Below are positions 1-64,000 of a stretch of DNA of 64,000 bases, one piece after another. The stretch comes from a virus (taxonomy: Duplodnaviria; Heunggongvirae; Uroviricota; Caudoviricetes). The notes beneath the pieces were generated by a model that saw nothing but the letters and a program-made list of their open reading frames with translations, was not told the origin of the DNA and did not search any database. The stretch covers positions 19,682 through 83,681 of IMG/VR virus record IMGVR_UViG_3300049919_000280; one strand, given 5' to 3'. Numbering within the stretch: position 1 is the first letter of the stretch; each line of letters starts with the position of its first letter. The translations under genes and the position numbers were made by a program.

Positions 1-35
1 CACACGGTCAATCCAATTTATTTAAGGAGAATGCA

Positions 36-161
36 ATGCAGCGAAATATTTACGCAAAAGAATTGCGCTCTCTTGGGCAGTTCAAGCAAAAGGTAGTGGA
101 TTCAAAGAAGGGTCGAGGTTCTTGGAAGCGGAAAGAGAAGCATCGAGTTTCCGAGGATTGA
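36..161 (+). CDS. small basic ORF (41 aa); may be the 3' end of a gene entering from upstream of the window
   Basis: AAGGAG sits 6 nt before the ATG at 36. The same frame stays open back to base 3, so the true start may be upstream. Confidence 0.25.
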   Translation: MQRNIYAKELRSLGQFKQKVVDSKKGRGSWKRKEKHRVSED

Positions 162-171
162 CAAAGATTTA

Positions 172-247
172 CTCTCAGTCGGTTAGCGGCTATACCACCT
201 CGTTTGGGGCGAGGATTTCGTGTGTTCGAGTCACACCTGAGAGACCA
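172..247 (+). tRNA. tRNA-Pro (anticodon UGG), CCA encoded
   Basis: Hand-folded cloverleaf: acceptor ctctcag/ctgagag; anticodon stem cctcg/cgagg with loop tttgggg; 5-nt variable loop; T arm gtgtg-ttcgagt-cacac; discriminator A then CCA. Confidence 0.7.
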
Positions 248-539
248 GAATTAAGATAGCGACGAGTATGGTCTAGAACAGAAACATCGCCGTAAATCGA
301 GGACTGGTAGGTTAGGCAACCTCGTTAAAAAGCCTACCCCAGATTTTAGAATGGAAGGATGTTGCAGATAAGTTAAAGTATTTGGAACAGTAAAAGAATT
401 CAAAGCAGTCGCATTCGGTTAATATCTGGATGGATGTGTGATGATAGGCAGATGTCAGTCTGCTCACGGTGCCGAAACTCATCGTGCTAGGGAGAAGTTG
501 GATACCGAAATCCGAAGCAAATGGGTTATACTTAACGAA

Positions 540-585
540 AGTGGTCTAATAAAACGGATACTTCCGTACCATATTAGTTGAGTAC
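540..585 (+). repeat. short member of the AAGTGGT ... CGGWTACTTC element family
   Basis: aagtggtctaataaaacggatacttccgtacc shares AAGTGGT and CGGATACTTC with the copies at 3012, 4473, 4634 and 4826. A local hairpin acgga/tccgt can form. Confidence 0.35.
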
Positions 586-780
586 CAAATGTTAAGATTG
601 GTCTAGTGGAATTGATCACCACGAAAACTGAGAGGATGCAGTGTATAAATGCCGACAAAGTTTCAAATATTTTTCGAGTAGGGCATTCTCGTCTAATGTC
701 AAAACGCTAAGACATCCGTAGGGTGTTGATCACGTTAGCGCAATCTGGGTACGATCTTAGACCAGAAAGAATTTGGTAGA

Positions 781-881
781 GTGTAAATTTGTGGAACGGC
801 GAAGTAGGAGAGTCGCGGCTGACTGTAAATCAGTTCCCTCTGGGTGAGTAAATTCGAATTTTACTTCCACAAATTTACACT
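781..881. repeat. 16-bp perfect inverted repeat (gtgtaaatttgtggaa / ttccacaaatttacac) enclosing 69 bp, just upstream of ORF 909
   Basis: Exact reverse-complement arms at 781-796 and 866-881. The enclosed segment contains the hairpin ctga-ctgtaaa-tcag. Confidence 0.55.
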
Positions 882-908
882 TTGGCCACTTCATAACTAG
901 GAGGCATT

Positions 909-1421
909 ATGTCCATGATGTTACGTTTAAACGAAGAATATGGGACAAGATTCCAGACGTTCCGAGAATTCTGCGAACTATCCGAATCGTTCAAACCAAA
1001 ACATACAGAATTCGGAACCGATGGTAAAAACGGAAAGTGGAACGAGAACGAATCCCATCACTGGACTTTCTTCTCTCATAAACCAGATCACCATGCATTC
1101 GTCCATTTGAGTAAGGAGTCTGGAGAATTTGGTTTCGGCACTCATCGTGGAGAATTTACCGACGATGTTGCAAATCACTACGATGAAGAACCAAAACATG
1201 TTGGCGAAGCATTGTCCGTGATGAATAAGGCGTTGCATGTCGCAGTGACGGGGGCAAAGGAGCATAGTCTAAAGCAGATTTTCATTCATGGTGCGAATAA
1301 CCACCTGAAACAAGTTTACGATAAGGCAATAGGAAACAAGTTTCTTCAGAAGCATATGGAAAGTCATGGATTCAAGTATTCGCATTCGTTTAAGGATCGG
1401 CATTACTTTTCTGCAGTATGA
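909..1421 (+). CDS. hypothetical protein (170 aa)
   Basis: Long ORF with the RBS aggagg 7 nt upstream. No family recognised. Confidence 0.7.
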   Translation: MSMMLRLNEEYGTRFQTFREFCELSESFKPKHTEFGTDGKNGKWNENESHHWTFFSHKPDHHAFVHLSKESGEFGFGTHRGEFTDDVANHYDEEPKHVGEALSVMNKALHVAVTGAKEHSLKQIFIHGANNHLKQVYDKAIGNKFLQKHMESHGFKYSHSFKDRHYFSAV

Positions 1422-1426
1422 TCAGT

Positions 1427-1509
1427 GCGGGAGTAGCCTAGAGGTCAGGCACCTGATTTCCAATCAGGCAGACGAGAGTCGCACGCAGGTTCAAATCCTG
1501 TCCCCCGCT
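1427..1509 (+). tRNA. type II tRNA (long variable arm); anticodon loop tttccaa gives UCC by position, so identity is unresolved
   Basis: Acceptor gcgggag/cccccgc with one A-C mismatch; 3-bp D stem gcc/ggc; anticodon stem cctga/tcagg; 16-nt variable arm with a gac-gaga-gtc hairpin; T arm gcagg-ttcaaat-cctgt. No CCA is encoded. Confidence 0.5.
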
Positions 1510-1548
1510 CACGAATTTCTCTTTTAAATCAACGAGTTACTGAAATTG

Positions 1549-1576
1549 TTGCATTCTCCTGTGATGTCTGTATAAT
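1549..1576 (+). promoter_or_regulatory. promoter TTGCAT-N16-TATAAT with upstream box AAATCAACGAGTTAC (1526-1540) and leader CATCGGAAC ... GGAG
   Basis: This is one member of a cassette repeated at least 10 times in the window; see findings. Confidence 0.5.
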
Positions 1577-1611
1577 TCATCACATCGGAACACAAACACA
1601 GGAGAAACATC

Positions 1612-1995
1612 GTGGCCTACGTCAACAAAGAAGTCATCGCAAAGTGTCGTGCTGGTGCAGCGGCAATTCGTAAACAGTATGGCATCAAGATGACGTTTTC
1701 AGTGAATCATGGATCGACTTTGGTTTGTAACATCGCCAGCGGTAATGTCGATTTCTTTGGTCAGATGACCGAGAAGAGTGCATCATATGCTGACGGAAAG
1801 TATTGCCAAGTGAATCATTACCACCTCGATTCCAGTTTCAAGGGAGAGGCTCTGGAATGTCTAGAAGCAATAAAGACTTTGATGCACGTCGATCATTGGG
1901 ATGAGTCCGATATCATGACCGATTATTTTTGCACATCATTTTACGTTAATATCCACGTGGGTAAATGGAACAAACCATACGTTTGTGTGGCATAA
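1612..1995 (+). CDS. hypothetical protein (127 aa), GTG start
   Basis: ORF directly follows the promoter/leader cassette (ggagaaacatcGTG). Confidence 0.55.
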   Translation: MAYVNKEVIAKCRAGAAAIRKQYGIKMTFSVNHGSTLVCNIASGNVDFFGQMTEKSASYADGKYCQVNHYHLDSSFKGEALECLEAIKTLMHVDHWDESDIMTDYFCTSFYVNIHVGKWNKPYVCVA

Positions 1996-2000
1996 GAATC

Positions 2001-2095
2001 AGTCCTGTAGTTTAATGGTAAAACTCCGAGCTTATACCTCGGCATTGCGGCTAGATTGGCTGATGATTTCGGTTCGAATCCGGACGGGACTACCA
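2001..2095 (+). tRNA. tRNA-like gene with a perfect anticodon arm (ccgag-cttatac-ctcgg, anticodon UAU, Ile-like) but about 25 extra nt between the anticodon and T arms; CCA encoded
   Basis: Acceptor agtcctg/cgggact; D arm gttt-aatggta-aaac; T arm ttcgg-ttcgaat-ccgga. At 95 nt it is too long for a normal tRNA. The next ORF starts 2 nt after the CCA. Confidence 0.4.
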
Positions 2096-2096
2096 A

Positions 2097-2366
2097 ATGA
2101 AAGTTGTTCATTGCAAGAAAGACCCTTTCGATATATACATCGGAAGACCAAGTAAATGGGGAAACCCATTTGAGATTGGGAAAGATGGTGATAGGAAAGC
2201 CGTTATATTGAAGTATGCGGCTTGGATACAAAAGCAACCAGACCTTCTTAGAGACATTTCAGAATTGAAGGGCAAGGTTCTTGGTTGTTGGTGCTATCCG
2301 AAAGCGTGTCATGGTGATGTTCTTTTGAGGTTGGCTAATGAATCCAGCTTATCTGATTTTATGTAA
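2097..2366 (+). CDS. DUF4326-like small protein (89 aa)
   Basis: The pattern GNPF ... GCWCYP ... CHGDVL resembles the DUF4326 family, which is often linked to ADP-ribose processing genes. Confidence 0.5.
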   Translation: MKVVHCKKDPFDIYIGRPSKWGNPFEIGKDGDRKAVILKYAAWIQKQPDLLRDISELKGKVLGCWCYPKACHGDVLLRLANESSLSDFM

Positions 2367-2381
2367 AGGGTTGGAGGTAAA

Positions 2382-2891
2382 ATGATATCAGTAAAAGAAA
2401 TATTCGCTAGGCGGCTTCAAGAGATGTTTGATTCTCCTTGGCCGACGACGGAAGATCAGGATGCGACTACTGCTGCCAATGATGACGTAAAGAACAGAAA
2501 ATTGCCGGTGTCTAGTGTTAAGGTATATGATCTTGGCGACGATAACGGTAAGATGATCACATACGTTCGCAACGGTGCATTGGAAGTGCATCATCAGGAC
2601 AATTCTGGGATATCTGGGGTTCTCCATCTAGGGAGAAATAAACCAAATCCAAGATTCGTTGGGACTATGATGCGACATCTTTTGAAGCACGGTCTAGAAA
2701 AGTCACATCCTGTTCGGATCATCGCGAAACAAAAGTTGTTCGTCCGGTATAAGTCTTTGATCGATAAACTGCTGAATCAGAAACTGTATCGGGTGGTTTA
2801 TTCGGAAGAAACTGTGGATGGTCAAGTTGTAGAAACTGCGACTATATATCCAAGGAATAAGATTTCGGAAGAGTATTTTCCGAAGTTTTGA
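2382..2891 (+). CDS. hypothetical protein (169 aa)
   Basis: Long ORF with RBS ggagg. Confidence 0.6.
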   Translation: MISVKEIFARRLQEMFDSPWPTTEDQDATTAANDDVKNRKLPVSSVKVYDLGDDNGKMITYVRNGALEVHHQDNSGISGVLHLGRNKPNPRFVGTMMRHLLKHGLEKSHPVRIIAKQKLFVRYKSLIDKLLNQKLYRVVYSEETVDGQVVETATIYPRNKISEEYFPKF

Positions 2892-2898
2892 AGTTTAT

Positions 2899-3007
2899 GG
2901 GGAGGTAATTCAGTTGGTAGAAGAGTGACAATCGGATAGTTATTGGGCAGGCGTCCTAGCTTGATTGTTGCGTTACGTCGGTGGTTCAAGTCCATCCCTC
3001 CCCACCA
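2899..3007 (+). ncRNA. tRNA-like RNA (109 nt) with acceptor, D and T arms plus CCA, but the anticodon arm is replaced by a 6-bp helix with a 29-nt loop
   Basis: Acceptor ggggagg/cctcccc followed by A-CCA; D loop agttggtag; T arm ggtgg-ttcaagt-ccatc; central helix acaatc/gattgt. No canonical anticodon stem-loop can be drawn. Confidence 0.4.
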
Positions 3008-3011
3008 ATAT

Positions 3012-3080
3012 TGACGTGGTGAAAAGAAATCGGTTACTTCATTTGGCGAAATCAATACCGAATTCTGAATGTTCCCGTCA
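3012..3080 (+). ncRNA. copy of the about 70-nt repeat-family element (gacgtggtg ... cggttacttc ... gaaa ... ataccg ... tgttccc)
   Basis: Near-colinear with the copies at 4634-4713 and 4826-4893. It lies immediately 3' of the tRNA-like gene. Confidence 0.4.
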
Positions 3081-3087
3081 TGAACTA

Positions 3088-3118
3088 CCGCGAAGCTAAA
3101 GACATCGCGGTTTTCTTG
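3088..3118 (+). terminator. rho-independent terminator (ccgcga-N11-tcgcgg followed by TTTTCTT)
   Basis: 6-bp GC-rich stem followed by a T tract. Confidence 0.6.
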
Positions 3119-3309
3119 CTTAAGGGACGATAAAGATGTGTCGTCGTGACATGAAGATTTGTCGCGACGATAATTAAGTAGAAACGGAGTCTATGACTCC
3201 ATCGGCGAACGTGGTAGCCGTTTCTGTGGCCGAAGTGATCACTGGGCAGCAGTAGCTAAGTCAAAATCAACTCTTCCAGATTATCGGACTAAATCTGACC
3301 AAATTCAAT

Positions 3310-3386
3310 GCATCCGTGGTCTAATTGTATAAGGCATCGCACTTCTAATGCGAACGATGGGAGTTAGAATCTCTCCGGGTGCACCA
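3310..3386 (+). tRNA. tRNA-Arg (anticodon UCU), CCA encoded
   Basis: Acceptor gcatccg/cgggtgc with a G-U pair; D arm gtct-aattgtata-aggc; anticodon stem tcgca/tgcga with loop cttctaa; T arm gggag-ttagaat-ctctc. Confidence 0.75.
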
Positions 3387-3420
3387 AAATACGTTGTAAA
3401 ATCAACGAGTTACAAATATC

Positions 3421-3449
3421 TTGCTTCTGCATTCACATGTCTGTATAAT
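3421..3449 (+). promoter_or_regulatory. promoter TTGCTT-N17-TATAAT with upstream AAAATCAACGAGTTAC box (3398-3413)
   Basis: Cassette member. Leader ttacatcgaaacaacaaacggagtaaacatcATG. Confidence 0.55.
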
Positions 3450-3483
3450 TCATTACATCGAAACAACAAACGGAGTAAACATC

Positions 3484-3834
3484 ATGAGCAAAAACATCGG
3501 ATACCACACTCGCCTGATCAGCAACAACGCAACAAAGGTTTGTGGCGGATCGTTTGGTGGCGAGGTTAGTGCTGATACGGTGGCCCGTTTGGTCAAGTCG
3601 CACTTTGATGTCGCAGTCAAGCCTTCTGGCGCTGTTGTTTTTGTTGATAAGAGTGGTCGCGAAGTTTCACTTTATCTCACAGTTGATCCGATGACTACTG
3701 ATATCGGCAAGGTTGCTAAGAAAGAATGGCTTGCTAAACGCAGTGCGGAACAAGACGAGTCTCGCGAAAAAATCGAGAGTCTTATGGCTGGACTTGATGA
3801 TGCTGAAATTATTCGTCGGTTGTCTGATTATTAA
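3484..3834 (+). CDS. hypothetical protein (116 aa)
   Basis: ATG follows the cassette leader. The track ORF 3348 overlaps tRNA-Arg, so the start was moved to 3484. Confidence 0.65.
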   Translation: MSKNIGYHTRLISNNATKVCGGSFGGEVSADTVARLVKSHFDVAVKPSGAVVFVDKSGREVSLYLTVDPMTTDIGKVAKKEWLAKRSAEQDESREKIESLMAGLDDAEIIRRLSDY

Positions 3835-3845
3835 GGAGATTTGCA

Positions 3846-4004
3846 ATGTGCTGCGAAGGATGGTATTACGATGACAAATGTGTCGATGGGGAGTGTCCAG
3901 ACTGCGGAGAACCCACTGTCGACGGCGAAGCCCAATCTGGTTGCCATTATTCGCCTTGCTCCTGCCAGACATGTAACTCTCGCCCGTGCGACGGAAGTTG
4001 TTGA
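3846..4004 (+). CDS. Cys-rich small protein (52 aa)
   Basis: AAGGAG RBS. The product has 11 Cys arranged in CxxC-like pairs. Confidence 0.45.
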   Translation: MCCEGWYYDDKCVDGECPDCGEPTVDGEAQSGCHYSPCSCQTCNSRPCDGSC

Positions 4005-4016
4005 CGGGAGTATAAA

Positions 4017-4142
4017 ATGAATATGCTAACATTAGAAGAAGCGTATGCCGAACATGTACATGTTCATAAAACCTTCGGAATCAAAGTGATGACCATCGAA
4101 CAATTCAGTGAATTTTGGAACCTCTTTCAGGAGACCAAATAA
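4017..4142 (+). CDS. small ORF (41 aa)
   Basis: Weak RBS gggag. Below the ORF-track cutoff. Confidence 0.3.
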   Translation: MNMLTLEEAYAEHVHVHKTFGIKVMTIEQFSEFWNLFQETK

Positions 4143-4437
4143 AGAAGTAGGTGCCAAGCTTATCATTCTGTTCCCTATGGATTGATGGCTTAAACAGGCG
4201 AAAAACACTCTTGATGTAGAGAGCCCATAGCTCAAGAGTGTCCTCATTTAAACTATGGGAGCGACTGTCGTCGTAGGTATGAGTTGCCAAAGACCATCAG
4301 AAAATGATTTAGGGATCATGAGTATGATGACAGAATAAATGGAGAGTTAACTGCTAAGGTAGCAGCGGGACTTGCTAAGTCTCTGGTCCCTGTAATATGG
4401 GATGGGAATCGTGATCTCAGCTCTCCTCCAATATTAC

Positions 4438-4466
4438 TTGACTTTGCAGAGCGATTAATGTAAAAT
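4438..4466 (+). promoter_or_regulatory. strong sigma70-type promoter TTGACT-N17-TAAAAT that fires into element E0
   Basis: Consensus-like hexamers with 17-bp spacing. The predicted start (about 4473) coincides with the conserved gaagtggt motif. Confidence 0.55.
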
Positions 4467-4472
4467 GTTTGA

Positions 4473-4590
4473 AGTGGTAAAGATTCAGCAGTAAAAGTTT
4501 TAATCCGTAGTGTAGGCATCAGTTACTTCAATGCTAATGACGAGGTGGTGGTTCGAATCCACCCAACACAAATCTGATTTGTGTTGAAGC
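4473..4590 (+). ncRNA. candidate small RNA E0: repeat-family motifs plus a perfect tRNA T-arm (ggtgg-ttcgaat-ccacc) and a 3' hairpin caacacaaat-ctg-atttgtgttg
   Basis: No ORF is present. It has its own promoter. It shares gaagtggt and cagttacttc..gctaatga with R1/R2. No acceptor or anticodon arms can be drawn, so it is not a real tRNA. Confidence 0.45.
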
Positions 4591-4633
4591 TCATGGATGA
4601 GCGCGAAAATCTCTGATGCCGTCTGTTCTCGGA

Positions 4634-4713
4634 AATGATTTATTTTAAAGTGGTGTGGATTGCGGTTACTTCCTTATAGACGAAACTTATACCGTGGTCG
4701 TTTGTTCCCTTTA
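4634..4713 (+). ncRNA. repeat-family element R1 (ttttaaagtggtgtgg ... cggttacttcc ... gaaac ... ataccgtggtcg tttgttcccttta)
   Basis: About 75% identical to R2 and to the 3012 copy. Substitutions keep the cggt/accg pairing (acgg/ccgt in R2). Confidence 0.4.
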
Positions 4714-4728
4714 ATTATGATGTATAAT

Positions 4729-4804
4729 TCCCTAGTAGCTCAGCTGGCAGAGCGTGGTGCTGTTAACACCGAGGTCACTCGTTCGAACCGAGTCTGGGGA
4801 GCCA
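4729..4804 (+). tRNA. tRNA-Asn (anticodon GUU), CCA encoded
   Basis: Acceptor tccctag/ctgggga; D arm gctc-agctggca-gagc; anticodon stem tggtg/caccg with loop ctgttaa; T arm actcg-ttcgaac-cgagt. Confidence 0.8.
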
Positions 4805-4825
4805 AAATTTGTAGTAGTTGTGAGT

Positions 4826-4893
4826 TTTAAAGTGGTGTAGACTAACGGTTACTTCTCGCTAATGAAACCATGCCGTAGTCATTTGTTCCCTTT
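4826..4893 (+). ncRNA. repeat-family element R2, directly upstream of the Ro60-like gene
   Basis: ttttaaagtggtgtagactaacggttacttctcgctaatgaaaccatgccgtagtcatttgttcccttta. It ends 15 nt before the ATG at 4909. Confidence 0.4.
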
Positions 4894-4908
4894 ACTTGGA
4901 GATTTAAA

Positions 4909-6342
4909 ATGTCGTCAATCAACAAAAAAGTTGAAGCAGAAAAGATTTACACTGATGGCGGAGCGATTGCTTCTCGCATCACTAAGATTCAAGAGCTTGA
5001 GCGAACTGTTATGTCCTGCATGCTGTGGGAAGATTCATACAGCGAAAGTGGCGTTAAAGTTGCAGATCGCATTAAGGAATTGGTGCATTCATGCAAGCCA
5101 GATGCTGTTGCAAAGATTGCTATTTCGGCACGTACCGATATGCATCTTCGTCACGTCCCGCTTTTCCTAGTTCGTGAGTTGGCTCGGCATGCTATGTCGC
5201 CTTCATATCCTAAACTCGTCGCGAATACTCTGACTGCAGTTATCCAGCGACCAGATGAAATTGCCGAATTCATGGCAATCTATCAGAAGGATGGAAAGCA
5301 GCCGCTGTCGAAGCAGGTTAAGATCGGTCTGGCTAATGCGTTCAAAAAATTCAACGAGTATAGCCTCGCAAAGTATTCTAGCGAAGGCAAGGAGTATTCG
5401 CTTCGTGATGTGTTGTTCCTAGTTCATGGCAAGCCTGCAGACGTTCCTGCTGATGCCACGAAGTATGATCGTGCTGCCCGTGTTATTGGTGTGAATCGCC
5501 AACTAACTGCAGGCGAGGCTCTGTATCGTCGTGTGTCAGAAAACGCTCTTGTGACCCCAGATACTTGGGAAGTCGAGTTGAGTTCTGGTGCGGATAAGGC
5601 GGAGACTTTTGTTCGCCTGATGGAAGAAGGCACTTTGGGTGCAATGGCGTTCCTGCGCAATCTTCGTGGTATGAAGGAAGCTAAAGTTCCGAAGATTAAT
5701 ATCAAGGAATATGCAGAAAAGGTAAAGGTTGACAAAATCCTACCGTTCCGATTTATCGCGTCTGCACGAGCGGTTCCTGAATGGGAAGATGTTATCGAGC
5801 CAATGATGCTGCGTTGCTTGGGTGGTCTGCCGAAGCTTTCTGGTAAGACTGTGTTCATTGTTGATATCTCTGGTTCCATGGGGCAACCTATTTCCAGCAA
5901 ATCAACTATGCGTCGTTATGATGCTGCGATGGCTCTTGTTATTCTGGCCAAGGAAATGTGCGAGGATGCTGTCATCTACGCAACTGCTGGTAGTGATGGA
6001 CAAGGCATTCATGCAACCGAAGTAATCCCTAATCGGAAAGGGTTTGCCATTGCCGATGCTCTTCGCAGCATGAACGCCAAGTTGGGTTTCGGTGGTATTT
6101 TCTTGAAGCAGACTTTGGATTACGTTCATGAAAGGGAATTGACTGCGGATCGAGTGATTGTATTCACCGATGAAATCGACTGCGATCATAAATGCAACCC
6201 TGCAGATGCGAAGGCGTTTGGTGGCAGCAATTACATCGTTAACATCGCTTCTCAGCGTAATGGAATTGCATACAACAAATTCACTCATATCGATGGGTGG
6301 AGTGAGCAGGTAATGGCTTTCATCCAAAAGTTGGAAGCATAA
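4909..6342 (+). CDS. rsr: Ro60/Rsr-like RNA-binding protein (helical N-terminal region plus C-terminal vWA domain with MIDAS motif DISGSMG)
   Basis: 477 aa. The vWA motif VFIVDISGSM ... TDEID sits at residues about 305-420 behind a roughly 300-aa helical N-terminal region, which is the TROVE+vWA layout. The gene is embedded among tRNA and tRNA-like RNAs, as in known rsr/Y-RNA loci. TROVE assignment is from memory, not from a search. Confidence 0.5.
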   Translation: MSSINKKVEAEKIYTDGGAIASRITKIQELERTVMSCMLWEDSYSESGVKVADRIKELVHSCKPDAVAKIAISARTDMHLRHVPLFLVRELARHAMSPSYPKLVANTLTAVIQRPDEIAEFMAIYQKDGKQPLSKQVKIGLANAFKKFNEYSLAKYSSEGKEYSLRDVLFLVHGKPADVPADATKYDRAARVIGVNRQLTAGEALYRRVSENALVTPDTWEVELSSGADKAETFVRLMEEGTLGAMAFLRNLRGMKEAKVPKINIKEYAEKVKVDKILPFRFIASARAVPEWEDVIEPMMLRCLGGLPKLSGKTVFIVDISGSMGQPISSKSTMRRYDAAMALVILAKEMCEDAVIYATAGSDGQGIHATEVIPNRKGFAIADALRSMNAKLGFGGIFLKQTLDYVHERELTADRVIVFTDEIDCDHKCNPADAKAFGGSNYIVNIASQRNGIAYNKFTHIDGWSEQVMAFIQKLEA

Positions 6343-6349
6343 AGGTTTA

Positions 6350-6421
6350 GCCGGTTTAGCTCAGTGGTAGAGCAACCGCCTTGTAAGCGGTAGGTCGTCT
6401 GTTCAATCCAGACAGCCGGCA
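6350..6421 (+). tRNA. tRNA-Thr (anticodon UGU)
   Basis: Acceptor gccggtt/agccggc; D arm gctc-agtggta-gagc; anticodon stem accgc/gcggt with loop cttgtaa; T arm gtctg-ttcaatc-cagac. No CCA is encoded. Confidence 0.8.
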
Positions 6422-6552
6422 TATAAATTTAGCACCATCTGTCTAATACCCATCAGCATATGGGAACTTAAACCACCACACATCTTGCGCAAGATTAACC
6501 GTGGATTGCTACAACTCAAATTGACAATGAGTTGGATGGTGCTAAATTTATG
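6422..6552. repeat. 17-bp perfect inverted repeat (ataaatttagcaccatc / gatggtgctaaatttat) enclosing 95 bp that include the 14-bp palindrome atcttgcgcaagat
   Basis: Arms at 6422-6439 and 6534-6552. Internal hairpin cccat-cagcat-atggg. Confidence 0.5.
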
Positions 6553-6581
6553 TTGATTTTAATATGTAAACGCGGTATAAT
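6553..6581 (+). promoter_or_regulatory. sigma70-type promoter TTGATT-N17-TATAAT for the helicase gene
   Basis: Consensus spacing. The track's ATG at 6582 lies inside this promoter, so the CDS start was moved to 6609. Confidence 0.6.
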
Positions 6582-6608
6582 ATGCGTTCATCTTCTTATA
6601 GGATTATT

Positions 6609-7901
6609 ATGGCTGATTACGCAAAACTAGCAACCAAGATGCTTGGGTTCCCTCTAAACGAAGACCAGAACGCTGCAATAAGCGAGATCGTAGAATGGGC
6701 AAACCAACCTCTTGCGGTCTCACCGTACAAAACACTGGGTGGGTATGCTGGAACTGGAAAGTCAACAATCGTAAAGGTTATCGTTAGCCTAGTTTCTAGT
6801 AACACTGCACTGTGCGCACCAACAAACAAAGCGGTTAAGGTTCTTAAGTCTCTAGGGACTGGACGAACATGCATGACCATTTATTCTCTTCTTGGTCTTC
6901 GTATGTCACAGCATGAGGATAAGCTAAAGCTCGAAAAGGCGTTGAAGGATAAGGTCGGCAGTTATAATCTAATCATCATCGATGAGGCTGGAATGATTGG
7001 CGAAGAACTTCTTGACTATATCGAGACAGCAACAAAGATGTATGGCGTTAAAGTTCTTTTCGTTGGTGACCCCGGCCAGTTGAATCCTATTGGAGAAGAC
7101 CTCTCTGAGATTTGGGGGCGTTATCCAATGATCATCCTTCGCAAGGTTGAGCGTCATGACAATCAGATTCTGGATTTTGCTACTCATATTCGCTCAACAA
7201 AAATTACTGCTCTTCGTTATGAAAATAATAACGATGGTATCGAGGGGGTATGGGATTTGGATATGACAAAATTCAAGGGTACCATCAAGGACTATGCAGC
7301 GGCTGGTTCTTTCCACGGAACAAAAAGTCGTGTTCTAGCATGGAGAAATAAAACTGTTGATGAATATAATGAATTCATTCGGCATTGCATCCATGGGGTT
7401 AGGGCTAAGAAAGAAGAATGGATTGAGGGGGATCGTGTAGTATTCACCGCACCGTTTGGCGATGATATCATTACAGACGACGAAGGCTATGTTAGGTCAA
7501 TGTCGGTTGGGTTCAGTCGAGATTATCCAAGATTCAAGTGCATCCATCTTGAAGTAATGTTGAACGACGAATATCCAATCATCGTACCAATTATTCATCC
7601 TGACTCAGATGATGATTATGTTGACGAACTCAGTCTAATATCCATGCAGGCTAGGAAATATAAAGAGGCAAAGGATTTTAAGGCTTCTGGTGCAAAGTGG
7701 AAAGAATACTGGACTCTCGTTGATTCCTTCGTGAAGATAAAGCATGGTTACGCACTTACCGCACATCGGGCACAAGGATCGACTTATGAGAACGTTTTCG
7801 TTGATGTTAGTGACATTCTAACGAACAGCAATCGCAAAGAAGCTAAGCGGTGTTTATATGTTACTGCAACCAGACCTACAACTAGGTTGTTCCTGACATG
7901 A
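6609..7901 (+). CDS. dda: Dda-like SF1B DNA helicase (430 aa)
   Basis: Walker A GYAGTGKST; C-terminal motif ALTAHRAQGSTYENVFVD typical of the RecD/Dda family. Size matches T4 Dda (439 aa). Confidence 0.7.
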   Translation: MADYAKLATKMLGFPLNEDQNAAISEIVEWANQPLAVSPYKTLGGYAGTGKSTIVKVIVSLVSSNTALCAPTNKAVKVLKSLGTGRTCMTIYSLLGLRMSQHEDKLKLEKALKDKVGSYNLIIIDEAGMIGEELLDYIETATKMYGVKVLFVGDPGQLNPIGEDLSEIWGRYPMIILRKVERHDNQILDFATHIRSTKITALRYENNNDGIEGVWDLDMTKFKGTIKDYAAAGSFHGTKSRVLAWRNKTVDEYNEFIRHCIHGVRAKKEEWIEGDRVVFTAPFGDDIITDDEGYVRSMSVGFSRDYPRFKCIHLEVMLNDEYPIIVPIIHPDSDDDYVDELSLISMQARKYKEAKDFKASGAKWKEYWTLVDSFVKIKHGYALTAHRAQGSTYENVFVDVSDILTNSNRKEAKRCLYVTATRPTTRLFLT

Positions 7902-8240
7902 GAAGGGGGCATAAAGAGCTTCCACACCATGAGTTTAAACGGGAGCCGGTGAGGATACCTAAAGATGAGTTCTCTTGGTGGCATGCCGTTTTCTTGGTGA
8001 TTCTTTTAATATTTTTGTATAACTTGATGGGGTGAAACGTGGAAAAGTATATTTGGTTTGGATTTATCGTAGTGTGGTTTGGATGGTTCGCAAAAATCTA
8101 TATCGATATTATGATCGCAGCATTCAAGAAGCGTAACGAAAACTGTTCCTCATAATTTACATTGTAAACAATTAGAAACATTCTGCGTGGGTTGTCTGCC
8201 ATCACGTAGTCTCATTTGAGGCAGAAATTTTAATAGGGAA

Positions 8241-8471
8241 ATGCATATGACTAAAGCAACTAAATCTTCAACATCGAAAATCCAAATTCTGGCCGGATCG
8301 AAAGTTACCATCCCAACCGGAACACGGATCAATACCGAAGCTGGTATGATCAAAGCAAATCGTGATTTTTCTGTCACGGTACAATCCGCACGTAGCACCC
8401 CTGCTGGCAACATCAAGGTAACTTGGCGCGGTCATCGCAGCATGAAGAGCGCCGTTATTAAGACTAAGTAA
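8241..8471 (+). CDS. hypothetical small protein (76 aa)
   Basis: ORF with RBS agggaaatgcatATG. Confidence 0.5.
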   Translation: MHMTKATKSSTSKIQILAGSKVTIPTGTRINTEAGMIKANRDFSVTVQSARSTPAGNIKVTWRGHRSMKSAVIKTK

Positions 8472-8490
8472 TCAACTAGGATTAATGGCA

Positions 8491-8524
8491 AAGACGGCTT
8501 CCACGGAAGTCGTCTTTTTGCTTT
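8491..8524 (+). terminator. rho-independent terminator (12-bp stem aagacggcttcc / ggaagtcgtctt, then TTTTTG)
   Basis: Strong hairpin with one G-U pair and a T tract. The next promoter cassette follows directly. Confidence 0.65.
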
Positions 8525-8611
8525 AAAATCAATGAGTTAATAAATGTATTGCGTTTTGTTTGAAATTTTGTTAAAGTTACTCCATCGAAACGAAACATAT
8601 GGAGAAACATC

Positions 8612-8743
8612 ATGAACAGCACCGCAACCTTCGACTGTATTAGCCAGTGTGCAGTATTCTGTGCAGAACTCGTTAAGAATGGCATCGTGTTTCGTATGGA
8701 AACCGTTGGTTCGTCGTTTCGTGTGACCATGACTGGGTATTAA
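8612..8743 (+). CDS. small protein (43 aa)
   Basis: Cassette leader ccatcgaaacgaaacatatggagaaacatcATG. Below the ORF-track cutoff. Confidence 0.5.
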   Translation: MNSTATFDCISQCAVFCAELVKNGIVFRMETVGSSFRVTMTGY

Positions 8744-8747
8744 GTAG

Positions 8748-9122
8748 ATGACAAGAATTAACGTTTTACCGCCAGAAGAACTCTGCAATCAGCACCTTCT
8801 GGCGGAGTGGCGTGAGTTGCCTAGGATGGCATGGTTTGCCGGAAAGGCTGCTTCCAAGGATGCCCCTAGAGAATATACCCTTGGTGCAGGGCACATGAAA
8901 TTTTTCCTCGACAAGGGAATATTTCTTGAGAACCGGCACACGGATTTGACCAAAGAACTTCTCAGGCGAGGGTTCCAGCTTTCTAACACGGAACCATTTA
9001 TCATGTCTGATCGGTTCGGCAAAAAAGATTACATTCCGACTGCAGATGCGGTTAGAATTAATAGGGCGCGTGTTCTGGAAAGAATGCCTGCATCACCAAG
9101 ATGGGAATTGAAAGGACTTTGA
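8748..9122 (+). CDS. denV: pyrimidine dimer DNA glycosylase (endonuclease V)
   Basis: The N-terminus MTRINVLPPEELCNQHLLAEWRELPRM aligns with T4 DenV [32 protein letters not shown]..FF is also shared. Confidence 0.85.
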   Translation: MTRINVLPPEELCNQHLLAEWRELPRMAWFAGKAASKDAPREYTLGAGHMKFFLDKGIFLENRHTDLTKELLRRGFQLSNTEPFIMSDRFGKKDYIPTADAVRINRARVLERMPASPRWELKGL

Positions 9123-9361
9123 TGTATTGTGTATACGCAAAAAATATTGAAGGTACTCCAATTGGATTGGAAATATCCGATTTGAATGCCGCAATCGAAA
9201 TGTGCGCTGCTATGCGAAAAGCAGGCACGTATCGTTTCGTCACGATGACAGTCGAAGACGAAAATCATGTAGGGAAAATGGGCGTGACCGAGGTCGATGA
9301 AACATACGACTGGGTCAAGCGTAGGGATTCAATTAAAGTTAGGAAAAATAATGAAGAGTAA
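9122..9361 (+). CDS. hypothetical protein (79 aa)
   Basis: TGATG overlap with the denV stop. The longer upstream start in the track overlaps denV. Confidence 0.5.
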   Translation: MYCVYAKNIEGTPIGLEISDLNAAIEMCAAMRKAGTYRFVTMTVEDENHVGKMGVTEVDETYDWVKRRDSIKVRKNNEE

Positions 9362-9444
9362 ATTTAAATCGTTTGTTTTGTGGGTGTGTTCGCTAGAAAG
9401 TCCGAGTATGAAGAGGTTCGCTAAACTTTATTGCCGGTGAAATA

Positions 9445-10254
9445 ATGTCAAAAATTAAAGATGCGCTTGGAGACAAGCTAAAGGAATATGAAATGGTTGA
9501 AGCTGGTCGGCGATGCATGAAAGGTCTGCCGATTGTCGCTAGACTTGATGGTCGTGCGTTTAGCAGCTTCACCAAAGGTCTGGCTCGACCTTATGATATT
9601 CGCATGAGCGCAGCGATGGTGGAGACCACGAAGTATTTGGTTGCCACCACTGGCGCTTTAATTGGTTACTGTCAGAGCGATGAAATTTCACTCCTATACT
9701 TCGTTGAAGCTGATGGGGTTGAGGATTATGCTTTTTCAGGCAGGTTCCAGAAACTAACCAGTATCCTCGCATCGACTGCTTCTGTCATGTTTTACTCTGA
9801 AGTGATTAAAAACATTCCAGAAAAGGCAGACAAACTTCCTGTGTTTGATTGCCGCATCATGCAACTTCCAACCAAAGAGATTGCAGCTGAGTGCTTCAAG
9901 TGGCGTGAATTGGATGCGACAAAGAATGCTGTTAGCATGGCTGCACATTCGATGATTCCACACAAAGAACTCGAAGGGCTCAAGGGCTGGCAAAAGCAGG
10001 AGTTAATGTTTAGTCGATTCGGCGTCAATTTCAACGATTACCCAGTGTTCTTTAAGCGTGGGACTTATGTCCGTAAGGAACCCATCCTTATCCCACTGGA
10101 CGAAGAGACACGAAATAAAATTCCAGCGGATAGGAGACCACCAAAGGGATTTTCGGTAATTCGTAATATGATGGCAGAACTTGATTGGGAGCCATGTACC
10201 AAGTATGATTCGGTTGAATGGACCAACATGATTTTTGGCGATGAGCCTAATTGA
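9445..10254 (+). CDS. Thg1-like protein (tRNA-His guanylyltransferase / 3'-5' polymerase family)
   Basis: VARLDGRAFSSF, GYCQSDEISLLY, FDCRIMQLP and KWRELDATKNA match Thg1 motifs VVRLDGRNFHRF, YGQSDEYSF, FDGRVVVYP and SWRQADCHINN (recalled from memory). Confidence 0.75.
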   Translation: MSKIKDALGDKLKEYEMVEAGRRCMKGLPIVARLDGRAFSSFTKGLARPYDIRMSAAMVETTKYLVATTGALIGYCQSDEISLLYFVEADGVEDYAFSGRFQKLTSILASTASVMFYSEVIKNIPEKADKLPVFDCRIMQLPTKEIAAECFKWRELDATKNAVSMAAHSMIPHKELEGLKGWQKQELMFSRFGVNFNDYPVFFKRGTYVRKEPILIPLDEETRNKIPADRRPPKGFSVIRNMMAELDWEPCTKYDSVEWTNMIFGDEPN

Positions 10255-10395
10255 TTTTCTTGCTGTAGTCTGGTGCGGCAGCGGCGAGCTAAAGCCTGTT
10301 TGACCAGAACGCTACCATGCTGCGCCGGGGCATGGTCTAAGACAAGTTCTACTGCGGGTTCGTGGGGGAATTAGCCGGTGCCAATTTTAGGAGCT

Positions 10396-10587
10396 ATGAT
10401 GCGATACTACGTGGATAGTGAAGGGCAAATTAAGGACGATTCGGTTCCACCTGCTGGTTATTATTTCAGTTATGAGGATGATGGTACCTATGAATCTATC
10501 CTAATCGTTAACGAAACTGATTTTGAGATCGTTGCAGAATATTGTATCTGGGACTCCCTCGAAGAACTTAAGGCTGCAATAAAGTGA
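10396..10587 (+). CDS. hypothetical protein (63 aa)
   Basis: RBS aggag 6 nt upstream of ATG 10396. Confidence 0.5.
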   Translation: MMRYYVDSEGQIKDDSVPPAGYYFSYEDDGTYESILIVNETDFEIVAEYCIWDSLEELKAAIK

Positions 10588-10949
10588 GACATATTAACAT
10601 CGCATTAGTTTGTGCCGAACGATCCACGTTCAAGCAGAGAATTGGGGCTGTAGTTTTTAAGGGCTCTAGGATTCTTGGAACTGGATTCAACCAGACCAAT
10701 AGGCACCAAAGCTTGGTCAAGACCTCATCTTGGCCCGGTTCTGTGCATGCTGAAGTTTCTGCAATTGCGGATGCCATCAGGAATTACAAAGACGTTCGTG
10801 GTGCTGATATGCTGGTCGTTAGATTAAAGAGGACTGGTGATATGGGGTTGGCTATGCCATGCGAGGCATGTTACAATGTTTTGAAGTCTGTTGGAATCCG
10901 GAGAGTCAATTTTTCCGATGTTGATGGATTTGGCTGCATCACTTTTTAG
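10584..10949 (+). CDS. CMP/dCMP deaminase family zinc-binding protein (121 aa)
   Basis: HAEVSAI ... PCEAC zinc-ligand motifs. Confidence 0.6.
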   Translation: MRHINIALVCAERSTFKQRIGAVVFKGSRILGTGFNQTNRHQSLVKTSSWPGSVHAEVSAIADAIRNYKDVRGADMLVVRLKRTGDMGLAMPCEACYNVLKSVGIRRVNFSDVDGFGCITF

Positions 10950-10957
10950 GAGTTAAA

Positions 10958-11131
10958 ATGGCTAAAATTCCCGTTATCTTAGAACCACCATACACCTGTT
11001 TATTTTGTGGTATGCCTTCTTGGGTCGATCCGTCTGATCAGTCTCCGCCACCAGATTATTGCCATGAATCCGACCATGGCGATGCCGAGGATTATATCGA
11101 GTACGCGCTTAGTCAAGGACAGGTTGATTGA
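10958..11131 (+). CDS. small protein (57 aa)
   Basis: RBS aggag. The product carries a CxxC pair. Confidence 0.45.
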   Translation: MAKIPVILEPPYTCLFCGMPSWVDPSDQSPPPDYCHESDHGDAEDYIEYALSQGQVD

Positions 11132-11150
11132 AATTAGTGTTGTAAATCAA

Positions 11151-11188
11151 GGAGTTGCGTGATTAGTTGCGTGACTCCTTTTCTTTTG
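11151..11188 (+). terminator. terminator hairpin ggagttgcgtg ... cgtgactcc plus TTTTCTTTTGG, immediately followed by an extended -10 (TGgTAGTAT) and the CATCGAAAC leader
   Basis: This terminator/promoter fusion recurs at 24189 and 37081. Confidence 0.5.
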
Positions 11189-11226
11189 GTAGTATGACTA
11201 CATCGAAACAACGTTGGAGACGCAAA

Positions 11227-11367
11227 ATGTTTAAGGGAGCCTTTTTTGTGTTTGGCGAAAATCCATTTGATGAATCTGACGAAATGGGGTTCATCATTCT
11301 CTCTGAGAAAATGGAAGCTGTTGATTTTACGACTGAATTTCCAGTTGGCTTGATCGAGGTCGAATAA
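11227..11367 (+). CDS. small acidic protein (46 aa)
   Basis: Leader ggagacgcaaaATG. Confidence 0.45.
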   Translation: MFKGAFFVFGENPFDESDEMGFIILSEKMEAVDFTTEFPVGLIEVE

Positions 11368-11368
11368 A

Positions 11369-11524
11369 ATGTTTATCATCCTTTATATTATTTCTTTCGT
11401 GCTGGTGCTCGTCGGATTCGGTGGCGTGTTGTGGGGTCGTGATACGCTCCCCGGAATGTCGTGCATGGCATCTGGTATTATTCTTAGCCTCATGGTTGCA
11501 TTCATGCATCAATCATCGATCTGA
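11369..11524 (+). CDS. small membrane protein (51 aa)
   Basis: Hydrophobic product MFIILYIISFVLVLVGFGGVLW. Confidence 0.45.
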   Translation: MFIILYIISFVLVLVGFGGVLWGRDTLPGMSCMASGIILSLMVAFMHQSSI

Positions 11525-11527
11525 ACC

Positions 11528-11803
11528 ATGAAACCACATCAAACAGCACACATCCATCATCGCTATTTTGTGTTCAGTCACGAAGATGGCGATAACATTA
11601 AACATCTTCGCTTCAATGACCTCGACGGTGGCTCTCGTTGGGTTACGCAATTCGAAGAAGCTCACATGTGGTCTAGCGAGGCAGATGCACTGGTTCAAGC
11701 AGACTATTGGGCGGATTCAATGAAACACAGCAACGTTAAGTACGTGGTTGGCCGAGTTACTGTGTCGGTCGATGGTCTTTACGCAATGATTGTCGCAGGA
11801 TAA
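11528..11803 (+). CDS. hypothetical protein (91 aa)
   Basis: ORF. Confidence 0.55.
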   Translation: MKPHQTAHIHHRYFVFSHEDGDNIKHLRFNDLDGGSRWVTQFEEAHMWSSEADALVQADYWADSMKHSNVKYVVGRVTVSVDGLYAMIVAG

Positions 11804-11979
11804 TGCAGTTCGATATGTATCATCTGATGTTTGGTAAGGCGGAAACATTTTACGATGACGCCCCACCAAAATGGCTGTTGTCGCAGGAATATAAGTGGTG
11901 GTATGATGCACATGTCCTGACGCTCAAGGTTGGACAGAGCATCAGTACGGATTTTAATGAAATTAAGAGGATTGCATAA
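11803..11979 (+). CDS. hypothetical protein (58 aa)
   Basis: TAATG start/stop overlaps at both ends. Confidence 0.45.
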   Translation: MQFDMYHLMFGKAETFYDDAPPKWLLSQEYKWWYDAHVLTLKVGQSISTDFNEIKRIA

Positions 11980-12401
11980 TGAAATCATTTAATGAAATTT
12001 GCCGCGAAATGGGTTACACTCGGGGGGATTCGTGCCCGATTCCAGTTCTGCGAGAGTTCTTTGCATACAGCAACGGGGTTGCAACAAAATTCCAAACCGA
12101 GGCAGAAGCTAGGAAAAGTTCAAAGCTCGTTGAAGTTGTTGATTGTTCTGCCGAGGCTAGGAAGAAGTGGTGGGCTGCTCGAATGGAGTTAGAGGCGAAG
12201 GCTGCTGCGATATGGTTCACTGCACTCAAAGAGCATTGGACTACTCCATGCCAAGCATTGAGTTTCGGTCTCTCTGAGGAATTGTTTCAGGTTTGCTATG
12301 ATGAAGCATACGCACGAGGACACGCTAACGGGTATGATGAGGTCGAAAATTATATGCGCGAGATTGTGGATTTTGCTCTTAAGATACGGGCGGCAAAATG
12401 A
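11979..12401 (+). CDS. hypothetical protein (140 aa)
   Basis: ORF. Confidence 0.6.
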   Translation: MKSFNEICREMGYTRGDSCPIPVLREFFAYSNGVATKFQTEAEARKSSKLVEVVDCSAEARKKWWAARMELEAKAAAIWFTALKEHWTTPCQALSFGLSEELFQVCYDEAYARGHANGYDEVENYMREIVDFALKIRAAK

Positions 12402-12727
12402 CGACATACAGTCCAGACTGCTGGGTCGTCATAAAGATATCCCAGAAGGATAAGCCAGACCTTTACAAGGTGTTCGGTTCTTGGTATGGTGGATATACCT
12501 CTGGTGATAGCTGGAAATGTAATTCCGGCATCACTAAGGTGCGACTTGTTGGTGACTGCTATGAGTTTCATGGGGTGTCTGGTAGCAAATATATTTGTCG
12601 AGTTAATGACGAAGGCACCTCTGGGTATGGTACAATGATTCTCGGTGGTTTGATTGATAGGGCAGCAGAAGCAGGATTCAAAATTGAAATTGTTCCGGTT
12701 GAGATTGTAATTAACCTAATGGGGTAG
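12398..12727 (+). CDS. hypothetical protein (109 aa)
   Basis: ORF. Confidence 0.6.
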   Translation: MTTYSPDCWVVIKISQKDKPDLYKVFGSWYGGYTSGDSWKCNSGITKVRLVGDCYEFHGVSGSKYICRVNDEGTSGYGTMILGGLIDRAAEAGFKIEIVPVEIVINLMG

Positions 12728-12731
12728 GATC

Positions 12732-13607
12732 GTGGAAAACAAAAACATCATTGTGAAAGAATCAAAGCGGTTTCCGGGGTTGTTTGTTCGGAAATACAAA
12801 AATTCAGTTTTTTATGATAATACCTGGTGCGCAGAAACCGTTGAGGCTCGCGGTCACGTATATAATGCTGCTGGGGTTCGTGTCGTAAATTCTCCCACCA
12901 AAATCTTCAATCACATGGAGAACGGACATACCATTGATCGAGATACAGAAGTCGTTGCCATCCGTAAGGTGAATGGATTCATGGCATGCGCGACTTGGAT
13001 ACCTGAACTTGATCGAGTCGTCGTTTCGACTACCGGTTCATTGGATTCCGATTTTGTTGGATATGCTGAGGAAATGTTCGCCCCAACTAACGTGATGGCT
13101 GTCGTTGCTGCAGCCGGCAAGAGAGCAGAATACAACACCACTTGGTTCTTTGAAATTTGCCATCCATCTGATCCGCATATTATTGAGGAAGCAGAAGGAG
13201 TTTATCTTCTGGGTGGTCGCTACGTTTCTTCTGGGTCGCCGTATTCATCGACAAAGGTACTGGAATCGGTATTTGATGATGTTGCAAAAGAAATGAACGT
13301 GATGCGCCCGTCATGGGCAATGTGTCGGTTTGGTGATGTTGTGAAGGAATCGAAGACGGTCAAGCACGAGGGATTCGTGTGCTACAGTGTAGATAAAGCG
13401 ATCAAGATTAAGTCGCCATATTATTTGGGGTGTAAAGCGGTTGCCCGAAAGAAGGATATCTTTACGCTGGATAAAAAGCGAGTTGATGAGGAGTTCTATC
13501 AAATCATCGATGCTTTGGTTGCAATGGGTAATGAGTTTAACGCTATGGAAGAACAGGATCGGCTGAAGTTGATTCGTAAATTGATTGAGGATGCACAAAA
13601 TGACTAA
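12732..13607 (+). CDS. Rnl1-family ATP-dependent RNA ligase, GTG start (291 aa)
   Basis: Nucleotidyltransferase motifs I K79-V-N-G, III FFEICH (E141), IV EGFV (E213) and V KIK (K225,K227). The spacing (62/72/12) matches T4 Rnl1 K99/E159/E227/K240. Confidence 0.6.
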   Translation: MENKNIIVKESKRFPGLFVRKYKNSVFYDNTWCAETVEARGHVYNAAGVRVVNSPTKIFNHMENGHTIDRDTEVVAIRKVNGFMACATWIPELDRVVVSTTGSLDSDFVGYAEEMFAPTNVMAVVAAAGKRAEYNTTWFFEICHPSDPHIIEEAEGVYLLGGRYVSSGSPYSSTKVLESVFDDVAKEMNVMRPSWAMCRFGDVVKESKTVKHEGFVCYSVDKAIKIKSPYYLGCKAVARKKDIFTLDKKRVDEEFYQIIDALVAMGNEFNAMEEQDRLKLIRKLIEDAQND

Positions 13608-13669
13608 TTCACCCGCAATAAAATCAAACACCACGGAAGAAATGCTTGAGGTAATTCAAGCCAAGGCTG

Positions 13670-13903
13670 ATGGCAAGGAAGTCCAATTCAAGCAGCAAGG
13701 TCAGCGAAATGATAAAGTGCGGTGATTGTAAATTTCTTGAGTCTGAGGATTCTGAATGGTTGGAGACTCGCGGGGCAAGTTATTGCAGAATCCAACTCCC
13801 GCCACAATTCTGGCATAAGGGTAGTCCCAGAATACACCAACCTGAAAATAGTGGTTGTGACCTAGGTATTGCGAAAGAAACCTCGATAAAAACTCCTTTG
13901 TAA
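13670..13903 (+). CDS. possible small Cys-containing protein (77 aa)
   Basis: An alternative 41-aa ORF 13600-13725 overlaps in another frame. Coding status is uncertain. Confidence 0.3.
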   Translation: MARKSNSSSKVSEMIKCGDCKFLESEDSEWLETRGASYCRIQLPPQFWHKGSPRIHQPENSGCDLGIAKETSIKTPL

Positions 13904-13923
13904 TCAACGAGTTGTGAACCGGC

Positions 13924-13952
13924 TTGACTTGGCACCAAGTCGTCTGTAGAAT
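13924..13952 (+). promoter_or_regulatory. promoter TTGACT-N17-TAGAAT overlapped by the 16-bp palindrome gacttggcaccaagtc (13926-13941); upstream TAATCAACGAGTTGT box
   Basis: The palindrome spans the -35 and spacer, so an operator is possible. Confidence 0.55.
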
Positions 13953-13983
13953 GCATCACATCGAAACCAAACGGAGCAAGACC

Positions 13984-14292
13984 ATGACTTACAAGTTATT
14001 CATTGATGACGAACGGCATCCTGTTACCAATGACTGGGTTATTGCTCGCTCGTCCAAAGAAGCAATCAAATGCGTTCAGGAAAATGGTTTGCCAGATGAA
14101 GTCGCGTTCGATCACGACCTCGGCGGCGATGACACTGTTCGCAGCTTCATTTTCGGTTTTGTGGACTATATTATCGACAATAGACTTGTTATCCCTAAGA
14201 GTTTCAAGTATAGTGTGCATAGCCAGAATCCAGTTGGTGCAGAGTGGATTCGTGGTACCATGAGCACGATCATAGAAGAATTCGGAGAATGA
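13984..14292 (+). CDS. hypothetical protein (102 aa)
   Basis: Cassette leader ends in caagaccATG. The earlier track start lies inside the promoter. Confidence 0.6.
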   Translation: MTYKLFIDDERHPVTNDWVIARSSKEAIKCVQENGLPDEVAFDHDLGGDDTVRSFIFGFVDYIIDNRLVIPKSFKYSVHSQNPVGAEWIRGTMSTIIEEFGE

Positions 14293-14293
14293 C

Positions 14294-14521
14294 ATGTTGG
14301 GATATACAACGTCTGAGTATGATGCTGCAGTGGAAGTTGCCTTGGCCGGAATGTCTGATGGACTCACCGACTTCGAGGGAAACAACTGCGAAGACTCTGG
14401 CCAAGATTGCAATGGGTGGGATGGATATAGTCGCAGATGCGAATGTGGAAATCGAAGAGTTGAATGGATTGCGGAACGGAATATGCGCGGGGAACTCGTG
14501 GCTGTTGCGGTTGCATACTAA
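14294..14521 (+). CDS. Cys-rich small protein (75 aa)
   Basis: ORF. Confidence 0.5.
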   Translation: MLGYTTSEYDAAVEVALAGMSDGLTDFEGNNCEDSGQDCNGWDGYSRRCECGNRRVEWIAERNMRGELVAVAVAY

Positions 14522-14535
14522 TTCGGAGAATCAAA

Positions 14536-14682
14536 ATGTTTACCATTTACTTTAAGATAATCGGCGATCATTTCGCCTCGGAACAGCGTGAGGTTGTTGA
14601 GGCTATTTCACGCAGCGAAGCAATCTCTAAGTTCGTTTCCAATATGGTCGGTGAAGCATATTTAATCGTTGAGGTGGTATGA
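14536..14682 (+). CDS. small protein (48 aa)
   Basis: ATG 14536. Its stop overlaps the next start (ATGA). Confidence 0.4.
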   Translation: MFTIYFKIIGDHFASEQREVVEAISRSEAISKFVSNMVGEAYLIVEVV

Positions 14683-15680
14683 TGGGCGGAAACTGCTTGA
14701 AGAATTGCGAAATTCGCCGGATGAGTCTGGTTGAATACAACATGACCTGCAAGAAGGTTCTTGAATCAATCAAAGATATGCGTGGCGAATGGGGATACTT
14801 GCGAGTTGCTAAAGTGTGTCGGTCAACTCGCAGCAAGATCGACTTTGGTGATATCGACGTTCTGATGGTTTCTGACGAATTGCCTGCGGATTGGATTGAA
14901 CAGTTATCTAAGGAATGGAAGAGCAAAGAAGTTGTCCGCAATGGCCCAGTGGTCACATTTGAAGTTGATGGCTTTCAGGTGGATGTCATCAAAACCCCAT
15001 CACATGAATTCAATTCGGCGTATGCCTACCTGGGCCAGGCCGACTGTGGCAACTTTATGGGAAAATTGTCCCGCAGACTTGGTCTGAAATACGGTCACAA
15101 TGGCCTAACCTATGTCTATCGTGATGGTGATCATGTCGTTGGTAATATCACTGTGTCCGATACTCCTGCCGAAACATTTGACCTACTCGGTTTAAATTAT
15201 GAAAAATTCCTAGAAGGATTCGATACGCTTGAAGATGTTTTTGAGTTCGTCGCATCCTCAAAATATTTCAGCCCGAAACCGTTTTCATTCGAGGAAATGA
15301 ATTCCATCGCTCGCATCCGTGACAAAAAGCGACCATCGTATAACGCGCTGCTGAAATGGATCGATGCTAACAAGGCAACTCGGGATTGGAATTATGAGTT
15401 TGCAGATAAGGATTCGTATCTCCCGATGCTCTTCGAAAGGTTTCCTAAATTCCGAGAAGAGTGGTATAATCTACGAGCTAGATCATATGTCATGCGAGAT
15501 ATTCAGGCCAAATTCAACGGCGATATTGTCAGAGATATAACTGGCCTTCAAGGTAAAGACCTTGGGTTATTCATGATTAAGTTGCGTATGGAAGGTGGAT
15601 TGACTCAAGACTTCATCCTCACTCAGTCGCAGGAAAAGATCAACCAAGTTATTGCAGATCAATTTAAGGAATCAAAATAA
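14679..15680 (+). CDS. putative Pol-beta-superfamily nucleotidyltransferase (333 aa)
   Basis: RSTRSKIDFGDIDVLMV resembles the GS-x(9-13)-DxD nucleotidyltransferase signature. The assignment is weak. Confidence 0.4.
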   Translation: MMGGNCLKNCEIRRMSLVEYNMTCKKVLESIKDMRGEWGYLRVAKVCRSTRSKIDFGDIDVLMVSDELPADWIEQLSKEWKSKEVVRNGPVVTFEVDGFQVDVIKTPSHEFNSAYAYLGQADCGNFMGKLSRRLGLKYGHNGLTYVYRDGDHVVGNITVSDTPAETFDLLGLNYEKFLEGFDTLEDVFEFVASSKYFSPKPFSFEEMNSIARIRDKKRPSYNALLKWIDANKATRDWNYEFADKDSYLPMLFERFPKFREEWYNLRARSYVMRDIQAKFNGDIVRDITGLQGKDLGLFMIKLRMEGGLTQDFILTQSQEKINQVIADQFKESK

Positions 15681-16114
15681 TGCGTAGAGACTCGTTGTTA
15701 TATTACTTCCTAAACACTTATGGAAACAAAAAGCTATGGTATCTCGAAAGAACTAATGGGCTGAATACATGTAATTTGGTCGGCATTATTTTCTCCACCA
15801 TCCTACTTTTTCTTTTGTTATATTCTACTGTTGCTGTGTTATCATATGTTCTTGTCGTGTCTCCTTTAATGTGGCTAGTTGCATATATGATGTTCGGCAG
15901 CATCGAACCAGACACACCTGCAGCTGTAGGAACCGCTTTTGTCTTTGCCGGGTCAGTGTTTTTAATTGGTGGATACACAATTCATCAAATCGAGACAAGG
16001 ATCACATCGAAATACCGTGATATAATTCACGAAAGAAATCCGGATTCCACGGTCGGAAAAATTTATTCTGCATGGCGAGATAAGGTTTGTCATAAAATCG
16101 AAATTGAGGATTGA
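15680..16114 (+). CDS. membrane protein (144 aa)
   Basis: Multiple hydrophobic segments. Confidence 0.55.
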   Translation: MRRDSLLYYFLNTYGNKKLWYLERTNGLNTCNLVGIIFSTILLFLLLYSTVAVLSYVLVVSPLMWLVAYMMFGSIEPDTPAAVGTAFVFAGSVFLIGGYTIHQIETRITSKYRDIIHERNPDSTVGKIYSAWRDKVCHKIEIED

Positions 16115-16117
16115 ATA

Positions 16118-16303
16118 ATGGAAGATTACTACATCATAGTTGGTCGCCAGCAGGTGTTGAAGTCCGAGGCGAAATGCATCCAGTGCGGAGATCCGTTCAA
16201 GAATGGGGTTAATGTCTTCACTAGGGAAGGTCATGCCGAGATCGCCATTTCAGGGGTATGTGAGCGGTGCTTCGATGCCTTATTTGAAGACGATGAGGAA
16301 TGA
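16118..16303 (+). CDS. zinc-ribbon small protein (61 aa)
   Basis: CxxC ... CxxC pairs. Confidence 0.5.
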   Translation: MEDYYIIVGRQQVLKSEAKCIQCGDPFKNGVNVFTREGHAEIAISGVCERCFDALFEDDEE

Positions 16304-16306
16304 GGA

Positions 16307-16546
16307 ATGATGAACACACGAATTGAAGAATTGAAACAGCAGGCTATGGTTGAGGTTGTGGACACTTGTCCATACAATGGTATGCCAAGTGTATCAACGG
16401 AGTTGGACGTTGATAAGTTCGCCGAACTGATCGTTGATGCGATATGTGACATCGTGATTGAGTGTGACGAAAGCAAAAGGGCTAGTATGCGTGAACCGTA
16501 CTCATTTATTATGCGCCGCATCCAAGAAGAGTTTGGAGTAGAATGA
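16307..16546 (+). CDS. tandem paralog 1 of a small-protein family (ends EEFGVE)
   Basis: Shares M(M)NxRIEELK, KFAELI and the C-terminal HFGVE with the next three ORFs. Confidence 0.55.
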   Translation: MMNTRIEELKQQAMVEVVDTCPYNGMPSVSTELDVDKFAELIVDAICDIVIECDESKRASMREPYSFIMRRIQEEFGVE

Positions 16547-16782
16547 TGAATTTACGAATTAAAGACCTGTATTCATGTGCTGTGGCATACGCATTTGACC
16601 AGAGATTCATTGAATCGCCTGATGGCCCGAGAGAACTCCAAGCGGTAATTAATGAAAAGTTCGCTGAACTGATTATTAAGGAATGTTTATTCACCGGTGA
16701 ACAATATGCGGACGGATTAATTGATACGAACCATTACTCTTTTGTTAATATGAAGATTAAAGAACACTTTGGAGTAGAATGA
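16543..16782 (+). CDS. tandem paralog 2 (ends EHFGVE)
   Basis: ATGA overlap with paralog 1. Contains KFAELIIKEC. Confidence 0.55.
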   Translation: MMNLRIKDLYSCAVAYAFDQRFIESPDGPRELQAVINEKFAELIIKECLFTGEQYADGLIDTNHYSFVNMKIKEHFGVE

Positions 16783-16982
16783 TGCGCGAACGAATTAAGG
16801 AATTACTCACAAAATGCAATTACCCAACGGATGGTACTTGTGATCTAACTCGCGAAGAAAAGCTCACCAAATTGATCATTGAAGAAGTCATCAAAGTAGG
16901 AAAAGATGAGTTTACTAAAGATCACAGCATATTGCCGATCTTTCCGGCACATAAAATTCGTCAACATTTTGGGGTGGACTGA
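16779..16982 (+). CDS. tandem paralog 3 (ends QHFGVD)
   Basis: ATGA overlap with paralog 2. Confidence 0.55.
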   Translation: MMRERIKELLTKCNYPTDGTCDLTREEKLTKLIIEEVIKVGKDEFTKDHSILPIFPAHKIRQHFGVD

Positions 16983-16983
16983 T

Positions 16984-17166
16984 ATGAACAATCGAATTGA
17001 AGCACTATGGCTAGAAGCACATAAACGGGGTGGGATAGTTGGCATCGAAGAAATTGAAAAGTTCGCTGAACTGATTATCAAGGAATGTGCTAAAGTCATG
17101 AACGATAACGATTTTGATGATAGTACAATTGGTGATTGCATCAAAGAACACTTTGGAGTAGAATAA
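16984..17166 (+). CDS. tandem paralog 4 (ends EHFGVE), 60 aa
   Basis: MNNRIEALW ... KFAELIIKEC. The track's longer start overlaps paralog 3. Confidence 0.55.
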   Translation: MNNRIEALWLEAHKRGGIVGIEEIEKFAELIIKECAKVMNDNDFDDSTIGDCIKEHFGVE

Positions 17167-17459
17167 TGCAAGACCGTGAACTGATCGAATTCGCAGCAAA
17201 GGCATCTGGTATAGAAGGTTGGTGGGAGACTGAATACCTATCTTTCATTAAACGCTCCGGTGGTGTGTGGGCACCGCTAGACGATGATGGTGATGCCTTT
17301 CGCTTAGCAGTTAAGCTGCACCTTGGTGTTTTATCCGAGGACGTTTCTTCCGTTGCATGGGATTTTAACTTTCGAGAGGAAGTCACAAATAAAGATTCGT
17401 GTATGGCAACTCGTAGGGCAATCGTTCTATGCGCAGCAAAAATTGGAAAGGAAATGTAA
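17166..17459 (+). CDS. hypothetical protein (97 aa)
   Basis: TAATG overlap. Confidence 0.5.
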   Translation: MQDRELIEFAAKASGIEGWWETEYLSFIKRSGGVWAPLDDDGDAFRLAVKLHLGVLSEDVSSVAWDFNFREEVTNKDSCMATRRAIVLCAAKIGKEM

Positions 17460-17761
17460 TGAGAAAAAGTTTCAAAAAAGAAATCAAAAGAGTTTATCTA
17501 GAAGGTAACTTATTGGAGGTTAAGAACCTCATTGATGAATTGATCGAAATTCATGGGGCTTCCGCCACGCTAGAAGAAACAGAGCAATACTATATGTACG
17601 AGAATACCCCGGACAAGTACATCGCTCTATTCAAAATGGTAGAGGAAACCGAGGCTGAAATGGTGGTTCGTATCGCAAACGAAACTAAATTGAAACAAGA
17701 TCAAGATAAGCATGACCGTGCGCTACTTGAACAACTCAAGAAAAAACTAGGAGAGAAATAA
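17459..17761 (+). CDS. hypothetical protein (100 aa)
   Basis: TAATG overlap. Confidence 0.5.
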   Translation: MRKSFKKEIKRVYLEGNLLEVKNLIDELIEIHGASATLEETEQYYMYENTPDKYIALFKMVEETEAEMVVRIANETKLKQDQDKHDRALLEQLKKKLGEK

Positions 17762-18270
17762 TGGCATTAGAAATCGAAAGAAAATGGCTGATCAATCGAA
17801 TCCCAAATGGAATTCAGGATGGGTTCAGCATCAATGAAATTCGTCAAGCATACGTGCTAAACAAAGCACATACGGTGCTTCGAGTGCGTTCAATCAGAGA
17901 ACACCAAGACGGCGAAATGTTCAATGAGTATGGAGTCATTACAGTCAAAGGCCCATCTGATGTTGAAAACGCACCTAGGGAATATGAAATGGAGATTCCT
18001 ATCGATCTGGCCAATAATCTAATATCAGGATGCAATGTAGTTTTGCTGAAGCGTCGGCACAACATTCCATACGGCGAGCATTTAATTGAACTGGATATCT
18101 TTGAAGGTAAATTGAATGGGCTTATCGTCGCAGAGGTTGAGTTCTCCGGATTGGATGATAGGGATTCTTTCGTTGCACCTGATTGGTTTGGTCTCGAAGT
18201 AACAGGAATGCACACATATGCAAATTCTAACTTGATTAAGTTGGATAAGGCACCGGAAGAAATTCAATGA
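17761..18270 (+). CDS. CYTH-domain protein (triphosphate tunnel metalloenzyme family)
   Basis: The N-terminal EIERKW signature (ExExK) is characteristic of CYTH/CyaB-type enzymes. Confidence 0.55.
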   Translation: MALEIERKWLINRIPNGIQDGFSINEIRQAYVLNKAHTVLRVRSIREHQDGEMFNEYGVITVKGPSDVENAPREYEMEIPIDLANNLISGCNVVLLKRRHNIPYGEHLIELDIFEGKLNGLIVAEVEFSGLDDRDSFVAPDWFGLEVTGMHTYANSNLIKLDKAPEEIQ

Positions 18271-18524
18271 GATATGTGATGCAATATGATGTTGGTGATG
18301 GTTATACTTGGTACGGCACGGAAAATGTCCCTATTGAATTTGACGGGGATAAGGAAACCTTAGCGGCTGCGTTCCTTGTGGCACTTGACGAAAAAAAGTA
18401 CCACACAAATTGTGGTGAATTTACTTTCGCAGGTGAGAATTTTCAGTCATGCGATTTTTATGAGAATGGTCAGTTTATTGAGCCACGCTTTTTGACTGTC
18501 GATGAATGGTTTGGGGTAAAATAA
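18267..18524 (+). CDS. hypothetical protein (85 aa)
   Basis: ATGA overlap. Confidence 0.5.
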   Translation: MRYVMQYDVGDGYTWYGTENVPIEFDGDKETLAAAFLVALDEKKYHTNCGEFTFAGENFQSCDFYENGQFIEPRFLTVDEWFGVK

Positions 18525-18775
18525 TGCAATACATTTTGAGTGAAGAAGAGTACGAAGCTTTGCAATCGAAGCAAACGGAACAATTGCAGTTGAACAATAA
18601 GAAACTACAAGCACTATGCACAAAGATCGCAAACGAAATGCCAGTCAAATGGGGCTGGGGTGGGCCAGACCCTAAACCATGGGGATGTAAGTTGACAGAC
18701 GAAGATGAATGGCACTGCGATAAATGTCCAGTGAGCGAAATTTGTCCTTCTGATGATAAAGATTGGAGTAAATAA
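18524..18775 (+). CDS. hypothetical Cys-containing protein (83 aa)
   Basis: TAATG overlap. Motif CDKCPVSEIC. Confidence 0.5.
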   Translation: MQYILSEEEYEALQSKQTEQLQLNNKKLQALCTKIANEMPVKWGWGGPDPKPWGCKLTDEDEWHCDKCPVSEICPSDDKDWSK

Positions 18776-19236
18776 TGATTGGCGCTAAGAGAATTATAAC
18801 TAGATCAGAATCTTTCAGTTGGATCGACAAACTCGCGGGCAAGACAATCAAGGAAGCATACGACATATTGGAAAGTGCCCAAGCGAAATATGGAAGCAAT
18901 GCAGTGTTGGAGTGTGAGCATCACGATTATTATGCTACGAGTTGTGTGGAAGTGACACGGGAAGAAACCGACGAAGAGTACAATTCTCGCATTCGGAAAG
19001 AAGAAATGATGGCGGCAAGTCTGCTCGCAAGAGAACGCATCGAGTTTGAACGGCTGTCTGAAAAATTTGCTACGGAAGAAAATAAGCCGATGCCGATGGG
19101 GTATGATGATTGGTGTAAAATCACTAAGCCGGTATATGAACCATTGATCCTGAGTTTTGGTAACGAGGATGTCATCAACAACTTTCTGCATCGCAAGTAC
19201 AAAGAGTATGTAATTCAATTTAATAATGGAGTATAA
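18775..19236 (+). CDS. hypothetical protein (153 aa)
   Basis: ORF. Confidence 0.55.
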   Translation: MIGAKRIITRSESFSWIDKLAGKTIKEAYDILESAQAKYGSNAVLECEHHDYYATSCVEVTREETDEEYNSRIRKEEMMAASLLARERIEFERLSEKFATEENKPMPMGYDDWCKITKPVYEPLILSFGNEDVINNFLHRKYKEYVIQFNNGV

Positions 19237-19238
19237 TT

Positions 19239-19376
19239 ATGAAAAAGGAAATTGAACTGCTCGAAAAGGTTGTTATGTATGAGGGTACCGAATACGGTGA
19301 AATGCTTCAGGTATTGCTTCTGTTAGAATCCAAATCAGCGCATTACTCGGAAGCACTTTATGCGGCATATCGGTAA
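19239..19376 (+). CDS. small protein (45 aa) whose last 6 codons lie inside the 112-bp repeat
   Basis: Ends YAAYR*, the same C-terminus as the ORF ending at 20580. Confidence 0.35.
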   Translation: MKKEIELLEKVVMYEGTEYGEMLQVLLLLESKSAHYSEALYAAYR

Positions 19377-19470
19377 AAGTTATTTGTTTTCAATGAGTTA
19401 TATTAATGGTTGACGGATACCCTTGCATTTGTTAATATTCGTTATCGAAAAGTAAACGAGGCAACAAAAT
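19359..19470 (+). repeat. 112-bp perfect direct repeat, copy 1, containing the TCAATGAGTTAT box and the promoter TTGACG-N17-TAATAT
   Basis: Checked base by base as identical to 20563-20674. Confidence 0.9.
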
Positions 19471-19497
19471 TTGGGTTCGCTCTAAAGAAGAGGATGA

Positions 19498-19680
19498 ATG
19501 ATGGCTAAAGTAATCGGGTTTGATGAAAAGGTGTATAAGAAATTCACTTGTCGAGATTGCGGTGCGATTGTTCAATATGCACCTAATGAAGAAAAGTGGA
19601 ACGGTCTGCGCGATGAAGGAACGCAGATTTTCGGGCTCGATTGCCCAAATTGTGGCAAATTCCATAGGACGAATCCGTGA
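19498..19680 (+). CDS. zinc-ribbon small protein (60 aa)
   Basis: CRDCG ... CPNCG. Confidence 0.5.
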   Translation: MMAKVIGFDEKVYKKFTCRDCGAIVQYAPNEEKWNGLRDEGTQIFGLDCPNCGKFHRTNP

Positions 19681-19928
19681 AACCGTGCCCGTTTTGCGGT
19701 AAAGAGGTTGATATGGAAGACCCAGATACTTGCTATCCAACTGGAACCGGTTGGAAGATTTTTAAGAACGGCGAAGATGAAATGCGTTCATATCACAACT
19801 TCAGAGACGTACCAAAAGAACAATGGTGCTATTCGTTGCATTGCTTACCGCATGCTGGCGGGTGTGGTGCTGAAATGCACGGTGATAGCAAAGAAGAAGT
19901 GATTGAAAATTGGAATCGAAGAACATGA
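19677..19928 (+). CDS. Lar-family (restriction alleviation) like protein (83 aa)
   Basis: N-terminal MKPCPFCG and C-terminal EEVIENWNRR resemble Lar-family proteins. Confidence 0.5.
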   Translation: MKPCPFCGKEVDMEDPDTCYPTGTGWKIFKNGEDEMRSYHNFRDVPKEQWCYSLHCLPHAGGCGAEMHGDSKEEVIENWNRRT

Positions 19929-20116
19929 AAACAAAGTTTAACTATGGTGTGGGGCATTATTGGGACGAGGGTGAGGGTTCAGTTGGACTCTACACTTACC
20001 ACAATGATATGTTCTTTGGCACGATGAAAGAGGCAAAGAAGTTTCGTGAGTATGTGAAGAAACAGAGTCCAGATCGTGAGTGGAAAATCTTTCAATTGGT
20101 GGAGGTGCCAGAATGA
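19925..20116 (+). CDS. hypothetical protein (63 aa)
   Basis: ATGA overlaps at both ends. Confidence 0.45.
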   Translation: MKTKFNYGVGHYWDEGEGSVGLYTYHNDMFFGTMKEAKKFREYVKKQSPDREWKIFQLVEVPE

Positions 20117-20580
20117 ATACTTTTATCAAAGCACCTGAGCGGTTCGTGAGAACCACCAGACACGACAAACGACCAACCATATTTCTGGCCGGCGGAATCA
20201 CTGGGTGTCGCAACTGGCAACAAGATGTTGAGAATAAACTCTCTGACAACCTTGATGCTGTAATATTCAATCCTAGACAAGCAGACTTCGATGTTCGCGA
20301 TCCTAAAGGTAGCGAGAAGCAAATTGAATGGGAACATTATCACCTAGAAATTGCCGAATACGTCCTGTTCTGGTTTCCTGCAGAAGGGCAATGCATGATC
20401 ACCCTATTCGAATTGGGTAAGTGCCTTGCCGGTGGAAAGAAGGTGATTCTTGGGTGTCATCCAGACTACGTGAGATATATCGACGTGGTAGTTCAATCGA
20501 GATTGATGCAACCTGATATTATGATTGCCGAAGACCTAGACGAACTTGTTGCCTTTATTGAGTATGCGGCATATCGGTAA
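20113..20580 (+). CDS. nucleoside 2-deoxyribosyltransferase-like protein (155 aa)
   Basis: The pattern IFLAGGITG ... W ... E ... LF resembles the Nuc_deoxyrib_tr-like (DUF4406) fold. Its final codons lie inside repeat copy 2. Confidence 0.5.
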   Translation: MNTFIKAPERFVRTTRHDKRPTIFLAGGITGCRNWQQDVENKLSDNLDAVIFNPRQADFDVRDPKGSEKQIEWEHYHLEIAEYVLFWFPAEGQCMITLFELGKCLAGGKKVILGCHPDYVRYIDVVVQSRLMQPDIMIAEDLDELVAFIEYAAYR

Positions 20581-20674
20581 AAGTTATTTGTTTTCAATGA
20601 GTTATATTAATGGTTGACGGATACCCTTGCATTTGTTAATATTCGTTATCGAAAAGTAAACGAGGCAACAAAAT
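20563..20674 (+). repeat. 112-bp perfect direct repeat, copy 2
   Basis: Identical to 19359-19470. The two copies bracket 1.1 kb carrying the Zn-ribbon, Lar-like, 63-aa and NDT-like genes. Confidence 0.9.
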
Positions 20675-20843
20675 GCGTATTTTTGAATTGGTTGGATTCT
20701 ACGATGGTGGGGAAGAACCAGAATACCGTAAAATATGTGCTTCATTAGAAGAGTCCGAAGCACAAATGCGGATTGAGATTCAAGCTTACACGTATAAAGG
20801 TGAGTGCAAATGGGAGTTTAAGATAAATGAGGTTGAATTATGA
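20673..20843 (+). CDS. small protein (56 aa)
   Basis: ATG directly after the repeat. Confidence 0.4.
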   Translation: MRIFELVGFYDGGEEPEYRKICASLEESEAQMRIEIQAYTYKGECKWEFKINEVEL

Positions 20844-21013
20844 AGAATCATGATGAAAATGAGTTGGCTGCACTGAAAGAAGAATTTAACGCCTTGATGG
20901 GCAAGTCAATGACGGTTGGTGAACGATTTAGCAATGAGGGGCAGGCAAAGATTGACCGAATTTGCGATCTGCGCGACATACTAAACCTGTGGAATTTTGA
21001 GGATCGGGCATGA
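20840..21013 (+). CDS. small protein (57 aa)
   Basis: ATGA overlap. Confidence 0.4.
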   Translation: MKNHDENELAALKEEFNALMGKSMTVGERFSNEGQAKIDRICDLRDILNLWNFEDRA

Positions 21014-21381
21014 AACGAGAAACAAAATCAGAACGGTTGGCTAGGCTCGAAGCAATTCGAGAAGCTGAAGCTGCTGTTGAGAAAGCACAGTATCCCATGA
21101 CCTTGATGGAAACCATGATGCTCGCTAGTAAAGCTGGTGCTAGCATCTTCGTGGAGGATGTGTCCACATTCAGTGTTACCATCACAGACCAGTGGGATGA
21201 CAGGGTTGAATTTTTTGTTGGAGTAGAACATTCCCAAGCATATGTCGACTCACTCGATCAATTGCGATATACTGCACTATCTAGGATTGAGAAGGAAGCA
21301 GCGGCAAAGGCGTTGTATGACGCTCGGTTAGCCGCACTAGCAAAATTGACTAATGCAGAACGAGAAATTCTAGGAGTTTGA
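21010..21381 (+). CDS. hypothetical protein (123 aa)
   Basis: ORF. Confidence 0.55.
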   Translation: MKRETKSERLARLEAIREAEAAVEKAQYPMTLMETMMLASKAGASIFVEDVSTFSVTITDQWDDRVEFFVGVEHSQAYVDSLDQLRYTALSRIEKEAAAKALYDARLAALAKLTNAEREILGV

Positions 21382-21382
21382 A

Positions 21383-22186
21383 ATGAGTGTAAAATTATTT
21401 GGTGGGAATCAGTTCATCGAGCTTAAATGGTGGGATTTCCCTGCAGGCGAGCGTGGGGTTAAGATCGTTGATCCGTTGGATATTGAGCGATACAAGTCAT
21501 TCACGGTGCATTGCTTGTTCAAGGGTTCGAGCGACCTGATTGATGTTATGCTTCTGGTAAATGCCTGCCGTAATGTTATGGGAACGGTGAAGTTGCGTCT
21601 GCAGATTCCATATTTTCCTTATGCTCGGCAGGATCGGGTTTCTGTTGCAGGAGAATCGTTTTCATTGCAGATTGCTGCGGATGTCATCAAGTCATGCAAC
21701 TTCTATGAGGTTGAAGTCTGGGATGCACATAGTGACGTTCTTGCTGGAATGTTTCCAGCAGGTGTCTTGAAGAATAAGACACAAGCTGAACTGGCAGATA
21801 TCTTTTTCATTCTAGGCGGATATTCTTCTGATCAGGTTGCCATCATTTCACCTGACGCTGGAGCCCTGAAGAAAATTTATGCGGTTGCCAAGCGGATCAA
21901 TTGTGATGTAATTTGTGCAAGCAAGAATCGTGATCCGAAGACTGGCAATATCACTGAGACGACGATTGACAGCAGTGAGTTTCATCGGTATGATAGAATG
22001 GTAATTGTGGATGATATCTTAGATGGCGGAAAAACATTTTTGGATTTGGGTAATCTCATTCGAAAAACATATTCCGGAGAACTTGGGTTGCACGTAACAC
22101 ACGGGCTATTTACCAAGGGTAAGGATGCGCTTCTGGAAAATTTTGATGGTATTAGCGCGGCCATCGACTACACTGAAACTAATTGA
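21383..22186 (+). CDS. truncated ribose-phosphate pyrophosphokinase (Prs) homolog; candidate ADP-ribose pyrophosphokinase (Adps)
   Basis: VKLFGGNQFIEL, IPYFPYARQDRV, IISPDAGAL and VIVDDILDGGKTF align with E. coli Prs MKLFAGNATPEL, IPYFGYARQDRR, VVSPDIGGV and VLVDDMIDTGGTL. It is 267 aa versus 315. Confidence 0.7.
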   Translation: MSVKLFGGNQFIELKWWDFPAGERGVKIVDPLDIERYKSFTVHCLFKGSSDLIDVMLLVNACRNVMGTVKLRLQIPYFPYARQDRVSVAGESFSLQIAADVIKSCNFYEVEVWDAHSDVLAGMFPAGVLKNKTQAELADIFFILGGYSSDQVAIISPDAGALKKIYAVAKRINCDVICASKNRDPKTGNITETTIDSSEFHRYDRMVIVDDILDGGKTFLDLGNLIRKTYSGELGLHVTHGLFTKGKDALLENFDGISAAIDYTETN

Positions 22187-22197
22187 GGAGTAATATT

Positions 22198-23946
22198 ATG
22201 GGACGATTTAAGCAGACTGCATTGACTTCAGTGGATAGTTACAAAACGGCACATGCCGATATGCTACCCACTGGAACTGAGCAAATTTACAGCAACTTCA
22301 CTCCTCGTTCAATGAAGCACTTCAATGTGCCGGAAGAGTACAAGGCAGACAAGAAGATCGTTTGGGTTGGCCTGCAGGCATTCATGTACGAGTTGAAGGA
22401 AGTGTGGCAAGAGACCTTCTTCGAGCGTCATGTTGATGCGGTATGTAATGAATTTTCTGAATTCGTCGCCCCGTTTGCTGGCCCTCGTGGCTTCAACATT
22501 GAACGGGTTCGCGCATTACACAAACTTGGGTATCTGCCAATTCGCATCAAGTCACTACCAGAAGGTTCGCGGGTTAATGTTGGAGTTCCATGCCTGACTA
22601 TCACCAACACGGTAAGCGAATTTGCATGGCTTACGAACTATCTGGAAACTTGGATTAGTTGCGAAATGTGGAAGATTTGTACGAGTGCCACTACCGCTGC
22701 AGTGTATCGCAAGATTTGTGAGAAATATGCAGACCTTACTGGTGGATCGAAGGAATTCATTCAATGGCAATGCCATAATTTTGCGGATCGTGGGCAAAGT
22801 GGAATCCAAGATGCTGCGAAGTCTGGTGTTGGTCACTTGCTGAGTTTCACCGGCACAGATTCATTGTCTTCTGTTAAGCTGATCAATGACGTTTATGAAG
22901 GCAAAAAGACATTTGTTGGCGGTAGTGTTCCTGCCTCCGAACATATGGTGCAATGTGCAGGTTCGATGGAAGGTGAGTTGGAAACATATCGTCGCCTGAT
23001 CAAGGATTACCCTAGCGGTGTTGTTTCTATCGTGTCAGATACTTGGAATTTTTGGGATGTCATCACTAAGACTGCAGCTACTCTGAAAGAAGAAATTCTT
23101 GCTCGGGTTCCTGATCAGTTTGGATTGGCAAAGGTCGTGTTCCGCCCAGATTCTGGTGATCCGGTTGATATCATTTGTGGCGATGAAATTCGTGATATTT
23201 CTAGCTATCTAACCGAAAATTCGACAATTGAAGCGATAGGTGCGGAAGCGGTAGATTTCCTAAGCGGTGCAGTATTTATCAAAACCCCTCATGGTGAGTG
23301 TGGTGACAGCAGCCCCTCAGCGATATTCAAATGTTTCGGTAAATACTACAAAGTAACAGCTAACATCGAATGGAATCGTTACGACAAGCAGTATTATTAC
23401 ATCGATGGCAGCAACCTAGAATCAATTGAAGAAGTCCAATTGTCTCCGGCGCAAAAGGGCGCAGTAGAATGTCTCGCTGAAATTTTTGGCACCACCACTA
23501 ATGACAAGGGATTCAAAACTCTGAATCAACGAGTTGGTTTGATTTATGGCGACAGCATCACTCCGCAGCGTGCCATTGCGATTTTCGAGCGACTTGCAGC
23601 TAAGGGATATGCCAGCGACAATATCGTTTTTGGGGTGGGTAGTTATACTTACTCCTATGTAACTCGGGACTCACTAGGTTTCGCAATGAAGGCAACTAAC
23701 GTCGTTATCAATGGCGAAAGTCGAGCGATTTTCAAAGACCCAGCCACTGACACTGACAAGACCAAGAAGTCTGCAAAGGGTCTTCTTCGAGTTGATCGAG
23801 TTGGCAAGGACTTTGTGCTGCGGGATAACGTCACTGCAGAAGAGGAAGCTGGTGGCGAGTTGAAAGTCGTGTTTGAAAACGGCAACATCTTGTCGAGAGA
23901 GAACTTTGCGGACATGCGCAGCCGTTTGGAATTGGCTTCTCAGTAG
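22198..23946 (+). CDS. nicotinamide phosphoribosyltransferase family enzyme (Nampt/NadV-like; candidate Namat)
   Basis: The N-terminal TDSYKTAH motif matches Nampt TDSYK. Large (582 aa) and directly 3' of the Prs homolog. Confidence 0.6.
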   Translation: MGRFKQTALTSVDSYKTAHADMLPTGTEQIYSNFTPRSMKHFNVPEEYKADKKIVWVGLQAFMYELKEVWQETFFERHVDAVCNEFSEFVAPFAGPRGFNIERVRALHKLGYLPIRIKSLPEGSRVNVGVPCLTITNTVSEFAWLTNYLETWISCEMWKICTSATTAAVYRKICEKYADLTGGSKEFIQWQCHNFADRGQSGIQDAAKSGVGHLLSFTGTDSLSSVKLINDVYEGKKTFVGGSVPASEHMVQCAGSMEGELETYRRLIKDYPSGVVSIVSDTWNFWDVITKTAATLKEEILARVPDQFGLAKVVFRPDSGDPVDIICGDEIRDISSYLTENSTIEAIGAEAVDFLSGAVFIKTPHGECGDSSPSAIFKCFGKYYKVTANIEWNRYDKQYYYIDGSNLESIEEVQLSPAQKGAVECLAEIFGTTTNDKGFKTLNQRVGLIYGDSITPQRAIAIFERLAAKGYASDNIVFGVGSYTYSYVTRDSLGFAMKATNVVINGESRAIFKDPATDTDKTKKSAKGLLRVDRVGKDFVLRDNVTAEEEAGGELKVVFENGNILSRENFADMRSRLELASQ

Positions 23947-23956
23947 GAGATTTGAC

Positions 23957-24166
23957 ATGGATCGATTCGATTTAGAGCAGCAGATTATGGAATGTTGGAA
24001 CGTTACTTCTGACATTAAGACATTGGCCGAGGGTGTGCTGGAAACTGATATATCAAAGGATCAGGTGGCTAATGTTCTTATTGGTATGGAAGAACTTTAT
24101 AACATTCGATTCGACAAACTCTTCCGCACATACGAACAGTTGATCCGGAGCCATCAACTCAAGTAA
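23957..24166 (+). CDS. hypothetical protein (69 aa)
   Basis: ORF. Confidence 0.45.
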   Translation: MDRFDLEQQIMECWNVTSDIKTLAEGVLETDISKDQVANVLIGMEELYNIRFDKLFRTYEQLIRSHQLK

Positions 24167-24188
24167 GTTAAAATATACTTAAAAACAA

Positions 24189-24226
24189 GGAGTTACGTGA
24201 TTATTTGCGTAACTCCTTTTCTTTTG
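24189..24226 (+). terminator. terminator ggagttacg-N10-cgtaactcc plus TTTTCTTTTGG, followed by an extended -10 TGgTATTAT and a CCGAAACATCGG leader with no ORF
   Basis: 9-bp perfect stem. The unit that follows (24227-24300) has no start codon, so it may be an orphan leader or small RNA. Confidence 0.6.
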
Positions 24227-24313
24227 GTATTATTGATGTTCCGAAACATCGGTAGTTGTAAAGAAGTGGCGATCTTTCGTAACATCAATAAAATCAACGA
24301 GTTACAATTTGAC

Positions 24314-24342
24314 TTGACTTAAAGAACCGGCATCTGTAGAAT
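24314..24342 (+). promoter_or_regulatory. promoter TTGACT(TTGACT)-N17-TAGAAT with AAAATCAACGAGTTAC box (24290-24305)
   Basis: Cassette member with a tandem -35. Confidence 0.55.
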
Positions 24343-24369
24343 TCATTACATCGAATCAACGCACGGAGA

Positions 24370-24654
24370 ATGACCATGAAAACCAAGACCTACAAGTTTT
24401 ACTCAGATTCCGGCCATGGTTGGCTTGCTGTTAAGCGTACCGAGCTTATCAAGCTTGGCATCCTCGATAAGATCAGTCATTATTCTTATCAGCGTGGTGA
24501 GACAAAATATCTAGAAGAGGATTGCGACATGTCTATCTTCTTCAAGGCAAAGGGGTGGACTGCCGAAGACTTCAAGACTAACGTTGTTGAAGGTAAGTTT
24601 CAGGATCGTTCCCCGATTCGCAGCTATGAGTCGTTTTCAGATAAGGTAGCATAA
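24370..24654 (+). CDS. hypothetical protein (94 aa)
   Basis: Leader cggagaatgaccATG. Confidence 0.55.
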   Translation: MTMKTKTYKFYSDSGHGWLAVKRTELIKLGILDKISHYSYQRGETKYLEEDCDMSIFFKAKGWTAEDFKTNVVEGKFQDRSPIRSYESFSDKVA

Positions 24655-24663
24655 GGAATTATA

Positions 24664-25176
24664 ATGGCACAATTAGTGATTATTCGTGGATTGCCCGGAA
24701 GTGGTAAGACCACCATCGCGAAGAAAGAATTTCCGAATCATTTCCATACAGAAGCCGACCAGTGGTTCATCGACCCGCAGACTGGTGAGTACCGATTCGA
24801 CCCAACCAAATTGAATGGTGCCCATCGTGGGTGTCAGGCTGCGACTTTCAAGGCACTGCAATCAGGACATGACGTGGTCGTCACCAACACTTTCACTCAG
24901 AATTGGGAATTCGATTCCTATTTCGATATTTGCGACGAATTGGAAATTGAGGACATTCTGGTAATCGAAATGAAAACCCAGTACCAGAATATTCATGGTG
25001 TCCCTGAAGAAAAGATGGAAGTCATGCGCCGTCGCTGGCATGCATGGGGCTCATTCGAAGTTCCTGAATGTGTTCAGTATCAGGAAGTTTGGCCGATTCG
25101 AACCGATGAGCAAAAGAACTGCGACTGCATGTCAGAAGATCACTTCGACCCTGAAGCTGGAGTGATGCCATCATGA
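24664..25176 (+). CDS. P-loop kinase, polynucleotide 5'-kinase-like (170 aa)
   Basis: The N-terminus LVIIRGLPGSGKTTIAKK resembles the T4 Pnk kinase domain ILTIGCPGSGKSTWAR. Confidence 0.55.
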   Translation: MAQLVIIRGLPGSGKTTIAKKEFPNHFHTEADQWFIDPQTGEYRFDPTKLNGAHRGCQAATFKALQSGHDVVVTNTFTQNWEFDSYFDICDELEIEDILVIEMKTQYQNIHGVPEEKMEVMRRRWHAWGSFEVPECVQYQEVWPIRTDEQKNCDCMSEDHFDPEAGVMPS

Positions 25177-25394
25177 CCAGAGTGTTTGTGGTTACCGCAT
25201 ATCGTTTCGGCGACGACGAGTCTCACAGCTATGTTGTTGGTGCATTCTCCACCAGAGTTCAGGCGAAGCTTCACTCTGAGGTTGAGGAATCGTGGCGTGG
25301 TGGGAAATATTTGTGTCGCATAACGGAGCTGCTACTCGATGTTCCATGCGATACCGAAATGCTGGATTATCACTACAGTTGTACTCATATCTAG
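25173..25394 (+). CDS. hypothetical protein (73 aa)
   Basis: ATGA overlap. Confidence 0.45.
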   Translation: MTRVFVVTAYRFGDDESHSYVVGAFSTRVQAKLHSEVEESWRGGKYLCRITELLLDVPCDTEMLDYHYSCTHI

Positions 25395-25439
25395 TACGAT
25401 TGTACTCATATCCGATACATTATTGAATCCGAGGAAAAT

Positions 25440-25664
25440 ATGCAATATAGAATACGAGAGTCGGCAGATGACGGAAGGTTTTATCCAGAATGTAAGACTT
25501 GGTTCAACCCATGGAAGCCTTTTGATGTTGATCGAAATGGTCTATATACTCCAAGCATTTCGTTCGACTCATTAGCGGAGGCAAGGAATTTCATAACCAC
25601 TAGCACCAAGAAAGATTCGTTCCACGAATACCGCACGTTCAGAAAATCCTTTAAAAATCAATAA
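25440..25664 (+). CDS. hypothetical protein (74 aa)
   Basis: ORF. Confidence 0.5.
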   Translation: MQYRIRESADDGRFYPECKTWFNPWKPFDVDRNGLYTPSISFDSLAEARNFITTSTKKDSFHEYRTFRKSFKNQ

Positions 25665-25739
25665 GTTACGATATCACTTGCGATCTTTACTCCATTTTGT
25701 TAATATAGCCACATCGAAACAAACAACGGAGTAAAGATC

Positions 25740-26162
25740 ATGATCTACGTTCTCAACACTGAAACCGAATGCCGTGCCATCGAGTCAAAGGAAGCCGCTG
25801 ATCGGAAGTGGCTTAATGTTGAATGCCGTCGTGACTGGAATAGCATGGAACAAGCTGCGGATGTCGCACGTAAGCTTTCTGATGCTTCTGGGGAACTTTA
25901 CCTTGCAACGGATTCCGGAGAATGGTGTCTTCCTAGGTACGATGTTATTCGTGCACCGAAAGTTGGCGATGCAGTAAGTTACAGTTTTAATGGTGATTCA
26001 TACCCCTGTGGCCATATCGCAAAGATTAGCGATTCGATGAAGCTTATTACCACAACTGATGGCAAGAAGTTTTATCGCAGAAAGCTTAGTGGTTCGTGGG
26101 TTCGCAATAGCACTTGGTCGCTCATTCAAGGTCATCACAGAGAACAGAATCCGTCGTTCTGA
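25740..26162 (+). CDS. hypothetical protein (140 aa)
   Basis: Cassette leader ggagtaaagatcATG. Confidence 0.6.
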   Translation: MIYVLNTETECRAIESKEAADRKWLNVECRRDWNSMEQAADVARKLSDASGELYLATDSGEWCLPRYDVIRAPKVGDAVSYSFNGDSYPCGHIAKISDSMKLITTTDGKKFYRRKLSGSWVRNSTWSLIQGHHREQNPSF

Positions 26163-26257
26163 AAATCGTTTAGAATCAGTGAGTTAGGAAATAACTTGAC
26201 TCACTGATTATAAAGTGAGAAAATACACTCCTCGAAACAAACACCGGAGCAAAGATC

Positions 26258-26428
26258 ATGATGCCATTCCACGAACAGAGAGACGCGATTGCTTGGGTTC
26301 CTGCCTGCGGTGGTACGGAGACCCCCTTCACGAAGGAAGGGAAGCAATATCAGTACATGTGGAATTACCGCACTGGCGAGCATGCATACTACTGCATCAC
26401 CGACGACATTTTTGTAGATGGGATTTAA
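26258..26428 (+). CDS. small protein (56 aa)
   Basis: Cassette leader ccggagcaaagatcATG. Confidence 0.45.
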   Translation: MMPFHEQRDAIAWVPACGGTETPFTKEGKQYQYMWNYRTGEHAYYCITDDIFVDGI

Positions 26429-26429
26429 A

Positions 26430-27104
26430 ATGACAAGTAAAAAGATTTGGTTTTGTGCAGATTTACATCTGGGGCATCGTAACATCATGAAGTTTTCCCC
26501 AGATAGAATCGATATTCTCGGGTTAGATAAGTTCTACTCGAAGGAGTTGATAGCTCGTGCCTTTCAGGCGACGACCCTTAAACAAGATAGCCAAGCAGAG
26601 ATTGCGGAAGCACAGAATATATTGAGTCGCGCTCGGGATAAGATGGACGAACTGATCATCAAACAGTGGAACGAGACCATTGGATTTTCTGATGACGTGT
26701 ATATCCTTGGTGATGTATCATTCTGGAAAGCGGATAAAACTGAACGGTTGTTGAATCAGATGCATGGTCGGTTGCACCTAATCCGGGGTAACCATGATCA
26801 TGGCACGGACATGCTGGATCGCTGGGAATTGGTTAAGGATTATGCTGAAATTAAGTTCGATGGCATTCCGACTATCATGTTTCATTTCCCTATCCAGGAA
26901 TTTTGTATGCAACATCGAGGGGCAATTCATATTCATGGGCATACCCATAACAACCTACCAAAGCATCTGGGGAAGGTGTTAGATGTCGGAATGGAATCTC
27001 TCGGTAAGATCGCAATAGAATGGGCAGAATTAAAGGATTATATGGCAACCCGCCCGATTACACCACATGGCGATTCGGACGAAAATCAAACTCACGGATA
27101 TTGA
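26430..27104 (+). CDS. calcineurin-like metallophosphoesterase (224 aa)
   Basis: DLHLGH ... GNHD ... HGHTH metal-ligand motifs. Confidence 0.65.
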   Translation: MTSKKIWFCADLHLGHRNIMKFSPDRIDILGLDKFYSKELIARAFQATTLKQDSQAEIAEAQNILSRARDKMDELIIKQWNETIGFSDDVYILGDVSFWKADKTERLLNQMHGRLHLIRGNHDHGTDMLDRWELVKDYAEIKFDGIPTIMFHFPIQEFCMQHRGAIHIHGHTHNNLPKHLGKVLDVGMESLGKIAIEWAELKDYMATRPITPHGDSDENQTHGY

Positions 27105-27119
27105 ATAAAGGAAACCAAA

Positions 27120-27422
27120 ATGACGAAGAAAATTGAAGTTGAATTCACCCCGGAACAAGCCGCAACTATCTATAGCCTTCTTTATAGTCTCGGCGGCAGC
27201 ACCGATATATCGGCCAGAGGATTTGCAGATGAGGTTCGATTGAAGTTAGAGGGAGAATTTACGGAAACTCAGCGGATCGCATTGGAACGGCTAACAATTC
27301 TAAACGCACATAAGTATTTTGCTGATGGCACCAAAGGTGCAATCAGAGGTATCATGTTCGAGCCGAAATCTGAAATTATGGTGGATGGATATTATTATGT
27401 TCTCGCCCCAAATCAGTTCTGA
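27120..27422 (+). CDS. hypothetical protein (100 aa)
   Basis: ORF. Confidence 0.55.
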   Translation: MTKKIEVEFTPEQAATIYSLLYSLGGSTDISARGFADEVRLKLEGEFTETQRIALERLTILNAHKYFADGTKGAIRGIMFEPKSEIMVDGYYYVLAPNQF

Positions 27423-27575
27423 ATCATTGATCGAACGTCTGCAGAAGAGGGCGGCAATTCGCAGGCAAATTTCAACAAGGAAGTCGGTGCAGGAGGGTAA
27501 GCCTGATCGCATCGCCGACCTTCTCGAAGAGGCTGCAGCGGCACTGATTAAATGTAATTACACTGAGGAGTTAAA

Positions 27576-28010
27576 ATGATTAAGTACATGGATTGGCCGC
27601 CGCCAGAGTTGGTTGGATTGTTTAAAACGAAATACGACTTTTACCTAGGTGGAAGTCGTCGTATGGCAAAGAAATTCTACGAAGAAGTTCATGTAAATTC
27701 TGCCACAGATTACGACCTGTATGCGACCAGCAGCCAAGATGCAGAAGATATTCTAGCAATGGCAGGATTCACTCGCAGTTTGATAGATGATTTGTATCTG
27801 GACGACCAAGCAGTTTCAATTTGGAAGAAGGGTGACGTTCAAGTGGTATTGCGAAAAAATGCCGAATTCTATGAAAAAGTATTCGAGAGCATTTCTGCGG
27901 AATATTATGTTAATCACCTATGGAAAAGCTCACAAGTTTTTGAATCCCATCCTGAACGGCGAGCATTAATCGGCGAACACTTCAACCAAATGTTTAGGAG
28001 TGCGGCATGA
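27576..28010 (+). CDS. putative minimal nucleotidyltransferase (144 aa)
   Basis: LGGSRRM ... SATDYDLY resembles the GS ... DxD nucleotidyltransferase signature. Weak. Confidence 0.35.
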   Translation: MIKYMDWPPPELVGLFKTKYDFYLGGSRRMAKKFYEEVHVNSATDYDLYATSSQDAEDILAMAGFTRSLIDDLYLDDQAVSIWKKGDVQVVLRKNAEFYEKVFESISAEYYVNHLWKSSQVFESHPERRALIGEHFNQMFRSAA

Positions 28011-28366
28011 TCATTTTTAGGGTGGATAAATCTGCTGTGAAAAAGGCGGCGAAGTTTCTTCTAAAGAAGAATCCGTCCATACTAACTTGGCCGGATTTTA
28101 GATACAATCAAAACGTGTCAGTCGAATCTGTTTATGATGTTATCATGAAGTGTGTTATTAACGGTGCGACTATGCGCACTCGGTATCTTAAGAATGACGG
28201 CACCTCAGATGAGTGGTCTGGTTGGCAATCTACCGGTGGATATACGATCATTTACACTGCAGAATTTTACGACTCAACTGGAGATTGGGTTATGGAAGCT
28301 GAGGTGACCGTTGATCCTGCGGTCATGGTAAGGAATCGTAAGTATCACGAAGAGCGACTTGTTTAG
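28007..28366 (+). CDS. hypothetical protein (119 aa)
   Basis: ORF. Confidence 0.55.
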   Translation: MIIFRVDKSAVKKAAKFLLKKNPSILTWPDFRYNQNVSVESVYDVIMKCVINGATMRTRYLKNDGTSDEWSGWQSTGGYTIIYTAEFYDSTGDWVMEAEVTVDPAVMVRNRKYHEERLV

Positions 28367-28375
28367 GAGACAACT

Positions 28376-28657
28376 GTGAAGAAAAAGAAATTATTTGATG
28401 TATTCGGTAAAGAAGTAAAATTACCTAAATGTAAAGTATATCTTTCGCGCAGGAATCTTGAGGCGTTGATATCTAAGCTTGATCGTGTTGCTGCAGGAGA
28501 GTCGTCGGAGTGTGCCATCATAAAGCGAGATAACGCACATCCAGAATATGCTCAGTCGATGAAGGAGATTATGGTGGTTGCAGTCGAGAACGAAAAATAC
28601 TACGTGGATCGTCCTGCTGGGCTGATGATGCCTGCTGATGTGAAGACCATATCGTGA
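28376..28657 (+). CDS. hypothetical protein (93 aa), GTG start
   Basis: ORF. Confidence 0.5.
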   Translation: MKKKKLFDVFGKEVKLPKCKVYLSRRNLEALISKLDRVAAGESSECAIIKRDNAHPEYAQSMKEIMVVAVENEKYYVDRPAGLMMPADVKTIS

Positions 28658-29301
28658 ATACCGACTTCAAAAAGCGAGTCGTATTTGTTGATATCGACGG
28701 CCCGATGGTTTCGGATCGCACTATCCGATTCGACCCAAAGAATAAGTCGAACCATCCAACTGTTCAGGACTTCATTGCGAAGCATTGTGACGAAGGAGAC
28801 TTTGCCGCTCGTGTAATCACATACATCCACTTCGACACAGTTGCCGTTGGTATGATGAATGAGTTATATGATCAATATCCGTATGAAATGGTGTTGTCGA
28901 GTTCGTGGTTCCATATCATCAACGAGAAGCAAACTCGTGCCCTATTTGAATACAATGGAATTAAAGCTCCATGGCATAAACGATGGAACACCCCTCGCAG
29001 ATTCAATTCCACAAGGGGAGAGGAAATTTCTTGGTGGCTGAAAGAAAATTCGTCGTATGACTACATCGTATTGGACGATCCTAGTAGTTTTCCAGATTCG
29101 TCTGATCCTAATGTTCTTCGCCAATTTGATATCGATCCAGACTATTGCATTATTGTCGATCCTTTCATTGGTCTTGAATATCACCACTTTGACCAGATGA
29201 AGAACATTTTTGCAGGGGAATCAATAGCCGCGAGGCACGGTAAGATGGTGGCAAAGGTGGTAAACGAGCAGATTTACCAAAAAACCCTTACAGATCAGTG
29301 A
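28654..29301 (+). CDS. HAD-like phosphatase (215 aa), GTG start
   Basis: The N-terminal VVFVDIDGPMVSD (DxDG) resembles the phosphatase domain of T4 Pnkp and 5'-nucleotidases. Confidence 0.45.
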   Translation: MNTDFKKRVVFVDIDGPMVSDRTIRFDPKNKSNHPTVQDFIAKHCDEGDFAARVITYIHFDTVAVGMMNELYDQYPYEMVLSSSWFHIINEKQTRALFEYNGIKAPWHKRWNTPRRFNSTRGEEISWWLKENSSYDYIVLDDPSSFPDSSDPNVLRQFDIDPDYCIIVDPFIGLEYHHFDQMKNIFAGESIAARHGKMVAKVVNEQIYQKTLTDQ

Positions 29302-29379
29302 GTTGCAAAGTGTTGTGTTTTGGTTTCGATGCGTGTATAATTCATTACATCGAAACCAACAACGCAAAGTGAGATTAAA

Positions 29380-29631
29380 ATGTTATCAACCAACCAGTTC
29401 AGATTCGATAAGGCTTCTAGAAATTTGGTCGCTTCGGTTAATACGTTTAATGAGAGTTATCTTGGTGGGTTTCCGGTGACCATGGAAATTCATTCGCCGA
29501 AGACCGGTAATGTTTGCCGGTTCTTCATCGATGCCGCCGCTGCTGAGCGCAATGAGTATTGGGATGGTGAAGAAATGCAGTATATTTCTGCGGAAACTGA
29601 TGTCCGCGTTATTTTACATTGTGGAGAGTAA
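29380..29631 (+). CDS. hypothetical protein (83 aa)
   Basis: Cassette leader. Confidence 0.55.
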   Translation: MLSTNQFRFDKASRNLVASVNTFNESYLGGFPVTMEIHSPKTGNVCRFFIDAAAAERNEYWDGEEMQYISAETDVRVILHCGE

Positions 29632-29633
29632 AG

Positions 29634-30677
29634 ATGAGTCGTGAAAACAATCAAATGAGCTACATCGCGGAAATCACCCATCTGGTGCCGATCCGCGATG
29701 CTGATGCCATCGAAAAAGCAGTCATCAACGCGGGGTGGCCTGTTGTGGTTAAGAAGGGCGAATTCAACGTTGGCGATTTGGTAATATACATGGAAATCGA
29801 CAGCTGGTGCCCGACTGAGTTGGCACCGTTCCTATCAAAGGGAAACGAACCTCGCGAATACAATGGGGTAAAGGGAGAGCGTCTGCGTGGTATTAAATTG
29901 CGCGGACAGCGCAGCCAAGGTCTCGTCCTACCACTCCAAAAGAAAATGGGCGGTTGGCTGTTGCCTATGCCTTACGATCAAACGCTAGTCGAAAAAGGCC
30001 AATTGATCGGCGATGTTCTTGGAATTCAGAAGTGGGAAGCCCCAGAAGGATTCTCGTCTGGTAATGCTAAGGGCAATTTCCCATCTGTTGTGCCGAAGAC
30101 TGATGCAGAACGCATCCAGAACCTTCGCCATGAACTGCAAGACTGGATCGAGCGGGGTCTTACCTTTGAAGTCACTGAAAAGCTACATGGTACTTCGTTC
30201 ACTGCTCTTGTCGTAGATGGTGAATTCGGTGTATGTTCGCGGAATCTACTTCTCCAAGAAGGAGAAGGTACATATTGGTCTGTAGCTGAAAAGCATGGCC
30301 TCAAGGAAAAGATGCTTGCCATGGGTCGAAACTTCGCGGTGCAAGGCGAAATCATTGGGCCGGGAATCCTCGGAAACCAGTATGGATTGCCTGAATCCGA
30401 AGTGTTCGTGTTCAATGTGTTTGACATTGACAAAAAAGGATACGTCACTCCGGAAGAACGGCATAGCATTATCGAAGAACTTGAATTGAAGCATGTACCT
30501 ATCATCTGCAAATGGCATAGTATGAGCGAACATACTATCGATTCATTACTTGAACTTGCAGAAGGAAAGAGTGTGCTCAACAGCAGCGAACGTGAGGGAT
30601 TGGTATTCAAGTGTATCGAAGACCCTAGCATTCAGTTCAAGAGTGTGAGTAATCGCTGGTTGGATAAGGAAAAGTGA
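29634..30677 (+). CDS. ATP-dependent RNA ligase, Rnl2/Rnl5-like, with N-terminal extension (347 aa)
   Basis: Motif I EKLHGTSF (KxHG as in T4 Rnl2 KIHGTN), then FAVQGEIIG, EGLVFK and a KxK tail. The nucleotidyltransferase module is C-terminal behind a roughly 170-aa N-domain, as in DraRnl-type ligases. Confidence 0.6.
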   Translation: MSRENNQMSYIAEITHLVPIRDADAIEKAVINAGWPVVVKKGEFNVGDLVIYMEIDSWCPTELAPFLSKGNEPREYNGVKGERLRGIKLRGQRSQGLVLPLQKKMGGWLLPMPYDQTLVEKGQLIGDVLGIQKWEAPEGFSSGNAKGNFPSVVPKTDAERIQNLRHELQDWIERGLTFEVTEKLHGTSFTALVVDGEFGVCSRNLLLQEGEGTYWSVAEKHGLKEKMLAMGRNFAVQGEIIGPGILGNQYGLPESEVFVFNVFDIDKKGYVTPEERHSIIEELELKHVPIICKWHSMSEHTIDSLLELAEGKSVLNSSEREGLVFKCIEDPSIQFKSVSNRWLDKEK

Positions 30678-30680
30678 AAA

Positions 30681-30851
30681 ATGATTGAAAAATTAAAGAA
30701 ACACCCACTCAATGTTAAACTTTCGTATGCGTTTTTAATATTGTTGGATTTTGGTTTGGTTATTACGTTCCCAATCGCAGGAGGTATGATAAATTGTGCG
30801 ATTGGTATTTTGGTGGCTGTTATAACGTTGGCCGATTATCATACGAGGTAA
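30681..30851 (+). CDS. small membrane protein (56 aa)
   Basis: Hydrophobic. Confidence 0.4.
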   Translation: MIEKLKKHPLNVKLSYAFLILLDFGLVITFPIAGGMINCAIGILVAVITLADYHTR

Positions 30852-30855
30852 TTAA

Positions 30856-31062
30856 ATGGGACTATCGATTGGAATTTCCACAATGGGTGATGAAGTTGGC
30901 ACTAAACAAATCGATGCCGTAGAATTGAGCCTAGGCAACCATTCATTTAAATGCAGTAGCGGTGTTGCTCGCTTCCATGCAAAACAATTACTGCTTGCCG
31001 CTGATTTTGTGGATGGAATTTTTGAATCGGACGATATTAAGGAATCAGTAGATAAGGAATAA
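30856..31062 (+). CDS. hypothetical protein (68 aa)
   Basis: ORF. Confidence 0.45.
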   Translation: MGLSIGISTMGDEVGTKQIDAVELSLGNHSFKCSSGVARFHAKQLLLAADFVDGIFESDDIKESVDKE

Positions 31063-31065
31063 AAT

Positions 31066-31245
31066 ATGAAAGTTTGGATTTTAATGGCGGTGGTATACAA
31101 TGGCCATTTTGTCTGGCCCATTGTTCCAACTATTGAATTTTCAACTCAACAGAAATGCGAGCAGGCGAGAATAAAAATTACCGAAGAAATTCAGAAATTT
31201 CCGAGAGGAAAGTTTGAAGGTTATTGTTTGGAGATCGAAAAATGA
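31066..31245 (+). CDS. small membrane protein (59 aa)
   Basis: Hydrophobic N-terminus. Confidence 0.4.
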   Translation: MKVWILMAVVYNGHFVWPIVPTIEFSTQQKCEQARIKITEEIQKFPRGKFEGYCLEIEK

Positions 31246-31424
31246 TTTATGAGGGCAAGCAATATGCGCTAGTTCAGATTAAAAACAAAACGCCGCAGTC
31301 GTGGTACGAGGTATGCAGAAGTTGTGCTTTTGATAAAAAAATACGCGGGTGCAGTATAGCTGAGTGCGCACCTTATTCAGATATTGATACCTTTTTTGTT
31401 GAGATAGGAGTAGTAAATGTTTAA
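31242..31424 (+). CDS. Cys-containing small protein (60 aa)
   Basis: ATGA overlap. Confidence 0.45.
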   Translation: MIYEGKQYALVQIKNKTPQSWYEVCRSCAFDKKIRGCSIAECAPYSDIDTFFVEIGVVNV

Positions 31425-31593
31425 AATGATTTTAGTCTTTGTATTAGTATCGATTATAATTGCTGGTGGAATCCAGATTTTTCGTAATATGTCTGGTAAG
31501 GAAAAGTGGACATTGACGAAAATTGTAGGTTATGCGATAATGTGTTCTGGTATTGCAATTAGTATTCTCTCCGCTATTGTTGTTCTCTTTTAA
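31417..31593 (+). CDS. small membrane protein (58 aa)
   Basis: Two hydrophobic helices. Confidence 0.45.
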   Translation: MFKMILVFVLVSIIIAGGIQIFRNMSGKEKWTLTKIVGYAIMCSGIAISILSAIVVLF

Positions 31594-31609
31594 TTAAAGG
31601 AAATTTAAA

Positions 31610-32407
31610 ATGAATAAAATGTTTAAGTTTGGTATTGCTGCTCTTGTTATTGCGTCTGCTATTGGTTGCTCAAGAATTGAATCTGGTACTGTCGGTGTTC
31701 GTGTTAATGCAAGTAAAGAAATTCAGGGTTCAGAGCTTCAGGTTGGATCGTGGAATCAGACCATCATTGGTGACGTGCTTGAGTTTCCGGTTCGCGACCT
31801 AACCATCAATCTGGAAAACAAAACACCGCTAACTGCTGATAACTCCGCACTTGCTGACTTCGACGTTACTGTTGTTTATGGAATTAACCCTGCATCTGTA
31901 GCAGAAATCTACACCAAGAAATCCAAGGCTTTCCACGCATACGATAGGGGCGATATTTACCTGATGTATAACTACGTTTCGACTCTTGTCAATAACGCAT
32001 CATATAAAGCAGTTCGTGGTTACAAGTCACTTGAAGTTGCAGACAACCGTCAGAAAATCGAAGGAGAAATCCGCGACCTAGTTACCGCACAGTTGAAGTC
32101 AGAAGGTCTTGATACTTCTATCACATTGACTGTTGTTCAGGTTCGGAACGTCACGCCAAATGCTGCGATTCTTGCTGCTGCAACCGAGTATGTCCGCAGC
32201 CAAAACGAAATTCTTATTAAATCTGCTGAAGTGAAAGTAGCAAAACTCGAAGCAGAAAGAATGGCAGCATTATCAATTAATAGTCAGCAATCTATTGCCT
32301 ACATGAATGCCCAAGCAAACGTAATTATTGCCAATGCGGTGAAAGACGGAAAGATATCTACTATTCTGATTCCGCATGGTATGACGGTTCTTGGATCACT
32401 GAAGTAA
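31610..32407 (+). CDS. SPFH/band-7 domain lipoprotein (265 aa)
   Basis: Lipobox LVIASAIGC at the N-terminus; SPFH-like core (DFDVTVVYGINP). Confidence 0.5.
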   Translation: MNKMFKFGIAALVIASAIGCSRIESGTVGVRVNASKEIQGSELQVGSWNQTIIGDVLEFPVRDLTINLENKTPLTADNSALADFDVTVVYGINPASVAEIYTKKSKAFHAYDRGDIYLMYNYVSTLVNNASYKAVRGYKSLEVADNRQKIEGEIRDLVTAQLKSEGLDTSITLTVVQVRNVTPNAAILAAATEYVRSQNEILIKSAEVKVAKLEAERMAALSINSQQSIAYMNAQANVIIANAVKDGKISTILIPHGMTVLGSLK

Positions 32408-32552
32408 GTTTTCTTCTTTTAGCTTCTTTAAGAACTACAAATATCGAACCTGATCAATCGGTGTGAAGAAGCACTTGAAAACATCGAAGAAGGGGACGAG
32501 CAGTCTGGAAGACGGATTCTTGCTGAAATCATTAAAGAAGGGCGGAAATAAA

Positions 32553-32957
32553 ATGGATGCTAATCAATTTGCATGGGCTTACCTAGTTATGAACGGTCAT
32601 GCCAACAAACGCTCGTCGTACTATGGTGGAATGGAGCCTGTTGACCATAAAGCTCCGGGTAAGGTCGCCGTACATTGGACGGACTCGTGGAACGATGCCT
32701 TCATCAAACAGATTAAGACAATCGGAGTTAATTGGAAAAAGACTAATGCACCAGCTTCGGACAGCGTTTCGATTTTCCTCGGCACGTTCTGCAAAGAGCA
32801 AGGGCATAAAGAAGTCATTGAGGGCACGCTGGTGCTGAAGAACGGTACTAAGCAGGTATGGGAAGCAGAGGCTCTTGAAGTGTCTAACATCTTTGCTGTG
32901 ATGGCAGACACCACGGAATTGCAGAAATTTTACGCAGAAGTATTTGGAGCAGAGTGA
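32553..32957 (+). CDS. hypothetical protein (134 aa)
   Basis: RBS ggcggaaataaaATG. The longer track start has no RBS. Confidence 0.5.
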   Translation: MDANQFAWAYLVMNGHANKRSSYYGGMEPVDHKAPGKVAVHWTDSWNDAFIKQIKTIGVNWKKTNAPASDSVSIFLGTFCKEQGHKEVIEGTLVLKNGTKQVWEAEALEVSNIFAVMADTTELQKFYAEVFGAE

Positions 32958-33292
32958 TGACGGATAAAAGTACATTCGACAAACAGGTAGAGGATGCAAC
33001 CGAAAAATATTATAATCGGGTATTCGGTGCATGTAACGACGACCTTCGAGTTATCGCGAATGCATTGGCAAAATCAGCAGCAACGGCAGAAATCAATGCT
33101 ACATGGGGAGATATCCGAAATGCTGACCCCGGCAAATGCATTCGCGAGTACAACATGTTTCTCGCAGGATATAATTTCGCAAAGGGTGGCGCAATGATTG
33201 ATCAGTATAGCTGGATAATCAAAGAGCATAGGCTGAAGGCAGATGCGGAATATGCAGAATATCAACGACTCAAAACAAAATTTGAAGGATAA
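32954..33292 (+). CDS. hypothetical protein (112 aa)
   Basis: ATGA overlap. Confidence 0.55.
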   Translation: MMTDKSTFDKQVEDATEKYYNRVFGACNDDLRVIANALAKSAATAEINATWGDIRNADPGKCIREYNMFLAGYNFAKGGAMIDQYSWIIKEHRLKADAEYAEYQRLKTKFEG

Positions 33293-33297
33293 TAATC

Positions 33298-34155
33298 GTG
33301 GATAATTTCACCCCATCACCGGAATTTATTAAAATGTTGCGAGATCAAGTTGCAGAGTGGAAGACAAAACATTATAATCTTGAAGAGACATTCATTACAC
33401 AACGTGAAACCTTCGGCGCGATGGTTGCTGATCGTGATGCAAAGATCGCAGCACTCAATGCAGAGAACGAAAGACTGAAAACCGTCCCCATGAAGTATCG
33501 GCGGATGGAGTTCAACGCACAATTACAGAACGAGAATTTTTCTCTCCGGACAGAGTTAAAAAAACTAAAGTCTGATTACCACAAAGCCAATGCAGAATGG
33601 CAGGACGAACTTGATGAGGTTATTCAGCACAACGCAGCAATCAAGGCTGAGTTGGCAGAGGCGAAACTTGAAATGCAGAAGGTGAATGACGTTGCATTTC
33701 AGGAATGCATGGAACGTATCTCTGCAACCGAACGTTGGAAAATAGCCGTTGATGATTGTGTTAGATTTTCCGACGAATTGGAAACATCCAAGGCTGAGTT
33801 GGCAAGAGAGAAGGAAATGCGTAACGCTACGCAATTGGTTCTTGAGCAGACTGAGAATGAGTTACTCAAGGCGCAGCCGGAGCCGGTTGCTACATTTCGG
33901 GGACACTTTCCGTGCGGCGACAAAGTTTATACCTGCATTGAGTTGCACGGTGCTTTGCCTCGCGGAGCAAAACTATACACCCACCCCGCCCCGGCAGACA
34001 AAGGCGCTATATGGAACGAAGCTATAGAAGCCGCAGCGAAGTGTGCAAAGAACTTTGAGCCTAAATATCGTGAGTATCTTGTCTGTCCTACAAATGCAAT
34101 TCTTAGCTTAAAGCGAAACGCAGCCATGAAGGAGGTAATCCGTGATCGAAATTAG
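33298..34155 (+). CDS. coiled-coil protein (285 aa), GTG start
   Basis: Long heptad-like region rich in E, K and L. Confidence 0.55.
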   Translation: MDNFTPSPEFIKMLRDQVAEWKTKHYNLEETFITQRETFGAMVADRDAKIAALNAENERLKTVPMKYRRMEFNAQLQNENFSLRTELKKLKSDYHKANAEWQDELDEVIQHNAAIKAELAEAKLEMQKVNDVAFQECMERISATERWKIAVDDCVRFSDELETSKAELAREKEMRNATQLVLEQTENELLKAQPEPVATFRGHFPCGDKVYTCIELHGALPRGAKLYTHPAPADKGAIWNEAIEAAAKCAKNFEPKYREYLVCPTNAILSLKRNAAMKEVIRDRN

Positions 34156-34333
34156 AGACTATCAAGGCAAGACACACTTTGTCGCACCGTCAGCGATAGC
34201 TCAAATCACAGAGGCGGCAGCAAGTAGTCAGTGGCACGGCATACGAGCCTATGTGAAGTTATTTGATGGCTCTTCTATTGAAGCTGGGGACTCAGCCGAC
34301 CGTATTGCAACAGCCATGAAGGAGGGGAAGTGA
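34142..34333 (+). CDS. hypothetical protein (63 aa)
   Basis: ORF. Confidence 0.45.
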   Translation: MIEIRDYQGKTHFVAPSAIAQITEAAASSQWHGIRAYVKLFDGSSIEAGDSADRIATAMKEGK

Positions 34334-34536
34334 TGAAACTATCTAAATTGTTGCAATCAGTCACACAAGTTACAGCAAAAGACCCTACTGATCCAGACGG
34401 CACGCGCTGGTATCCAGTACGGCCACAGACCGCTGAAAACACTTTTTTGAGACACAGAATTAGAGCAGCAATGCGGGTTCTGTTAGGGAAAAGCGATGCT
34501 GTTGAGTGGGATTACCCGATGAAGGAGGGGAAGTGA
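34330..34536 (+). CDS. hypothetical protein (68 aa)
   Basis: ORF. Both this and the previous ORF end MKEGK*. Confidence 0.45.
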   Translation: MMKLSKLLQSVTQVTAKDPTDPDGTRWYPVRPQTAENTFLRHRIRAAMRVLLGKSDAVEWDYPMKEGK

Positions 34537-34537
34537 G

Positions 34538-34792
34538 ATGGAACCAAAGATAGGTTGCGTGCAGCACGACTGCGCTAAGTGCCAGCAAGAGGTAAGCGAA
34601 ATCGCCCGCATCACCAAGCAGCGCGATGAACTGGTTGCTTCTCTTTCGTTGGCTGTACGTCAAAACAGCCACGACATGATGATGACCGGCGACGAGTTAC
34701 GTATCTGCGAAGAGACACTCGCCAAAGTGAAGGAGTCGAAAGGAATCGTTACCTCGCTGATGTTGCAGCCTTCGCACAGCCGTTCATTGTGA
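34538..34792 (+). CDS. hypothetical protein (84 aa)
   Basis: ORF. Confidence 0.5.
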   Translation: MEPKIGCVQHDCAKCQQEVSEIARITKQRDELVASLSLAVRQNSHDMMMTGDELRICEETLAKVKESKGIVTSLMLQPSHSRSL

Positions 34793-34914
34793 TGGCTATA
34801 GGCGGAAAAGATATGACCGTCGTTGGAGCCAACTTGGCTTTCGCTTACGTCGTAGGTGTGTGGCTTGCAGGTATGGCTATATGGCTGTGCGCTATTTTGG
34901 AGCATAACAAATGA
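34792..34914 (+). CDS. small hydrophobic protein (40 aa), holin-like in size
   Basis: One transmembrane helix. TGATG overlap. Confidence 0.35.
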   Translation: MAIGGKDMTVVGANLAFAYVVGVWLAGMAIWLCAILEHNK

Positions 34915-34967
34915 AACAAGAATGGAAAGAACTAAAGCCCCTGCAAGTTTGGAGGGATTTTTCATAA

Positions 34968-35192
34968 ATGCTAGAATACAAACCGATGGACGGAATCTAC
35001 ATAACGCTTCCAGATTCAGCACCGTTTACCCTAGCTGAACCCCCACCACCAAGCGAATGGAAGTGTTATCTTTTTGGTGGGGATCATTACGGAATGGTAT
35101 TCTATCCTAGGAAGGGGAAGCATCCGAACTGGTTCTGGCGGAAGATGCAATTTTTATGCTTTGGTAATAGATGGGTGAGGGAATCGAAATGA
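34968..35192 (+). CDS. hypothetical protein (74 aa)
   Basis: ORF. Confidence 0.45.
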   Translation: MLEYKPMDGIYITLPDSAPFTLAEPPPPSEWKCYLFGGDHYGMVFYPRKGKHPNWFWRKMQFLCFGNRWVRESK

Positions 35193-35380
35193 AAGACCCA
35201 GTATTTTTATGCCCTGAATGTGGCACAGATGACGTAATCGTAAGGGCCGTGACTTCGTATAAGGTTAACGGTGGTTATTTTTACTGCCATAGTGTAAAGA
35301 CACACGACAGCGATGCAGAAGTAATGTGTCTCGACTGCGACTGGGATGGGAAACTTCATGAGTTGAAGGAATCAAAATGA
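35189..35380 (+). CDS. zinc-ribbon protein (63 aa)
   Basis: CPECG ... CLDCDW. Confidence 0.5.
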   Translation: MKDPVFLCPECGTDDVIVRAVTSYKVNGGYFYCHSVKTHDSDAEVMCLDCDWDGKLHELKESK

Positions 35381-35691
35381 GAGAGTTCAATTTCAAAGGT
35401 TCTTACAAAGCAACCATCGAAACAAGCGGGTGTAAGGCTGCTACACTGAAACGGATTCATAAGTTATTGGGCAACAAGCTGATGCTTCGAATCTGCAAAT
35501 TGCTTCCATTCAAACAACAAGAGGATAAAGGTTTAATAATCATGGAATCAATGTACCCAAAGGACAATTGGGCTTTGATGTGGAACAACGGATCGTCATG
35601 GCATATGTTTTGTTGTATCATGGTTACATCAAAGCCACAGAGAGATTTTTTACGCGATGGTTATATTGTATTGGGTGGAGAATTTAAATGA
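35377..35691 (+). CDS. hypothetical protein (104 aa)
   Basis: ORF. Confidence 0.55.
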   Translation: MREFNFKGSYKATIETSGCKAATLKRIHKLLGNKLMLRICKLLPFKQQEDKGLIIMESMYPKDNWALMWNNGSSWHMFCCIMVTSKPQRDFLRDGYIVLGGEFK

Positions 35692-36038
35692 ATAAAGGAA
35701 TGCCATTAAAAGAATTCATCGCCGAGTTGGAGTCAACCACGGAAGGTAAGGAAGCGATGGATAAAGGCAGGGAATGGGTGCAGGAAACATTCTACCCTGA
35801 TCGAGTGGCTAAACATCTGCATTATCCTGAGTGTTGGGATACCGCAGCCTACCCAACACTCAAGGACGCAATCTCTGCAATTGGACACTCCAAATGTACG
35901 AACGACGAGTGTGAGCAAGTTAAGAACGTTATTGAGAGAATCGAACATGCCGTTAGAATTTTGTCTTCGGTGACTACTTTCGAAGGTAGGAAGGCGATGC
36001 GGATACTAGAAAACCTACTTGAAGATATGGAGAAATAA
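35688..36038 (+). CDS. hypothetical protein (116 aa)
   Basis: ORF. Confidence 0.55.
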   Translation: MNKGMPLKEFIAELESTTEGKEAMDKGREWVQETFYPDRVAKHLHYPECWDTAAYPTLKDAISAIGHSKCTNDECEQVKNVIERIEHAVRILSSVTTFEGRKAMRILENLLEDMEK

Positions 36039-36866
36039 ATGTTTGGAATTTACCCACATCGCCGAAAATATTGGGCTTTATCTAAACCTGTACTTTGGAT
36101 AAGATCGAAGTTCGGGCCAAATCTTGAGTACGGAACCGCAGAGGAATGGGATTCCCATTCAGCATATTGGGAGAACGAGCGCCCCATCATCAACTGGCTA
36201 ACAGATAATCTTGTTGATAAGGTTCAGGATTTTGTTTACTTTCCATACGACCTAAAGAAGCACGTCGAGTATAAACTTGGTGCTAGGTTCTTCCACAGAT
36301 ATTATTCGGCATCGAGCGATCTTAATAAATGGGAGTATCATGATATCGATTCTCGCATGCTTCATTGCAATTTCCAGATGCTTGTGGATTTTGTTGAGGT
36401 CGAACGAGCAGGATATAAGAACGAAAAGTGGTACCACAGTGGATTCTCATCTTTCATATTTGGTCTTCTTCGCGATCCAGACGAAGGGATAAAATATCTT
36501 GACTGGGAGGCCACTTTAAAGTATGATGAATCCTTCTTTGGTGGAGACCTCACAGAAGCAGAGGCAAGAGAAAATTTCGGTGATAGTTATGGTAAGCCGA
36601 CTCCACAAGCAGAGAGGGCCATAGAGGCACTTGAACTGTACCATTGGTGGGTTACTAGACCGTTCAGGCCCGATCCTTGGGTTGATAGCGGATATCAGGC
36701 TGCACTGGACACCGAGGGGGACTCTGGAAAAATTCTTTCATTATCACTGAGTCCAGCTAGGAAAGAAGCTCATGTTAAGCTTCGTGAGTTGGAAGAGAAG
36801 TATCAAAAAGAGGATGACGAAATGCTTATTCGATTGATTAAGATTCGTCATGGATTGTGGTCTTGA
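36039..36866 (+). CDS. hypothetical protein (275 aa)
   Basis: ORF. Confidence 0.6.
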   Translation: MFGIYPHRRKYWALSKPVLWIRSKFGPNLEYGTAEEWDSHSAYWENERPIINWLTDNLVDKVQDFVYFPYDLKKHVEYKLGARFFHRYYSASSDLNKWEYHDIDSRMLHCNFQMLVDFVEVERAGYKNEKWYHSGFSSFIFGLLRDPDEGIKYLDWEATLKYDESFFGGDLTEAEARENFGDSYGKPTPQAERAIEALELYHWWVTRPFRPDPWVDSGYQAALDTEGDSGKILSLSLSPARKEAHVKLRELEEKYQKEDDEMLIRLIKIRHGLWS

Positions 36867-36892
36867 ATACTTCAATTAACTAGGAGCATCAC

Positions 36893-37069
36893 ATGCAATA
36901 TGCATTTATAGCAATGATTTCGGTTTTAATTATTTGGGTTGTTCCACTAGCAGCAATTTGGTCCATCAATACTCTGTTCCCTGTTTTGTCGATTGGAACT
37001 GGTCTTGCAGAATGGGCGGCGATGCTAGTTTTTCTCATGATGTTCGTTCCTAAACCTAGTAAAAGATGA
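36893..37069 (+). CDS. small membrane protein (58 aa)
   Basis: RBS taggag. Two hydrophobic helices. Confidence 0.45.
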   Translation: MQYAFIAMISVLIIWVVPLAAIWSINTLFPVLSIGTGLAEWAAMLVFLMMFVPKPSKR

Positions 37070-37080
37070 TGTAAATCAAG

Positions 37081-37119
37081 GAGTTGCACATTTAGTTGCG
37101 CAACTCCTCTTGTTTTGGT
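37081..37119 (+). terminator. terminator ggagttgc-N12-gcaactcc plus TCTTGTTTTGG, followed by an extended -10 TGgTAATAT and the CATCGAAAC leader
   Basis: Third copy of the terminator/promoter fusion. Confidence 0.55.
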
Positions 37120-37156
37120 AATATAGCTACATCGAAACGAGAAACAAGGAACGGAA

Positions 37157-37459
37157 ATGAACATCAAAAACGAAGCAGCCTACGCAGAGTTCATCCTGAA
37201 AAATGCAGGTGGTGATCGTATCATCGCTAATGGTGATATGCTCACTGAGGCGATGGAAGATGGTTACCTCTACGATGAGTTTGTTCTTGATCAATTTGCA
37301 GACCTTGGTTCGCGGTCTTCTTACTGCCTCGCAGGTTCCGAGTATTCTCTCGGGTATAGCCTGCAATCAGATGCAGAGCAACTGTTCATCGATAACCTCG
37401 ATCTTCAACCGAAGATGCGGGAAATTGCAAAAGGTTTCCTCTGGACTCTGAAAGGATAA
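37157..37459 (+). CDS. hypothetical protein (100 aa)
   Basis: Cassette leader. Confidence 0.55.
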   Translation: MNIKNEAAYAEFILKNAGGDRIIANGDMLTEAMEDGYLYDEFVLDQFADLGSRSSYCLAGSEYSLGYSLQSDAEQLFIDNLDLQPKMREIAKGFLWTLKG

Positions 37460-37461
37460 TC

Positions 37462-37638
37462 ATGAATGAACTTTTGAAGGTTTTGATTGAGCGCGATGAA
37501 CTTACCAAAAAGGAAGCGTTGCTCTGGCTTAAGGATTGCGCTGCGATGGTGAATGAAGGTGAAGACGCTGCGGATGTTCTTATGGATGAATTGGGCCTGG
37601 AGCCGGATTATATTTTCGACCTGATCGAATATTGTTAA
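37462..37638 (+). CDS. small protein (58 aa)
   Basis: ORF below the track cutoff. Confidence 0.4.
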   Translation: MNELLKVLIERDELTKKEALLWLKDCAAMVNEGEDAADVLMDELGLEPDYIFDLIEYC

Positions 37639-37649
37639 AAGAGGGAAAT

Positions 37650-37856
37650 ATGGAAATTACGAATAAGGGCGTGGTATTTGAGTCGTATCGATCAGTCAAT
37701 CCGAGTGAAGGGTACTCTTGTTTCACTGATGAAGATGGCGCAAAACTGCTGATCAAAACTACAACCTTGGTTAAAATGTATGAGATTGTCAAGTATGATC
37801 TTGAACGCCGAAATGGATGGGCTGGACTAATGGCTACTCTGGAGGAAGAGCGGTGA
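37650..37856 (+). CDS. hypothetical protein (68 aa)
   Basis: RBS gagggaaatATG. Confidence 0.5.
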   Translation: MEITNKGVVFESYRSVNPSEGYSCFTDEDGAKLLIKTTTLVKMYEIVKYDLERRNGWAGLMATLEEER

Positions 37857-38617
37857 AAATCAGAATCTGGTCAGATTTGCACCAAGATGGTGCAAGATTC
37901 CTATTCGACAAAAACTGCCAAGACGAAGTGCTTGTTCTTGCAGGAGACACGTCGAACAGCCTCGCAGGAACGGTAAACTTTATCAACGGCATCCATGACC
38001 TGTTTAAGGCTGTGATTGTAGTCGCCGGGAATCACGAATATTATAGACACGACCCTTTATCGACCTTCACCGAATTATTCCGAGCGGAATTTGCTGGAAA
38101 GAATGTCCATCTGTTGAATCCAGATTCAGTTAAGATCGATGCCGTGACATTCATTGGTGGCACCCTCTGGTCGGACTTCAACAGAGGCGATCCCCTGTGT
38201 ATGTGGGCCGCGCAGAGAGGCATCAATGATTTCCGACTAATCGAAACCAAGCCGGGAGTTAGAATCACCCCAGAATGGATGATTCGACAGTGTGAATATG
38301 AACTGAACTTCATTCGGGAAGAGTGTAAGCGGGTTGAAGGCAAGAAAGTTATCGTCACGCATTTTCCGATGCTCCGTGACTTCCAACATCCTAAGTGGGG
38401 CTCTTTGTCAGAGAATCCTCTTAACGGATATTTCATGTCTGATTTCAGCCATAAGGTTATGGATTTGGAATTCGATTTGGCGGTGGCTGGCCACACGCAT
38501 TCTTCCGCAGCATTTGAAAAATACGGAAAACGCTGGGTGGCCAATCCTAGGGGATACTGTTATAAGGGTATTGCGGAAAACGAAGAATGGGATGAAAATC
38601 TAGTCATTTCGGTCTAA
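37853..38617 (+). CDS. calcineurin-like metallophosphoesterase (254 aa), GTG start
   Basis: DLHQD ... GNHEYY ... GHTH motifs. Confidence 0.6.
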
Positions 38618-39403
38618 CTTCCTTCGTAATCTACTTGCTCTAGACTGTGGATTTGCGTCTCCTTTAACACTAAGTCGCCCTCTACACATATCATGTATTC
38701 TAACATCGTCCAAGAATACATGATATGAGGTAACTCCGTCATTTATCCATATCTTCCCTCCCTTCTGCACGTTTCCATGCAGTCTTCCCTTTATTAGGTT
38801 TAACTTTACTATTTTGGGGTCACTCGGGTATAGTCGATAGTCAAATGTTCCGTCGTTATAACACTTTTTATCTTTATTGTTGTTTCGTATTTCTCCTGTG
38901 GCCCATCTTGGGTCTGACGATTGCACCTTACCCAAAAGGATTCCAGTTGCGGTGCAGTATGCAGTAGAAAGGCCAAGCTGCCTTTCACTATTTCGTCTAT
39001 TTTCCTCAGCCGAATACTTCTTTCCTGCTGCGCCGTTGCCACCATCTTGAACATTTTCCAGTATTCCGGTGCCATCTGTTTTCTTTCCCCACCATCGTAT
39101 CAGGCGGCGCTCTATGGAAAACGCACCAAGTTCGCTTAAGTTTCGCTCCAGGATTACTATCTGTGTATCATCTGGCACCAATAGACGCCCGGTGTGGTAT
39201 CCTTTTGTTTTTCCCCAAGCACGATTTCCCTTACCCTTGCCGATGTAATATGGGGTTCCTGCTTTTGCTGTTTTGGAATCTTTCGCTCTGAGGTAAGCAT
39301 AGACGTAATAAATATACTCGCTGGACATGTTGATCCTTTCAATGTTAGAATGTCTAGAACCACTGGGAATTTGCCGTTCCGCGAGTGGTATTTTATTTGA
39401 CAA
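38600..39403 (-). CDS. GIY-YIG homing endonuclease (Seg-like), the only - strand gene in the early region
   Basis: YIYYVYAYL ... [12 protein letters not shown] matches the GIY-X(10)-YIG-R motif. The likely true start is the internal Met at MSSEY (about 39328). Confidence 0.7.
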
Positions 39404-39467
39404 GAAATGTTTCCTGTGTTAGTATTTATCTTTTATGTGATAGGTCGCTTTATCTAAAGGAACTAAT

Positions 39468-39710
39468 GTGAAAATCAAAGATCAAATTGCAGCGTGTCAA
39501 GGAAACCCAGATCAACTTAGAGCGGTCATGAATTCATTGCACGAGGAGCGAAAGCGAAAGGCGGAGACTGCTGAAATCAAGCGATTGATTAAAGAGATTG
39601 CATTGAGAGAGAAACAAAAACAGGCAGAGATTACTGGTCGAGGTCTTCGAGCAAGAAAAATGAAGATCACCAGACCAAGTGCTGTGATCATCACGAAATT
39701 TGATAAATAG
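39468..39710 (+). CDS. hypothetical basic protein (80 aa), GTG start
   Basis: ORF. Confidence 0.45.
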   Translation: MKIKDQIAACQGNPDQLRAVMNSLHEERKRKAETAEIKRLIKEIALREKQKQAEITGRGLRARKMKITRPSAVIITKFDK

Positions 39711-39739
39711 TAACTTAACTAGCATATTTAGGAAATAAA

Positions 39740-39940
39740 ATGAAACCGAACCTTACGAACAAATACTTCATCAAGAAGATTGTATCTAGTGGCAACCCGT
39801 TTGAGCTTTACAATAACGCCACGGCATATCTGGAATTCATCAAGTTTCGCCGTGATTATGCAAGCTCACTTTATTGCAAATCGATTCGAGAGAACGATAT
39901 CAATGGGGTTATTGATGCCATGACGATTCGCCTACATTGA
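39740..39940 (+). CDS. hypothetical protein (66 aa)
   Basis: ORF. Confidence 0.45.
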   Translation: MKPNLTNKYFIKKIVSSGNPFELYNNATAYLEFIKFRRDYASSLYCKSIRENDINGVIDAMTIRLH

Positions 39941-39981
39941 CATTGGTTGTTTAACCTGCTATAATTGGGTATCGTAATAAC

Positions 39982-40251
39982 ATGGGAAACAACAAAATTA
40001 TGTTCGGACTAGAAGCATCATTAGAGCATGAAGACACATACTTCATGACTCAAACGTCTTTCCAGATGGCAATTGAAAATCTGGTATCAGATGGTAGGAC
40101 GTATCTTGAGGCAATCGTGGAGTACAGCGAGGACAATGACATTGATTTCGATGATGTCGGTAAATTGATGACGACCAATCTTAAAGATAAACTTAAACTT
40201 GTCGCGATGGAAGAAGGATACATTCGACAGGAATCGACCTTACCAATCTAG
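39982..40251 (+). CDS. hypothetical protein (89 aa)
   Basis: ORF. Confidence 0.5.
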   Translation: MGNNKIMFGLEASLEHEDTYFMTQTSFQMAIENLVSDGRTYLEAIVEYSEDNDIDFDDVGKLMTTNLKDKLKLVAMEEGYIRQESTLPI

Positions 40252-40258
40252 GCATACC

Positions 40259-40474
40259 ATGACACCAACGTTCAAATGGTCCGGTAACGAGACCAATAAA
40301 GAAGGCATCGCTGAATTTAAGATCGGAAACATGACTACGACGATCCCACTTAACGATTTCAGCACGGCACTCATGATTTCCAAAATGAATATCAATGCAT
40401 ATGAGGATGGAATTTACGAAGGTATTGAGCGAGTTTCATCCCTAGTTAAAACCGCAATGGCGAATGTTAAATGA
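40259..40474 (+). CDS. hypothetical protein (71 aa)
   Basis: ORF. Confidence 0.45.
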   Translation: MTPTFKWSGNETNKEGIAEFKIGNMTTTIPLNDFSTALMISKMNINAYEDGIYEGIERVSSLVKTAMANVK

Positions 40475-40926
40475 TTAAAATTATTGAAGGTGATTTGTTG
40501 GCAGTCGAACGTGGGTTCATGGTTCAAGGCTGCAATGCTCACGGATATGGCGGTGCCGGTATCATCATGCAATTCCGAAAGCATTATCCAGAATCGTATG
40601 AGGTATATCGAAAATCAAATCTGACTATTGGGCACATTTCAACCTGTCCAGTCAATGTAGATAAAACAAAATGGGTGGTTAACGCCATCACACAGCAATC
40701 AACCGGTATCGGCAAGCAGGTATCATATGATGCAATCGAATCGTGCTTTGAGCGAATCGTAAATTTTCATGCATATGTCGAAGCCGACACTGGAATCAAC
40801 CTACCGATCTGCTTTCCTATGATAGGCGCAGGATTAGGAGGAGGTTCATGGCCCATCATCGAAAAAATAATTGATGAAACGGTGCCAAACTCTATAGAAA
40901 AACATCTTTATATCTTCAAGGGGTAA
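40471..40926 (+). CDS. macro domain protein (ADP-ribose binding/processing), 151 aa
   Basis: GCNAHGYGGAGI and ICFPMIGAGLGGGSWP resemble macro motifs VNAAH..L.GGGGV and IAFPAISTGVYG. Confidence 0.55.
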   Translation: MIKIIEGDLLAVERGFMVQGCNAHGYGGAGIIMQFRKHYPESYEVYRKSNLTIGHISTCPVNVDKTKWVVNAITQQSTGIGKQVSYDAIESCFERIVNFHAYVEADTGINLPICFPMIGAGLGGGSWPIIEKIIDETVPNSIEKHLYIFKG

Positions 40927-40928
40927 TC

Positions 40929-41525
40929 TTGGATGCATTTACTTTTTTCTCCCTCCATCAGGCTTTGAAATTGCACTTCACATCGAATTATGACGTAATA
41001 CGATATTGTGGTAAGGTCACCAACATAAACGAGAATTCTTTTTATGCAAGGACAGATTGCCGCCAATTCGAGTATGTTGCAAAGAAGTGCGACAACAAAA
41101 AGATAGGCGGAGAGCTTTGTTTAGCCAATTTTATGAAACGGGATGATTGGATACATAAAGACGTTGAAACAATATTCTCGACGTATAACGACAGAAAAGA
41201 GAAAAGAAAAGACCTCACAAAAAACATTCAGGACGACATAGCCTTCCTGAATTCCATCGTAGAAGAAAAGAAAGTTAGAGAATTCCATGACCTTTTTCAA
41301 AAGACGAAAACCGGAAACAAACCACCAGCAATGCAGCTTTATTTTGTGGGTAAATTATTACCTGACACAATATTATCCATCGATGATCACAATGCTGGGC
41401 GTATTCTCGAATCGTGGGTAGAGTTTGGTGGATTGGACCCACTAATAAAAAAGAATATGTTCAAGTTAAATAAGTTCAAACCGTTCGCAAAAATAATTAA
41501 ATTGGATATCCCAATTTTCTTTTAA
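40929..41525 (+). CDS. 59: gp59-like helicase loading protein (198 aa)
   Basis: SLHQALKLHFTSNYDVIRY resembles T4 gp59 KLYLMIKQHMNGKYDVIKY. It sits immediately upstream of gene 32, as in T4. Confidence 0.5.
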   Translation: MDAFTFFSLHQALKLHFTSNYDVIRYCGKVTNINENSFYARTDCRQFEYVAKKCDNKKIGGELCLANFMKRDDWIHKDVETIFSTYNDRKEKRKDLTKNIQDDIAFLNSIVEEKKVREFHDLFQKTKTGNKPPAMQLYFVGKLLPDTILSIDDHNAGRILESWVEFGGLDPLIKKNMFKLNKFKPFAKIIKLDIPIFF

Positions 41526-41540
41526 AAGGAGAAGTAAGTC

Positions 41541-41732
41541 GTGGCAAACACAAAGCATCGTCAGTATCAATCAGACCGCAGCAGCCCGTATGACGAAACA
41601 GAGCAGCAAATGATGGTGAGGGATTATCGAAAGCAACGTGCTGAATGCGTTATGGATATTGAGGACGATGAAGATTTGAAAGAATGTGGGCACTACCAAG
41701 ATATCGCATATTTTCTTAGTCGGTATAAATAA
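41541..41732 (+). CDS. hypothetical protein (63 aa), GTG start
   Basis: ORF. Confidence 0.4.
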   Translation: MANTKHRQYQSDRSSPYDETEQQMMVRDYRKQRAECVMDIEDDEDLKECGHYQDIAYFLSRYK

Positions 41733-41751
41733 TCATCTTGACTTATAAATA
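41724..41751 (+). promoter_or_regulatory. two T4-type late promoter motifs TATAAATA (41724-41731 and 41744-41751) upstream of gene 32
   Basis: Exact matches to the T4 gp55-dependent late -10 consensus. Confidence 0.45.
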
Positions 41752-41872
41752 CAAGTCATGTTAAAATTACATATTGAGTAGTACAGTTGTATTGGAGTAG
41801 GCAATTCTGCCACACCATCGAATCTCCGGATGGTATCGCATAAAGCGCAAAAATCGTTTATAAGGATTACAT

Positions 41873-42769
41873 ATGGCAAATAACAAAGCGTATTCAAACC
41901 TCCTATCAGCAGTCACAAAGATGAAGGAGGGCAATGGATTCAAAGACCCAAACGAAGGAAAATTCTGGAAACTTTCTGGAGACAAAGCAGGTAACGCATC
42001 TGCTGTTATTAGATTCCTACCCGGTAAAGATGACGACACCCTACCATTCACTCGGGTTTATGCCCACGGATTCCAGAACGACGCCGGTCGCTGGTTCATC
42101 GAAGAGTGTTTGACCACTCTAGGTAAAGATTGTCCTGTGTGTGCAGCCAACAGTCTTCTGTGGAACACTGGAGCGGAAGTAAATAAGGAGATCGTTCGCA
42201 AGCGCAAGCGCAAGCTGTCATATATTGCTAACGTGCTGGTGGTCGAAGACAAAGCAAACCCAGACAATGAAGGTAAGATTTTTCTTTATAAGTTCGGCCA
42301 AAAAATCTTTTCGAAGATTGAAGATAAGCTGGCACCAGAGTTTGAAGATGAAAAATCCTTCAATGCATTTGACCTAACTTCTGGCGCGGATTTCCGAATC
42401 AAGATGCGTCGGGTTGAGGGCTTTCCTAACTTCGACAAATCCGAGTTTAAGGAACCTGCTGAATGTGATATGAAGGCAAGTACGGTTATCCAAAGTCTTC
42501 ATGATCTATCGCAATTCTCCGACCCAAAAATGTTCAAGTCCTACGAAGAGATCGAATCTAAGTTTAACAAGATTGTTAACGGCCCTTCAACAAACGCTGA
42601 ACGTCAGTCACACAAAGACAAGGTCGAAGATGATACAGATGATGATTTCCTTCGTCAGGCCACAGAGAAGCAGGAAGCCAAGAAGGAAAGAAAGGTCGAG
42701 AAGCCAAGTTTGGATGACGACGATTCTTCCGATCTTGAATATTTCAAGAAGCTTGCAGCTGAAGATTAA
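41873..42769 (+). CDS. 32: gp32 single-stranded DNA-binding protein
   Basis: AVIRFLPGKDDDTLPF ... HGFQNDAGRWFIEEC ... CPVCAANS ... YIANVLVVEDKANPDNEGKIFLYKFGQKIFSKIE aligns with T4 gp32, including the zinc ligands and the acidic C-terminal tail. Confidence 0.85.
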   Translation: MANNKAYSNLLSAVTKMKEGNGFKDPNEGKFWKLSGDKAGNASAVIRFLPGKDDDTLPFTRVYAHGFQNDAGRWFIEECLTTLGKDCPVCAANSLLWNTGAEVNKEIVRKRKRKLSYIANVLVVEDKANPDNEGKIFLYKFGQKIFSKIEDKLAPEFEDEKSFNAFDLTSGADFRIKMRRVEGFPNFDKSEFKEPAECDMKASTVIQSLHDLSQFSDPKMFKSYEEIESKFNKIVNGPSTNAERQSHKDKVEDDTDDDFLRQATEKQEAKKERKVEKPSLDDDDSSDLEYFKKLAAED

Positions 42770-42810
42770 TTAGATGGATGTGGGGATGATATTTGATTAT
42801 CATCCCCCTT

Positions 42811-45057
42811 TCAATTCAGCCTACCACTTAAGTACATTTGCAGTATCTGATCGCCTTCTGTTTGTCTTGGGCTAAATGTTCCTCCCTGCACACTGGTTTG
42901 CGCATTTATGACACTTGTACCACCGGTATTAGAAACGTTGACTTGGGTAGCAGTCGTTTTCTTAGCTGAGTCCAGTTCTGTCCTCGTGGCGTTTGTTGCT
43001 TCTAGATTTTTTGCCATCTTGCTTCGCTCTGTCGGAGATACCCCAGCAGTATTGTTTGCGGCTGCTAATTTAGCCATCCTATCTTTATCTGCTGGAGAAA
43101 CAGCGGCAGTTGCGTCCATCGATCCACCAGCGACTTCGCCTTTGTTCTTTTTGTTGTGGTAGTAAACCTCTGCTGTTTTTTCTCCAGCTGCTGCCCCACC
43201 AAAGCTACCTGCAACACCACCAATAAGACCACCTATAGCCATCCCCAGAGGCCCACCAAAGGCACCTAGCATGGCACCAGTGGCTGCACCTGCTGCTGCC
43301 CCAGCTAGACCACCACCAGTGCCTGCATGCGCGACGTTCTTCTGCTCTCTAGTCTTTGTTGTATCTGTTTCTGTGCTCATTATATCGATACCGGCACCAA
43401 TGACAGTGAGGGGGACTGCCACTCGTTTTAATACATTTCCGGCAAACTTAGCTGTGCTTTTCAATGCACTCTTTGAAGTGTCTTCTACCACATCCTTTGC
43501 TATATTTGCATCCTTCGCTGATATATCAACACCATCGACCTTTGGCACTTTACTAACTATCCCAACACCTTCCTTTGGAATAATTGTGGCTTTAGTCACT
43601 GGATCGATTGTTGGCACAGCAGCCTTCGCCGTGCTCTTTGGTGCGTTATCTACCAATTCCTTCGCAGTAGAAACGTCGCCAACCTTTGTTGCTTTATTAA
43701 CGACAGCATCTGCTTCCTTTGGAAATGCCGTTTGGGTTGCAATTGGTTCAACTTTTACGAAGCGACCTTTAGCGTCTCGAATCCGCTCTTGCTTTACTTG
43801 TGCTTCTGGAGCACCTGCAACGGGTACTGTACCCGTTGCAGGTATTACAGGCTTTTTGGTTACAGGATCGATTGTGGCAGCAGGAACCTTTGTTGCTTTA
43901 TTAACGACAGGATCGATTGTGGCAGCAGGAACCTTTGTTGCTTTATTAACGACAGGATCGATTGTGGCAGCAGGAACCTTTGTTGCTTTATTAACGACAG
44001 GATCTGCTTCCTTTGGAAATGCCGTTTGGGTTGCAATTGGTTCAACTTTTACGAAGCGACCTTTAGCGTCTCGAATCCGCTCTTGCTTTATTGGAGAATC
44101 CGTGGAACCAACAACTGGTGCTTTATTAACGACAGCATCCGTTGCAGGTATTACAGGCTTTTTGGTTACAGGATCGATTGTGGCAGCAGGAACCTTTGTT
44201 GCTTTATTAACGACAGGATCTGCTTCCTTTGGAAATGCCGTTTGGGTTGCAATTGGTTCAACTTTTACGAAGCGACCTTTAGCGTCTCGAATCCGCTCTT
44301 GCTTTATAGGTGTATCAACAGCTTTCTTTCCTGTAGCATCAGGAACTGGATCAACAGCTTTCTTTACCGTCTTATCAGCAACCTCACCTACCTTAGACGG
44401 AACCTTTTCCGCAACGGCACTACCTGCCTTAGCCAAATCTTTCTTTCTTCCGGTAACCATATCGAATATCTTCGATCCGATCCCCATGAGAGCCTTTCCG
44501 ATCAAACCAACAATGCCCATTATGGCAGCACCGAATGTTTTTAGAACTGTTATGACTCCCTTAATGGCTGCAGTGGTATGTGGCATAAGTGCTGCCAGCA
44601 TACCAAAAAAACCAGTCGATTTTGAGTCGTCATCGTCGCCTTCAGCTAGTGGAGTTTTTTCCGCATCGCCTTCATTGACCTTTTTAAGATTTAAGAGGTC
44701 TGGATCAGTATTCTCTTCGATTTTCTTCAACAATCCAATCATGGATTGGGTGTCTTTTTTCTCACCAAATATAAGCCTAGAAAATATGCCTTGGGGCTTT
44801 TTGTCATCACTAATAATTGACTCCGAGGGTAGTCTGGACACTCTCTTAACATCAACTGCCTCGGTCTCTTTTCCCTTTACGCCAACAGCAACGCCACCTT
44901 TAAGAAGCTTCTCCAACCAAGCAGAAGAGAAGCTCTTTTTCAGAGCATCCTTCTTTTCCTCCTGAAGCTGAACTTCGAGAAGTTGCCCAAGAAAGTCTTC
45001 TATCTTAACTAGAACATTTTCAATCTTTGATGGCAATACTACCGTGACATTAGGCAT
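42811..45057 (-). CDS. large repeat-containing protein (748 aa) with glycine-rich hydrophobic C-terminal segment; likely virion or injected protein
   Basis: Three copies of an approximately 28-aa unit IKQERIRDAKGRFVKVEPIATQTAFPKEAD and at least five copies of the 11-aa unit VNKATKVPAATIDPV, all in frame. Confidence 0.6.
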   Translation of the reverse strand: MPNVTVVLPSKIENVLVKIEDFLGQLLEVQLQEEKKDALKKSFSSAWLEKLLKGGVAVGVKGKETEAVDVKRVSRLPSESIISDDKKPQGIFSRLIFGEKKDTQSMIGLLKKIEENTDPDLLNLKKVNEGDAEKTPLAEGDDDDSKSTGFFGMLAALMPHTTAAIKGVITVLKTFGAAIMGIVGLIGKALMGIGSKIFDMVTGRKKDLAKAGSAVAEKVPSKVGEVADKTVKKAVDPVPDATGKKAVDTPIKQERIRDAKGRFVKVEPIATQTAFPKEADPVVNKATKVPAATIDPVTKKPVIPATDAVVNKAPVVGSTDSPIKQERIRDAKGRFVKVEPIATQTAFPKEADPVVNKATKVPAATIDPVVNKATKVPAATIDPVVNKATKVPAATIDPVTKKPVIPATGTVPVAGAPEAQVKQERIRDAKGRFVKVEPIATQTAFPKEADAVVNKATKVGDVSTAKELVDNAPKSTAKAAVPTIDPVTKATIIPKEGVGIVSKVPKVDGVDISAKDANIAKDVVEDTSKSALKSTAKFAGNVLKRVAVPLTVIGAGIDIMSTETDTTKTREQKNVAHAGTGGGLAGAAAGAATGAMLGAFGGPLGMAIGGLIGGVAGSFGGAAAGEKTAEVYYHNKKNKGEVAGGSMDATAAVSPADKDRMAKLAAANNTAGVSPTERSKMAKNLEATNATRTELDSAKKTTATQVNVSNTGGTSVINAQTSVQGGTFSPRQTEGDQILQMYLSGRLN

Positions 45058-45283
45058 TTTCTTGTCTTTCTTTTTCTAATTTGTCTTTTAAATACTGAAT
45101 CAACAACGAAACATAAATCTCCCTCTCCCAAGGTATCATATCTTCGAGTTCCCTTAGCGCATATTTGTGTTCTTGCATCAGGGTGAAGTTGACTCGATAA
45201 TAATCAATAAGGGTTTCCTGTGAGAGGATTAATCGAAAAAACTTTGCAGTCCTTCCAGCTGAATGACATTTTCTGAGCGACAC
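45050..45283 (-). CDS. hypothetical protein (77 aa, or 43 aa from an internal Met)
   Basis: Its 5' end overlaps the upstream gene by 55 nt. The shorter start at about 45181 is as likely. Confidence 0.35.
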   Translation of the reverse strand: MSLRKCHSAGRTAKFFRLILSQETLIDYYRVNFTLMQEHKYALRELEDMIPWEREIYVSLLIQYLKDKLEKERQENA

Positions 45284-45936
45284 TTGACACAGGTGTATGC
45301 ATCATTAAGCACAATCTTAGGTATATTTCCGAAGAATGCATCGATCATATCAAACTTTTCTCTTGGTAATTTTTCCAACCAGTCTATGATGTCTGACTGT
45401 TTCTGATCCTTACAATCAAAGGAACTCTCACCCTTTAATATTGAAACGATGCATTTCGACAATATCGACATAACTTGGTCATAATTCTTTGCCGCATTCA
45501 TCGCAAATCCCATTTCCAAGGTCGGCAACTTCACCGTAACCCATAGGTCGGAATCTAGTTGAATAACTGGATCGATTTTCATTGTTGGATATTTGATTTC
45601 AATCTTGTTTAGGTCTAATACCATAGGAGTTTTGTGTCCACAATTTGAGCACTCAACCTCGACATCCACCCCCTCACCCATGGACTTATTTCTTATCATA
45701 ATGAATAGGTATTCAATATCCACCTGACTTAGAGAACCAACTTCTAGTTTATTCATTGTGCAATCTGAAATAACGGTTTTTATCGCCGTTATCATACAGT
45801 CCTGAGAATCTTCCTGCATTGCAATAAGAAGATTCTTTTCTTCCCGAACCGTGAATGGGCGATACTCAACCTTCTGCTTTGTGCTAGGGAGAGTTGCGGT
45901 GTATTTTGGTAGTGATACTAATGGTAATCCTGACAT
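45229..45936 (-). CDS. hypothetical structural/assembly protein with zinc ribbon (235 aa)
   Basis: CSNCGH ... CVKC. Confidence 0.55.
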   Translation of the reverse strand: MSGLPLVSLPKYTATLPSTKQKVEYRPFTVREEKNLLIAMQEDSQDCMITAIKTVISDCTMNKLEVGSLSQVDIEYLFIMIRNKSMGEGVDVEVECSNCGHKTPMVLDLNKIEIKYPTMKIDPVIQLDSDLWVTVKLPTLEMGFAMNAAKNYDQVMSILSKCIVSILKGESSFDCKDQKQSDIIDWLEKLPREKFDMIDAFFGNIPKIVLNDAYTCVKCRSENVIQLEGLQSFFD

Positions 45937-45954
45937 AATTGTTCCTCAATATAA

Positions 45955-46737
45955 TTAAATTTGATTTCGGATGCTTCCAACAATTCCACCTGCAGCACTC
46001 GCACCATTTATGATGAGATTTTGTGCCTGTGGGATGAGATTCTTTAGACGCCCTATTAGGGTGTCCGACTTCTTGACAAAATTTGGGCCGGGTTCTGGTG
46101 CAGTGCCAGCCTGTGGATATGATGAGTAAAGAAATTCAAACGCAAACTCTACCGTTACGGTTTGTAAAAGCTGAGAATCATTACTAAGAGTCACCTGCCC
46201 TATATTTACTGGGTAGACATTTATGAATTTATGTCTAGCGACAACCATCTCTTCAAAAATTGCCTCAACAGGAGGCTTTTGCGTAAATGCGTTAATGATG
46301 GCTTGAGTAAAAGGTATCTCCTCAGTCAAGTCCGCAAGGTTTGTGAGTCTCGGTGCAAGCTCAGAAATTGTTAAGTCCATGACGTAGTCGTCATAGTAAT
46401 TAAGAATATTGCTATTGCAATCAACAACGGTTTGCATCCAACCCTCAAGAACTCCCTTAATGACATGTCTAGTGTCTATCAAGAAGGTTATGCTGAACCT
46501 ATCACCAAACTTAAAGTCAGTTGGAATGAAGTGTGGTTTGGACCCATATCTAATGGGCATAACATCGACATTTCTGTTGGGTAAAGTTAGTGCATTGGCA
46601 TAAAAAGCCATTAACCTAAGAGTTTCAGAATCATTTCCCTTACCTCTTATGTCTGGGAAGTCAATTCGATACCTATTTGTCTTAGCTACTCCATAACTAC
46701 CTACGGTGGCTATAAATTCAGTTATTTTTCCTGGCAT
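45955..46737 (-). CDS. hypothetical structural protein (260 aa); C-terminus loosely resembles tail-tube-associated gp54/gp48
   Basis: Loose resemblance in TVEFAFEFLY ... GASAAGGIVGS to the gp54 C-terminal region. Weak. Confidence 0.45.
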   Translation of the reverse strand: MPGKITEFIATVGSYGVAKTNRYRIDFPDIRGKGNDSETLRLMAFYANALTLPNRNVDVMPIRYGSKPHFIPTDFKFGDRFSITFLIDTRHVIKGVLEGWMQTVVDCNSNILNYYDDYVMDLTISELAPRLTNLADLTEEIPFTQAIINAFTQKPPVEAIFEEMVVARHKFINVYPVNIGQVTLSNDSQLLQTVTVEFAFEFLYSSYPQAGTAPEPGPNFVKKSDTLIGRLKNLIPQAQNLIINGASAAGGIVGSIRNQI

Positions 46738-46746
46738 AGTATTCCT

Positions 46747-47502
46747 TTAGAGTTGTCCAGACCAAACGTTAGAGGCAGATTGCTTTTTAAAGTTTTCGCA
46801 TGGTAGTAAACATGCCATAGCCCAATTTTCAGGCTCAATCTTCAAGAAGTTGCTCTTGACGTGTGGAAGATGGTACATATGAACACATGGTGCGACCATG
46901 TTCATCTGGGCGGCACCCTTAAGAAGCTGCCATGATAACTGCATCTTTGTGTTTGGTGTGAGCCTATCATTTGATGCGAACTGCATCAGCTTTGTGAGAA
47001 GCTTCAGCCGAAGTTGTGGGTGTAGGTAATGAATGTTAAGACCTGTCATATACTCCCCCTTCTTTCCGGGGAATCTAGTAAAACTAAACGGCAACACCAA
47101 AGGAAAGGTGTCATAAACTGGTAGGGTTTCTTTGTGGATTGGCGAATATGTAAACATAAACATCGAACCGATCTCTGGCTTAGATGTCTGCAGCTTCAAT
47201 CCATCACCTAGTAGTCGCATAGGGCCGACACCACGTTGGCTATTGAACTCCCTGACGTTCTTCATGAACCAAGCCACGGAATTCTTAATACTATACTGCC
47301 CTCCTACGTTGTTTCGAATCTCATCGTAAATGGATTGGTTTGATAACCGTTTCTTGTTTGGTTCTAGTCCCGGTGCCAGTTTGCTTTGTGGAATGTATGG
47401 TGCAGGGGCGTTCGACGCCCGATTTGGATTCGGGCGCAAGCCATTTGCAAGCTGATCCTGCGGGATCGCTGGCGCTGTTGGTTGTCTTGCTGGAACGCTC
47501 AT
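46747..47502 (-). CDS. hypothetical structural/assembly protein (251 aa), Pro-rich N-terminus
   Basis: ORF. Confidence 0.5.
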   Translation of the reverse strand: MSVPARQPTAPAIPQDQLANGLRPNPNRASNAPAPYIPQSKLAPGLEPNKKRLSNQSIYDEIRNNVGGQYSIKNSVAWFMKNVREFNSQRGVGPMRLLGDGLKLQTSKPEIGSMFMFTYSPIHKETLPVYDTFPLVLPFSFTRFPGKKGEYMTGLNIHYLHPQLRLKLLTKLMQFASNDRLTPNTKMQLSWQLLKGAAQMNMVAPCVHMYHLPHVKSNFLKIEPENWAMACLLPCENFKKQSASNVWSGQL

Positions 47503-47960
47503 AAACCCAAATCCCTCTCGGTAATTATTTTGAATACAAATCCATTATCTAATGCCCATTCTCTCGCTGCCTTCCATTTCGCATCATTGGTTGCATACGT
47601 CATCACTTCATTTATATATTGCTTCGTTTGCTTCCGTTTCTTTGGTGGAAGAGTCTGGGCGTAAGGCTTGACTTCGATAATTTCCCTCTTAATTTCACCA
47701 TCTGCGTTTTTATACATGACGGTAAAGTCGAGGTAATATGTGTGAATTTTTTTGTCGACAGGCGAATAATACCTCACTGTTGTTTCCTCGCTACCCCATT
47801 TAATAACGTCTTTGTTCGAATCAAAAAACAACATTAACTTCTTTTCCCACGAGGAACGGAAAATAATTTTCGATACATCGCCCACATATTTTTGTGGGTT
47901 TCTTGGTACAAAGGTTCCTTGGGAATATGCTCGCATCTTGGGATAAATACTAGAATTCAA
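47499..47960 (-). CDS. hypothetical protein (153 aa); size and position of a T4 gp4-like head completion protein
   Basis: The track start is TTG. The first ATG gives 145 aa (start about 47936). Confidence 0.45.
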   Translation of the reverse strand: MNSSIYPKMRAYSQGTFVPRNPQKYVGDVSKIIFRSSWEKKLMLFFDSNKDVIKWGSEETTVRYYSPVDKKIHTYYLDFTVMYKNADGEIKREIIEVKPYAQTLPPKKRKQTKQYINEVMTYATNDAKWKAAREWALDNGFVFKIITERDLGL

Positions 47961-47984
47961 TCATGTATTTATCTCGGGCATAAA

Positions 47985-49181
47985 ATGGCAAAATACAACA
48001 GAGCAACCCTAAGTAAACACCAAACCATTGGGGAAGAGGGCGCGAAAAAATATTATGAGGTCACATCATTCCCAGCAGACGTTGGTATAACATACAAAGG
48101 TGGGACTGCGGAAGAGAATTTCGACTACACTCGATCCCCATTCTGCATGGCGTTTTTCATGAATGTTACATATAGGGCGCTTGACGAAGCGGTTGCACCA
48201 AAGAATAGGACTTTATACGACATAGACTTGCGTAGAGGTGGCAACAGCGCACTTAACCTTAGTAGGTCAGGGGGCACAGTCATCGGAACTGTTGTTGGTG
48301 CTGCTGGTGGTGCGGCACTAGCGAAAAAATTTGGTACTAATGTTGCTGTTGGGGCAGTAGCTGGCGCTGCTGCAGGTGGTATTGCAGGTGGTGCTGCCGA
48401 TGCATTAGGAGTATCCAAGGGACTTTCAGATATCGTCTTCGCCACAAGAAAAAGACTAGCAGAAACAATCATCCTACCTATGCCAATGGGTCTAGAATTC
48501 GCAGATAACACATCCTACGGTGAAGCAGGGATTGGTGGTTCTCTTGGCACTCTACTCAACGCAGGAGCCAACGTGGCATCAATGAGGGATGCTGCTGGTG
48601 CCGGTGGAGGTGCTGGTATGCAACTACTGCTCGATTCCATGAAATACGATCTTAATGAAGCTCTCGCAGGTAAGGGAAGAAGCAGGGGTATCGGAGAAAA
48701 GTTCGGCATAACCAACATGGATGGGGTGATCGACAAGGCAGTTGGTGCAGTCAACAACCCAAGACTTGAGCAAGTATTTAAGGGAAAAGAGTTTAGAAAG
48801 TTCTCTTTCGTTTGGCAATTAGCCCCAAGAAACGAACAAGAAAGTGAATCGATCAGAACAATAATTAAGAAATTCAGAATGCATATGACACCAGAGGTCA
48901 CCGATCATCTTGGTGGTGCGTTCTTGGTTATGCCAGACGAATTTGATATCGTATTTTACAAGATAGATGGCGACCCAGAGACCAATTCTGGTGCAAAATT
49001 TACAGAAAACACCAACATACCAAAGATCGCAACCTGTGTGATGACAGACTTTAACGTAGATTACCAACCAAATAACCATTGGAGTTCATTTGCAGATGGT
49101 TCGGTTGGTCATTATGTAATTAAGATTGCCTTCAAGGAAGTTGAGCCGATCTATCGCAAGCAAATCGAGGATGGGTTCTAA
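47985..49181 (+). CDS. baseplate/tail-tube-associated structural protein (398 aa) with Gly/Ala-rich central region
   Basis: First ATG with the RBS gggcataaaATG. Divergent from the - strand block. Confidence 0.5.
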   Translation: MAKYNRATLSKHQTIGEEGAKKYYEVTSFPADVGITYKGGTAEENFDYTRSPFCMAFFMNVTYRALDEAVAPKNRTLYDIDLRRGGNSALNLSRSGGTVIGTVVGAAGGAALAKKFGTNVAVGAVAGAAAGGIAGGAADALGVSKGLSDIVFATRKRLAETIILPMPMGLEFADNTSYGEAGIGGSLGTLLNAGANVASMRDAAGAGGGAGMQLLLDSMKYDLNEALAGKGRSRGIGEKFGITNMDGVIDKAVGAVNNPRLEQVFKGKEFRKFSFVWQLAPRNEQESESIRTIIKKFRMHMTPEVTDHLGGAFLVMPDEFDIVFYKIDGDPETNSGAKFTENTNIPKIATCVMTDFNVDYQPNNHWSSFADGSVGHYVIKIAFKEVEPIYRKQIEDGF

Positions 49182-49183
49182 AC

Positions 49184-50026
49184 ATGCCAAATTACTTTGC
49201 AAAAATGCCAGTCGTATTATACGACTTCACAATCCAATCAGATTCCACAGAAAAACACCTAACCTTAGCAGATGTAACATCTAGGGCAACACTAAAGCTT
49301 TCTTCTGAAACCGAAGATCAGGTTATGAATAATCATATGATAAAAGAATGGGAGACTCCGAGATCAATATCTGAATATTATTACGGAACAGGGGATTATT
49401 ATTGGCTAATAATGTACCTCAACAGTATTGTAGATATACAAAACGATTGGGTAAAGAGTGAATTTAATTTGGTTGAATTTTGCAAGAAAAAATATTCGGC
49501 TAGTGCAAAGGAATATCGCCCCGAAGAGGTTTTTTCTATGTATGTTGAGGATTTGGATACTGCATCATTCAACCTTACCGTATCAACTTCTGACCTTGAA
49601 AAAATTGGCGATATCATATTGGGTAGTTATATTGAATTGGAAAATTATCTTGCGCCAGACACTAAGGTCACTGGGATCAACGACAATATATTGACAATCG
49701 ATAAAAAACCATTGGTAATCACATCACCAGATTTAGCAGTTCCTGTTTTAATCATACCAGTCATCGAAGGACATCTTGGCTTACATCACTATGAGGATGA
49801 TGTAGGTAATGTTAGTGATATAACATATACCAACGGGACCATGTCTTCGGTTGGTATGAGCGATGAAAACGAACCAATTTATGAACTTTCAGTATACACA
49901 GCATCTGGAATATCCAACCTTGAATATGAGCAGAGAATTAATGAGTCGAAAAGAATTATTCGGGTTGTCAAGCCTGACTACATCGTTGATTTTATTCGTA
50001 AATTTGATGCGGCAAGCTTCAAATGA
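49184..50026 (+). CDS. hypothetical structural protein (280 aa)
   Basis: ORF in the late structural operon. Confidence 0.5.
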   Translation: MPNYFAKMPVVLYDFTIQSDSTEKHLTLADVTSRATLKLSSETEDQVMNNHMIKEWETPRSISEYYYGTGDYYWLIMYLNSIVDIQNDWVKSEFNLVEFCKKKYSASAKEYRPEEVFSMYVEDLDTASFNLTVSTSDLEKIGDIILGSYIELENYLAPDTKVTGINDNILTIDKKPLVITSPDLAVPVLIIPVIEGHLGLHHYEDDVGNVSDITYTNGTMSSVGMSDENEPIYELSVYTASGISNLEYEQRINESKRIIRVVKPDYIVDFIRKFDAASFK

Positions 50027-51303
50027 GCGTATCTAAACCCGGAGATATTGTAATCAAAGGTATTCTTATCTCCGGTAACGAGGAGGTGAGAATCGAATTT
50101 GGTGGGGTTTTTGTTGAGTTTGATATGTATGAAGATATATTGAAAAGCAGCATAACCGGACTCATCACCATTACAGATTCAGTTGATCTGATCGCCAAAA
50201 TGCCGATCATCGGGGAAGAGACCCTAGAAGTGGAGTTTAGCACCCCCAACACAGATTTCATTATAAAGAAAACATTCAGGGTTTACTCCATTGAAACAAA
50301 GGCAACTGATGGTAGCAAATCCGTTTATATAATGAATCTGATGACTAAGCCTGCATTTGATAGCATGAATACCAAGAGGTCTAGGGCATATTCCGGATTC
50401 ACGCATGATATCGTGAAATCCATTTTGGGCGAAACCGATTTGGCTGTTGATGCAGCAGCAATCGAAGATTCTGTAACAAAAATAAAATTTATTTCGAATT
50501 ATTGGACTCCGATGAAATGCATCAGTTATTGTGCATCAAGGTCCATGGACGTGAAGGCAATGTCTCCGAACTTTATATTTTATGAAGGAAATAAGGGATT
50601 TCAATTTGTGTCAGTAAATTCATTATTTGACCCAAAAATTGATAAGGATATGCTTGAATCCGCAAAACGAAACTATTCATGGGATGCATCAACCACCAGA
50701 ACCGATCTTGGTAATGGTCTTGGTAGCGTTTCCGATCAAGCAGCAAAGCTAACCCAAATACTAGACCTTAAGGTTGTTAGGCAATTCAATTACCTAAGAA
50801 ATCTTATGTTGGGTGCATACTCAAATCGAGTGGTAGAGCATGATATATTAAGAAAAACATTAAGGGACAACACATATAACTATTGGTACAACTTCGAAGA
50901 TAATAATCACCTCGGGACAAAACCGGTGCATTCTAAATATATTGATTTCAACGATGTTGATTCAGAGGTATCCAGCCGCACAATATTCACTCATGCTCAT
51001 AGTGGTATAACAGAAGATCGTTCTGCAAAAATTCAGGCTGCTAGGATTCCGCTATTAAGCCAGCTTGAATTTATCGCATTTGATATTACCGTTGTTGGTA
51101 GAACTGACGTTCAAGTAGGTGAATTAATTTGGATGAATATTAAATCCGCTGAGCCAATAATAGATGAAAGCGGGGCGGCACCAGACAAGGATTATACCGA
51201 TCAGCGGCTTAGTGGGAGATATCTCATTTCTGCAATTCAACATCGTATCGCATCAAATGAACACCAAATGATTATGCGTGTAACCAAGGACTCATTCAAT
51301 TGA
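50023..51303 (+). CDS. putative baseplate hub protein (gp27-like position, 426 aa)
   Basis: Directly precedes the gp5-like spike. No strong motif found. Confidence 0.4.
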   Translation: MSVSKPGDIVIKGILISGNEEVRIEFGGVFVEFDMYEDILKSSITGLITITDSVDLIAKMPIIGEETLEVEFSTPNTDFIIKKTFRVYSIETKATDGSKSVYIMNLMTKPAFDSMNTKRSRAYSGFTHDIVKSILGETDLAVDAAAIEDSVTKIKFISNYWTPMKCISYCASRSMDVKAMSPNFIFYEGNKGFQFVSVNSLFDPKIDKDMLESAKRNYSWDASTTRTDLGNGLGSVSDQAAKLTQILDLKVVRQFNYLRNLMLGAYSNRVVEHDILRKTLRDNTYNYWYNFEDNNHLGTKPVHSKYIDFNDVDSEVSSRTIFTHAHSGITEDRSAKIQAARIPLLSQLEFIAFDITVVGRTDVQVGELIWMNIKSAEPIIDESGAAPDKDYTDQRLSGRYLISAIQHRIASNEHQMIMRVTKDSFN

Positions 51304-53759
51304 AATTAAAATTTGGAGTAATCGAATCAACTGACGACCCACTTAGAATCGGAAGATGCCGAGTTCGTATTGTTGGTATTCATAATGCTGATCGGGTAAT
51401 TCTACCAACCAACGATCTTCCTTGGGCAACCCCATTACAGCCTATAAACAGTGCTGCGGTTTCTGGTGTTGGTATATCACCAACTGGTGCAACAAATGGG
51501 GCTTGGGTGGTCGTCACGTTTCTGGATGAGGATGAGCAGAATCCAATCATTTTGGGATCAATCGGCGGAGTGCCAAGCGGCAATTCCAATGATTTTATGT
51601 TTCCAGACGAAAGTGATGCTAAGGATACCTTTGATCCACCAGACACAGAAAAATTGCCGATACAAAAAGAAGAGTCGACAATCGAACCAAACGATTTGTA
51701 TCTAGGGTCTCTTACCAAAGCTCAATACGAAAAATATAAGGAAGCGATAAAACAGAAGGAATCATCTGGCGACTCACAGGTGGTTAATCGCATTGGGTAT
51801 ATTGGATGGTATCAGTTTGGTATGCAAGCACTTGAGTCTTTGGGTTACATCAAAAAAGGATCATGGTCGAAGCACCAAAAAAACTCTGCCATGGACCTCG
51901 ATGAAGTTTGGACTGCCAAGGGTGGTATAACCTCAAAGTCGGCTTTCTTGCACAGCAAGAGCGAGCAGGATGCTGCGTTCTTGGCTTTCGTCCAGTATAA
52001 CTACAACTTGTTAAAGGGAAATAATACAGTATCGGCCAGCACTCCACCGGAAAAGCTTGCTGGTCTTCTAGGTGTTGCGCATAATCAGGGGCATGTAGCA
52101 GCCAAAAAATATGTCAAAGGAGTGGTCGGTGTTGATGGTAATAATGTATCTGGCACGGTATATTACAACCTTGGTTTCACGGCTGTTCGTGGTAACACTA
52201 CCCTAGAACACCCAGATGAAAAGACCATAGAAAGAGAACCATTAGACACATCACTTAATAGACCTAACGACAACTCAAAATACGATGTTACAGGGTCTCC
52301 TGCCCTTGGAAATGCCGCATTGACGGAAGCTGGGTTCAATGATCCGGATGGTAGGTATCCGAAGAAAGATTGGCTTGACGAACCAGACACCCATCGTTTA
52401 GCGAGAAATCATAAGATTAACAAAACAATTGTTGGGGATAAAGAAGCGACTAGGGTGACCGATGTTTCGATAGCACTAAGCGGTTCCACTTGGAACCAAC
52501 CTGCCATTCCATACAACACGAAGTATCCTTATAACAAAGTCATATCAACAGAATCCGGCCATGCATTTGAGATGGACGACACACCGGATAGCGAAAGAAT
52601 AAACCTGCATCATAGCTCTGGAACCTTTACTGAGGTTGATGCTAACGGCACTCAGACGAATAGGATCGTTGGGAATTCTTGCACCATCGTTGAGAAGGAT
52701 GGATTGATTTTAATCAAAGGCTCCGGTCATGTTAAAGTCGAAGGCAACATAACCATTCATGTATCTCAGAACGTGCATATGGAATGTGATGGAGACTTCA
52801 ACCTAAAGGCCAACAAGATAAACCTAGATGGGGTTGATTCAATCACGATGACCTCTCCCAAAATCAATGTTTTGGGAGAAGAATCTGTAAATCTTGAGTC
52901 GCAAACCGTTGGTATTGATGGTAAAACGAGTGTTCTTATACGAAGTGCTGCAATATCATCTTCTGCGGCGGCAATAGCGGAGGATGGTTATATATCAACC
53001 AACGTCGGAATGGCAACCGCAGCTACTGCTGCCATAATACCAATCATTAAAAACGACATGGCATATAATGGGTCTGTGCATGAACTGTACGTCAAGACTC
53101 GTGGTGAGGAAGCGGATTTCCTACTAGAAGGTACCGATGAGGCTGCTGCTAGGGGAGAGATGAGTGCATTAGTATCGGAGGGAGAGACAGTGACAGAACA
53201 ATCAAGTGGCATAGAAACAAAACAGGAACCCGCCATAGTTGGGTGCGACCTTATCCTTCCGCTGAAGATGTCAACACAGCTTTCAACCAATTTCACGATA
53301 GAAAAATTATGTATTAAGGAGAACTTCGCTTTTGGAGGACAGCATAATTTGTCTGCTGCAGAACTTGCCTGCAACATGAAGAATCTCTGCATAAACGTGG
53401 TTGAACCATTATTCTCCAGATATAGGGAAAAGGGTATTAAGATAAATGATGGTTTCCGACGTGCTGGCAGTAAAACTTCTCAATCAAAAACAATATCACA
53501 GCACGAAAAGGGAGAGGCTGTGGATATAGGGTTTAGTAATATTCGTGGACTACCTAATGATCGTGAGTTGTATTATGAGCTTGCCCAAGAGATTCGAAAT
53601 GTAATTCCATTTGACCAGATGTTGTTTGAATATAACCAAAAAGGCAATGTGTGGATTCACATCTCTTTCACAACGAAGAAACAGCTTCGATACGAAATCT
53701 TTACCTACAGCGAAGGTAAAAACATTGGCCCTGGTCTAATTCTCAAGAGTAAAAAATAA
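51300..53759 (+). CDS. 5: gp5-like baseplate central spike: N-terminal OB domain, muralytic region, beta-helix, C-terminal M15 zinc peptidase
   Basis: LKFGVIESTDDPLRIGRCRVRIVGIHN aligns with the T4 gp5 N-terminus (GRVRVRIVGLH). Beta-helix-like repeats around VEGNITIHVSQNVHMECDGDFNL. C-terminal SQHEKGEAVDIGF (SxHxxGxAxD) is the M15 peptidase signature. The track start codon is TTG. Confidence 0.65.
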   Translation: MKLKFGVIESTDDPLRIGRCRVRIVGIHNADRVILPTNDLPWATPLQPINSAAVSGVGISPTGATNGAWVVVTFLDEDEQNPIILGSIGGVPSGNSNDFMFPDESDAKDTFDPPDTEKLPIQKEESTIEPNDLYLGSLTKAQYEKYKEAIKQKESSGDSQVVNRIGYIGWYQFGMQALESLGYIKKGSWSKHQKNSAMDLDEVWTAKGGITSKSAFLHSKSEQDAAFLAFVQYNYNLLKGNNTVSASTPPEKLAGLLGVAHNQGHVAAKKYVKGVVGVDGNNVSGTVYYNLGFTAVRGNTTLEHPDEKTIEREPLDTSLNRPNDNSKYDVTGSPALGNAALTEAGFNDPDGRYPKKDWLDEPDTHRLARNHKINKTIVGDKEATRVTDVSIALSGSTWNQPAIPYNTKYPYNKVISTESGHAFEMDDTPDSERINLHHSSGTFTEVDANGTQTNRIVGNSCTIVEKDGLILIKGSGHVKVEGNITIHVSQNVHMECDGDFNLKANKINLDGVDSITMTSPKINVLGEESVNLESQTVGIDGKTSVLIRSAAISSSAAAIAEDGYISTNVGMATAATAAIIPIIKNDMAYNGSVHELYVKTRGEEADFLLEGTDEAAARGEMSALVSEGETVTEQSSGIETKQEPAIVGCDLILPLKMSTQLSTNFTIEKLCIKENFAFGGQHNLSAAELACNMKNLCINVVEPLFSRYREKGIKINDGFRRAGSKTSQSKTISQHEKGEAVDIGFSNIRGLPNDRELYYELAQEIRNVIPFDQMLFEYNQKGNVWIHISFTTKKQLRYEIFTYSEGKNIGPGLILKSKK

Positions 53760-54970
53760 TGGCACAAAAATGCGTAGAGATTTCATTATCCAGTCTTAAT
53801 TTCACCGGAATGGATGCGCTTCTTGGCATCATAGGATCATTCAAAATACCTAGCATGCCAATCGTACCAGACCCACTCATGGGAGATCAATCATATCCAT
53901 TGATGGAGAAGATGGAGAAGCTTGGTTCAATCGTCATGTCTGCGATCATGAAATACTTCAAGGAGTTTATCCTTGACCCAATAAACATCATAATCAGTCA
54001 GGTTAAAGTTTTTATCGCGGCAGCTGGGGACTTATGGGACGAAATAATTAATTTTGAGATACCTCACCTAGGGGTTAAGTTTATGGATTTCATCGATGAT
54101 TTGATTGCTAGGGGTGGTGTAGCCATTTCAGAATTGGTTGATAAAATAAAAAACATTGTCGATTCGATTAAGCCTATCCAGCTTCCAGACCCACTAATCG
54201 CAACCGGTAAAAATCCAATCTGGGAAGCTATTCAGAAGGTACAGGCTGCTATTAAAGAAGCTAGCTTGATCGTTTTCAAGAAGTGCATGGATATCATGGA
54301 TTTGGTGATTAACAAGGTAAAGTTGGCAATGGACATTGCTGGTGTGAGTCTCGGTCCTATGATTGACGCATTCTTTACAATGTTAACTAATGTTGGCGAG
54401 CTAATAAGTAAAGGCTGGACTGCTTTGATGGCGATGTTTGGTCTCGGTGATATTGATTCTAGTGGTATATTAAAATCCTTATCGGATAAAGTAGCTTCTG
54501 CAGTTGGTGAAGCGAAAAGGATTGCTGCAGAACAACTTAAGGCTGCTATGCAGGTTGTTCAGGATATGAAAGTTAAGATCATTGAGTTCATGGCCAAGTT
54601 AACTGTGTTATTTGATACCATACCAATCCCTGGACTACCAGATTTCGCTACCATATTAGGTGGAAAGGCAGTGGACTTCTATAAACAATTCACAATGTAT
54701 ATTTCTAACTGGTGGACTTCAATGACATCAGCCATAATGAACGTTTTTACCGAAGCGATGAAGGAATTCAAGACGAGTGTAGAACAGATGCTTGCGATAA
54801 TAAATGCTCTGGGTCAACAAGCTAAGAACGACATGGTAAATATGATAAACCAAGTAACAGGCGGCATGATGTCATTTATAACCGGTCTTCCAGCAATGCT
54901 AGCTGGATTGACTACAGGTAAAATAACTTATTGTATTGACGTTGAAGAACCGACTTTACCAGCCACCTAA
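53759..54970 (+). CDS. alpha-helical structural protein (403 aa); tape-measure-like composition
   Basis: Helical and rich in I, L and M. Lies between the spike and the wedge genes. Confidence 0.45.
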   Translation: MAQKCVEISLSSLNFTGMDALLGIIGSFKIPSMPIVPDPLMGDQSYPLMEKMEKLGSIVMSAIMKYFKEFILDPINIIISQVKVFIAAAGDLWDEIINFEIPHLGVKFMDFIDDLIARGGVAISELVDKIKNIVDSIKPIQLPDPLIATGKNPIWEAIQKVQAAIKEASLIVFKKCMDIMDLVINKVKLAMDIAGVSLGPMIDAFFTMLTNVGELISKGWTALMAMFGLGDIDSSGILKSLSDKVASAVGEAKRIAAEQLKAAMQVVQDMKVKIIEFMAKLTVLFDTIPIPGLPDFATILGGKAVDFYKQFTMYISNWWTSMTSAIMNVFTEAMKEFKTSVEQMLAIINALGQQAKNDMVNMINQVTGGMMSFITGLPAMLAGLTTGKITYCIDVEEPTLPAT

Positions 54971-54974
54971 AAGA

Positions 54975-55163
54975 ACAAATAACGGAAACCAGAATCGGGA
55001 GCGAAGCGATGCGACCGAAGGGCGCTACTTGAAGTCTATGAAGTCACTTTATCGCCTATTAAAACGAGTAATAAGCGAAATTATATCCGGTAAAAGTGGT
55101 ATCAAAGTATACAAATAACGGAAACCAGAATCGGGAGCGAAGCGATGCGACCGAAGGGCGCTA
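54975..55163 (+). repeat. two identical 49-bp direct repeats (54975-55023 and 55113-55161) inside an ~800-bp noncoding island
   Basis: caaataacggaaaccagaatcgggagcgaagcgatgcgaccgaagggcgcta occurs twice 138 bp apart. An imperfect inverted copy lies at 55283-55320. Confidence 0.8.
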
Positions 55164-55731
55164 TATTACCGTTTAACGAATTTTAAGTTTCTCTAGAATC
55201 GTTTTAAGTTACTTCTATCGCCTGTTAAATTTTTTTTAAATTAAAGTTGTCTCAAGAATCATTCTGAGGAACTTAAGTACACCCTTCGGGTGGTCGCTTC
55301 GCTCCAGGTTCTGTGGTCACTTATTTTAGTTCTAGAGTTGGTCTAGAGTTGTTCTAGGATTATTCCGAATGATTCTTGAGAGAATTCCGTGTCCCCCATA
55401 TTTCGGTTTTAAACTTTAGTGTGAAAACCGAGGCGTGACGAGGGGTTGCGCCCTGCCTGAACAACAAACGTGGACTTCTCCTAAGTAAATCTTATTTAAA
55501 GTCGAGGAGCGCAATGATACTGGCGGTTATCGACTCTCGACTGGTAGGGAGGTATGCCAGCGGCGTTTCTATTTGCGGTTTTGTTTCCGTATTACATACT
55601 TACTTATCCATCTGACAATAGGTCAGATGCAAAAAATCGAGCTTTGTTACAATTCGTAACAATTCTTTTTACTAACCTTCGGAATATTAACACCAAAATC
55701 GTGATCTTGTCAAGCACTTTCTTCCCTATGC

Positions 55732-55739
55732 CATAAATA
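55732..55739 (+). promoter_or_regulatory. late-promoter-like motif CATAAATA (7/8 match to TATAAATA), 26 bp upstream of the gp25-like gene
   Basis: Position and spacing fit a T4-type late promoter. Confidence 0.35.
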
Positions 55740-55764
55740 CTAAGATCACATAACCGGCACAATT

Positions 55765-56151
55765 ATGGCTACCATCACAACTTACTCAGACATAGACTTG
55801 TTTTTGACTAAACATCCCGGTACTGGGGACATCACAAAAAAGATAAACACCGAAGCTGTCAAGGGTGCGATGAAAAACATTCTCCTAACAGACATTGGTC
55901 AGAAGCCGTTCGACCAGTATTTTGGTCTTGGTCTGCAGGCTATGTTATTTAATTTGAATACCCCAGGCCAGCGTGTTGTCCTTGAGAGATTGATCAGGGA
56001 GAAGATCGGCATCTACGAACCTAGAGTCGGTATCGAAGAGATTACCATAGTAGATTCCGATAGCGGAAACGTTTCTGTTGAGATTTATTACTACATCATG
56101 GGCATAGAAAATTTACAAACATTATCCATTTCAGTTGAGAGAACAAGATGA
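55765..56151 (+). CDS. 25: gp25-like baseplate wedge protein (GPW family), 128 aa
   Basis: The pattern IKGAMKNILLTDIGQKPFDQYFGLGL ... IGIYEPRVGIEEITIV is typical of the gp25/GPW family. Confidence 0.65.
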   Translation: MATITTYSDIDLFLTKHPGTGDITKKINTEAVKGAMKNILLTDIGQKPFDQYFGLGLQAMLFNLNTPGQRVVLERLIREKIGIYEPRVGIEEITIVDSDSGNVSVEIYYYIMGIENLQTLSISVERTR

Positions 56152-57929
56152 CAGCAAAGAAAATTAGAGTTTCTGACTTTGACTTTGACACAATCAAAGC
56201 AGATTTCAAAAATTATCTCTCAGGGACACCGGAATTCACCGACTACAACTTTGAGGGATCGAACCTTAATGTCTTGTTTGATATCCTAGCATACAATACC
56301 CACTACACAGCCTTAATGGCAAACTTCGTCGCAAACGAAATGTATATCGACACCGCAGCAAAGAGAAGCAGCGTTGTTTCTCATGCAAAGAAGCTTGGGT
56401 ATCTGCCAAAATCTGCCACTGCATCAAAGGCTGTCGTAAACGTCATCATAAACACTTCAGCAGTATCAACACCAACTTCCCTAGTTCTACCTGCTGGTAC
56501 TAGGTTCATCTCGTCAGTTGACGGGGAGACCTATATATTTTCTACCACGTCTGCATACACCTCGACAAGAGTCGGATCAAACCCATACTCATTCACTTTT
56601 TTTAATGTGAATATCTTTGGTGGTACATTGGTTCGTCAGGAATTGGCTTACAGTGAGCTACTAAACAAGGTCGAAATAATGAATTCGACTATGGATTCTA
56701 GTACATTGACCGTTAGAGTTGATTCTCCCGACTCACAAGTTGATGTTGTTTATAATCTGGTGTCAGATGTTCTTGAGGTTAATGGCAACAGTAAGATATT
56801 TTACCTACAGGAGGGGTTTCTTCAGGAATATGAAGTTCTTTTCGGGGACAATATTCTTGGTGAGCGTCCTATTGATGGTTCTGTCGTATCTGTTGAGTAT
56901 ATTGCTGCCTCTCCTTCCACTTCAAACGGTGCTAAGAATTTCACTCTATCAACAAGTTTCGGTGTTGGTATGCCATTCACGTCTCAGGTGATAACCCTAC
57001 AGTCTGCTCGTGGTGCAGCTGACCGTGAGAGCATCGACTCGGTTAGGTTCAATGCTGTTAATTACTTCGGATCACAAAACAGAGCGGTTATCACGAATGA
57101 TTATAAACTTCTTGTCTCATTAAACGCAGACAACGTAAAGTCTGTTCTTGCTTGGGGTGGTGAAGATAATGTACCGCCAAAATTCGGTCATGTGATGCTT
57201 TGTATTATTCCAGATCAGGGTGAGCTTATTACACCAGACGAAGAGGTTTCAATTAGGGATTATATTAAAACAAAATCTGTCGCTAATACCATAATCGAAT
57301 TCGTCCCGCCAGAATATTTGGATTTGGTTGTTGATACCACTATCGTGTATGACAAAACTAAGATAACAACAGGTGTTTTTGAATTGGAATCTGCTGTTCG
57401 ATCACAAATAAATGAATATGCTGTCGAAAAGCTTAGCCAATTCGGAGGCGTGTTTAGATATTCGACCCTCATTCACGAAATCGATATTTCTGATCCTGCC
57501 ATTATAAATAATACTCTAACGATGAGGGTTATTAAAGAACTTATTCCAACGTTATTTGAATTGAGAGATATGACAATAACAGTTGGTAACGCATTAAACC
57601 AGAAAGATATTCTACCTTGTGTTGTCAGCACCGGATTCTTCATTCCAAATAACAATAATAAAATGTTCTTTGAAGATGATCGAAACGGTAAAATGAAGAT
57701 GATATATTATTCTGGAATTGAGAAGTTTTCCTTCAATAGTTCGGCAGGGACCGTAGATTACACAAAGGGTATCATTTATCTAAACCCCATCGAAATAACC
57801 TCTTATGATGGAGACGTTCTTTCGTTCAATATAGGTGCTGCAAGTAATGATCTAGTTTCGACTAGAAATGTGGTTCTTAGGTTGAAAGACGAAAATATCA
57901 CCGTCAAATCCCGTTCGGATTATGTTTAA
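56148..57929 (+). CDS. 6: gp6-like baseplate wedge protein (593 aa)
   Basis: Directly follows gp25 with an ATGA overlap. Size and synteny match T4 gp6. Confidence 0.55.
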   Translation: MTAKKIRVSDFDFDTIKADFKNYLSGTPEFTDYNFEGSNLNVLFDILAYNTHYTALMANFVANEMYIDTAAKRSSVVSHAKKLGYLPKSATASKAVVNVIINTSAVSTPTSLVLPAGTRFISSVDGETYIFSTTSAYTSTRVGSNPYSFTFFNVNIFGGTLVRQELAYSELLNKVEIMNSTMDSSTLTVRVDSPDSQVDVVYNLVSDVLEVNGNSKIFYLQEGFLQEYEVLFGDNILGERPIDGSVVSVEYIAASPSTSNGAKNFTLSTSFGVGMPFTSQVITLQSARGAADRESIDSVRFNAVNYFGSQNRAVITNDYKLLVSLNADNVKSVLAWGGEDNVPPKFGHVMLCIIPDQGELITPDEEVSIRDYIKTKSVANTIIEFVPPEYLDLVVDTTIVYDKTKITTGVFELESAVRSQINEYAVEKLSQFGGVFRYSTLIHEIDISDPAIINNTLTMRVIKELIPTLFELRDMTITVGNALNQKDILPCVVSTGFFIPNNNNKMFFEDDRNGKMKMIYYSGIEKFSFNSSAGTVDYTKGIIYLNPIEITSYDGDVLSFNIGAASNDLVSTRNVVLRLKDENITVKSRSDYV

Positions 57930-57938
57930 GGAATAAAA

Positions 57939-60900
57939 ATGGCAATTTCGATCAAGGCAACAAACTCCGATATCGTTCAATATCAGTTACCTGAGCATCA
58001 TCAAGATAAAGCACAATTCATAAAGTTCCTACAATATTATTATAAATGGATGGAAGAGGCTAATGGCTCGACAACATTCCTTCAGAATTTGGTTGAAACA
58101 ACTGATATTGATAACGCTGACGAAGATACCCTTGCTCTAGTTGTCGAACAGATTTTTGGTATTATTCCAAGAACAACATTCGCGGATAAAAGAATTATCG
58201 CGAAGCACCTGAAAACATTCCTTCAGGCTAAAGGTTCTTTACCATCCTATGAATTCATCATGACAGCTTTGTTTGGTGAAGAAATGAAAATGGAATGGAT
58301 GAGCGATTATGTTTTTAAGGCGTCTGCTAACTCTTTTTCTCAGGTTTCCAAGATTTGCGTTGAGAGCGGAACCTCAGATTTCTCTCTTTGTCTTGGGGGT
58401 AGAGTTACCCAAATCACCCCTCGTGCATCTGCCACTATCGAATCTGTTTCAGACGCAGCAATTAATGGAATCTCTTATAACATAATCAAGATCGATCCAA
58501 AAACAATAAACGGGACCTTCATCATAGGTAAGGAAGTCCGAGCATTGCATAGATCGGTTGATTCGTCAAAAACAGCGGTTGAAGATTATTACCCTAAAGT
58601 ATTATGGGTTTCTAGTACAAAAACCCTCGTGGTAAAAACAAATGAATTTAAGAATGTTAGATATACCTCTTTATTAATCAAGCAATTAGGATCAACTTTT
58701 TCTGGTGTTATTGATAAACTCGCCGCTACTTCGACTGCAAACAATACTCTTGAGTTTATCCTTTCATCATATACAGGGTCTATTGGTAGTGGAGATTTCT
58801 TCATCATCCCTCCTATTCTAGAAGGAAAATATTACACTCGCGAAGATTATGAATATGGCTTTGTTTCAGAATCTTTGGTTGGTGTTAATATGACAAATGC
58901 AGGCTCGCTTGCCACTTCCGGTGGGGAGTTTAATGTTGTCGGCGGTTCTGGCGATGGGGCAAGAGGGTATATCTCCGATCTTGGAAGAGGTTCTGTTGAT
59001 TCAGTGTTCGTCTTAGCAAAGGGACAAGGATATTCTGTTGGGGATCAGGTTTCTGTCAGTGACCATGAATCTGGCGGATATGGATTTTCAGCAGAGGTTT
59101 CTGCTATCGACGGTTATGGGGCAGAAATCGTTCCTGTTATGGAACTAGATGATGTTCAGATCATATCAGGTGGCGAAAATTACCAAGCAGGCGAGTCTTT
59201 CACCTTACTACATCCTAGTTTGGTTAATTGTACCTTTTCGGTCTCCACGGTAAACCAGACAACGCTTCGATTAGAAAACGTCAGAATTGGAAGCATGGGC
59301 GCTGGATATCAATATGCAAAGGTTGCGCTTTCCAATAACGGTGGTGCTCCTATTGCTGGCCTAGCCGCAGATGTCATCCTGAATAATGGTGATAAGATCG
59401 TGGCGAATACCACTTATGCATTATTGGATACATCTAAAATGTATCCTGATCCTCCTTTGGGGGCCATCATTGATATCCAATTTACTGCTAAACCGACTGG
59501 TCTAAGTGCTGTTGGTACGCATTCAATAAAAATTAATGGTTATGGTGCATCTGCAACCGCAACCCTTTCGTCAGGTGTTGTAACAGGGACTTCTGCCCTT
59601 GTTGGCGGATGGAATTATGTTGATCCGATTGTGATGGTCGCAGGGCCGGGACAAGGGGCGGTTCTTAGCTTAGTTAAGAATGGGGCAGGTTCTATCACTT
59701 CAATTGTGGTCGAGAAGGGTGGTACAGGATACACAACCGCAACCATAGTAATTAAAGAAAGATATGGCTCCGGTGCAGTTATATCACCAGTCATTTACAC
59801 AAACGTTTCAAAAGGAACGATTCTCACTAAGACGATTGTAAACCGTGGTGAATTCTACAGTTTACCGTCAACATTTTCTGCGGTACAAAAGAATTACGCA
59901 ACCCCTGGGGGCAACCAGATTCTTAATTACACAACCATCGATCCAGTGGAACCGGGCGAAGGTGCAAAGTTCGGATTAACCTTTAAGGTTAAACGTTTGG
60001 AATTAAGAAACAGCGGGAAGTTTTATAAAACACCGAGTGTTGTTGAATTCTCTGGTGGGCTTGGTTCTGGCTTTGCCGGAAACGCAGTCCTTAACGGCGC
60101 TACACTAGAACGCATCGACGTTGTTTCTGTTGGTTCTGGGTATCCAGAAGACAGTGCCATTACCTTCAGTGGGACTTGGTCTGTGATGCCTGTAGCCACG
60201 GTTTTAGTGTCCAATGGAAAGATATCATCGATCAAGATAATAAACGCAGGGTCCGGTCTAACATCCAATTTGTCATTCACGATAGCATCACCAAGTTCTA
60301 CCACGGCTACAGCAACTGCTACGATTTCAGGAAATGGTCAGATAAGGTCTGCCTCTGTTCAATCTGGTGGTTCTGATTACTTTACGGTAAATGAATATAC
60401 TCCATTATCATTGAGTGTTACTGGGCATCCAAACGTTTTGCTCGATCCAATATTGGACGATGTCGGAAGTCTTGTCGGTGCCAATATAATTTCAGGCGCA
60501 TCTTCAAATATGACTTCAGAAGATGCAGTTGTGGTGGTCTCTGGTGGTATCATAAACGGGGGATCGGTAAAAACAGCATCCGTAACCGCCAAGATGTTCC
60601 AAGGCGGGTGTGTTTCTGTTGATGTTGCCACATCTGATTCTGGATACAAGTATGGCACCAGAATAAATGCAGTTGGCACCGGAACTGGTGCAGTTTTGGT
60701 TCCTGTTGTAGAGTCTGGCGTTGACAAAACGAACTTGTATTATGCAGGTGAAGTAGGTGCATACCCACCAAATAAAATATATCAACTAACAGTAACTGAT
60801 GCAAATTCAATCTCGACACCGGCACAAACATTTGTAGCTGCAATCATAAACGTTACTACAAACTCGGTTGGGCAGGTATCTAACGTGACAATTTTCAGTT

Positions 60901-63900
60901 CTGGTAGAGGACATGTTCTCCCAGTTCTTCCAGCGATACCAGACCTAGCAGTCGGGTTTGATCCTGCAATCATATATCTCTATGCGACAAGACCTGTCGT
61001 GGGTGTTGTTGTATCAGCAGGTGGCACCAATTATGAATACGCAGACCTATCTGTTGTTGGGGATGGCAGTCGCGCAAAGATTTCTGCCACTCTTGACAAA
61101 CTTGGTTCTGTCGATGCAGTCACGTTTGGTGCCTCTGGAAGAAAATATACCTCAGTGCCTAAAGTTTCAGTCGTTGATCAATCTGAATTTGGTGCGGTGT
61201 CAAAGGTGAGTATAACTGACTATGGTCAGCTGTATCTAAAGTTGCCGCTAGTCTCCCTTCCTGTGACGGTATCAAAATTTGGAGCTAAGCTTGGACTTTA
61301 TTCCAAAACAATTGGTAAGGTTATCGGCACTGAAATGTCATCTTTTGGGTATGGTTGGGATGAGTCTCCTAGCATCCTATTCCCATTCAATGCAATTGTT
61401 TCTTCTACTGCAGGATTTAAGCTCGGTGAGCTTGTAAAACCTGCCAATGCAAAACCAAAACTAATCACATCGAATATTGCTTCCATAGCAGGCAATGGTA
61501 CGACTACCCTCGTCATTACTCTTAAGACACAAACAAATTCTGCGGTGATCGACCAGTCTGTTAGAACTTCATACGACCTTCGTATAAAAGAAGGAGACTT
61601 CGTCACAATCGTTGCCGCCTCTCAGGTTTGGGGTGGTACATGGAAGGTTTCATCTGTTACAAAAACAACCGTCACACTAATTCTAGACGTTGTCGTAGGG
61701 GTTAATCCAGCACTCTCTTTCACAGAAGTTAGGGTAGATTCTGAAAAAGATTACTCCCATGCAAACATCGTATTACTAGATGGTGCAAGAAACATAATGG
61801 GCTTCGCTAATGCTACCGATAATCAGATTATCATCACCGAAAGCGGAGACCCTATCATTTCAGAAACCTCTGCATATATTGGCACTGAGGAGTCTTTCGA
61901 TTTTGGTTACGGAAAGATTGTAGGCACTTCTTCTGGCGCGATTTCTGCCATCCTCAATATCAACAGACCTGCTGGATTGCCTGTTATAGGGTCGGTTGGA
62001 AAGACAGAAAAGAAATTCCAAAACATCATTGGTATGCTATCTGAGAGAAGAGTTCGCCTAAACGATAACGACAAATACATGGATCATGCGTATGTTATTT
62101 CAACTGGCTTGTCGCTTTCTGATTACGAATCTTACCTAAAACGCACGGTGCACCCTGCAGGATATCGTATGCTTGGTGAAGTCGTTATTAATGAGTCAGT
62201 AAACCTACCTGGCCTAACACTACCTGCAATTGATGAAAGCTCTGGTACCGTAATCCTATTGATCTTCACCCTAACACCAGTATCCCTAATCAATGAGATG
62301 CGAAAGGGAGACAACAACATTAGATTGTATGAGACTCGTTTCGACTGGGGTGAAACTCGCATAAGCGATTATGATTCCATGATTGGTGTTAGTTCGATGC
62401 AGATCAAGGATTTCGATTGGAGTGATTATGGTGATACCTCAAAGTACAGACCTATTTTCATGGAAGCATACATCACGAAGAAGGCTGATGTTTATGCAAC
62501 ATATTCTAAAGACAATGGTGTCCTTACAATTACTAGCGATAGTGATGTTAGATTTACTGACCAAGTTGAGTTGCAGGCATACGAGCCAATGAATCTTAAT
62601 TCCAATGCTGTGACATTTTCACGGTCTAGTATTGGCACATATTATGATTCAACTGGTGTTATGCGAGTAACCCCAGTTAACCTTTTGACATACAGTGAGC
62701 AGTTTGATAATGGTGCTTGGACAAAGAATGATTTGACCGTAACAGCGAACTCGCCGATGGTAAAAGCACCAAATGAGGCATACGTCGCAGATAAACTTGT
62801 TGAGAGTGCTACAACCGCTTGGCATTATCTAGGTCGAGCTGGTGTGGCGATCACTACGATTTCATACGGCATGTCGATTTACGCGAAGGCTGGTGAGAGA
62901 ACCGTTCTGCAGATAGTACCTAATGGAAACGCATTCCCAACATCGTATGCCAACTTTGATTTATTAAACGGCACTGTATCTGCTAGTTCAGGGGTCGATT
63001 CCGCCAGCATAGTCAGTATAGGTGATGGGTGGTACAGATGTATCGTTACTGACACCGCAACTACTGCTACATCGGGTTCACCATTCAGCATAACGATGCA
63101 GAATTCGCCAACTGCAGCCAGAGTGGCTACGTATGCAGGGGATGGAGTATCTGGATTGTATATCTGGGGCGCTCAGTTCGAGACCGGTCCAGTTGTCACT
63201 CCATACATAAAAACCGAGGCTGCATCTACTGGCTTGCCTAGATTCGACTACAATCCAAACACCTTTGCTAGTCTTGGTTTGTTTATTGAAGAACCAAGAA
63301 CCAATCTGCTGTTGAATTCCGAAGATTTCAATACGACATGGACTTCATCAAACACCCTCATTGGTGCTAATATCATAGCAGCACCTGATGGTACGATGAC
63401 TGCAGATAAGATTATCCCAACTGCAACTACACCAGACAGTCCTTACTTCACGAAGAGTCAGGTTGTTACAACTGCATCCCTAACCTTCACCGCTTCCATA
63501 TTCTTTAAGGCTGGTGAGTATGGTTATGCTGGCCTGAGATTGGATGATAACGGCTCGGCAAACACATTAACTGCAACGTATAACATATCAGCAGGAACAA
63601 TTTTCGATGCTGCAACTTCGTCTGGTACAGTCACCACCCCTAGTGCCACAATAACTGCTGTTGGTAACGGTTGGTATCGTTGCACCCTGACAGGCACTTG
63701 GGCTGCGATGACAACACTCAGGATTTTTGTTCGTGTTCCTGATGATACAGGCAACCTTGCCTTCACAGGTGATGGTACGAGTGGAATATATGCATGGGGT
63801 GCTCAGGTAGAGGCGGCAGCATTTGCCACGAGTTATATACCTTCGCTTAATGCTTTCACCTCCCGCGCCGCTGCCGGATCGTATTATGATTCAACCGGAG

Positions 63901-64000
63901 TTTTATGTAGCGCAGCAACGAACACAATTAGATATACCTACAACCCATCGAATCTTGGACTAGCACCAAAGATGCTGTTGGAATTGGCGGCAACAAACCT
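57939..64000 (+). CDS. very large structural protein (more than 2020 aa, 3' end beyond the window); gp7-like wedge or tail-fiber protein with internal repeated domains
   Basis: ATG 57939 with the RBS aaggaataaaaATG. No + strand ORF boundary is reported through 64000, and every - strand ORF there is short. Repeated YIWGAQFE / YAWGAQVE modules recur about 215 aa apart. Confidence 0.55.
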   Translation, partial: MAISIKATNSDIVQYQLPEHHQDKAQFIKFLQYYYKWMEEANGSTTFLQNLVETTDIDNADEDTLALVVEQIFGIIPRTTFADKRIIAKHLKTFLQAKGSLPSYEFIMTALFGEEMKMEWMSDYVFKASANSFSQVSKICVESGTSDFSLCLGGRVTQITPRASATIESVSDAAINGISYNIIKIDPKTINGTFIIGKEVRALHRSVDSSKTAVEDYYPKVLWVSSTKTLVVKTNEFKNVRYTSLLIKQLGSTFSGVIDKLAATSTANNTLEFILSSYTGSIGSGDFFIIPPILEGKYYTREDYEYGFVSESLVGVNMTNAGSLATSGGEFNVVGGSGDGARGYISDLGRGSVDSVFVLAKGQGYSVGDQVSVSDHESGGYGFSAEVSAIDGYGAEIVPVMELDDVQIISGGENYQAGESFTLLHPSLVNCTFSVSTVNQTTLRLENVRIGSMGAGYQYAKVALSNNGGAPIAGLAADVILNNGDKIVANTTYALLDTSKMYPDPPLGAIIDIQFTAKPTGLSAVGTHSIKINGYGASATATLSSGVVTGTSALVGGWNYVDPIVMVAGPGQGAVLSLVKNGAGSITSIVVEKGGTGYTTATIVIKERYGSGAVISPVIYTNVSKGTILTKTIVNRGEFYSLPSTFSAVQKNYATPGGNQILNYTTIDPVEPGEGAKFGLTFKVKRLELRNSGKFYKTPSVVEFSGGLGSGFAGNAVLNGATLERIDVVSVGSGYPEDSAITFSGTWSVMPVATVLVSNGKISSIKIINAGSGLTSNLSFTIASPSSTTATATATISGNGQIRSASVQSGGSDYFTVNEYTPLSLSVTGHPNVLLDPILDDVGSLVGANIISGASSNMTSEDAVVVVSGGIINGGSVKTASVTAKMFQGGCVSVDVATSDSGYKYGTRINAVGTGTGAVLVPVVESGVDKTNLYYAGEVGAYPPNKIYQLTVTDANSISTPAQTFVAAIINVTTNSVGQVSNVTIFSSGRGHVLPVLPAIPDLAVGFDPAIIYLYATRPVVGVVVSAGGTNYEYADLSVVGDGSRAKISATLDKLGSVDAVTFGASGRKYTSVPKVSVVDQSEFGAVSKVSITDYGQLYLKLPLVSLPVTVSKFGAKLGLYSKTIGKVIGTEMSSFGYGWDESPSILFPFNAIVSSTAGFKLGELVKPANAKPKLITSNIASIAGNGTTTLVITLKTQTNSAVIDQSVRTSYDLRIKEGDFVTIVAASQVWGGTWKVSSVTKTTVTLILDVVVGVNPALSFTEVRVDSEKDYSHANIVLLDGARNIMGFANATDNQIIITESGDPIISETSAYIGTEESFDFGYGKIVGTSSGAISAILNINRPAGLPVIGSVGKTEKKFQNIIGMLSERRVRLNDNDKYMDHAYVISTGLSLSDYESYLKRTVHPAGYRMLGEVVINESVNLPGLTLPAIDESSGTVILLIFTLTPVSLINEMRKGDNNIRLYETRFDWGETRISDYDSMIGVSSMQIKDFDWSDYGDTSKYRPIFMEAYITKKADVYATYSKDNGVLTITSDSDVRFTDQVELQAYEPMNLNSNAVTFSRSSIGTYYDSTGVMRVTPVNLLTYSEQFDNGAWTKNDLTVTANSPMVKAPNEAYVADKLVESATTAWHYLGRAGVAITTISYGMSIYAKAGERTVLQIVPNGNAFPTSYANFDLLNGTVSASSGVDSASIVSIGDGWYRCIVTDTATTATSGSPFSITMQNSPTAARVATYAGDGVSGLYIWGAQFETGPVVTPYIKTEAASTGLPRFDYNPNTFASLGLFIEEPRTNLLLNSEDFNTTWTSSNTLIGANIIAAPDGTMTADKIIPTATTPDSPYFTKSQVVTTASLTFTASIFFKAGEYGYAGLRLDDNGSANTLTATYNISAGTIFDAATSSGTVTTPSATITAVGNGWYRCTLTGTWAAMTTLRIFVRVPDDTGNLAFTGDGTSGIYAWGAQVEAAAFATSYIPSLNAFTSRAAAGSYYDSTGVLCSAATNTIRYTYNPSNLGLAPKMLLELAATN

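Follow-up and report, generated by a model that had tools for sequence, protein, structure and literature searches.

Probable Y RNAs of a divergent subfamily upstream of a phage Ro60 gene

The Ro60 locus and its repeated RNA element

The window, a stretch of 64,000 nucleotides from a virus of the Caudoviricetes, harbors a repeated RNA element, tRNA genes and a Ro60 gene on the same strand (Table 1). The 477-residue protein matches Pfam TROVE (2.7e-13) and vWA_Ro60 (1.6e-6), and its vWA domain keeps an intact DxSxS MIDAS motif (VDISGSM). It aligns full-length with the solved Ro60 of Thermus phage phiLo (9KOP/9L5Y, E 3e-21). Homologues with 35-56% identity are present on 49 viral and 31 bacterial contigs. 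The preliminary description of this DNA overlooked the identity of the gene, whose product presumably serves the RNAs as protein partner.

Four copies, located 14-1829 nt upstream of the Ro60 reading frame, are identified by R1, a covariance model of the element. The three short copies comprise about 68 nt each. Copy 1 begins 7 nt past a 106-nt tRNA (2899-3004), while copy 3 ends 14-15 nt before the Ro60 start codon, just 5' of a GGAG ribosome-binding site. In the R1 scan of the 64-kb window, every strong match fell within the 2 kb preceding position 4909, to which the family is therefore restricted. The sequence block pattern AGTGGT..RKWTACTTC was observed three times against 0.03 expected occurrences, and GTTACTTC seven times against 1.5, with four of the seven inside copies. 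Only short, spurious reading frames overlap the copies, as had been stated before.

Table 1. Features at the Ro60 locus (positions in the window)
Feature	Position	Strand	Evidence
Claimed short form of the element	540-585	+	unsupported as family member
Short copy 1, probable Y RNA	3012-3080	+	R1 64.8 bits, E 9e-17; MFE fold gives P1/P2
Promoter-like site, TTGACT-17-TAAAAT	4438-4466	+	consensus match only, 10/12 positions
Long copy, probable YrlA-like Y RNA	4501-4636	+	R1 37.5 bits, E 1e-8; 80-nt insert in apical loop
Short copy 2, probable Y RNA	4645-4714	+	R1 65.5 bits, E 6e-17; fold
tRNA-Asn(GUU)	4729-4804	+	ARAGORN; Rfam tRNA 55.6 bits; between copies 2 and 3
Short copy 3, probable Y RNA	4828-4894	+	R1 60.6 bits, E 1.5e-15; fold
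Ro60 orthologue, 477 aa	4909-6342	+	TROVE ring domain and vWA domain

The interleaving of tRNA-Asn(GUU) with copies 2 and 3 suggests a common precursor transcript. A transcript with Y RNAs, tRNA-Asn and Ro60 could start at the promoter-like site, a weak candidate because such sites do not exceed the chance number in the region. No terminator-like site was found on the plus strand between 2900 and 6500.

A family of five copies had been proposed; four are genuine structured-RNA members according to R1, and the short form at 540-585 fails. Its resemblance is limited to a 27-nt match with the 5' half of copy 3 (78% identity to 4829-4855). The lower closing stem and the 3' box are missing, R1 gives no match with filters off, and the sequence folds no better than shuffled ones (z -1.05). 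A decayed copy is one possibility, a coincidental partial likeness another.

Fold of the short and long forms

Minimum free energy (MFE) folding reveals two helices common to the window copies. P1 of copy 1 consists of UGACG-(bulged U3017)-GG paired with CC-CGUCA, followed by an internal loop, a P2 of about 9 bp and the apical loop UUACUUC...GGCGAAA. In copy 2, UUAAAG-(U)-GG pairs with CC-CUUUAA, P2 is formed by GAUUGCGGU/ACCGUGGUC, and the loop reads UUACUUC...GACGAAA. In copy 3, UAAAG-(U)-GG pairs with CC-CUUUA, and P2 is formed by GACUA(A)CGG/CCGUAGUC. Mean column identity among the three full-length copies is 77%, close to the 75% first estimated. Copy 1 differs from the others in both helices through compensatory changes. 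The cggt/accg to acgg/ccgt exchange, recognized earlier, is real and belongs to a 9-bp helix.

An RNAalifold analysis of 17 short forms confirmed covariation of the two helices, with double changes preserving pairing at 12 of 16 pairs. The helices were paired in 94.1% of cells, compared with 39-52% in slid controls. A covariation score of 0.81 was obtained (controls at most 0.17) and was reached by none of 500 shuffles. Counts of P1 and P2 pairs with double changes are 12/16 and 16/16, and with 93-94% of cells paired, against 39-52% after sliding, covariation is strong in each helix. The descriptor that collected the sequences did not require P2, therefore its covariation is unbiased. Near-invariant bases are unpaired: the bulged U (98%), G12 (99%) and UACUUC (80-100%). 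The conserved bulged helix reads G-U-GG-(U/C)G-N-A-G / G-N-U-U-G-U-U-CC-C, including an asymmetric internal loop with 5' YGNAG and 3' GNUUGUU. Covariation in the window and in more than 160 homologues strongly supports selection on RNA structure and not on DNA, as the preliminary description had supposed.

The long copy was first placed at 4473-4590 with a T-arm insertion. The copy is real but was mis-registered: its 5' box is not the AAGTGGT at 4473, and a 3' half with hairpin, D-arm and 3' box had been missed. The boxes are CCGUAGUG (4505-4512) on the 5' side and 4621-4633 on the 3' side. P1 (4504-4510/4628-4633) has a bulged U4508 and AG:CU instead of GG:CC. P2 (4515-4522/4613-4620) is followed by UUAC (4523-4526), a V region (4527-4546) and a T-arm, GGUGG UUCGAAU CCACC (4547-4563). 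Next are a closed acceptor-like hairpin of 10 bp (4564-4586), AA, a D-arm with GG in its loop (4589-4602) and GCGAAAAUCU (4603-4612). The apical loop holds a tRNA-like module in circular permutation, running V, T-arm, closed acceptor-like stem (AS) and D-arm. T- and D-arm motifs were detected in the copy, and its unconstrained MFE structure is exactly this architecture (z -3.36; 0/200 shuffles as good).

The same five helices recur with covariation at 25 of 30 pairs in 18 long forms, among them the T (5 bp), AS (7 bp) and D (4 bp) helices; 94.3% of cells are paired, versus 41-51% when slid. Many family members include a V stem-loop copying a 5-bp/7-nt anticodon arm, followed by AGGUC. ARAGORN miscalls parts of the relatives' long forms as tRNA-Ser and tRNA-Asn. 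It calls no tRNA on the window's long copy, and Rfam tRNA (RF00005) reaches 23.4 bits on 4506-4571, under its threshold of 29 bits. YrlA is associated with tRNA-type modifications (pseudouridine 55, dihydrouridine) and, in some members, with RNase P/CCA processing. At the level of sequence, the prerequisites exist here: the T-loop UUCGAAU, the GG D-loop and, in most long forms, a 7-bp AS. The short forms resemble a long form minus the V-T-AS-D module and share P1, P2, UACUUC and GAAA with it.

Distribution of the element and competing explanations

Of 49 related phage loci with a Ro60 gene, 44 carry the element, and R1 identified 116 copies in them. All 116 are located on the Ro60 strand, 110 upstream of the gene at a median distance of 257 nt and six downstream. 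Bacterial genomes contain 48 further copies, each upstream of Ro60 and on its strand, which gives 164/164 for viral and bacterial loci together. Two to four copies per locus are typical and nine the maximum. Nearly all precede Ro60 by no more than a few hundred nt; some lie 1-5 kb from it. The proximal copy is found 10-30 nt from the Ro60 start in about one third of the viral loci. Among cultured phages, Usaquen, CcrPW and Kabachok carry copies as well. In 23 of the 44 element-bearing loci, no tRNA lies within about 6 kb. The element follows Ro60, not tRNA genes. Signals for tRNA-precursor processing, one of the explanations offered at first, were rejected for this reason.

The operational definition of Chen et al. 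(2014) was applied for Y RNAs. It places them no more than about 2 kb from a Ro60/TROVE gene on the same strand. The window copies are found there, and the family-wide matches all keep to that strand, at the distances given above. The stem of 5' and 3' ends with its internal loop is represented by the covarying P1 and P2. The permuted order of T-arm, closed stem and D-arm, typical of YrlA, is found at 4547-4602; the YUAY motif is UUAC in the window, with U at 100%, A at 80% and C at 100% family-wide. The elements are very probably phage-encoded Y RNAs, predicted RNA partners of the Ro60 encoded immediately downstream. Y-like RNAs had been listed last among the alternatives; the reading is decided by the Ro60/TROVE protein encoded right after the last copy.

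Cis-acting elements of the Ro60/tRNA transcript would be an unlikely identity for the copies, serving either as processing punctuation (RNase E/III/P entry) or as an autoregulatory Ro60 leader. Such a function would suit the proximal copies that abut the Ro60 start, at 14 nt in the window, and the interleaving there with tRNAs in the absence of terminators. If Ro60 bound a structure in the leader of its own gene, a natural feedback loop would result. Arrays of up to nine copies, distances of kilobases and the six downstream positions do not agree with it, and in 23 of the 44 loci no tRNA is available for processing. A processing site needs no elaborate tRNA-like module, yet the long forms have one. 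Cis-action is compatible with the Y RNA reading, because the proximal copy could serve both roles.

Bacteriophage T4 also encodes small stable RNAs within a tRNA cluster, rnaC and rnaD (species 1 and 2). The copies had been considered equivalents of these, which would make them independent of Ro60, and the niche in the window, small non-coding RNAs among tRNA genes, is similar. The identity is very improbable: R1 with filters off detected nothing on the coding strand at rnaC/rnaD, and its best score in the surrounding 8 kb (T4 68000-76000) was 6.9 bits (E 1.3). Across loci the element accompanies Ro60, a gene that T4 is not known to possess. DNA-level repeats with an incidental fold (operators, recombination or homing targets, a miniature mobile element) would account for several dispersed copies with conserved blocks. 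Covariation and strand bias in effect refute them: the helices vary freely in sequence yet stay paired, with G-U pairs that have meaning in RNA only, and the conserved blocks are unpaired bases.

Relation to known Y RNAs and a possible role

Systems of this kind, in which Y RNAs are partners of the ring-shaped RNA-binding protein Ro60, are already known. The Y RNAs proposed here form a new, divergent subfamily that is widespread in phages and unannotated, also in the cultured phages. Published Y RNA genes share the strand of Ro60 and are no more than 2 kb away from it; each species has one tRNA-like member, and the same work reports 22 phages (PMC4201824).

YrlA (Y RNA-like A, RF02553) is known from Salmonella, Mycobacterium and more than 250 bacteria and phages. 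The long form shares with it a same-strand location directly before Ro60, the outer stem, asymmetric internal loop and second stem, YUAY (here UUAC), V, T-arm, closed acceptor-like stem and D-arm, as well as the T-loop UUCGAAU and a GG-containing D-loop. In published YrlA the modules run AC-V-T-AS-D, and YUAY is conserved (10.1101/312249; for YUAY also PMC4201824). The outer module differs: it is conserved on both strands, with bulged U and GG:CC, whereas only its 5' strand is recognizable in YrlA of Salmonella and M. smegmatis (PMC4201824). Published Ro-binding motifs are GGUCCGA in animals and GNCGAAN0-1G in YrlA/YrlB. The family's 5' motif, GG(U/C)G(A/U)AG, matches these approximately only; the window copies read GGUGAAAAG, GGUGUGG, GGUGUAG and AGUGUAG at this site. 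The conserved bulged helix is placed at the same stem/loop junction as in the RF02553 consensus, but the motif is not identical.

Rfam searches with E values up to 10 gave no match of Y_RNA (RF00019) in window positions 1-7000 or 4440-4700, and none of RF02553 to the window copies, the long one included. R1 long forms in Usaquen and CcrPW coincide with RF02553 matches of 25.8-39.6 bits, below the gathering threshold of 69 bits. Further upstream RNAs in Usaquen, CcrPW, TM30 and Kabachok scored 27-50 bits, all sub-threshold; the 50-bit match (L051, 2322-2417) is not an R1 match. A Gordonia phage control reached 44 bits, also sub-threshold.

The three short copies fit the role of YrlB/Yrn2-type RNAs of Salmonella, M. 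smegmatis and D. radiodurans, simpler hairpins with pyrimidine-rich apical loops that are co-transcribed beside a tRNA-like Y RNA (PMC4201824). Published YrlB are unconserved beyond close relatives, whereas the present short forms are a conserved family that spans several bacterial phyla as well as many phages. Metazoan and Deinococcus Y RNAs (RF00019; Yrn1) likewise have a terminal helix from both ends, one bulged 5'-strand pyrimidine, about 2 bp, then an internal loop, and a presumed Ro site conserved on both strands. The present RNAs differ by a bulged U instead of C, by the missing Pol III/La-type oligo-U tail context, and by being shorter; the short forms (about 68 nt) fall below the 80-130 nt quoted for characterized Y RNAs. 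The hY1 ends, 5' UGGUCCGAAGGUA and 3' GCUUGAC, resemble GUGGUGAAGGUA and GCUUGUUCC of the element, a lead and not a test.

PhiLo Ro60, the closest solved relative of the window protein, binds adjacent small RNAs and host PNPase (PMC12135203). These RNAs, Yrl1 and Yrl2, had been selected in the upstream region on the basis of a CGAA motif. R1 gave no match in the Yrl1/Yrl2 region and two weak same-strand candidates downstream of Ro60 (15.3 and 10.9 bits). Yrl1 and Yrl2 are not R1-type, therefore the phiLo experiments do not transfer directly to the present RNAs.

The RNAs may be cut from one precursor that also contains the interleaved tRNAs and the Ro60 mRNA. In animal and Deinococcus Y RNAs, the bulged helix is the Ro60 docking site. 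The bulged-U terminal helix with GG:CC pairs and asymmetric internal loop would serve for docking here, while the apical UACUUC...GAAA part, whether or not it includes the tRNA-like module, would tether Ro60 to an effector. Host PNPase could be this effector, as has been shown for Deinococcus, Salmonella and Thermus phage phiLo; tRNA-recognizing enzymes are other candidates. During infection, the complex might steer structured RNA towards degradation or quality control.

A more speculative and rather doubtful extension is that this Ro60 clade combines one docking scaffold (P1, bulged U, internal loop, P2, UACUUC) with interchangeable apical modules in arrays of 2-9 genes per genome. Phages would thereby own a toolkit steering Ro60 to different effectors or targets, possibly in counter-defence; Bas63 gp130 reportedly counters the ppl system. 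The tRNA-like forms could then recruit host enzymes that act on tRNA, or act as decoys for them. Apical modules seen in the family range from none through a simple hairpin and a T-arm alone to a complete permuted tRNA with an anticodon-arm mimic.

The Ro60 gene and its adjoining repeats

The open reading frame at 4909-6342 encodes 477 amino acids and begins 15 nt past the last copy of the repeat. Its product carries a Pfam TROVE domain (2.7e-13) and a Ro60-type vWA domain with an intact DxSxS MIDAS motif. Over its full length it can be aligned with Ro60 of Thermus phage phiLo, for which a structure has been solved (E 3e-21). By sequence it is a Ro60 orthologue, and this identity decides the reading of the adjoining copies as Y RNAs. 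What looked like a puzzling repeat becomes an ordinary set of genes with a ready explanation: a Ro60 operon including four Y RNAs, set in a tRNA cluster. The exact Ro60 protein was found in only one Logan contig (3.3 kb). Megablast of positions 2800-7000 against GenBank phages matched tRNA segments only, which indicates that no close cultured relative exists. For the neighbouring helicase, identity to proteins of cultured phages does not exceed 39%.

Three short copies, essentially as outlined in the preliminary description, share a mean identity of 77% and match R1, a covariance model of the element, with 60-66 bits. A long copy is the fourth match, and scanning the whole 64-kb window with R1 revealed nothing comparable outside these four. 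The linked sequence blocks yielded three matches in the window versus 0.03 expected. GTTACTTC occurs seven times versus 1.5 expected, four of them within copies. A supposed short form at 540-585 comprises a 27-nt 5' half only, without closing stem and 3' box. R1 remained silent there with filters off, and the segment was rejected as a family member on its fold and the absent score. The hairpin at this site, between tRNA-Pro and tRNA-Tyr, may be a decayed Y RNA copy.

A common shape is predicted for each copy. The terminal helix, P1, has a U bulged out two pairs below its top and is followed by an asymmetric internal loop and a second helix (P2, about 9 bp). The apical loop opens with UUACUUC and includes GAAA. 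P1 changes from GACG/CGUC to AAAG/CUUU between window copies, and the lower half of P2 is wholly different with pairing retained.

Positions 1-6500 of the window form a phage tRNA cluster, in which ARAGORN detected seven tRNAs and Rfam added one of 106 nt. Three tRNAs are unusually long for class I isoacceptors (Table). A duplicated 29-nt block has the look of a recurrent phage promoter whose -10 element is extended. A promoter and terminator scan of the region gave sites not above chance, among them a promoter-like site before the long copy, and found no terminator on the plus strand.

Table. Features of the window and of compared Ro60/TROVE loci.
Locus	Position	Feature	Observation
Window	540-596	Hairpin	UGGU/ACCA, CUAAUA/UAUUAG, ACGGA-UACU-UCCGU; mimics the family 5' half, not closing stem or 3' box
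Window	1427-1510	tRNA-Gly(UCC)	13-nt variable-region insertion; unusually long
Window	1564-1592, 3437-3465	29-nt block (ATGTCTGTATAATTCAT...)	93% identity; upstream of two small ORFs
Window	2001-2095	tRNA-Ile(UAU)	22-nt variable-region insertion; unusually long
Window	2899-3004	106-nt tRNA	Rfam 38.8 bits; missed by ARAGORN; directly upstream of Y RNA copy 1; unusually long
Window	3012-3080	Short Y RNA	
Window	4333-4430	tRNA-like sequence	Acceptor pairing GGAGAGU...GCUCUCC, UCCA end, possible GCU anticodon loop, long variable arm; called by neither ARAGORN nor Rfam
Window	4438-4466	Promoter-like site	
Window	4469-4478	UUGAAGUGG	In putative leader; complementary to UUACUUCAA box
Window	4501-4636	Long Y RNA	R1 37.5 bits, E 1e-8; 80-nt apical-loop insert
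Window	4645-4714	Short Y RNA	
Window	4828-4894	Short Y RNA	
Window	4909-6342	ro60	
L001	1997-2068	ARAGORN tRNA call	Within long form
Usaquen (L051)	2785-2855	ARAGORN tRNA call	Within long form
L010	1053-5104	Nine R1 copies	Over ~4 kb upstream of Ro60, interleaved with tRNAs; largest array seen
crAss001 (L050)	4383-5289	900-nt unannotated gap	Downstream of TROVE
crAss001 (L050)	4657-4800	144-nt Rfam tRNA match	46.6 bits; missing from GenBank feature table
phiLo (L089)	3941-4006	Weak R1 candidate	15.3 bits, same strand
phiLo (L089)	4128-4210	Weak R1 candidate	10.9 bits, same strand
L054	6791-7046	tmRNA	
L013	4383-4794	tmRNA	
L016	4690-5083	tmRNA	

Covariation and distribution of the family

The Ro60 protein of the window served as anchor and led to 49 viral contigs with relatives at 35-56% identity. 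With a descriptor (GTGGT...GTTCC, closing stem of 4 bp or more), the element was located upstream of Ro60 in many of these contigs, where its stems differ entirely in sequence. This search and an alignment of 17 short forms replaced a three-sequence MAFFT alignment, which had put P2 in the wrong register. RNAalifold on the 17 sequences yielded P1 and P2. Changes on both sides retained 12 of 16 pairs, and 94.1% of cells were paired versus 39-52% with partners slid. The covariation score was 0.81 versus at most 0.17 in controls, and none of 500 shuffles reached 0.81. P2 is absent from the descriptor, and its covariation is therefore free of ascertainment bias. In the larger R1 alignment of viral loci, all 16 pairs showed double changes, and 92.9% of cells were paired. 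Covariation of P1 and P2 across window copies and homologues strongly supports the initial proposal of selection on RNA structure rather than on DNA. A DNA-level repeat is excluded by covariation, G-U pairs and an absolute strand bias.

Conservation peaks at unpaired positions, with 98% for the bulged U, 99% for the G that follows GG-Y, 80-100% along U-A-C-U-U-C and 90-93% for the UU before CC. Both strands of the presumed Ro60 docking site are conserved. Variable helices around invariant single-stranded bases give the sequences the look of a protein-recognised RNA.

R1, built from the 17 short forms, detected 116 copies in 44 of the 49 viral loci, without exception on the Ro60 strand. Upstream of Ro60 are 110 copies (median 257 nt), just downstream six; loci typically hold two to four, at most nine. 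Two of the five negative loci have zero upstream sequence. Bacterial genomes with the same Ro60 clade added 48 matches, all on the same strand and upstream of Ro60, in Planctomycetota, Hyphomonadaceae/Caulobacteraceae and Bryobacterales. Among cultured phages, unannotated copies are present in Xanthomonas phage Usaquen (4), Caulobacter phage CcrPW (4-6) and Brevundimonas phage Kabachok (2). In total, the family exceeds 160 examples and is strongly backed by covariation. No R1 match was obtained in crAss001, with a TROVE protein 37.5% identical. The tRNA match in its unannotated gap could represent a tRNA with insert or another type of Y RNA.

The long form and its relation to YrlA

Long forms account for 41 of the 116 viral homologues, about half with a recognisable T-arm. 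Five helices emerge from an alignment of 18 full long forms: P1 and P2, the T and D stems (5 and 4 bp, respectively) and an acceptor-like stem of 7 bp. Double changes kept 25 of 30 pairs, and 94.3% of cells were paired versus 41-51% with partners slid. In Salmonella YrlA, an anticodon-like stem continues the Ro-binding stem, with a conserved YUAY followed by V, T, a closed acceptor stem and D (10.1101/312249; PMC4201824). The family long form shares this solved architecture, and the short forms look like long forms minus the tRNA module.

The long copy of the window had been placed at 4473-4590. The element is real, but R1 corrected its span to 4501-4636, and R1 and the minimum free energy (MFE) fold replaced a 5' box at 4473 by 4505-4512. 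P1 is UCCG-U-AG / CU-CGGA, with AG:CU as a compensatory replacement for GG:CC. P2 is GGCAUCAG/CUGAUGCC, and the UUACUUC box is present. The unconstrained fold contains a V stem, a T-arm (GGUGG UUCGAAU CCACC) and a 10-bp closed hairpin directly stacked on the T stem. It continues through two As and a D-arm with GG in its loop to GCGAAAAUCU, from which it returns into P2. None of 200 shuffles was as good (z -3.36). A fold of 4468-4600 pairs 4469-4477, within the former 5' box, with the conserved UUACUUCAA box (4523-4531). This predicted pairing may compete with the Y RNA fold or arise by chance.

Rfam detected neither Y_RNA nor YrlA in the window at the gathering threshold or up to E 10, and RF02553 (YrlA) did not match the long copy at E up to 10. 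The YrlA model is present in Rfam, and in control loci relatives were seen only below threshold. Sub-threshold matches of 25.8-39.6 bits lie exactly on R1 long forms of Usaquen and CcrPW. A neighbouring Usaquen RNA missed by R1 scored 50 bits with RF02553, a Gordonia phage control 44 bits. In the RF02553 consensus, the published GNCGAAN0-1G spans the junction of the outer stem with the 5' internal loop. GG(U/C)G(A/U)AG of the family occupies the same place, similar but not identical, with a register off by 2-3 nt.

Within long forms, ARAGORN calls tRNA-Ser(GCU) and tRNA-Asn(GUU). The V stem-loop of several is a perfect 5-bp/7-nt anticodon-arm mimic, e.g. UUCGA-CUGUUAA-UCGAG, followed by AGGUC and the T-arm. 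The module is accordingly an entire tRNA, with its permutation point at the D/anticodon junction. Some phage tRNA annotations beside TROVE genes may be Y RNAs.

Proposed function and alternative explanations

Conservation of Ro60 and Y RNAs extends from bacteria to humans, in whom Ro60 is an autoantigen in lupus and Sjogren syndrome. The family consists of structured RNAs, tightly tied to Ro60 by position and strand, modular and with a YrlA-type member. Y RNAs of bacteria and phages are encoded on the Ro60 strand, no further than about 2 kb from the gene, usually at least two per genome, one tRNA-like (YrlA) and the others simpler hairpins (PMC4201824). By analogy with what is established on Ro60, the RNAs would dock on the protein through P1, its bulge and the internal loop. 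The apical module would tether an effector, for instance PNPase, as it does in Deinococcus, Salmonella and phiLo (PMC4201824, PMC12135203). The window order (promoter-like site, long Y RNA, short Y RNA, tRNA-Asn, short Y RNA, ro60, tRNA-Thr) suggests one shared precursor from the long Y RNA to tRNA-Thr, which would parallel the YrlA/YrlB precursor of M. smegmatis. A Ro60-like protein encoded beside the tRNA cluster of E. coli phage Bas63 counters the ppl defence system (PMC11482910); this hints at a role in host-phage conflict, and proves nothing for the window.

A purely cis-acting role as processing site or Ro60 leader may apply to the proximal copy, whose end lies 14 nt ahead of the Ro60 start codon. 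As an account of the whole family it is improbable, and it leaves the copy number, the distant and downstream copies and the tRNA-like module unexplained. A linkage to tRNAs had been proposed as well; 23 of the 44 R1-positive loci have no tRNA within about 6 kb, and the element thus does not track tRNAs. Homology to the stable RNAs of T4 was rejected, as rnaC and rnaD showed no similarity to the family.

Y RNAs beside phage Ro60 genes are already known; Chen et al. 2014 (PMC4201824) reported 22 phages, and some members of the present family, for instance those of CcrColossus-type phages, may be among them. New at the level of the family is a well-defined subfamily without its own Rfam model, with multi-gene arrays, with short forms that resemble the long form stripped of its tRNA module, and with a presumed docking site conserved on both strands. 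It accounts for unannotated gaps and some spurious tRNA calls beside phage TROVE genes. CcrPW, Usaquen and Kabachok have growable hosts, Caulobacter being genetically manipulable, and so offer concrete RNAs for pull-down, mutation and deletion tests.

An experimental anchor via phiLo failed, as R1 found nothing in the upstream region to which the published Yrl1 and Yrl2 had been assigned. Two weak candidates in this locus (MH673673.1, reverse complement of 27012-33355) have a GGGUACUUC loop and a good P2. They lie downstream of the Ro60 gene and overlap the hypothetical CDS phiLo_25. The biochemically studied phiLo system may hold unrecognised partners of the family type.

In three relatives, phage-encoded tmRNAs accompany the Ro60/Y RNA locus, no more than a few kb away; one of these tmRNAs is permuted (Rfam RF04321, 57 bits). 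Such proximity suggests that genes for RNA and translation quality control cluster together.

What the first reader, a model, noticed from the sequence alone, without database searches (positions are those of the whole stretch)
1526..1611. Reused early-promoter cassette: AATCAACGAGTTA box, -35/-10, ACATCGAAAC leader, GGAG, ATG (at least 10 copies)
Copies with start codons near 1612, 3484, 8612, 13984, 24370, 25740, 26258, 29380, 37157 and 11227 share a 13-bp box AAATCA(A/G)(C/T)GAGTTA about 10 bp upstream of the -35. The -35 is either TTGCNT (resembling a T4 MotA-box TGCTT) or sigma70-like TTGACT. They also share a TATAAT-like -10 and a conserved transcribed leader ACATCGAAAC ... ACGGAG. Variants of the box (tTCAATGAGTTAT, AATCAgtGAGTTg) appear in the 112-bp repeat and at 26180 and 29282. 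A conserved element at about -45 to -60 suggests a binding site for a phage or host transcription factor or an UP-like element. The conserved leader may act at the RNA level (stability or translation). In three copies (11151, 24189, 37081) the -35 is replaced by a rho-independent terminator hairpin and the promoter is an extended -10 (TGgTAnTAT).
Basis: seen in the sequence. Interest (0 to 1): 0.6.

Follow-up and report, generated by a model that had tools for sequence, protein, structure and literature searches.

The report
Phage early-promoter cassette with IHF site
A module of about 105 bases (a host-type promoter, preceded by what looks like a textbook binding site for the DNA-bending protein IHF and followed by a fixed short leader) is reused in front of a dozen small genes of a divergent T4-like phage. 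It is a new variant of the known "PeSL" promoter cassettes of T4-like phages, not a new kind of element.

Summary
A profile of the cassette finds 13 copies, all on the + strand between 1.5 and 37.2 kb. Geometry is fixed: box, 9 bp, TTGNNN, 17 bp, TAnnAT, 7 nt, ATCGAAAC, A/C-rich leader, GGAG, start codon 81-85 nt after the box. The window is a divergent T4-like myovirus. A relative (Dda helicase 53% identical) carries the same cassette before unrelated ORFans.

The cassette is best read as a sigma70-type, presumably early, promoter and 5'UTR module of the PeSL kind.

The new point is the box. AATCAAYGAGTTA fits the IHF core consensus WATCAANNNNTTR. It is 11/13 identical to lambda attP H1 and to the consensus match upstream of the phage Mu early promoter. 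Most window copies also carry the two other canonical IHF elements: a TT/AA step 9 bp upstream and an A4-6 tract in the 5' half. IHF binding itself is inferred, not shown.

The MotA-box reading is not supported: spacing to the -10 is 16-17 bp, not 11-13. In the hairpin copies the -35 is not replaced; TTGCGT/TTGCGC lies inside the 3' arm.

The leader is unstructured. Its start (C-1, A+1, TCGA) equals that of phage T7 promoter A1. The same -10/N7/ATCGAAAC module occurs in unrelated phages, including Serratia phage BF.

Verdict: new variant of a known kind, moderate interest.

The parts
1510..1614 (+). Cassette 1, the flagged copy. It lies directly after tRNA-Gly (1427-1510). Features: IHF-type site about 1510-1543; box core 1527-1539; -35 TTGCAT 1549-1554; -10 TATAAT 1571-1576; inferred start A1584; leader 1584-1611; GGAG 1601-1604; GTG start 1612.
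   Evidence: gene call in L377
3383..3486 (+). Cassette 2, directly after tRNA-Arg (3310-3386). Features: box 3400-3412, TTGCTT, 17 bp, TATAAT, TCATTAC, ATCGAAAC, GGAG, ATG 3484.
8490..8614 (+). Cassette 3, with a separate upstream terminator-like hairpin (8490-8517) whose T-run forms the A/T tract of the IHF-type site. Features: box 8527-8539, TTGCGT, 17 bp, TGT-TAAAGT, ATG 8612.
11128..11229 (+). Cassette 4, hairpin type. The box (11145-11157) forms the 5' arm of a 14-pair hairpin (11149-11180) followed by TTTTCTTTT. TTGCGT lies in the 3' arm. Then TGG-TAGTAT and ATG 11227.
   Evidence: (z -3.1)
13885..13986 (+). Cassette 5. Features: box 13902-13914, TTGACT, 17 bp, TAGAAT, and a small stem-loop GACTTGG/CCAAGTC over the -35 and spacer. 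ATG 13984 starts a cREC_REC-domain ORF.
19359..19470 (+). Copy 1 of the perfect 112-bp direct repeat, holding cassette 6 (variant box TTTCAATGAGTTA at 19388, TTGACG, 17 bp, TAATAT, TATCGAAAAG). The repeat ends at the 'AT' that in copy 2 belongs to the start codon.
20563..20675 (+). Copy 2 of the 112-bp repeat, holding cassette 7 (box 20592, ATG 20673). The two copies bracket a 1.2-kb block of ORFs.
24166..24270 (+). Cassette 8, a degenerate hairpin type after the NAMPT gene. Features: box variant AAACAAGGAGTTA at 24183, hairpin 24187-24218 with a T-run, TTGCGT, 17 bp, TGG-TATTAT. It has no Shine-Dalgarno sequence or ORF.
   Evidence: (z -5.3)
24275..24378 (+). Cassette 9. Features: box 24292-24304, TTGACT, 17 bp, TAGAAT, ATCGAATC, GGAG, ATG 24376.
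25639..25742 (+). Cassette 10. Features: box AATCAATAAGTTA at 25656, TTGCGA, 17 bp, TGT-TAATAT, ATG 25740.
26157..26260 (+). Cassette 11. The box AATCAGTGAGTTA (26174) pairs with the -35 region in a 15-pair stem-loop (26174-26209) that has no T-run. Then TTGACT, 17 bp, TGA-GAAAAT, ATG 26258.
   Evidence: (z -6.9)
29276..29382 (+). Cassette 12. Features: box GATCAGTGAGTTG at 29293, preceded by AAAAAA 8 bp upstream (23/35 identical to lambda H'). An inverted repeat (29321-29331 with 29348-29358) pairs an anti-leader with the leader around the -10. ATG 29380.
   Evidence: (z -3.6)
37057..37159 (+). Cassette 13, hairpin type. Features: box 37074-37086, hairpin 37078-37109, TTGCGC, 17 bp, TGG-TAATAT, ATG 37157.
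   Evidence: (z -2.9)

Best explanation
The element is a composite expression cassette of about 105 bp. A divergent T4-like phage places it in front of small, mostly ORFan genes in its + strand gene block (1.5-37 kb), which resembles the early/hyperplastic regions of T4-like genomes.

Anatomy, 5' to 3', numbered from the inferred transcription start:
1. A canonical IHF-type site of about 34 bp centred near -57. It comprises an A4-6 tract at about -73 to -66, a TT/AA step at -62/-61, the box AATCAA-N-G-A-S-TTA at -57 to -45, and an AAA at -42 to -40.
2. A sigma70-type -35 (TTGNNN) exactly 9 bp after the box.
3. A 17-bp spacer.
4. A TAnnAT -10, often with TGn.
5. Seven bases, then the start-site context C(-1)A(+1)TCGAAAC.
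6. A G-poor, unstructured leader of about 27 nt ending in GGAG, then 7-9 nt, then ATG.

Proposed mechanism:
- Host RNA polymerase holoenzyme uses these promoters, most likely straight after infection.
- Host IHF bound at the box makes a U-turn immediately upstream of the -35 element. This wraps upstream A/T-rich DNA back onto the polymerase (the alpha C-terminal domain) and raises promoter strength. It may also insulate the promoter from the preceding gene or tRNA.
- The fixed start-site context and unstructured leader give uniform promoter escape and translation initiation.
- In a subset of copies, the sequence between the box and the -10 has evolved into a stem-loop. This stem-loop terminates or attenuates read-through from upstream, which is the promoter-plus-stem-loop (PeSL) design.
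- The repeated cassettes also offer short homologies for modular gene shuffling.

Shown: the repeats, their geometry, their block-wise conservation across phages, the match to all four IHF site elements, and the stem-loops.

Inferred: promoter activity, the start site, early timing, IHF binding and its positive effect, and recombination.
For: Repeat family and geometry:
- The family and its fixed geometry are shown.

T4-like context:
- The window encodes gp5, gp6, gp48 and Dda homologues and a gp33-like coactivator.
- It carries seven tRNAs.

Conservation by blocks, not by recency:
- The 12 window copies are only 35-67% identical pairwise, with no relation to genomic distance.
- Box, TTG, -10, the 15-nt TCATYACATCGAAAC and GGAG are near-invariant.
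- The relative L121 shares homologous proteins at 28-67% amino-acid identity (Dda 53%). It has at least 8 copies with the same blocks and an identical TATAATTCATTACATCGAAAC.
- The genes directly behind the cassettes have no homologue in the other phage.
- L144 (8 copies in 3.8 kb) and L146 show the same architecture.

IHF reading:
- The box equals WATCAANNNNTTR in 9 window copies, all on the + strand.
- It is 11/13 identical to lambda attP H1, AATCAACTACTTA.
- It is 11/13 identical to TATCAACGCGTTA, which lies upstream of, and in the same orientation as, the phage Mu early region.
- The L144 variant is 12/13 identical to H1.
- The canonical IHF elements are listed in PMC1874591.
- A TT/AA step lies exactly 9 bp 5' of the AA of WATCAA in 18 of 31 copies (9 of 12 in the window; 16% expected).
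- An A4-6 or T4-5 run lies in the 5' half in 9 of 12 window copies (7% background).
- In-register identity to the 35-bp lambda H' site is 17.75/35 on average, against 9.3 +/- 2.6 for background.
- The 9-bp gap to the -35 is invariant across four lineages; TTG sits at +22 to +24 in 30 of 31 copies.
- No HU/IHF homologue is encoded in the window or the related loci, so a host protein is implied.

Stem-loops:
- Five of 12 copies have z between -2.9 and -6.9.
- In the hairpin copies 92.9% of cells are paired, against 40-57% in slid controls.

Start site and leader:
- The -10/N7/C-A-T-C-G-A arrangement is identical to T7 A1 around its annotated start.
- The leaders are unstructured.

Shuffling:
- A perfect 112-bp repeat ends at the start codon and brackets a 1.2-kb block.

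Known precedent:
- PeSLs (PMC2839356 and PMC4122927).
- IHF plus a distant UP element at lambda pL (Giladi 1998, as cited in PMC1784095).
Against: - No binding or transcript data exist.
- The host is unknown; similarity of the phage tRNA-Thr to E. coli tRNAs is uninformative.
- Positions N2-N4 of the box are conserved (G 25/31, A 28/31, C/G 31/31). The IHF consensus leaves them free, so another or an additional reader of the sequence is possible.
- The bare consensus is weakly enriched in the window: 13 against 5.2 expected, and 1 of 100 shuffles reaches 13.
- An IHF dimer centred at -57 would reach to about -40. It would then overlap the proximal UP subsite, where an AAA is conserved.
- In phage Mu the site lies about 24 bp further upstream, by my reading of the sequence.
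- The L144 and L146 copies mostly lack the A-tract, and some boxes deviate in WATCAA (TTTCAA, AAACAA).
- Other phage lineages with the same core promoter and leader carry an unrelated element, TTATGACCNGTATWA, at the same place. That would also fit lineage-specific factors.
- Generic promoter scans are not enriched over shuffles.
- Early timing is inferred only by analogy with T4-like phages.
Confidence: 0.55

Rival explanations
1. The box is the docking site of a dedicated sequence-specific activator or repressor other than IHF. This could be a virion-delivered or very early phage protein, or another host factor. It would bind as a monomer at a fixed distance from the -35, in class-I-like geometry. 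The match to the IHF consensus would then be fortuitous.
For: - Positions N2-N4 (G, A, C/G) are conserved beyond the IHF consensus.
- Related core promoters in other phage lineages carry a different 15-mer at the same place.
- The same 11-bp arm, TCAAYGRSTTA, occurs as a 25-bp palindrome in at least 120 viral contigs. That is the format of a dimeric regulator's operator.
Against: - No gene family is recurrently adjacent to the palindrome, and none is shared with the window.
- If these are early promoters, the factor must be present before any phage gene is expressed.
- The extra IHF elements (A-tract, 9-bp step) would be unexplained.
- The site is asymmetric and occurs singly.
Confidence: 0.2
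2. The cassettes are conserved mainly as recombination substrates (PeSL-type modular shuffling, possibly IHF-assisted). The box matters for DNA exchange rather than for transcription.
For: - A perfect 112-bp direct repeat brackets a 1.2-kb ORF block and ends at the start codon.
- Cassette-linked genes are ORFans that differ between relatives, while the cassettes persist.
- PeSL papers show mini-circles formed between such motifs.
- The -10/leader module is shared by otherwise unrelated phages.
Against: - Copies are only 35-67% identical, with a longest shared run of about 23 nt. That is poor substrate for homologous exchange.
- Conservation is block-wise at positions with promoter meaning.
- Strict spacing to the -35 is not needed for recombination.
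- No pair of closely related genomes was available to show indels at cassettes; the Logan contigs are 100% identical to the window.
Confidence: 0.1
3. The box is an unusual distal UP-element subsite, read directly by the alpha C-terminal domain of RNA polymerase (possibly after phage-induced ADP-ribosylation), with no accessory protein.
For: - It occupies -57 to -45, the place of the distal UP subsite.
- T4-like early promoters are known to have A-rich UP-like tracts (PMC1524935).
- The AAA at -42 to -40 fits the proximal subsite.
Against: - The box has an invariant C, a near-invariant G and a strict C/G position. UP elements are A/T tracts read through the minor groove.
- The conservation pattern (two blocks 4 bp apart) is that of IHF sites.
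Confidence: 0.08
4. The box is only the relic or 5' arm of the preceding gene's terminator hairpin. Its conservation reflects common descent of terminator-promoter units.
For: In 4 copies (11145, 24183, 37074, 26174) the box is the 5' arm of a strong stem-loop.
Against: - Seven of 12 copies have no significant fold there.
- The box is the best conserved upstream block in four lineages, while its would-be partner sequence is not conserved.
- At 8527 a separate terminator lies upstream of the box.
Confidence: 0.04
5. These are MotA/AsiA-type middle promoters, with TTGCNT acting as a MotA box.
For: One copy reads TTGCTT (3421-3426). AsiA or MotA could lie outside the 64-kb window.
Against: - Spacing to the -10 is 16-17 bp against the 11-13 bp required.
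- The hexamer alternates with TTGACT in the same register.
- TGCTT is absent from 12 of 13 copies.
- No MotA or AsiA Pfam hits are on record among called genes over window 1-42 kb.
- Most divergent T4-likes lack MotA.
Confidence: 0.02

Closest known systems
PeSLs (promoter-early stem-loop cassettes) of T4-like phages RB49/phi1, PST/T4 and nt-1/KVP40 (Arbiol 2010, PMC2839356; Comeau 2014, PMC4122927)
   Same: - A repeated intergenic module of about 100 bp in a T4-like genome.
- A sigma70-like -35/N17/-10 promoter.
- A Shine-Dalgarno sequence and start codon at the 3' end.
- Stem-loops placed upstream of, over, or between the promoter boxes, some of them terminator-like.
- Location in front of ORFans in variable regions.
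- Degenerate 'half' copies.
- Direct repeats bracketing gene blocks.
   Different: [quoted passage not shown] Here a specific 13-bp box with IHF-site architecture sits at a fixed 9-bp distance.
- Only 5 of 12 copies have a significant stem-loop.
- A 15-nt discriminator and start-site block is invariant and is shared with unrelated phages.
- Recombination or mini-circles could not be tested.
Phage Mu early promoter Pe with its upstream IHF site, and lambda pL with IHF plus a distant UP element (Giladi 1998)
   Same: - A phage early promoter used by host sigma70 polymerase, with a consensus IHF site upstream.
- The site is oriented with TTR towards the promoter.
- The Mu sequence TATCAACGCGTTA is 11/13 identical to the box.
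   Different: - Mu and lambda each have a single site, part of a lysis/lysogeny switch.
- By my reading of the sequence, the Mu site lies about 24 bp further upstream (W near -81 against -57).
- Here the site is built into a reused cassette present in at least 13 copies per 37 kb of a lytic T4-like phage.
- That IHF activates Pe and pL is from the literature and my memory, not tested here.
Canonical IHF sites (lambda attP H', H1, H2)
   Same: - WATCAA, then N4, then TTR.
- An A-tract 8 bp upstream.
- TT/AA steps 9 bp apart.
- Copy 29293 is 23/35 identical to H' in register.
   Different: - N2-N4 are conserved in the cassette family.
- The function here is presumably transcriptional, not recombinational.
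- Binding is untested.
T4-type early promoters with UP-like A-tracts (Nolan 2006, PMC1524935) and phage T7 promoter A1
   Same: - Strong host-polymerase promoters before early genes, novel ORFs and tRNA regions.
- An A-rich stretch at -40 to -44.
- -10/N7/C-A(+1)-T-C-G-A is identical to T7 A1.
   Different: - The -35 is TTGNNN rather than GTTTAC.
- The distal A-tract is replaced by the box.
Reused promoter cassettes of Serratia phage BF (Eneladusvirus)
   Same: TTGCAA, N17, TATAAT, N7, ATCGAAAC, GGAG, ATG occurs before at least 8 of the first 21 genes.
   Different: - The upstream conserved element is different (AAATTCAAATGAAAAAGTAC).
- It is an unrelated jumbo phage.
- The resemblance was found here and was not looked up in the literature.

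Membership tests
PeSL (promoter-early stem-loop) cassettes | Repeated intergenic motif of about 100 bp in a T4-like phage genome | tested here: met
   13 copies. T4-like hallmark genes are present.
PeSL (promoter-early stem-loop) cassettes | Sigma70-like -35/N17/-10 promoter, with a Shine-Dalgarno sequence and start codon at the 3' end | tested here: met
   TTGNNN, 17 bp, TAnnAT in 12 of 13 copies. GGAG-type Shine-Dalgarno sequence and a start codon 81-85 nt from the box in 11 of 13. Promoter activity itself was not tested.
PeSL (promoter-early stem-loop) cassettes | Stable stem-loop within or next to the promoter, acting as terminator or attenuator | tested here: inconclusive
   Five of 12 copies have z <= -2.9, three of them with a T-run. 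Seven of 12 have no significant fold. One copy has a separate upstream terminator.
PeSL (promoter-early stem-loop) cassettes | Preferential location before ORFans in variable regions | tested here: met
   Eight of 9 cassette-driven ORFs have no Pfam family reaching its curated cut-off. Genes behind cassettes have no homologue in the relative L121.
PeSL (promoter-early stem-loop) cassettes | Recombination between copies (indels at cassettes between close relatives, mini-circles) | not testable with these tools
   Only indirect evidence: a perfect 112-bp repeat brackets 1.2 kb. No close relative was found.
IHF binding site | WATCAA followed 4 bp later by TTR | tested here: met
   Exact in 9 of 13 window copies and one mismatch in the rest. 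Exact in 7 of 8 copies in L121.
IHF binding site | Two AA/TT steps 9 bp apart (proline intercalation sites) | tested here: met
   Present in 18 of 31 copies (9 of 12 in the window) against 16% expected.
IHF binding site | [quoted passage not shown] | tested here: inconclusive
   Nine of 12 window copies and 4 of 8 L121 copies have an A4-6 or T4-5 run (7% background). None of the 11 copies in L144 and L146 has one.
IHF binding site | Specific binding and bending by IHF | not testable with these tools
   Needs a gel shift or footprint.
MotA-dependent middle promoter | MotA box (a/t)(a/t)(a/t)TGCTTtA lying 11-13 bp from the -10, with no -35 element | tested here: not met
   The hexamer lies 16-17 bp from the -10 and alternates with TTGACT. 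TGCTT occurs in 1 of 13 copies.
MotA-dependent middle promoter | motA and asiA genes in the genome | tested here: inconclusive
   No such Pfam hits are on record for genes over window 1-42 kb. The genome is incomplete and the precomputed hits are partial.
UP element | A/T-only tracts at -57 to -47 and -46 to -38 | tested here: not met
   The distal position holds a box with an invariant C, a near-invariant G and a strict C/G position. Only the proximal AAA (-42 to -40) fits.

The most novel reading that the evidence does not exclude
The box and its palindromic relative, TAACTCRTTGA-AAA-TCAAYGAGTTA, may define an undescribed, widespread class of architectural-protein (IHF/HU-type) docking sites in phage DNA. 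The palindrome occurs in at least 120 unrelated viral contigs, with its TT and AA steps 9 bp apart. In this T4-like clade, a half-site has been welded to a portable promoter-leader module. The whole early programme would then depend on a host nucleoid protein. The cassettes would also double as IHF-assisted exchange points that move promoter-gene units between unrelated phages.
Probability: 0.12. Interest if true: 0.7.

Novelty: new variant of a known kind. Interest (0 to 1): 0.45.

Why it matters
- If IHF really binds, the immediate-early programme of a whole clade of T4-like phages would be wired to a growth-phase-dependent host nucleoid protein through a site built into every cassette. Such a dependence is not part of the T4 paradigm (UP-like tracts, Alt/Mod, MotA/AsiA).
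- This would be directly testable with ihf mutants and footprints.
- The cassette shows that PeSL-type modules extend to very divergent T4-like phages.
- Their parts are separable. The same -10, start-site and leader block is combined with different upstream elements in different phage lineages.
- The cassette is a compact, natural, standardised expression unit of about 105 bp: terminator option, architectural site, promoter, unstructured 5'UTR.

Tried and rejected
Searches for relatives:
- No close relative in isolated phages (megablast of 8 kb).
- None in IMG/VR by protein patterns or by the 21-mer leader.
- The exact-protein look-up returned only 100%-identical Logan contigs. Indels at cassettes between close relatives therefore could not be examined.

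Scans and RNA families:
- Generic sigma70 and terminator scans are no better than shuffles overall.
- The T4 late-promoter motif TATAAATA is not enriched.
- Rfam has no family for the cassette, the leader or the palindrome.
- Leader folds are weaker than shuffles, so a structured RNA element was rejected.

Candidate factors:
- An HU/IHF profile search of the window, related loci and 120 palindrome loci found nothing.
- The search for a gene family adjacent to the palindrome, or shared with the window, found none.

Literature and host:
- A literature search for the box or palindrome sequence returned only irrelevant primer hits.
- Host inference from tRNA-Thr similarity to E. coli is uninformative at 79.5% identity.
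- The scan of bacterial genomes with the 18-mer gave a mixed set, mostly Bacteroidota. Some hits are coding and some likely chance, so it was not used as evidence.

Other:
- Recent duplication or gene conversion as the cause of conservation was rejected: identity is 35-67% and shows no distance effect.
Full report

Yes.

- The 14-mer box AAATCARYGAGTTA with up to 2 mismatches occurs 17 times against 2.8 expected. None of 100 shuffles reaches that number.
- The leader ACATCGAAAC with up to 1 mismatch occurs 17 times against 5.4 expected.
- Aligning the copies shows one unit of fixed length.
- An nhmmer profile built from 11 copies recovers those 11 and two diverged ones that lie in a perfect 112-bp direct repeat. 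All 13 are on the + strand, between 1.5 and 37.2 kb.
- Geometry is tight. The gap from box to -35 is 9 bp in 10 of 13 copies. The spacer is 17 bp in 12 of 13. The first base of the core (W) lies 45 bp before the -10 in 10 of 13, and 81-85 nt before the start codon.
- In this window the leader never appears in a cassette-like context without the box.

- The start codon of the 24292 copy is 24376.
- The 24183 copy has no ORF.
- The hairpin copies still have a TTGCGT/TTGCGC hexamer in the -35 register.

**2. Context**

- The window encodes homologues of T4 gp5, gp6, gp48 and Dda, plus NAMPT. The best hits in isolated phages are below 45% identity.
- It also encodes a gp33-like late coactivator and seven tRNAs.
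- It is therefore a divergent T4-like myovirus, and no close relative exists among isolates.
- The cassettes lie in the + strand block of small genes. Two of them directly follow tRNA genes.
- Eight of nine cassette-driven ORFs have no Pfam family reaching its curated cut-off.

**3. Relatives**

- The Dda protein has a 53%-identical homologue on a 132.7-kb JGI contig.
- The 21 kb held from that contig (L121) contains at least 8 copies of the same cassette.
- TATAATTCATTACATCGAAAC is identical in these copies, and the box reads AATCAATG(A/G)CTTA. The spacers between the blocks are unrelated.
- Homologous proteins of the two phages are 28-67% identical and rearranged. The genes immediately behind the cassettes have no homologue in the other phage.
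- A metagenome scan with a degenerate -10/leader pattern found further carriers. L144 has 8 cassettes in 3.8 kb and L146 has 3, both with the same box type. Both L144 and L132 encode homologues of window cassette genes.
- Within the window the copies are only 35-67% identical pairwise, and identity is unrelated to genomic distance.
- Conservation is therefore block-wise and old. It is not the trace of recent duplication, apart from the 112-bp repeat.

**4. What the box is**

A matrix of 31 copies from four lineages gives A-A-T-C-A-A, a free position, then G (25/31), A (28/31), C/G, then T-T-A. TTG of the -35 sits at +22 to +24 in 30 of 31 copies.

This is the IHF core consensus WATCAANNNNTTR.
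- Nine of the 13 exact matches to that consensus in the window are cassette boxes, all on the + strand.
- I checked real sites. Lambda attP contains AATCAACTACTTA, TATCAATATATTA and TATCAATTTGTTG. From established knowledge these are the H1, H2 and H' sites. H' is preceded by AAAAAA 8 bp upstream.
- The box is 11/13 identical to H1. The L144 variant is 12/13 identical.
- Phage Mu has TATCAACGCGTTA (11/13 identical) between its repressor gene and ner, in the orientation of early transcription. Its role in activating Pe is from the literature as I remember it.

PMC1874591 lists four canonical IHF elements: WATCAA, TTR 4 bp 3' of it, two AA steps 9 bp apart, and a 4-6 A tract in the 5' half. The last two were tested independently of the pattern used to anchor the copies.
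- A TT/AA step lies exactly 9 bp upstream of the AA of WATCAA in 18 of 31 copies (9 of 12 in the window; 16% expected).
- An A4-6 or T4-5 run lies at -16 to -8 relative to W in 9 of 12 window copies, against 7% background.
- In register, the 12 window copies average 17.75/35 identities with the lambda H' 35-mer. Background is 9.3 +/- 2.6. Excluding the nine consensus positions the figures are 10.7/26 against 6.9 +/- 2.3.
- No HU/IHF homologue is encoded in the window or in related loci, so the reader of the site would be a host protein.
- With TTG at -35, W is at -57 and the site would span about -74 to -40.

Caveats:
- N2-N4 are conserved beyond the consensus.
- The L144 and L146 copies mostly lack the A-tract.
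- A site this close to the -35 is unusual. By my reading, Mu's is about 24 bp further upstream.
- The host is unknown.

**5. Not a terminator arm, not a MotA box**

- RNA folding of box-to--10 segments gives strong stem-loops in five copies: 11145, 24183, 26174, 29293 and 37074, with z from -2.9 to -6.9. The other seven have z >= -0.6.
- In three copies the box is the 5' arm of a 14-pair hairpin followed by a T-run. In that hairpin 92.9% of cells are paired, against 40-57% for slid controls, and one pair shows a compensatory change. The 3' arm contains the -35-like hexamer.
- At 8527 a separate terminator lies upstream of the box.
- This is the PeSL design, with stem-loops upstream of, over, or between the promoter boxes. 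But the box is conserved whether or not it pairs.
- The MotA box lies 11-13 bp from the -10. Here the hexamer lies 16-17 bp away and alternates with TTGACT.
- No MotA or AsiA Pfam hit is on record for called genes over window 1-42 kb.

**6. The leader**

- Ten leader-plus-ORF-start segments fold no better than shuffles, with a mean z of about +0.8.
- Rfam has no match.
- The 7-nt gap after the -10, and the sequence C-A-T-C-G-A, equal those of phage T7 promoter A1 around its annotated start at 498. The inferred start is therefore the A of ATCGAAAC, which gives a G-poor 5'UTR of about 27 nt.
- The same TATAAT/N7/ATCGAAAC/GGAG/ATG module precedes at least 8 of the first 21 genes of Serratia phage BF, with a different upstream element.
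- It also occurs in metagenomic phages that are not T4-like by PHROG hits. There a different 15-mer, TTATGACCNGTATWA, occupies the place of the box.
- The core promoter and leader are thus a widely shared optimum, or a mobile module. The upstream element is the lineage-specific part.

**7. An unexpected relative of the box**

Flanks are unrelated.
- In about 70% of 107 distinct contexts it is the right half of a 25-bp palindrome, TAA-S-Y-C-R-TTGA-AAA-TCAA-Y-G-R-S-TTA. It is often present in 2-3 tandem copies.
- The arm has the same degeneracy as the cassette box. In the palindrome the TT and AA steps are exactly 9 bp apart, which is the intercalation geometry of IHF/HU-type proteins.
- No neighbouring gene family recurs, none is shared with the window, and no HU-like gene is present.
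- I could not identify the palindrome in the literature. Genome hits are mixed.
- It fits an architectural-protein site, but it also keeps open a different dimeric regulator.

**8. Verdict**

- The cassette is a sigma70-type, presumably early, promoter and 5'UTR module of the PeSL kind, in a very divergent T4-like phage.
- Its distinguishing feature is a position-locked site with the full architecture of an IHF site.
- Promoter function, start site, timing and IHF binding are all inferred.
- Novelty: new variant of a known kind. Interest: moderate.

Noticed in passing
IMG/VR loci L005-L255, e.g. L150:1496-1513, L051, L052, L060: A 25-bp palindrome, TAACTCRTTGA-AAA-TCAAYGAGTTA, whose right arm equals the cassette box. 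It occurs in at least 120 unrelated viral contigs, often as 2-3 tandem copies in intergenic regions. No gene family is recurrently adjacent. I did not find it in the literature by sequence.
   Followed up: partly
window 3835-6421: ORF 4909-6342 is a Ro60 homologue (TROVE plus vWA_Ro60 domains), lying between tRNA-Asn and tRNA-Thr. The ORF-poor stretch 3835-4728 upstream holds a weak tRNA/tmRNA-like piece at 4547-4588 (E = 1e-3). This could be a Y-RNA-like partner.
   Followed up: partly
window 39937-40251: A gp33-like late-transcription coactivator ORF (39982-40251) lies behind a perfect TTGACA/17/TG-TATAAT promoter (39937-39965) that has neither the box nor the leader. A second consensus-like promoter lies at 39397-39425. 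The phage therefore has at least two classes of sigma70-like promoters.
   Followed up: partly
L124, L131, L133, L138, L140, L141, L145, L147 (metagenome contigs): These loci have the same -10, start site, leader and GGAG module. They carry a different conserved 15-mer, TTATGACC(C/A)GTAT(A/T)A, 11 bp upstream of the -35, and a small palindrome in the spacer. L133 and L140 do not look T4-like by PHROG hits.
   Followed up: partly
L379 (Serratia phage BF, KY630187, 1-11891): This cultured jumbo phage reuses its own cassette before many of its first genes: AAATTCAAATGAAAAAGTAC, TTGCAA, N17, TATAAT, N7, ATCGAAAC, GGAG, ATG. It shares the -10/N7/ATCGAAAC block with the window.
   Followed up: partly
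window 172-6421: ARAGORN calls seven tRNAs, several of them unusually long (Gly 84 nt, Tyr 85 nt, Ile-TAT 95 nt). On the whole window, Rfam reaches its gathering score for only four of them; a fifth (tRNA-Asn) appears in a local scan.
   Followed up: no
window 9445-10254, 13984-14292, 21383-23946, 29619-30677: The window encodes a set of RNA-repair and NAD-salvage genes: a Thg1-like protein, a cREC_REC domain protein, an RNA ligase, PRPP synthetase and NAMPT. Part of this set is shared with the relative L121, in a different order.
   Followed up: no
window 39575-39590: Two overlapping exact IHF-consensus matches on opposite strands (AATCAAGCGATTGATT) lie inside ORF 39468-39710.
   Followed up: no
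L123, L148, L376, L377 (Logan run SRR35532964): An independent assembly of the same phage is 100% identical to the window. It is broken into contigs ending at window 3109, 17901 and 20645. The last break falls inside the second copy of the 112-bp repeat.
   Followed up: no

What the first reader, a model, noticed from the sequence alone, without database searches (positions are those of the whole stretch)
2001..3007. Two tRNA-like genes with intact acceptor, D and T arms and encoded CCA, but a 25-33 nt insertion in the anticodon/variable region
The gene at 2001-2095 has a perfect UAU anticodon arm but is 95 nt long. An unpaired segment of about 25 nt sits where a 4-5 nt variable loop belongs. 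The gene at 2899-3007 is 109 nt long. No anticodon arm can be drawn, and a 6-bp helix with a 29-nt loop stands in its place. Both are too long for canonical tRNAs and too short for group I introns. They could be tRNA mimics (as in YrlA-type Y RNAs), tRNAs with an unusual small intron, or decoys or regulators of tRNA-targeting nucleases. Each is followed directly by another feature: an ORF start 2 nt after the CCA, and a repeat-family copy 5 nt after the CCA.
Basis: seen in the sequence. Interest (0 to 1): 0.65.

Follow-up and report, generated by a model that had tools for sequence, protein, structure and literature searches.

The report
Two phage tRNA genes with insertions
In a T4-like phage that also encodes a Ro60 protein and its Y RNAs, one over-long gene is probably a working isoleucine tRNA with a conserved extra arm found in many phages, and the other is a tRNA-shaped RNA whose anticodon arm is replaced by a long hairpin, so it probably cannot decode.

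Summary
Both genes exist at the stated coordinates, but they are different things.

2001-2095 is a tRNA-Ile(UAU), called by ARAGORN and by Rfam (56.8 bits). Its 25-nt variable region is not unpaired: it forms a hairpin with an AGAU loop. The same extra arm recurs in tRNA-Ile(UAU) genes of at least 15 other viral contigs and one cultured phage, with covarying stem pairs. AUA is 20% of this phage's Ile codons. It is most likely a working decoder of an undescribed class-II-like subfamily.

2899-3007 keeps a perfect acceptor stem, T arm, D arm, all 13 checked core nucleotides and CCA. A 47-nt irregular hairpin replaces the anticodon arm. An alternative stem exposes a U33-GUU (Asn) loop behind a 35-nt insert (0.2% of shuffles). 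No homologue exists, so selection cannot be tested.

The window has a Ro60 gene (4909-6342), and the "repeat family" after the CCA is the real Y-RNA family (four copies). A covariance model of the Y-RNA stem hits held-out tRNA-shaped Y RNAs elsewhere (26-49 bits) but not the 109-nt element. Its nearest relatives are unassigned "tRNA-OTHER/pseudo" genes of large phages.

The parts
2001..2095 (+). tRNA-Ile(UAU), 95 nt with encoded CCA; anticodon at 2033-2035; class-I body (4-bp D stem, 7-nt D loop) plus a 25-nt variable region
   Evidence: ARAGORN; Rfam RF00005 at 56.8 bits; family alignment with covariation in all stems
2043..2067 (+). Variable region of the tRNA-Ile; hairpin CGGCUA-GAU-UGGCUG at 2048-2062, presenting the conserved AGAU
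   Evidence: Fold. The same arm, GGCU-AGAU(A/U)-(A/G)GCC, occurs in 15 viral contigs. AGAU loops also occur in L039 and L016, which were found without the pattern, and in Acinetobacter phage qsb1. Closing pairs covary.
2899..3007 (+). tRNA-shaped RNA gene, 109 nt with encoded CCA; acceptor, D and T arms intact, anticodon arm replaced
   Evidence: Rfam tRNA at 38.8 bits with a local skip of the anticodon arm; not called by ARAGORN; all checked core nucleotides intact
2925..2971 (+). 47-nt irregular hairpin in place of the anticodon arm (10 bp, GAU bulge, 5 bp, UU bulge, 4 bp, AGGC loop)
   Evidence: Minimum-energy and centroid folds, -36.5 kcal/mol, z = -1.9; unique sequence with no other copy in the window or in 90 loci; not matched by Y-RNA stem model R1
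2931..2965 (+). Inferred 35-nt insertion between tRNA positions 32 and 33 (boundary ambiguous by 1 nt)
   Evidence: Enumeration of cloverleaf readings
2966..2976 (+). UGUUGC, the remnant anticodon loop with GUU at 2967-2969, followed by GUUAC, the alternative 3' strand of a canonical anticodon stem
   Evidence: Alternative fold at -32.3 kcal/mol. A GUU reading occurs in 0.2% of 20,000 shuffles and any reading in 3.3%. KVP40 Pseudo-4, which shares the acceptor and T arms, has the loop AUGUUAA.
3013..3079 (+). Hairpin-type Y RNA (Y-h1), the 'repeat-family copy' after the CCA: GACGUGGUGAAAA - upper stem - GUUACUUC ... UGUUCCCGUC
   Evidence: Motif; fold; member of the family alignment A1, whose lower stem covaries
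3087..3117 (+). Terminator-like hairpin CCGCGA...UCGCGG followed by UUUUCUU; it would end the unit ORF1612 - tRNA-Ile - DUF4326 - ORF2382 - 109-nt RNA - Y-h1
   Evidence: Fold and direct reading of the sequence; not listed by the stricter scan
1427..1510 (+). tRNA-Gly(UCC), 84 nt, with a 16-nt variable arm (GAC-GAGA-GUC hairpin); a third over-long tRNA in the same cluster
   Evidence: ARAGORN; Rfam at 55.2 bits; 87-nt homologue in L058
4506..4625 (+). Permuted YrlA-type Y RNA (Y-A): closing stem GGCAUCAG/CUGAUGCC around a V hairpin, T arm, closed 10-bp acceptor-like stem and D-like arm
   Evidence: Fold with z = -3.4; module motif; layout matches Chen et al. 2014
4645..4715 (+). Hairpin-type Y RNA (Y-h2)
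4828..4895 (+). Hairpin-type Y RNA (Y-h3)
4909..6342 (+). Ro60/Rsr orthologue (TROVE plus Ro60 vWA domain), the presumed partner of the Y RNAs
   Evidence: Pfam PF05731 at 2.7e-13 and PF25045 at 1.6e-06; 49 viral relatives

Best explanation
The two genes are tRNA genes of a T4-like, Ro60-encoding phage, and each carries a hairpin insertion at a different place, with different consequences.

(1) 2001-2095 is a working tRNA-Ile(UAU). It supplies decoding of AUA, as the other U34 tRNAs of the cluster do for their A-ending codons. Its insertion sits in the variable position, the one place where a tRNA tolerates an extra arm. That arm is a conserved feature of a widespread phage subfamily of tRNA-Ile(UAU). 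The stem covaries and the loop keeps AGAU, so it is probably a recognition handle for a protein that has not been identified (inferred).

(2) 2899-3007 derives from an ordinary phage tRNA, probably an Asn(GUU)-type, by a 35-nt hairpin insertion into the anticodon loop. In the stable fold the insert and the 5' stem strand pair with the old loop, giving a 47-nt rod with no anticodon. The acceptor stem, elbow and CCA are intact. The RNA should therefore still be cut out of its polycistronic transcript by RNase P and 3' trimming, and should accumulate as a stable, non-decoding tRNA mimic. In this it resembles the unassigned 'tRNA-OTHER/pseudo-tRNA' genes of other large phages and T4's RNA C and RNA D (inferred).

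Shown: sequence features, folds, family membership of element 1, non-membership of element 2 in the Y-RNA family, and the genomic context. Inferred: expression, processing, aminoacylation and function.
For: Element 1:
- ARAGORN and Rfam both call it.
- The subfamily was found in 15 viral contigs, in L039 and L016 without using the motif, and in cultured Acinetobacter phage qsb1. Lactobacillus phage 3-521 also has an over-long tRNA-Ile(UAU), with a different arm loop.
- All four stems and the extra arm covary.
- AUA is 20% of Ile codons, and the tRNA set matches the phage's A-ending codons.

Element 2:
- Rfam tRNA score of 38.8 bits, above the gathering score.
- 13 of 13 checked core nucleotides, 7/7 acceptor pairs, 5/5 T-stem pairs and CCA are intact.
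- The long hairpin is the minimum-energy and centroid fold.
- The GUU reading occurs in 0.2% of shuffles.
- The acceptor and T arms are 90-93.5% identical over 31 nt to Milchi 'tRNA-OTHER' and KVP40 'tRNA-Pseudo-4'.
- KVP40-type elements persist in divergent T4-like phages with a covarying insert hairpin, while their anticodon-like triplet drifts (AUGUUAA, ACGUUGA, GUAGAAA). This shows that non-decoding tRNA-shaped RNAs can be maintained.
- T4 RNA C and RNA D are real stable RNAs of the tRNA cluster with unknown role.
- Packing is tight: 7 nt after the upstream stop codon and 5 nt before Y-h1.
Against: - Element 2 has no homologue in viral, metagenome or phage collections. Neither conservation nor covariation of its hairpin can be shown, and a recently inactivated pseudogene would look the same.
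- Its hairpin z-score is modest (-1.9).
- It lacks the conserved insert motif of the KVP40 group.
- For element 1, 10 of the 12 aligned sequences were retrieved with a pattern that forced GGCTAGAT, so the invariance of the loop is partly built in. The Lactobacillus phage arm has a different loop.
- There are no expression, processing or charging data for either RNA.
Confidence: 0.5

Rival explanations
1. 2899-3007 is a dead tRNA gene. A tRNA (Asn- or Ile-like) was recently hit by a 35-nt insertion in the anticodon loop and has not yet decayed. It may still be processed but has no function.
For: The phage is a singleton with no homologue, so there is no evidence of selection. The loop remnant is already non-canonical: G37, C38, and only 3 nt left for the variable loop in the cloverleaf reading. 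The window already has a normal tRNA-Asn(GUU) at 4729-4804. GenBank annotators label similar genes as pseudo.
Against: All changes are confined to the anticodon arm, while 13 of 13 core positions, both remaining stems and CCA are perfect. Phage genomes are compact and this gene is tightly packed between an ORF and a Y RNA. Analogous anticodon-less genes are maintained in other large phages.
Confidence: 0.25
2. 2899-3007 is a Ro60-associated RNA: a non-permuted, Y-RNA-like tRNA mimic that works with the phage Ro60, alone or as one unit with the adjacent Y-h1 hairpin.
For: It lies 1.9 kb upstream of Ro60 on the same strand, within the 4-kb rule of Chen et al. 2014. It lies 5 nt from a bona fide Y RNA. 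Non-permuted tRNA-shaped Y RNAs do exist in L020 and L021. GUUACGUC after the helix resembles the family's GUUACUUC and the published YUAY.
Against: The Rsr-binding motif (GNCGAAN0-1G, here GUGGYGNAG) and the UGUUCCC strand are absent. Model R1 gives no hit at E<=10, while held-out positive controls score 26-49 bits. Y RNAs rarely abut tRNAs in other loci, 3 of 46. Similar elements in KVP40 and Milchi have no Y-RNA module nearby.
Confidence: 0.1
3. 2899-3007 is a precursor of a functional tRNA-Asn(GUU). The 35-nt insert is a small protein-dependent intron, for example cut in the long helix by a host double-strand RNase and resealed by the phage RNA ligase.
For: A canonical stem and a U33-GUU loop can be reconstituted. 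Two other phage genes read as tRNAs with 45-47-nt inserts at the anticodon loop: KVP40 Pseudo-4 and L017 Gln(UUG). The phage encodes an RNA ligase, an RNA-repair HAD domain and a kinase-like protein.
Against: There is no bulge-helix-bulge motif and no group I or ribozyme match at E<=10. The insert is at 32/33, not 37/38. The spliced product would have G37, C38 and a 3-nt variable loop. In the KVP40 group the anticodon-like triplet is not conserved while the insert is. No such splicing pathway is known in bacteria (my own knowledge; literature searches found none).
Confidence: 0.07
4. The extra arm of tRNA-Ile(UAU) is a neutral, tolerated hairpin insertion of the same kind as in the other over-long class-I tRNAs of these phages, with no function of its own.
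For: Long variable arms of unrelated sequence occur on Gly, Gln, Asn, Glu, Asp and Pro tRNAs in related contigs. The variable position is structurally permissive. The Lactobacillus phage arm has another loop.
Against: AGAU recurs in arms found without the motif (L039, L016, qsb1). This holds across tRNA bodies whose acceptor, anticodon and T stems have diverged, with compensatory changes in the arm stem.
Confidence: 0.25

Closest known systems
Class II tRNAs (Leu, Ser, bacterial Tyr) and nematode nev-tRNAs (Hamashima et al. 2011, PMC3333845)
   Same: Element 1 has a base-paired extra arm in the variable position. nev-tRNAs likewise combine a V-arm with Ile or Gly anticodons. The window's two long-armed tRNAs are Ile(UAU) and Gly(UCC).
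   Different: The phage tRNA has a class-I body (4-bp D stem, 7-nt D loop) with an arm added. nev-tRNAs derive from tRNA-Leu and are charged with Leu. The phage arm has a conserved loop sequence, which class II arms generally lack. Charging was not tested here.
YrlA and YrlB bacterial and phage Y RNAs bound by Rsr/Ro60 (Chen et al. 2014, PMC4201824)
   Same: Same genomic setting: within 4 kb of a Ro60 gene on the same strand. Same general idea of a tRNA mimic lacking an anticodon. M. smegmatis YrlA even gets an RNase P cut and CCA.
   Different: Element 2 is not permuted and lacks the Rsr-binding motif and stem. The window's true Y RNAs are 3013-3079, 4506-4625, 4645-4715 and 4828-4895.
Unassigned tRNA genes of large phages: KVP40 tRNA-Pseudo-4 and -5, Cronobacter S13 t23 and t24, Pseudomonas phage Milchi tRNA-OTHER
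   Same: All are tRNA-shaped genes in phage tRNA clusters with intact acceptor, D and T arms and an enlarged or replaced anticodon arm. The acceptor and T arms of Pseudo-4 and Milchi match element 2 (90-93.5% over 31 nt). Milchi also ends its anticodon helix in a tetraloop.
   Different: The KVP40 and S13 elements come as tandem pairs and share a conserved insert (a covarying hairpin plus AUUCAGCA), which element 2 lacks. Their inserts are 3' of the loop. None has a known function.
Phage T4 stable RNAs C and D (species 1 and 2)
   Same: They are non-tRNA stable RNAs encoded at the end of the tRNA cluster of a T4-type phage. RNA C carries a canonical T arm (CCGGGUUCGAAUCCCGG). Their function is unknown.
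   Different: There is no detectable sequence similarity to element 2. They are 119 and 139 nt long and arranged in tandem. The cloverleaf-like core is much less complete.

Membership tests
Canonical tRNA (Rfam RF00005) | Score at or above the family's gathering score (29 bits) | tested here: met
   2001-2092 scores 56.8 bits. 2899-3004 scores 38.8 bits, but only with permissive filters and with the anticodon arm skipped.
Canonical tRNA (Rfam RF00005) | 5-bp anticodon stem with a 7-nt loop (U33, purine 37) | tested here: inconclusive
   Met for 2001-2095 (CCGAG-CUUAUAC-CUCGG). For 2899-3007 it is absent in the minimum-energy fold and ARAGORN makes no call. It is possible only as an alternative fold with a 35-nt insert in the loop.
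Canonical tRNA (Rfam RF00005) | Universally conserved core nucleotides and 7-bp acceptor stem | tested here: met
   Element 2 has 13 of 13 checked positions and 7/7 pairs. Element 1 aligns over the full Rfam model.
Class II (long variable arm) tRNA | Variable region longer than 10 nt forming a stem-loop | tested here: met
   Element 1 has 25 nt with a 6-bp hairpin, recovered by RNAalifold with covariation.
Class II (long variable arm) tRNA | Leu, Ser or Tyr isotype with the class-II D-arm architecture | tested here: not met
   The anticodon is UAU. The D stem has 4 bp and the D loop 7 nt. What counts as class-II D-arm architecture is from my own knowledge.
YrlA-type Y RNA | Encoded within 4 kb of a Ro60/TROVE gene on the same strand | tested here: met
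   Ro60 lies at 4909-6342. Element 2 is 1.9 kb upstream and element 1 is 2.8 kb upstream. Criterion taken.
YrlA-type Y RNA | Rsr-binding motif GNCGAAN0-1G (here GUGGYGNAG) in a bulged stem | tested here: not met
   Model R1 of the stem gives no hit on 2925-2980 at E<=10. Held-out controls score 26-49 bits. The motif is absent on inspection.
YrlA-type Y RNA | Permuted tRNA-like domain (V, T, closed acceptor stem-loop, D) with paired 5' and 3' ends | tested here: not met
   Both elements have open acceptor stems in normal tRNA order. 4506-4625 does have the permuted layout.
YrlA-type Y RNA | Physical binding by Ro60/Rsr | not testable with these tools
   Needs immunoprecipitation of the phage Ro60.
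Intron-containing tRNA (archaeal/eukaryal type or bacterial group I) | Bulge-helix-bulge at the splice sites with the insert at 37/38, or a group I intron fold | tested here: not met
   The bulges are both on the 5' strand (GAU, UU). The insert is at 32/33. At 35 nt it is far below group I size, and Rfam gives no intron or ribozyme match at E<=10.
KVP40-type tandem tRNA-shaped RNAs of T4-like phages | Conserved insert: a covarying 6-7-bp hairpin followed by AUUCAGCA or AUKCUGCA; genes in a tandem pair | tested here: not met
   The motif is absent from element 2 and the gene is single. Only the acceptor and T arms are similar.

The most novel reading that the evidence does not exclude
The AGAU-loop extra arm makes phage tRNA-Ile(UAU) a dedicated, phage-controlled decoder. 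In this reading the arm is a handle for a factor that modifies U34 or changes which synthetase charges the tRNA, as in nematode nev-tRNAs, where V-arm tRNAs with Ile or Gly anticodons are charged with leucine. AUA decoding in infected cells would then be tuned or even reassigned by the phage. In parallel, the anticodon-less 109-nt RNA would be a purpose-built tRNA mimic acting on a tRNA-recognising host or phage enzyme.
Probability: 0.1. Interest if true: 0.8.

Novelty: new variant of a known kind. Interest (0 to 1): 0.45.

Why it matters
If the extra arm of tRNA-Ile(UAU) is a recognition handle, it defines a class-II-like isoleucine tRNA that is widespread in phages and currently annotated as an ordinary tRNA-Ile. 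It would give a direct way to ask how phages get a U34 isoleucine tRNA charged and kept from misreading AUG.

The 109-nt RNA adds a clean example, with a perfect tRNA core and no usable anticodon, to a scattered set of 'pseudo/other' tRNA genes in large phages. These genes may be maintained mimics, like T4's RNA C and RNA D, whose roles have remained unknown since their discovery.

The context matters more than either gene. The window is a compact phage locus that combines Ro60, four Y RNAs, tRNAs, a Thg1-like enzyme and RNA-repair genes. It could serve to test what Ro60 and Y RNAs do during infection.

Tried and rejected
- Close relatives of this phage were sought for covariation on element 2, and none exists. 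Searches used: megablast of 1-7000; the flanking ORF 2382-2891 in viral and metagenome contigs and in 5.8 billion proteins, which returned only itself; DNA patterns of the element; and blastn against phages.
- L065 and L084 share the D arm and a CUAUGUC segment, but their centres are unrelated and their context differs. I did not count them as homologues.
- The Y-RNA hypothesis for element 2 was rejected by the R1 test.
- 'tRNA punctuation for Y-RNA processing' as a general rule is not supported. Only 3 of 46 Y RNAs abut a tRNA.
- A mobile or repeated insert was rejected, because the 56-nt centre is unique.
- Rfam matches to ribozymes, introns, Y RNA or tmRNA in 1-8000 at E<=10: none.
- Synteny with L058 and L063, whose tRNA-Ile is 91% identical, was absent.
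- Isotype assignment of element 2 from body similarity is ambiguous. The 3' third resembles phage Asn, Phe and Ile tRNAs, and the D arm occurs in Ile(GAU), Ile(UAU) and CAU tRNAs.
- Literature searches for phage class-I tRNAs with long arms or for short phage tRNA introns found nothing relevant. The KVP40 genome paper is not held.
Full report
**What is in the sequence.** The region 170-6420 of the + strand is a tRNA cluster.
- ARAGORN finds Pro, Tyr, Gly(UCC), Ile(UAU), Arg(UCU), Asn(GUU) and Thr(UGU).
- The gene at 2001-2095 is called tRNA-Ile(UAU) by ARAGORN. Rfam's tRNA model scores it 56.8 bits over the full model, with 22 inserted nucleotides in the variable region.
- The gene at 2899-3007 is not called by ARAGORN and is missed by Rfam's default filters. 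With permissive filters the tRNA model scores it 38.8 bits (gathering score 29), replacing the 17-nt anticodon arm by a 46-nt local skip.

- The 25-nt variable region of the first gene is not unpaired. It forms a 6-bp hairpin.
- The helix in the second gene has 10 bp and continues into a 47-nt irregular hairpin with an AGGC tetraloop.
- A third over-long tRNA, Gly(UCC) of 84 nt with a 16-nt variable arm, lies at 1427-1510.

**Context.** The window has no close relative among deposited phages.
- It is T4-like, with gp32 at 41873-42769 and a T4 baseplate protein at 45229-45936.
- It carries RNA-repair-type genes: RNA ligase 29619-30677, an RNA-repair HAD domain 28654-29301, a kinase-like AAA_33 protein and phosphoesterases. 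A Thg1-like protein lies at 9445-10254.
- The ORF at 4909-6342 is a Ro60/Rsr orthologue with TROVE and Ro60 vWA domains.
- Chen et al. 2014 define bacterial and phage YrlA RNAs by four features: location within 4 kb of Ro60 on the same strand, a 5' GNCGAAN0-1G motif, a YUAY at the start of the V loop, and a permuted tRNA-like domain.

**The 'repeat family' is the Y-RNA family.** Using the Ro60 protein I fetched 49 viral contigs.
- Nearly all carry, next to Ro60, one or more copies of a module GUGGYGNAG - 9-bp stem - GUUACUUC, paired with a 3' strand ending yUUGUUCCC. The first part fits GNCGAAN0-1G and the UUAC fits YUAY.
- The window has four copies on the Ro60 strand. Three are hairpin-type: 3013-3079, 4645-4715 and 4828-4895. 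One is a permuted YrlA-type RNA at 4506-4625, with a V hairpin, T arm, closed 10-bp acceptor-like stem and D-like arm inside a closing stem (z = -3.4).
- Rfam 15 recognises none of them.
- The first copy is the 'repeat-family copy 5 nt after the CCA'. A terminator-like hairpin follows it at 3087-3117.

**Is the 109-nt element a Y RNA?** A scanner for acceptor, D and T arms with any central length found natural, non-permuted, tRNA-shaped elements next to Ro60 in L020 and L021. In these the Y-RNA stem takes the place of the anticodon arm.
- To test the 109-nt element, I joined the 3' and 5' strands of 42 permuted or hairpin Y RNAs (a virtual un-permutation) and aligned them.
- The lower stem was not used for selection, and it covaries (up to 22 of 42 sequences changed on both sides at one pair).
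- I built covariance model R1 from this alignment.
- The held-out natural elements score 25.9-49.5 bits, E from 3e-4 to 6e-10.
- The central hairpin of the 109-nt element gives no hit at E<=10 with filters off.
- It also lacks the GUGGYGNAG and UGUUCCC motifs on inspection. It is not a Y RNA of this family.

**What the 109-nt element is.** All 13 checked universal core nucleotides are intact, along with 7/7 acceptor pairs, 5/5 T-stem pairs, a possible G15-C48 pair and CCA. Only the anticodon arm is aberrant.
- Enumerating cloverleaf readings shows that GUGAC (2925-2929) can pair with GUUAC (2972-2976) instead of GUUGC. This leaves (A)UGUUGC, a U33-GUU loop, after a 35-nt insert.
- With canonical geometry, a GUU reading arises in 0.2% of 20,000 shuffles and any reading in 3.3%.
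- The long hairpin is 4.2 kcal/mol more stable and buries the GUU.
- The insert is unique, with no other copy in the window or the fetched loci.

**Relatives of the 109-nt element.** blastn against phages matches only the T arm and 3' acceptor strand.
- The best hits fall on Pseudomonas phage Milchi 'tRNA-OTHER' (93.5% over 31 nt) and KVP40 'tRNA-Pseudo-4' (90.3%).
- Milchi's 82-nt gene has its anticodon arm replaced by a helix capped with GCAA.
- KVP40 Pseudo-4 (124 nt) keeps a 5-bp stem around AUGUUAA plus 46 nt.
- KVP40-type elements occur as tandem pairs in Vibrio D482 and F86 and in Cronobacter S13. Their conserved insert is a covarying hairpin followed by AUUCAGCA or AUKCUGCA, while the anticodon-like triplet drifts. 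So non-decoding tRNA-shaped RNAs are maintained in T4-like phages.
- The 109-nt element lacks that insert motif.
- T4 itself has RNA D and RNA C (119 and 139 nt) in tandem at the end of its tRNA cluster. Their roles are still unknown.
- No homologue of the 109-nt element itself exists in any collection searched. Selection on its hairpin cannot be shown, and a recent pseudogene remains a serious rival.

**What the 95-nt element is.** In the Ro60 contigs, three of the four tRNA-Ile(UAU) genes are over-long: the window (95 nt), L039 (92 nt) and L016 (101 nt). The fourth, in L028, is 74 nt. All three long ones have AGAU in the loop of a variable-arm hairpin.
- A pattern search for CTTATA...GGCTAGAT...GTTCGA found 15 more viral contigs. 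Their genes are full cloverleaves of 91-99 nt, and ARAGORN miscalls some as Glu.
- RNAalifold on 12 distinct sequences recovers the acceptor, anticodon, T and extra-arm helices. Compensatory changes occur in all of them, including the arm's closing pairs (CG 6, UA 3, UG 1; GC 7, GU 4, CG 1).
- One caveat applies: the pattern forced GGCTAGAT in 10 of the 12 sequences.
- Cultured phages have it too, annotated plainly as tRNA-Ile. Acinetobacter qsb1 has an 88-nt gene with arm CGA-CAGAUAA-UCG. Lactobacillus 3-521 has a 91-nt gene with a different loop.
- The body is class I (4-bp D stem, 7-nt D loop).
- AUA is 20% of Ile codons in 35 ORFs. The cluster's U34 tRNAs match the frequent A-ending codons.
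- The gene is therefore most likely a working AUA decoder whose extra arm is a conserved, probably functional, addition.
- Published precedents for V-arm tRNAs with Ile or Gly anticodons are the nematode nev-tRNAs, which are charged with Leu. Whether the phage arm affects charging is untested.

**Transcription unit.** By direct reading, a TTGCAT-16-TATAAT promoter-like site lies at 1549-1576; the stricter scan does not report it. It precedes ORF 1612-1995, tRNA-Ile (5 nt after the stop), DUF4326 (2 nt after the CCA), ORF 2382-2891, the 109-nt RNA (7 nt after the stop), Y-h1 and the terminator-like hairpin. Both RNAs would therefore have to be excised from an mRNA-containing transcript (inferred). 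Direct abutment of Y RNAs and tRNAs is not a general rule in other loci, at 3 of 46.

**Verdict.** The first gene is a tRNA of an undescribed but widespread phage subfamily. The second is a tRNA-derived, anticodon-less tRNA-shaped RNA of unknown role. It is not a Y RNA, although it sits in a genuine Ro60/Y-RNA locus.

Noticed in passing
window 3013-3079, 4506-4625, 4645-4715, 4828-4895 and ORF 4909-6342: A complete phage Ro60/Y-RNA locus. It has four Y-RNA genes (three hairpin-type, one permuted YrlA-type) upstream of a TROVE/vWA Ro60 gene. Rfam 15 detects none of the RNAs. The shared module GUGGYGNAG-stem-GUUACUUC...yUUGUUCCC occurs in nearly all of the 49 Ro60-encoding viral contigs.
   Followed up: yes
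L020 4974-5099 and 5205-5329; L021 3953-4075 and 4089-4214: These are natural non-permuted Y RNAs: tRNA-shaped genes of 123-126 nt with an open acceptor stem (one with encoded CCA), whose 'anticodon arm' is the Ro60-binding stem. They occur in tandem next to Ro60. Chen et al. 2014, as read here, describes only the permuted topology, so this looks like an undescribed variant linking tRNA and YrlA.
   Followed up: partly
L067 1285-1531 (KVP40), L074 306-548 (Cronobacter S13), L072 and L073 (Vibrio D482, F86): T4-like phages carry tandem pairs of 113-124-nt tRNA-shaped genes annotated as pseudo, OTHER or Ser. They share a conserved insert, a covarying hairpin followed by AUUCAGCA or AUKCUGCA. They may be counterparts of T4 RNA C and RNA D, but no sequence link to T4 was seen.
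   Followed up: partly
L017 and L029 652-769: A tRNA-shaped gene directly after tRNA-Gln(CUG). It reads as tRNA-Gln(UUG) with a 45-nt AU-rich insert at position 37/38 (stem CAUCC/GGAUG, loop UUUUGA|...|U). ARAGORN does not call it.
   Followed up: no
window 1427-1510; L058 (reverse complement) 318-404; L018 556-643 and 1473-1562; L025 1025-1114; L033 2365-2455; L004 600-681: Other class-I tRNAs (Gly, Gln, Asn, Glu, Asp, Pro) of 82-91 nt with hairpin variable arms recur in these phage tRNA clusters. The Gly(UCC) form is shared by the window and L058 (77% identity).
   Followed up: partly
window 9445-10254, 24664-25176, 28654-29301, 29619-30677: An RNA-repair gene set (Thg1-like protein, kinase-like AAA_33, RNA-repair HAD domain, RNA ligase) lies in the same phage as Ro60 and the Y RNAs. 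NAD-salvage genes lie at 21383-23946.
   Followed up: no
window 1528-1580 and 3398-3450: A repeated promoter-region block: AATCAACGAGTTAC, then TTGCAT or TTGCTT, a 16-nt spacer and TATAAT, then TCATYACATCGRAAC. It precedes ORF 1612 and ORF 3484 and is probably a phage-specific early or middle promoter class.
   Followed up: no
L013 4353-4739; L016 4690-5083: Phage-encoded tmRNA genes (one permuted) lie within 2 kb of the Ro60 genes in two related viral contigs.
   Followed up: no
window 3165-3309: The untranslated stretch between the terminator and tRNA-Arg holds a GTGACA-17-GATAAT promoter-like site (3146-3174) and a GCCGAAG match to GNCGAAN0-1G. Its fold is not better than shuffles (z = -0.8). 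Its nature is unclear.
   Followed up: partly
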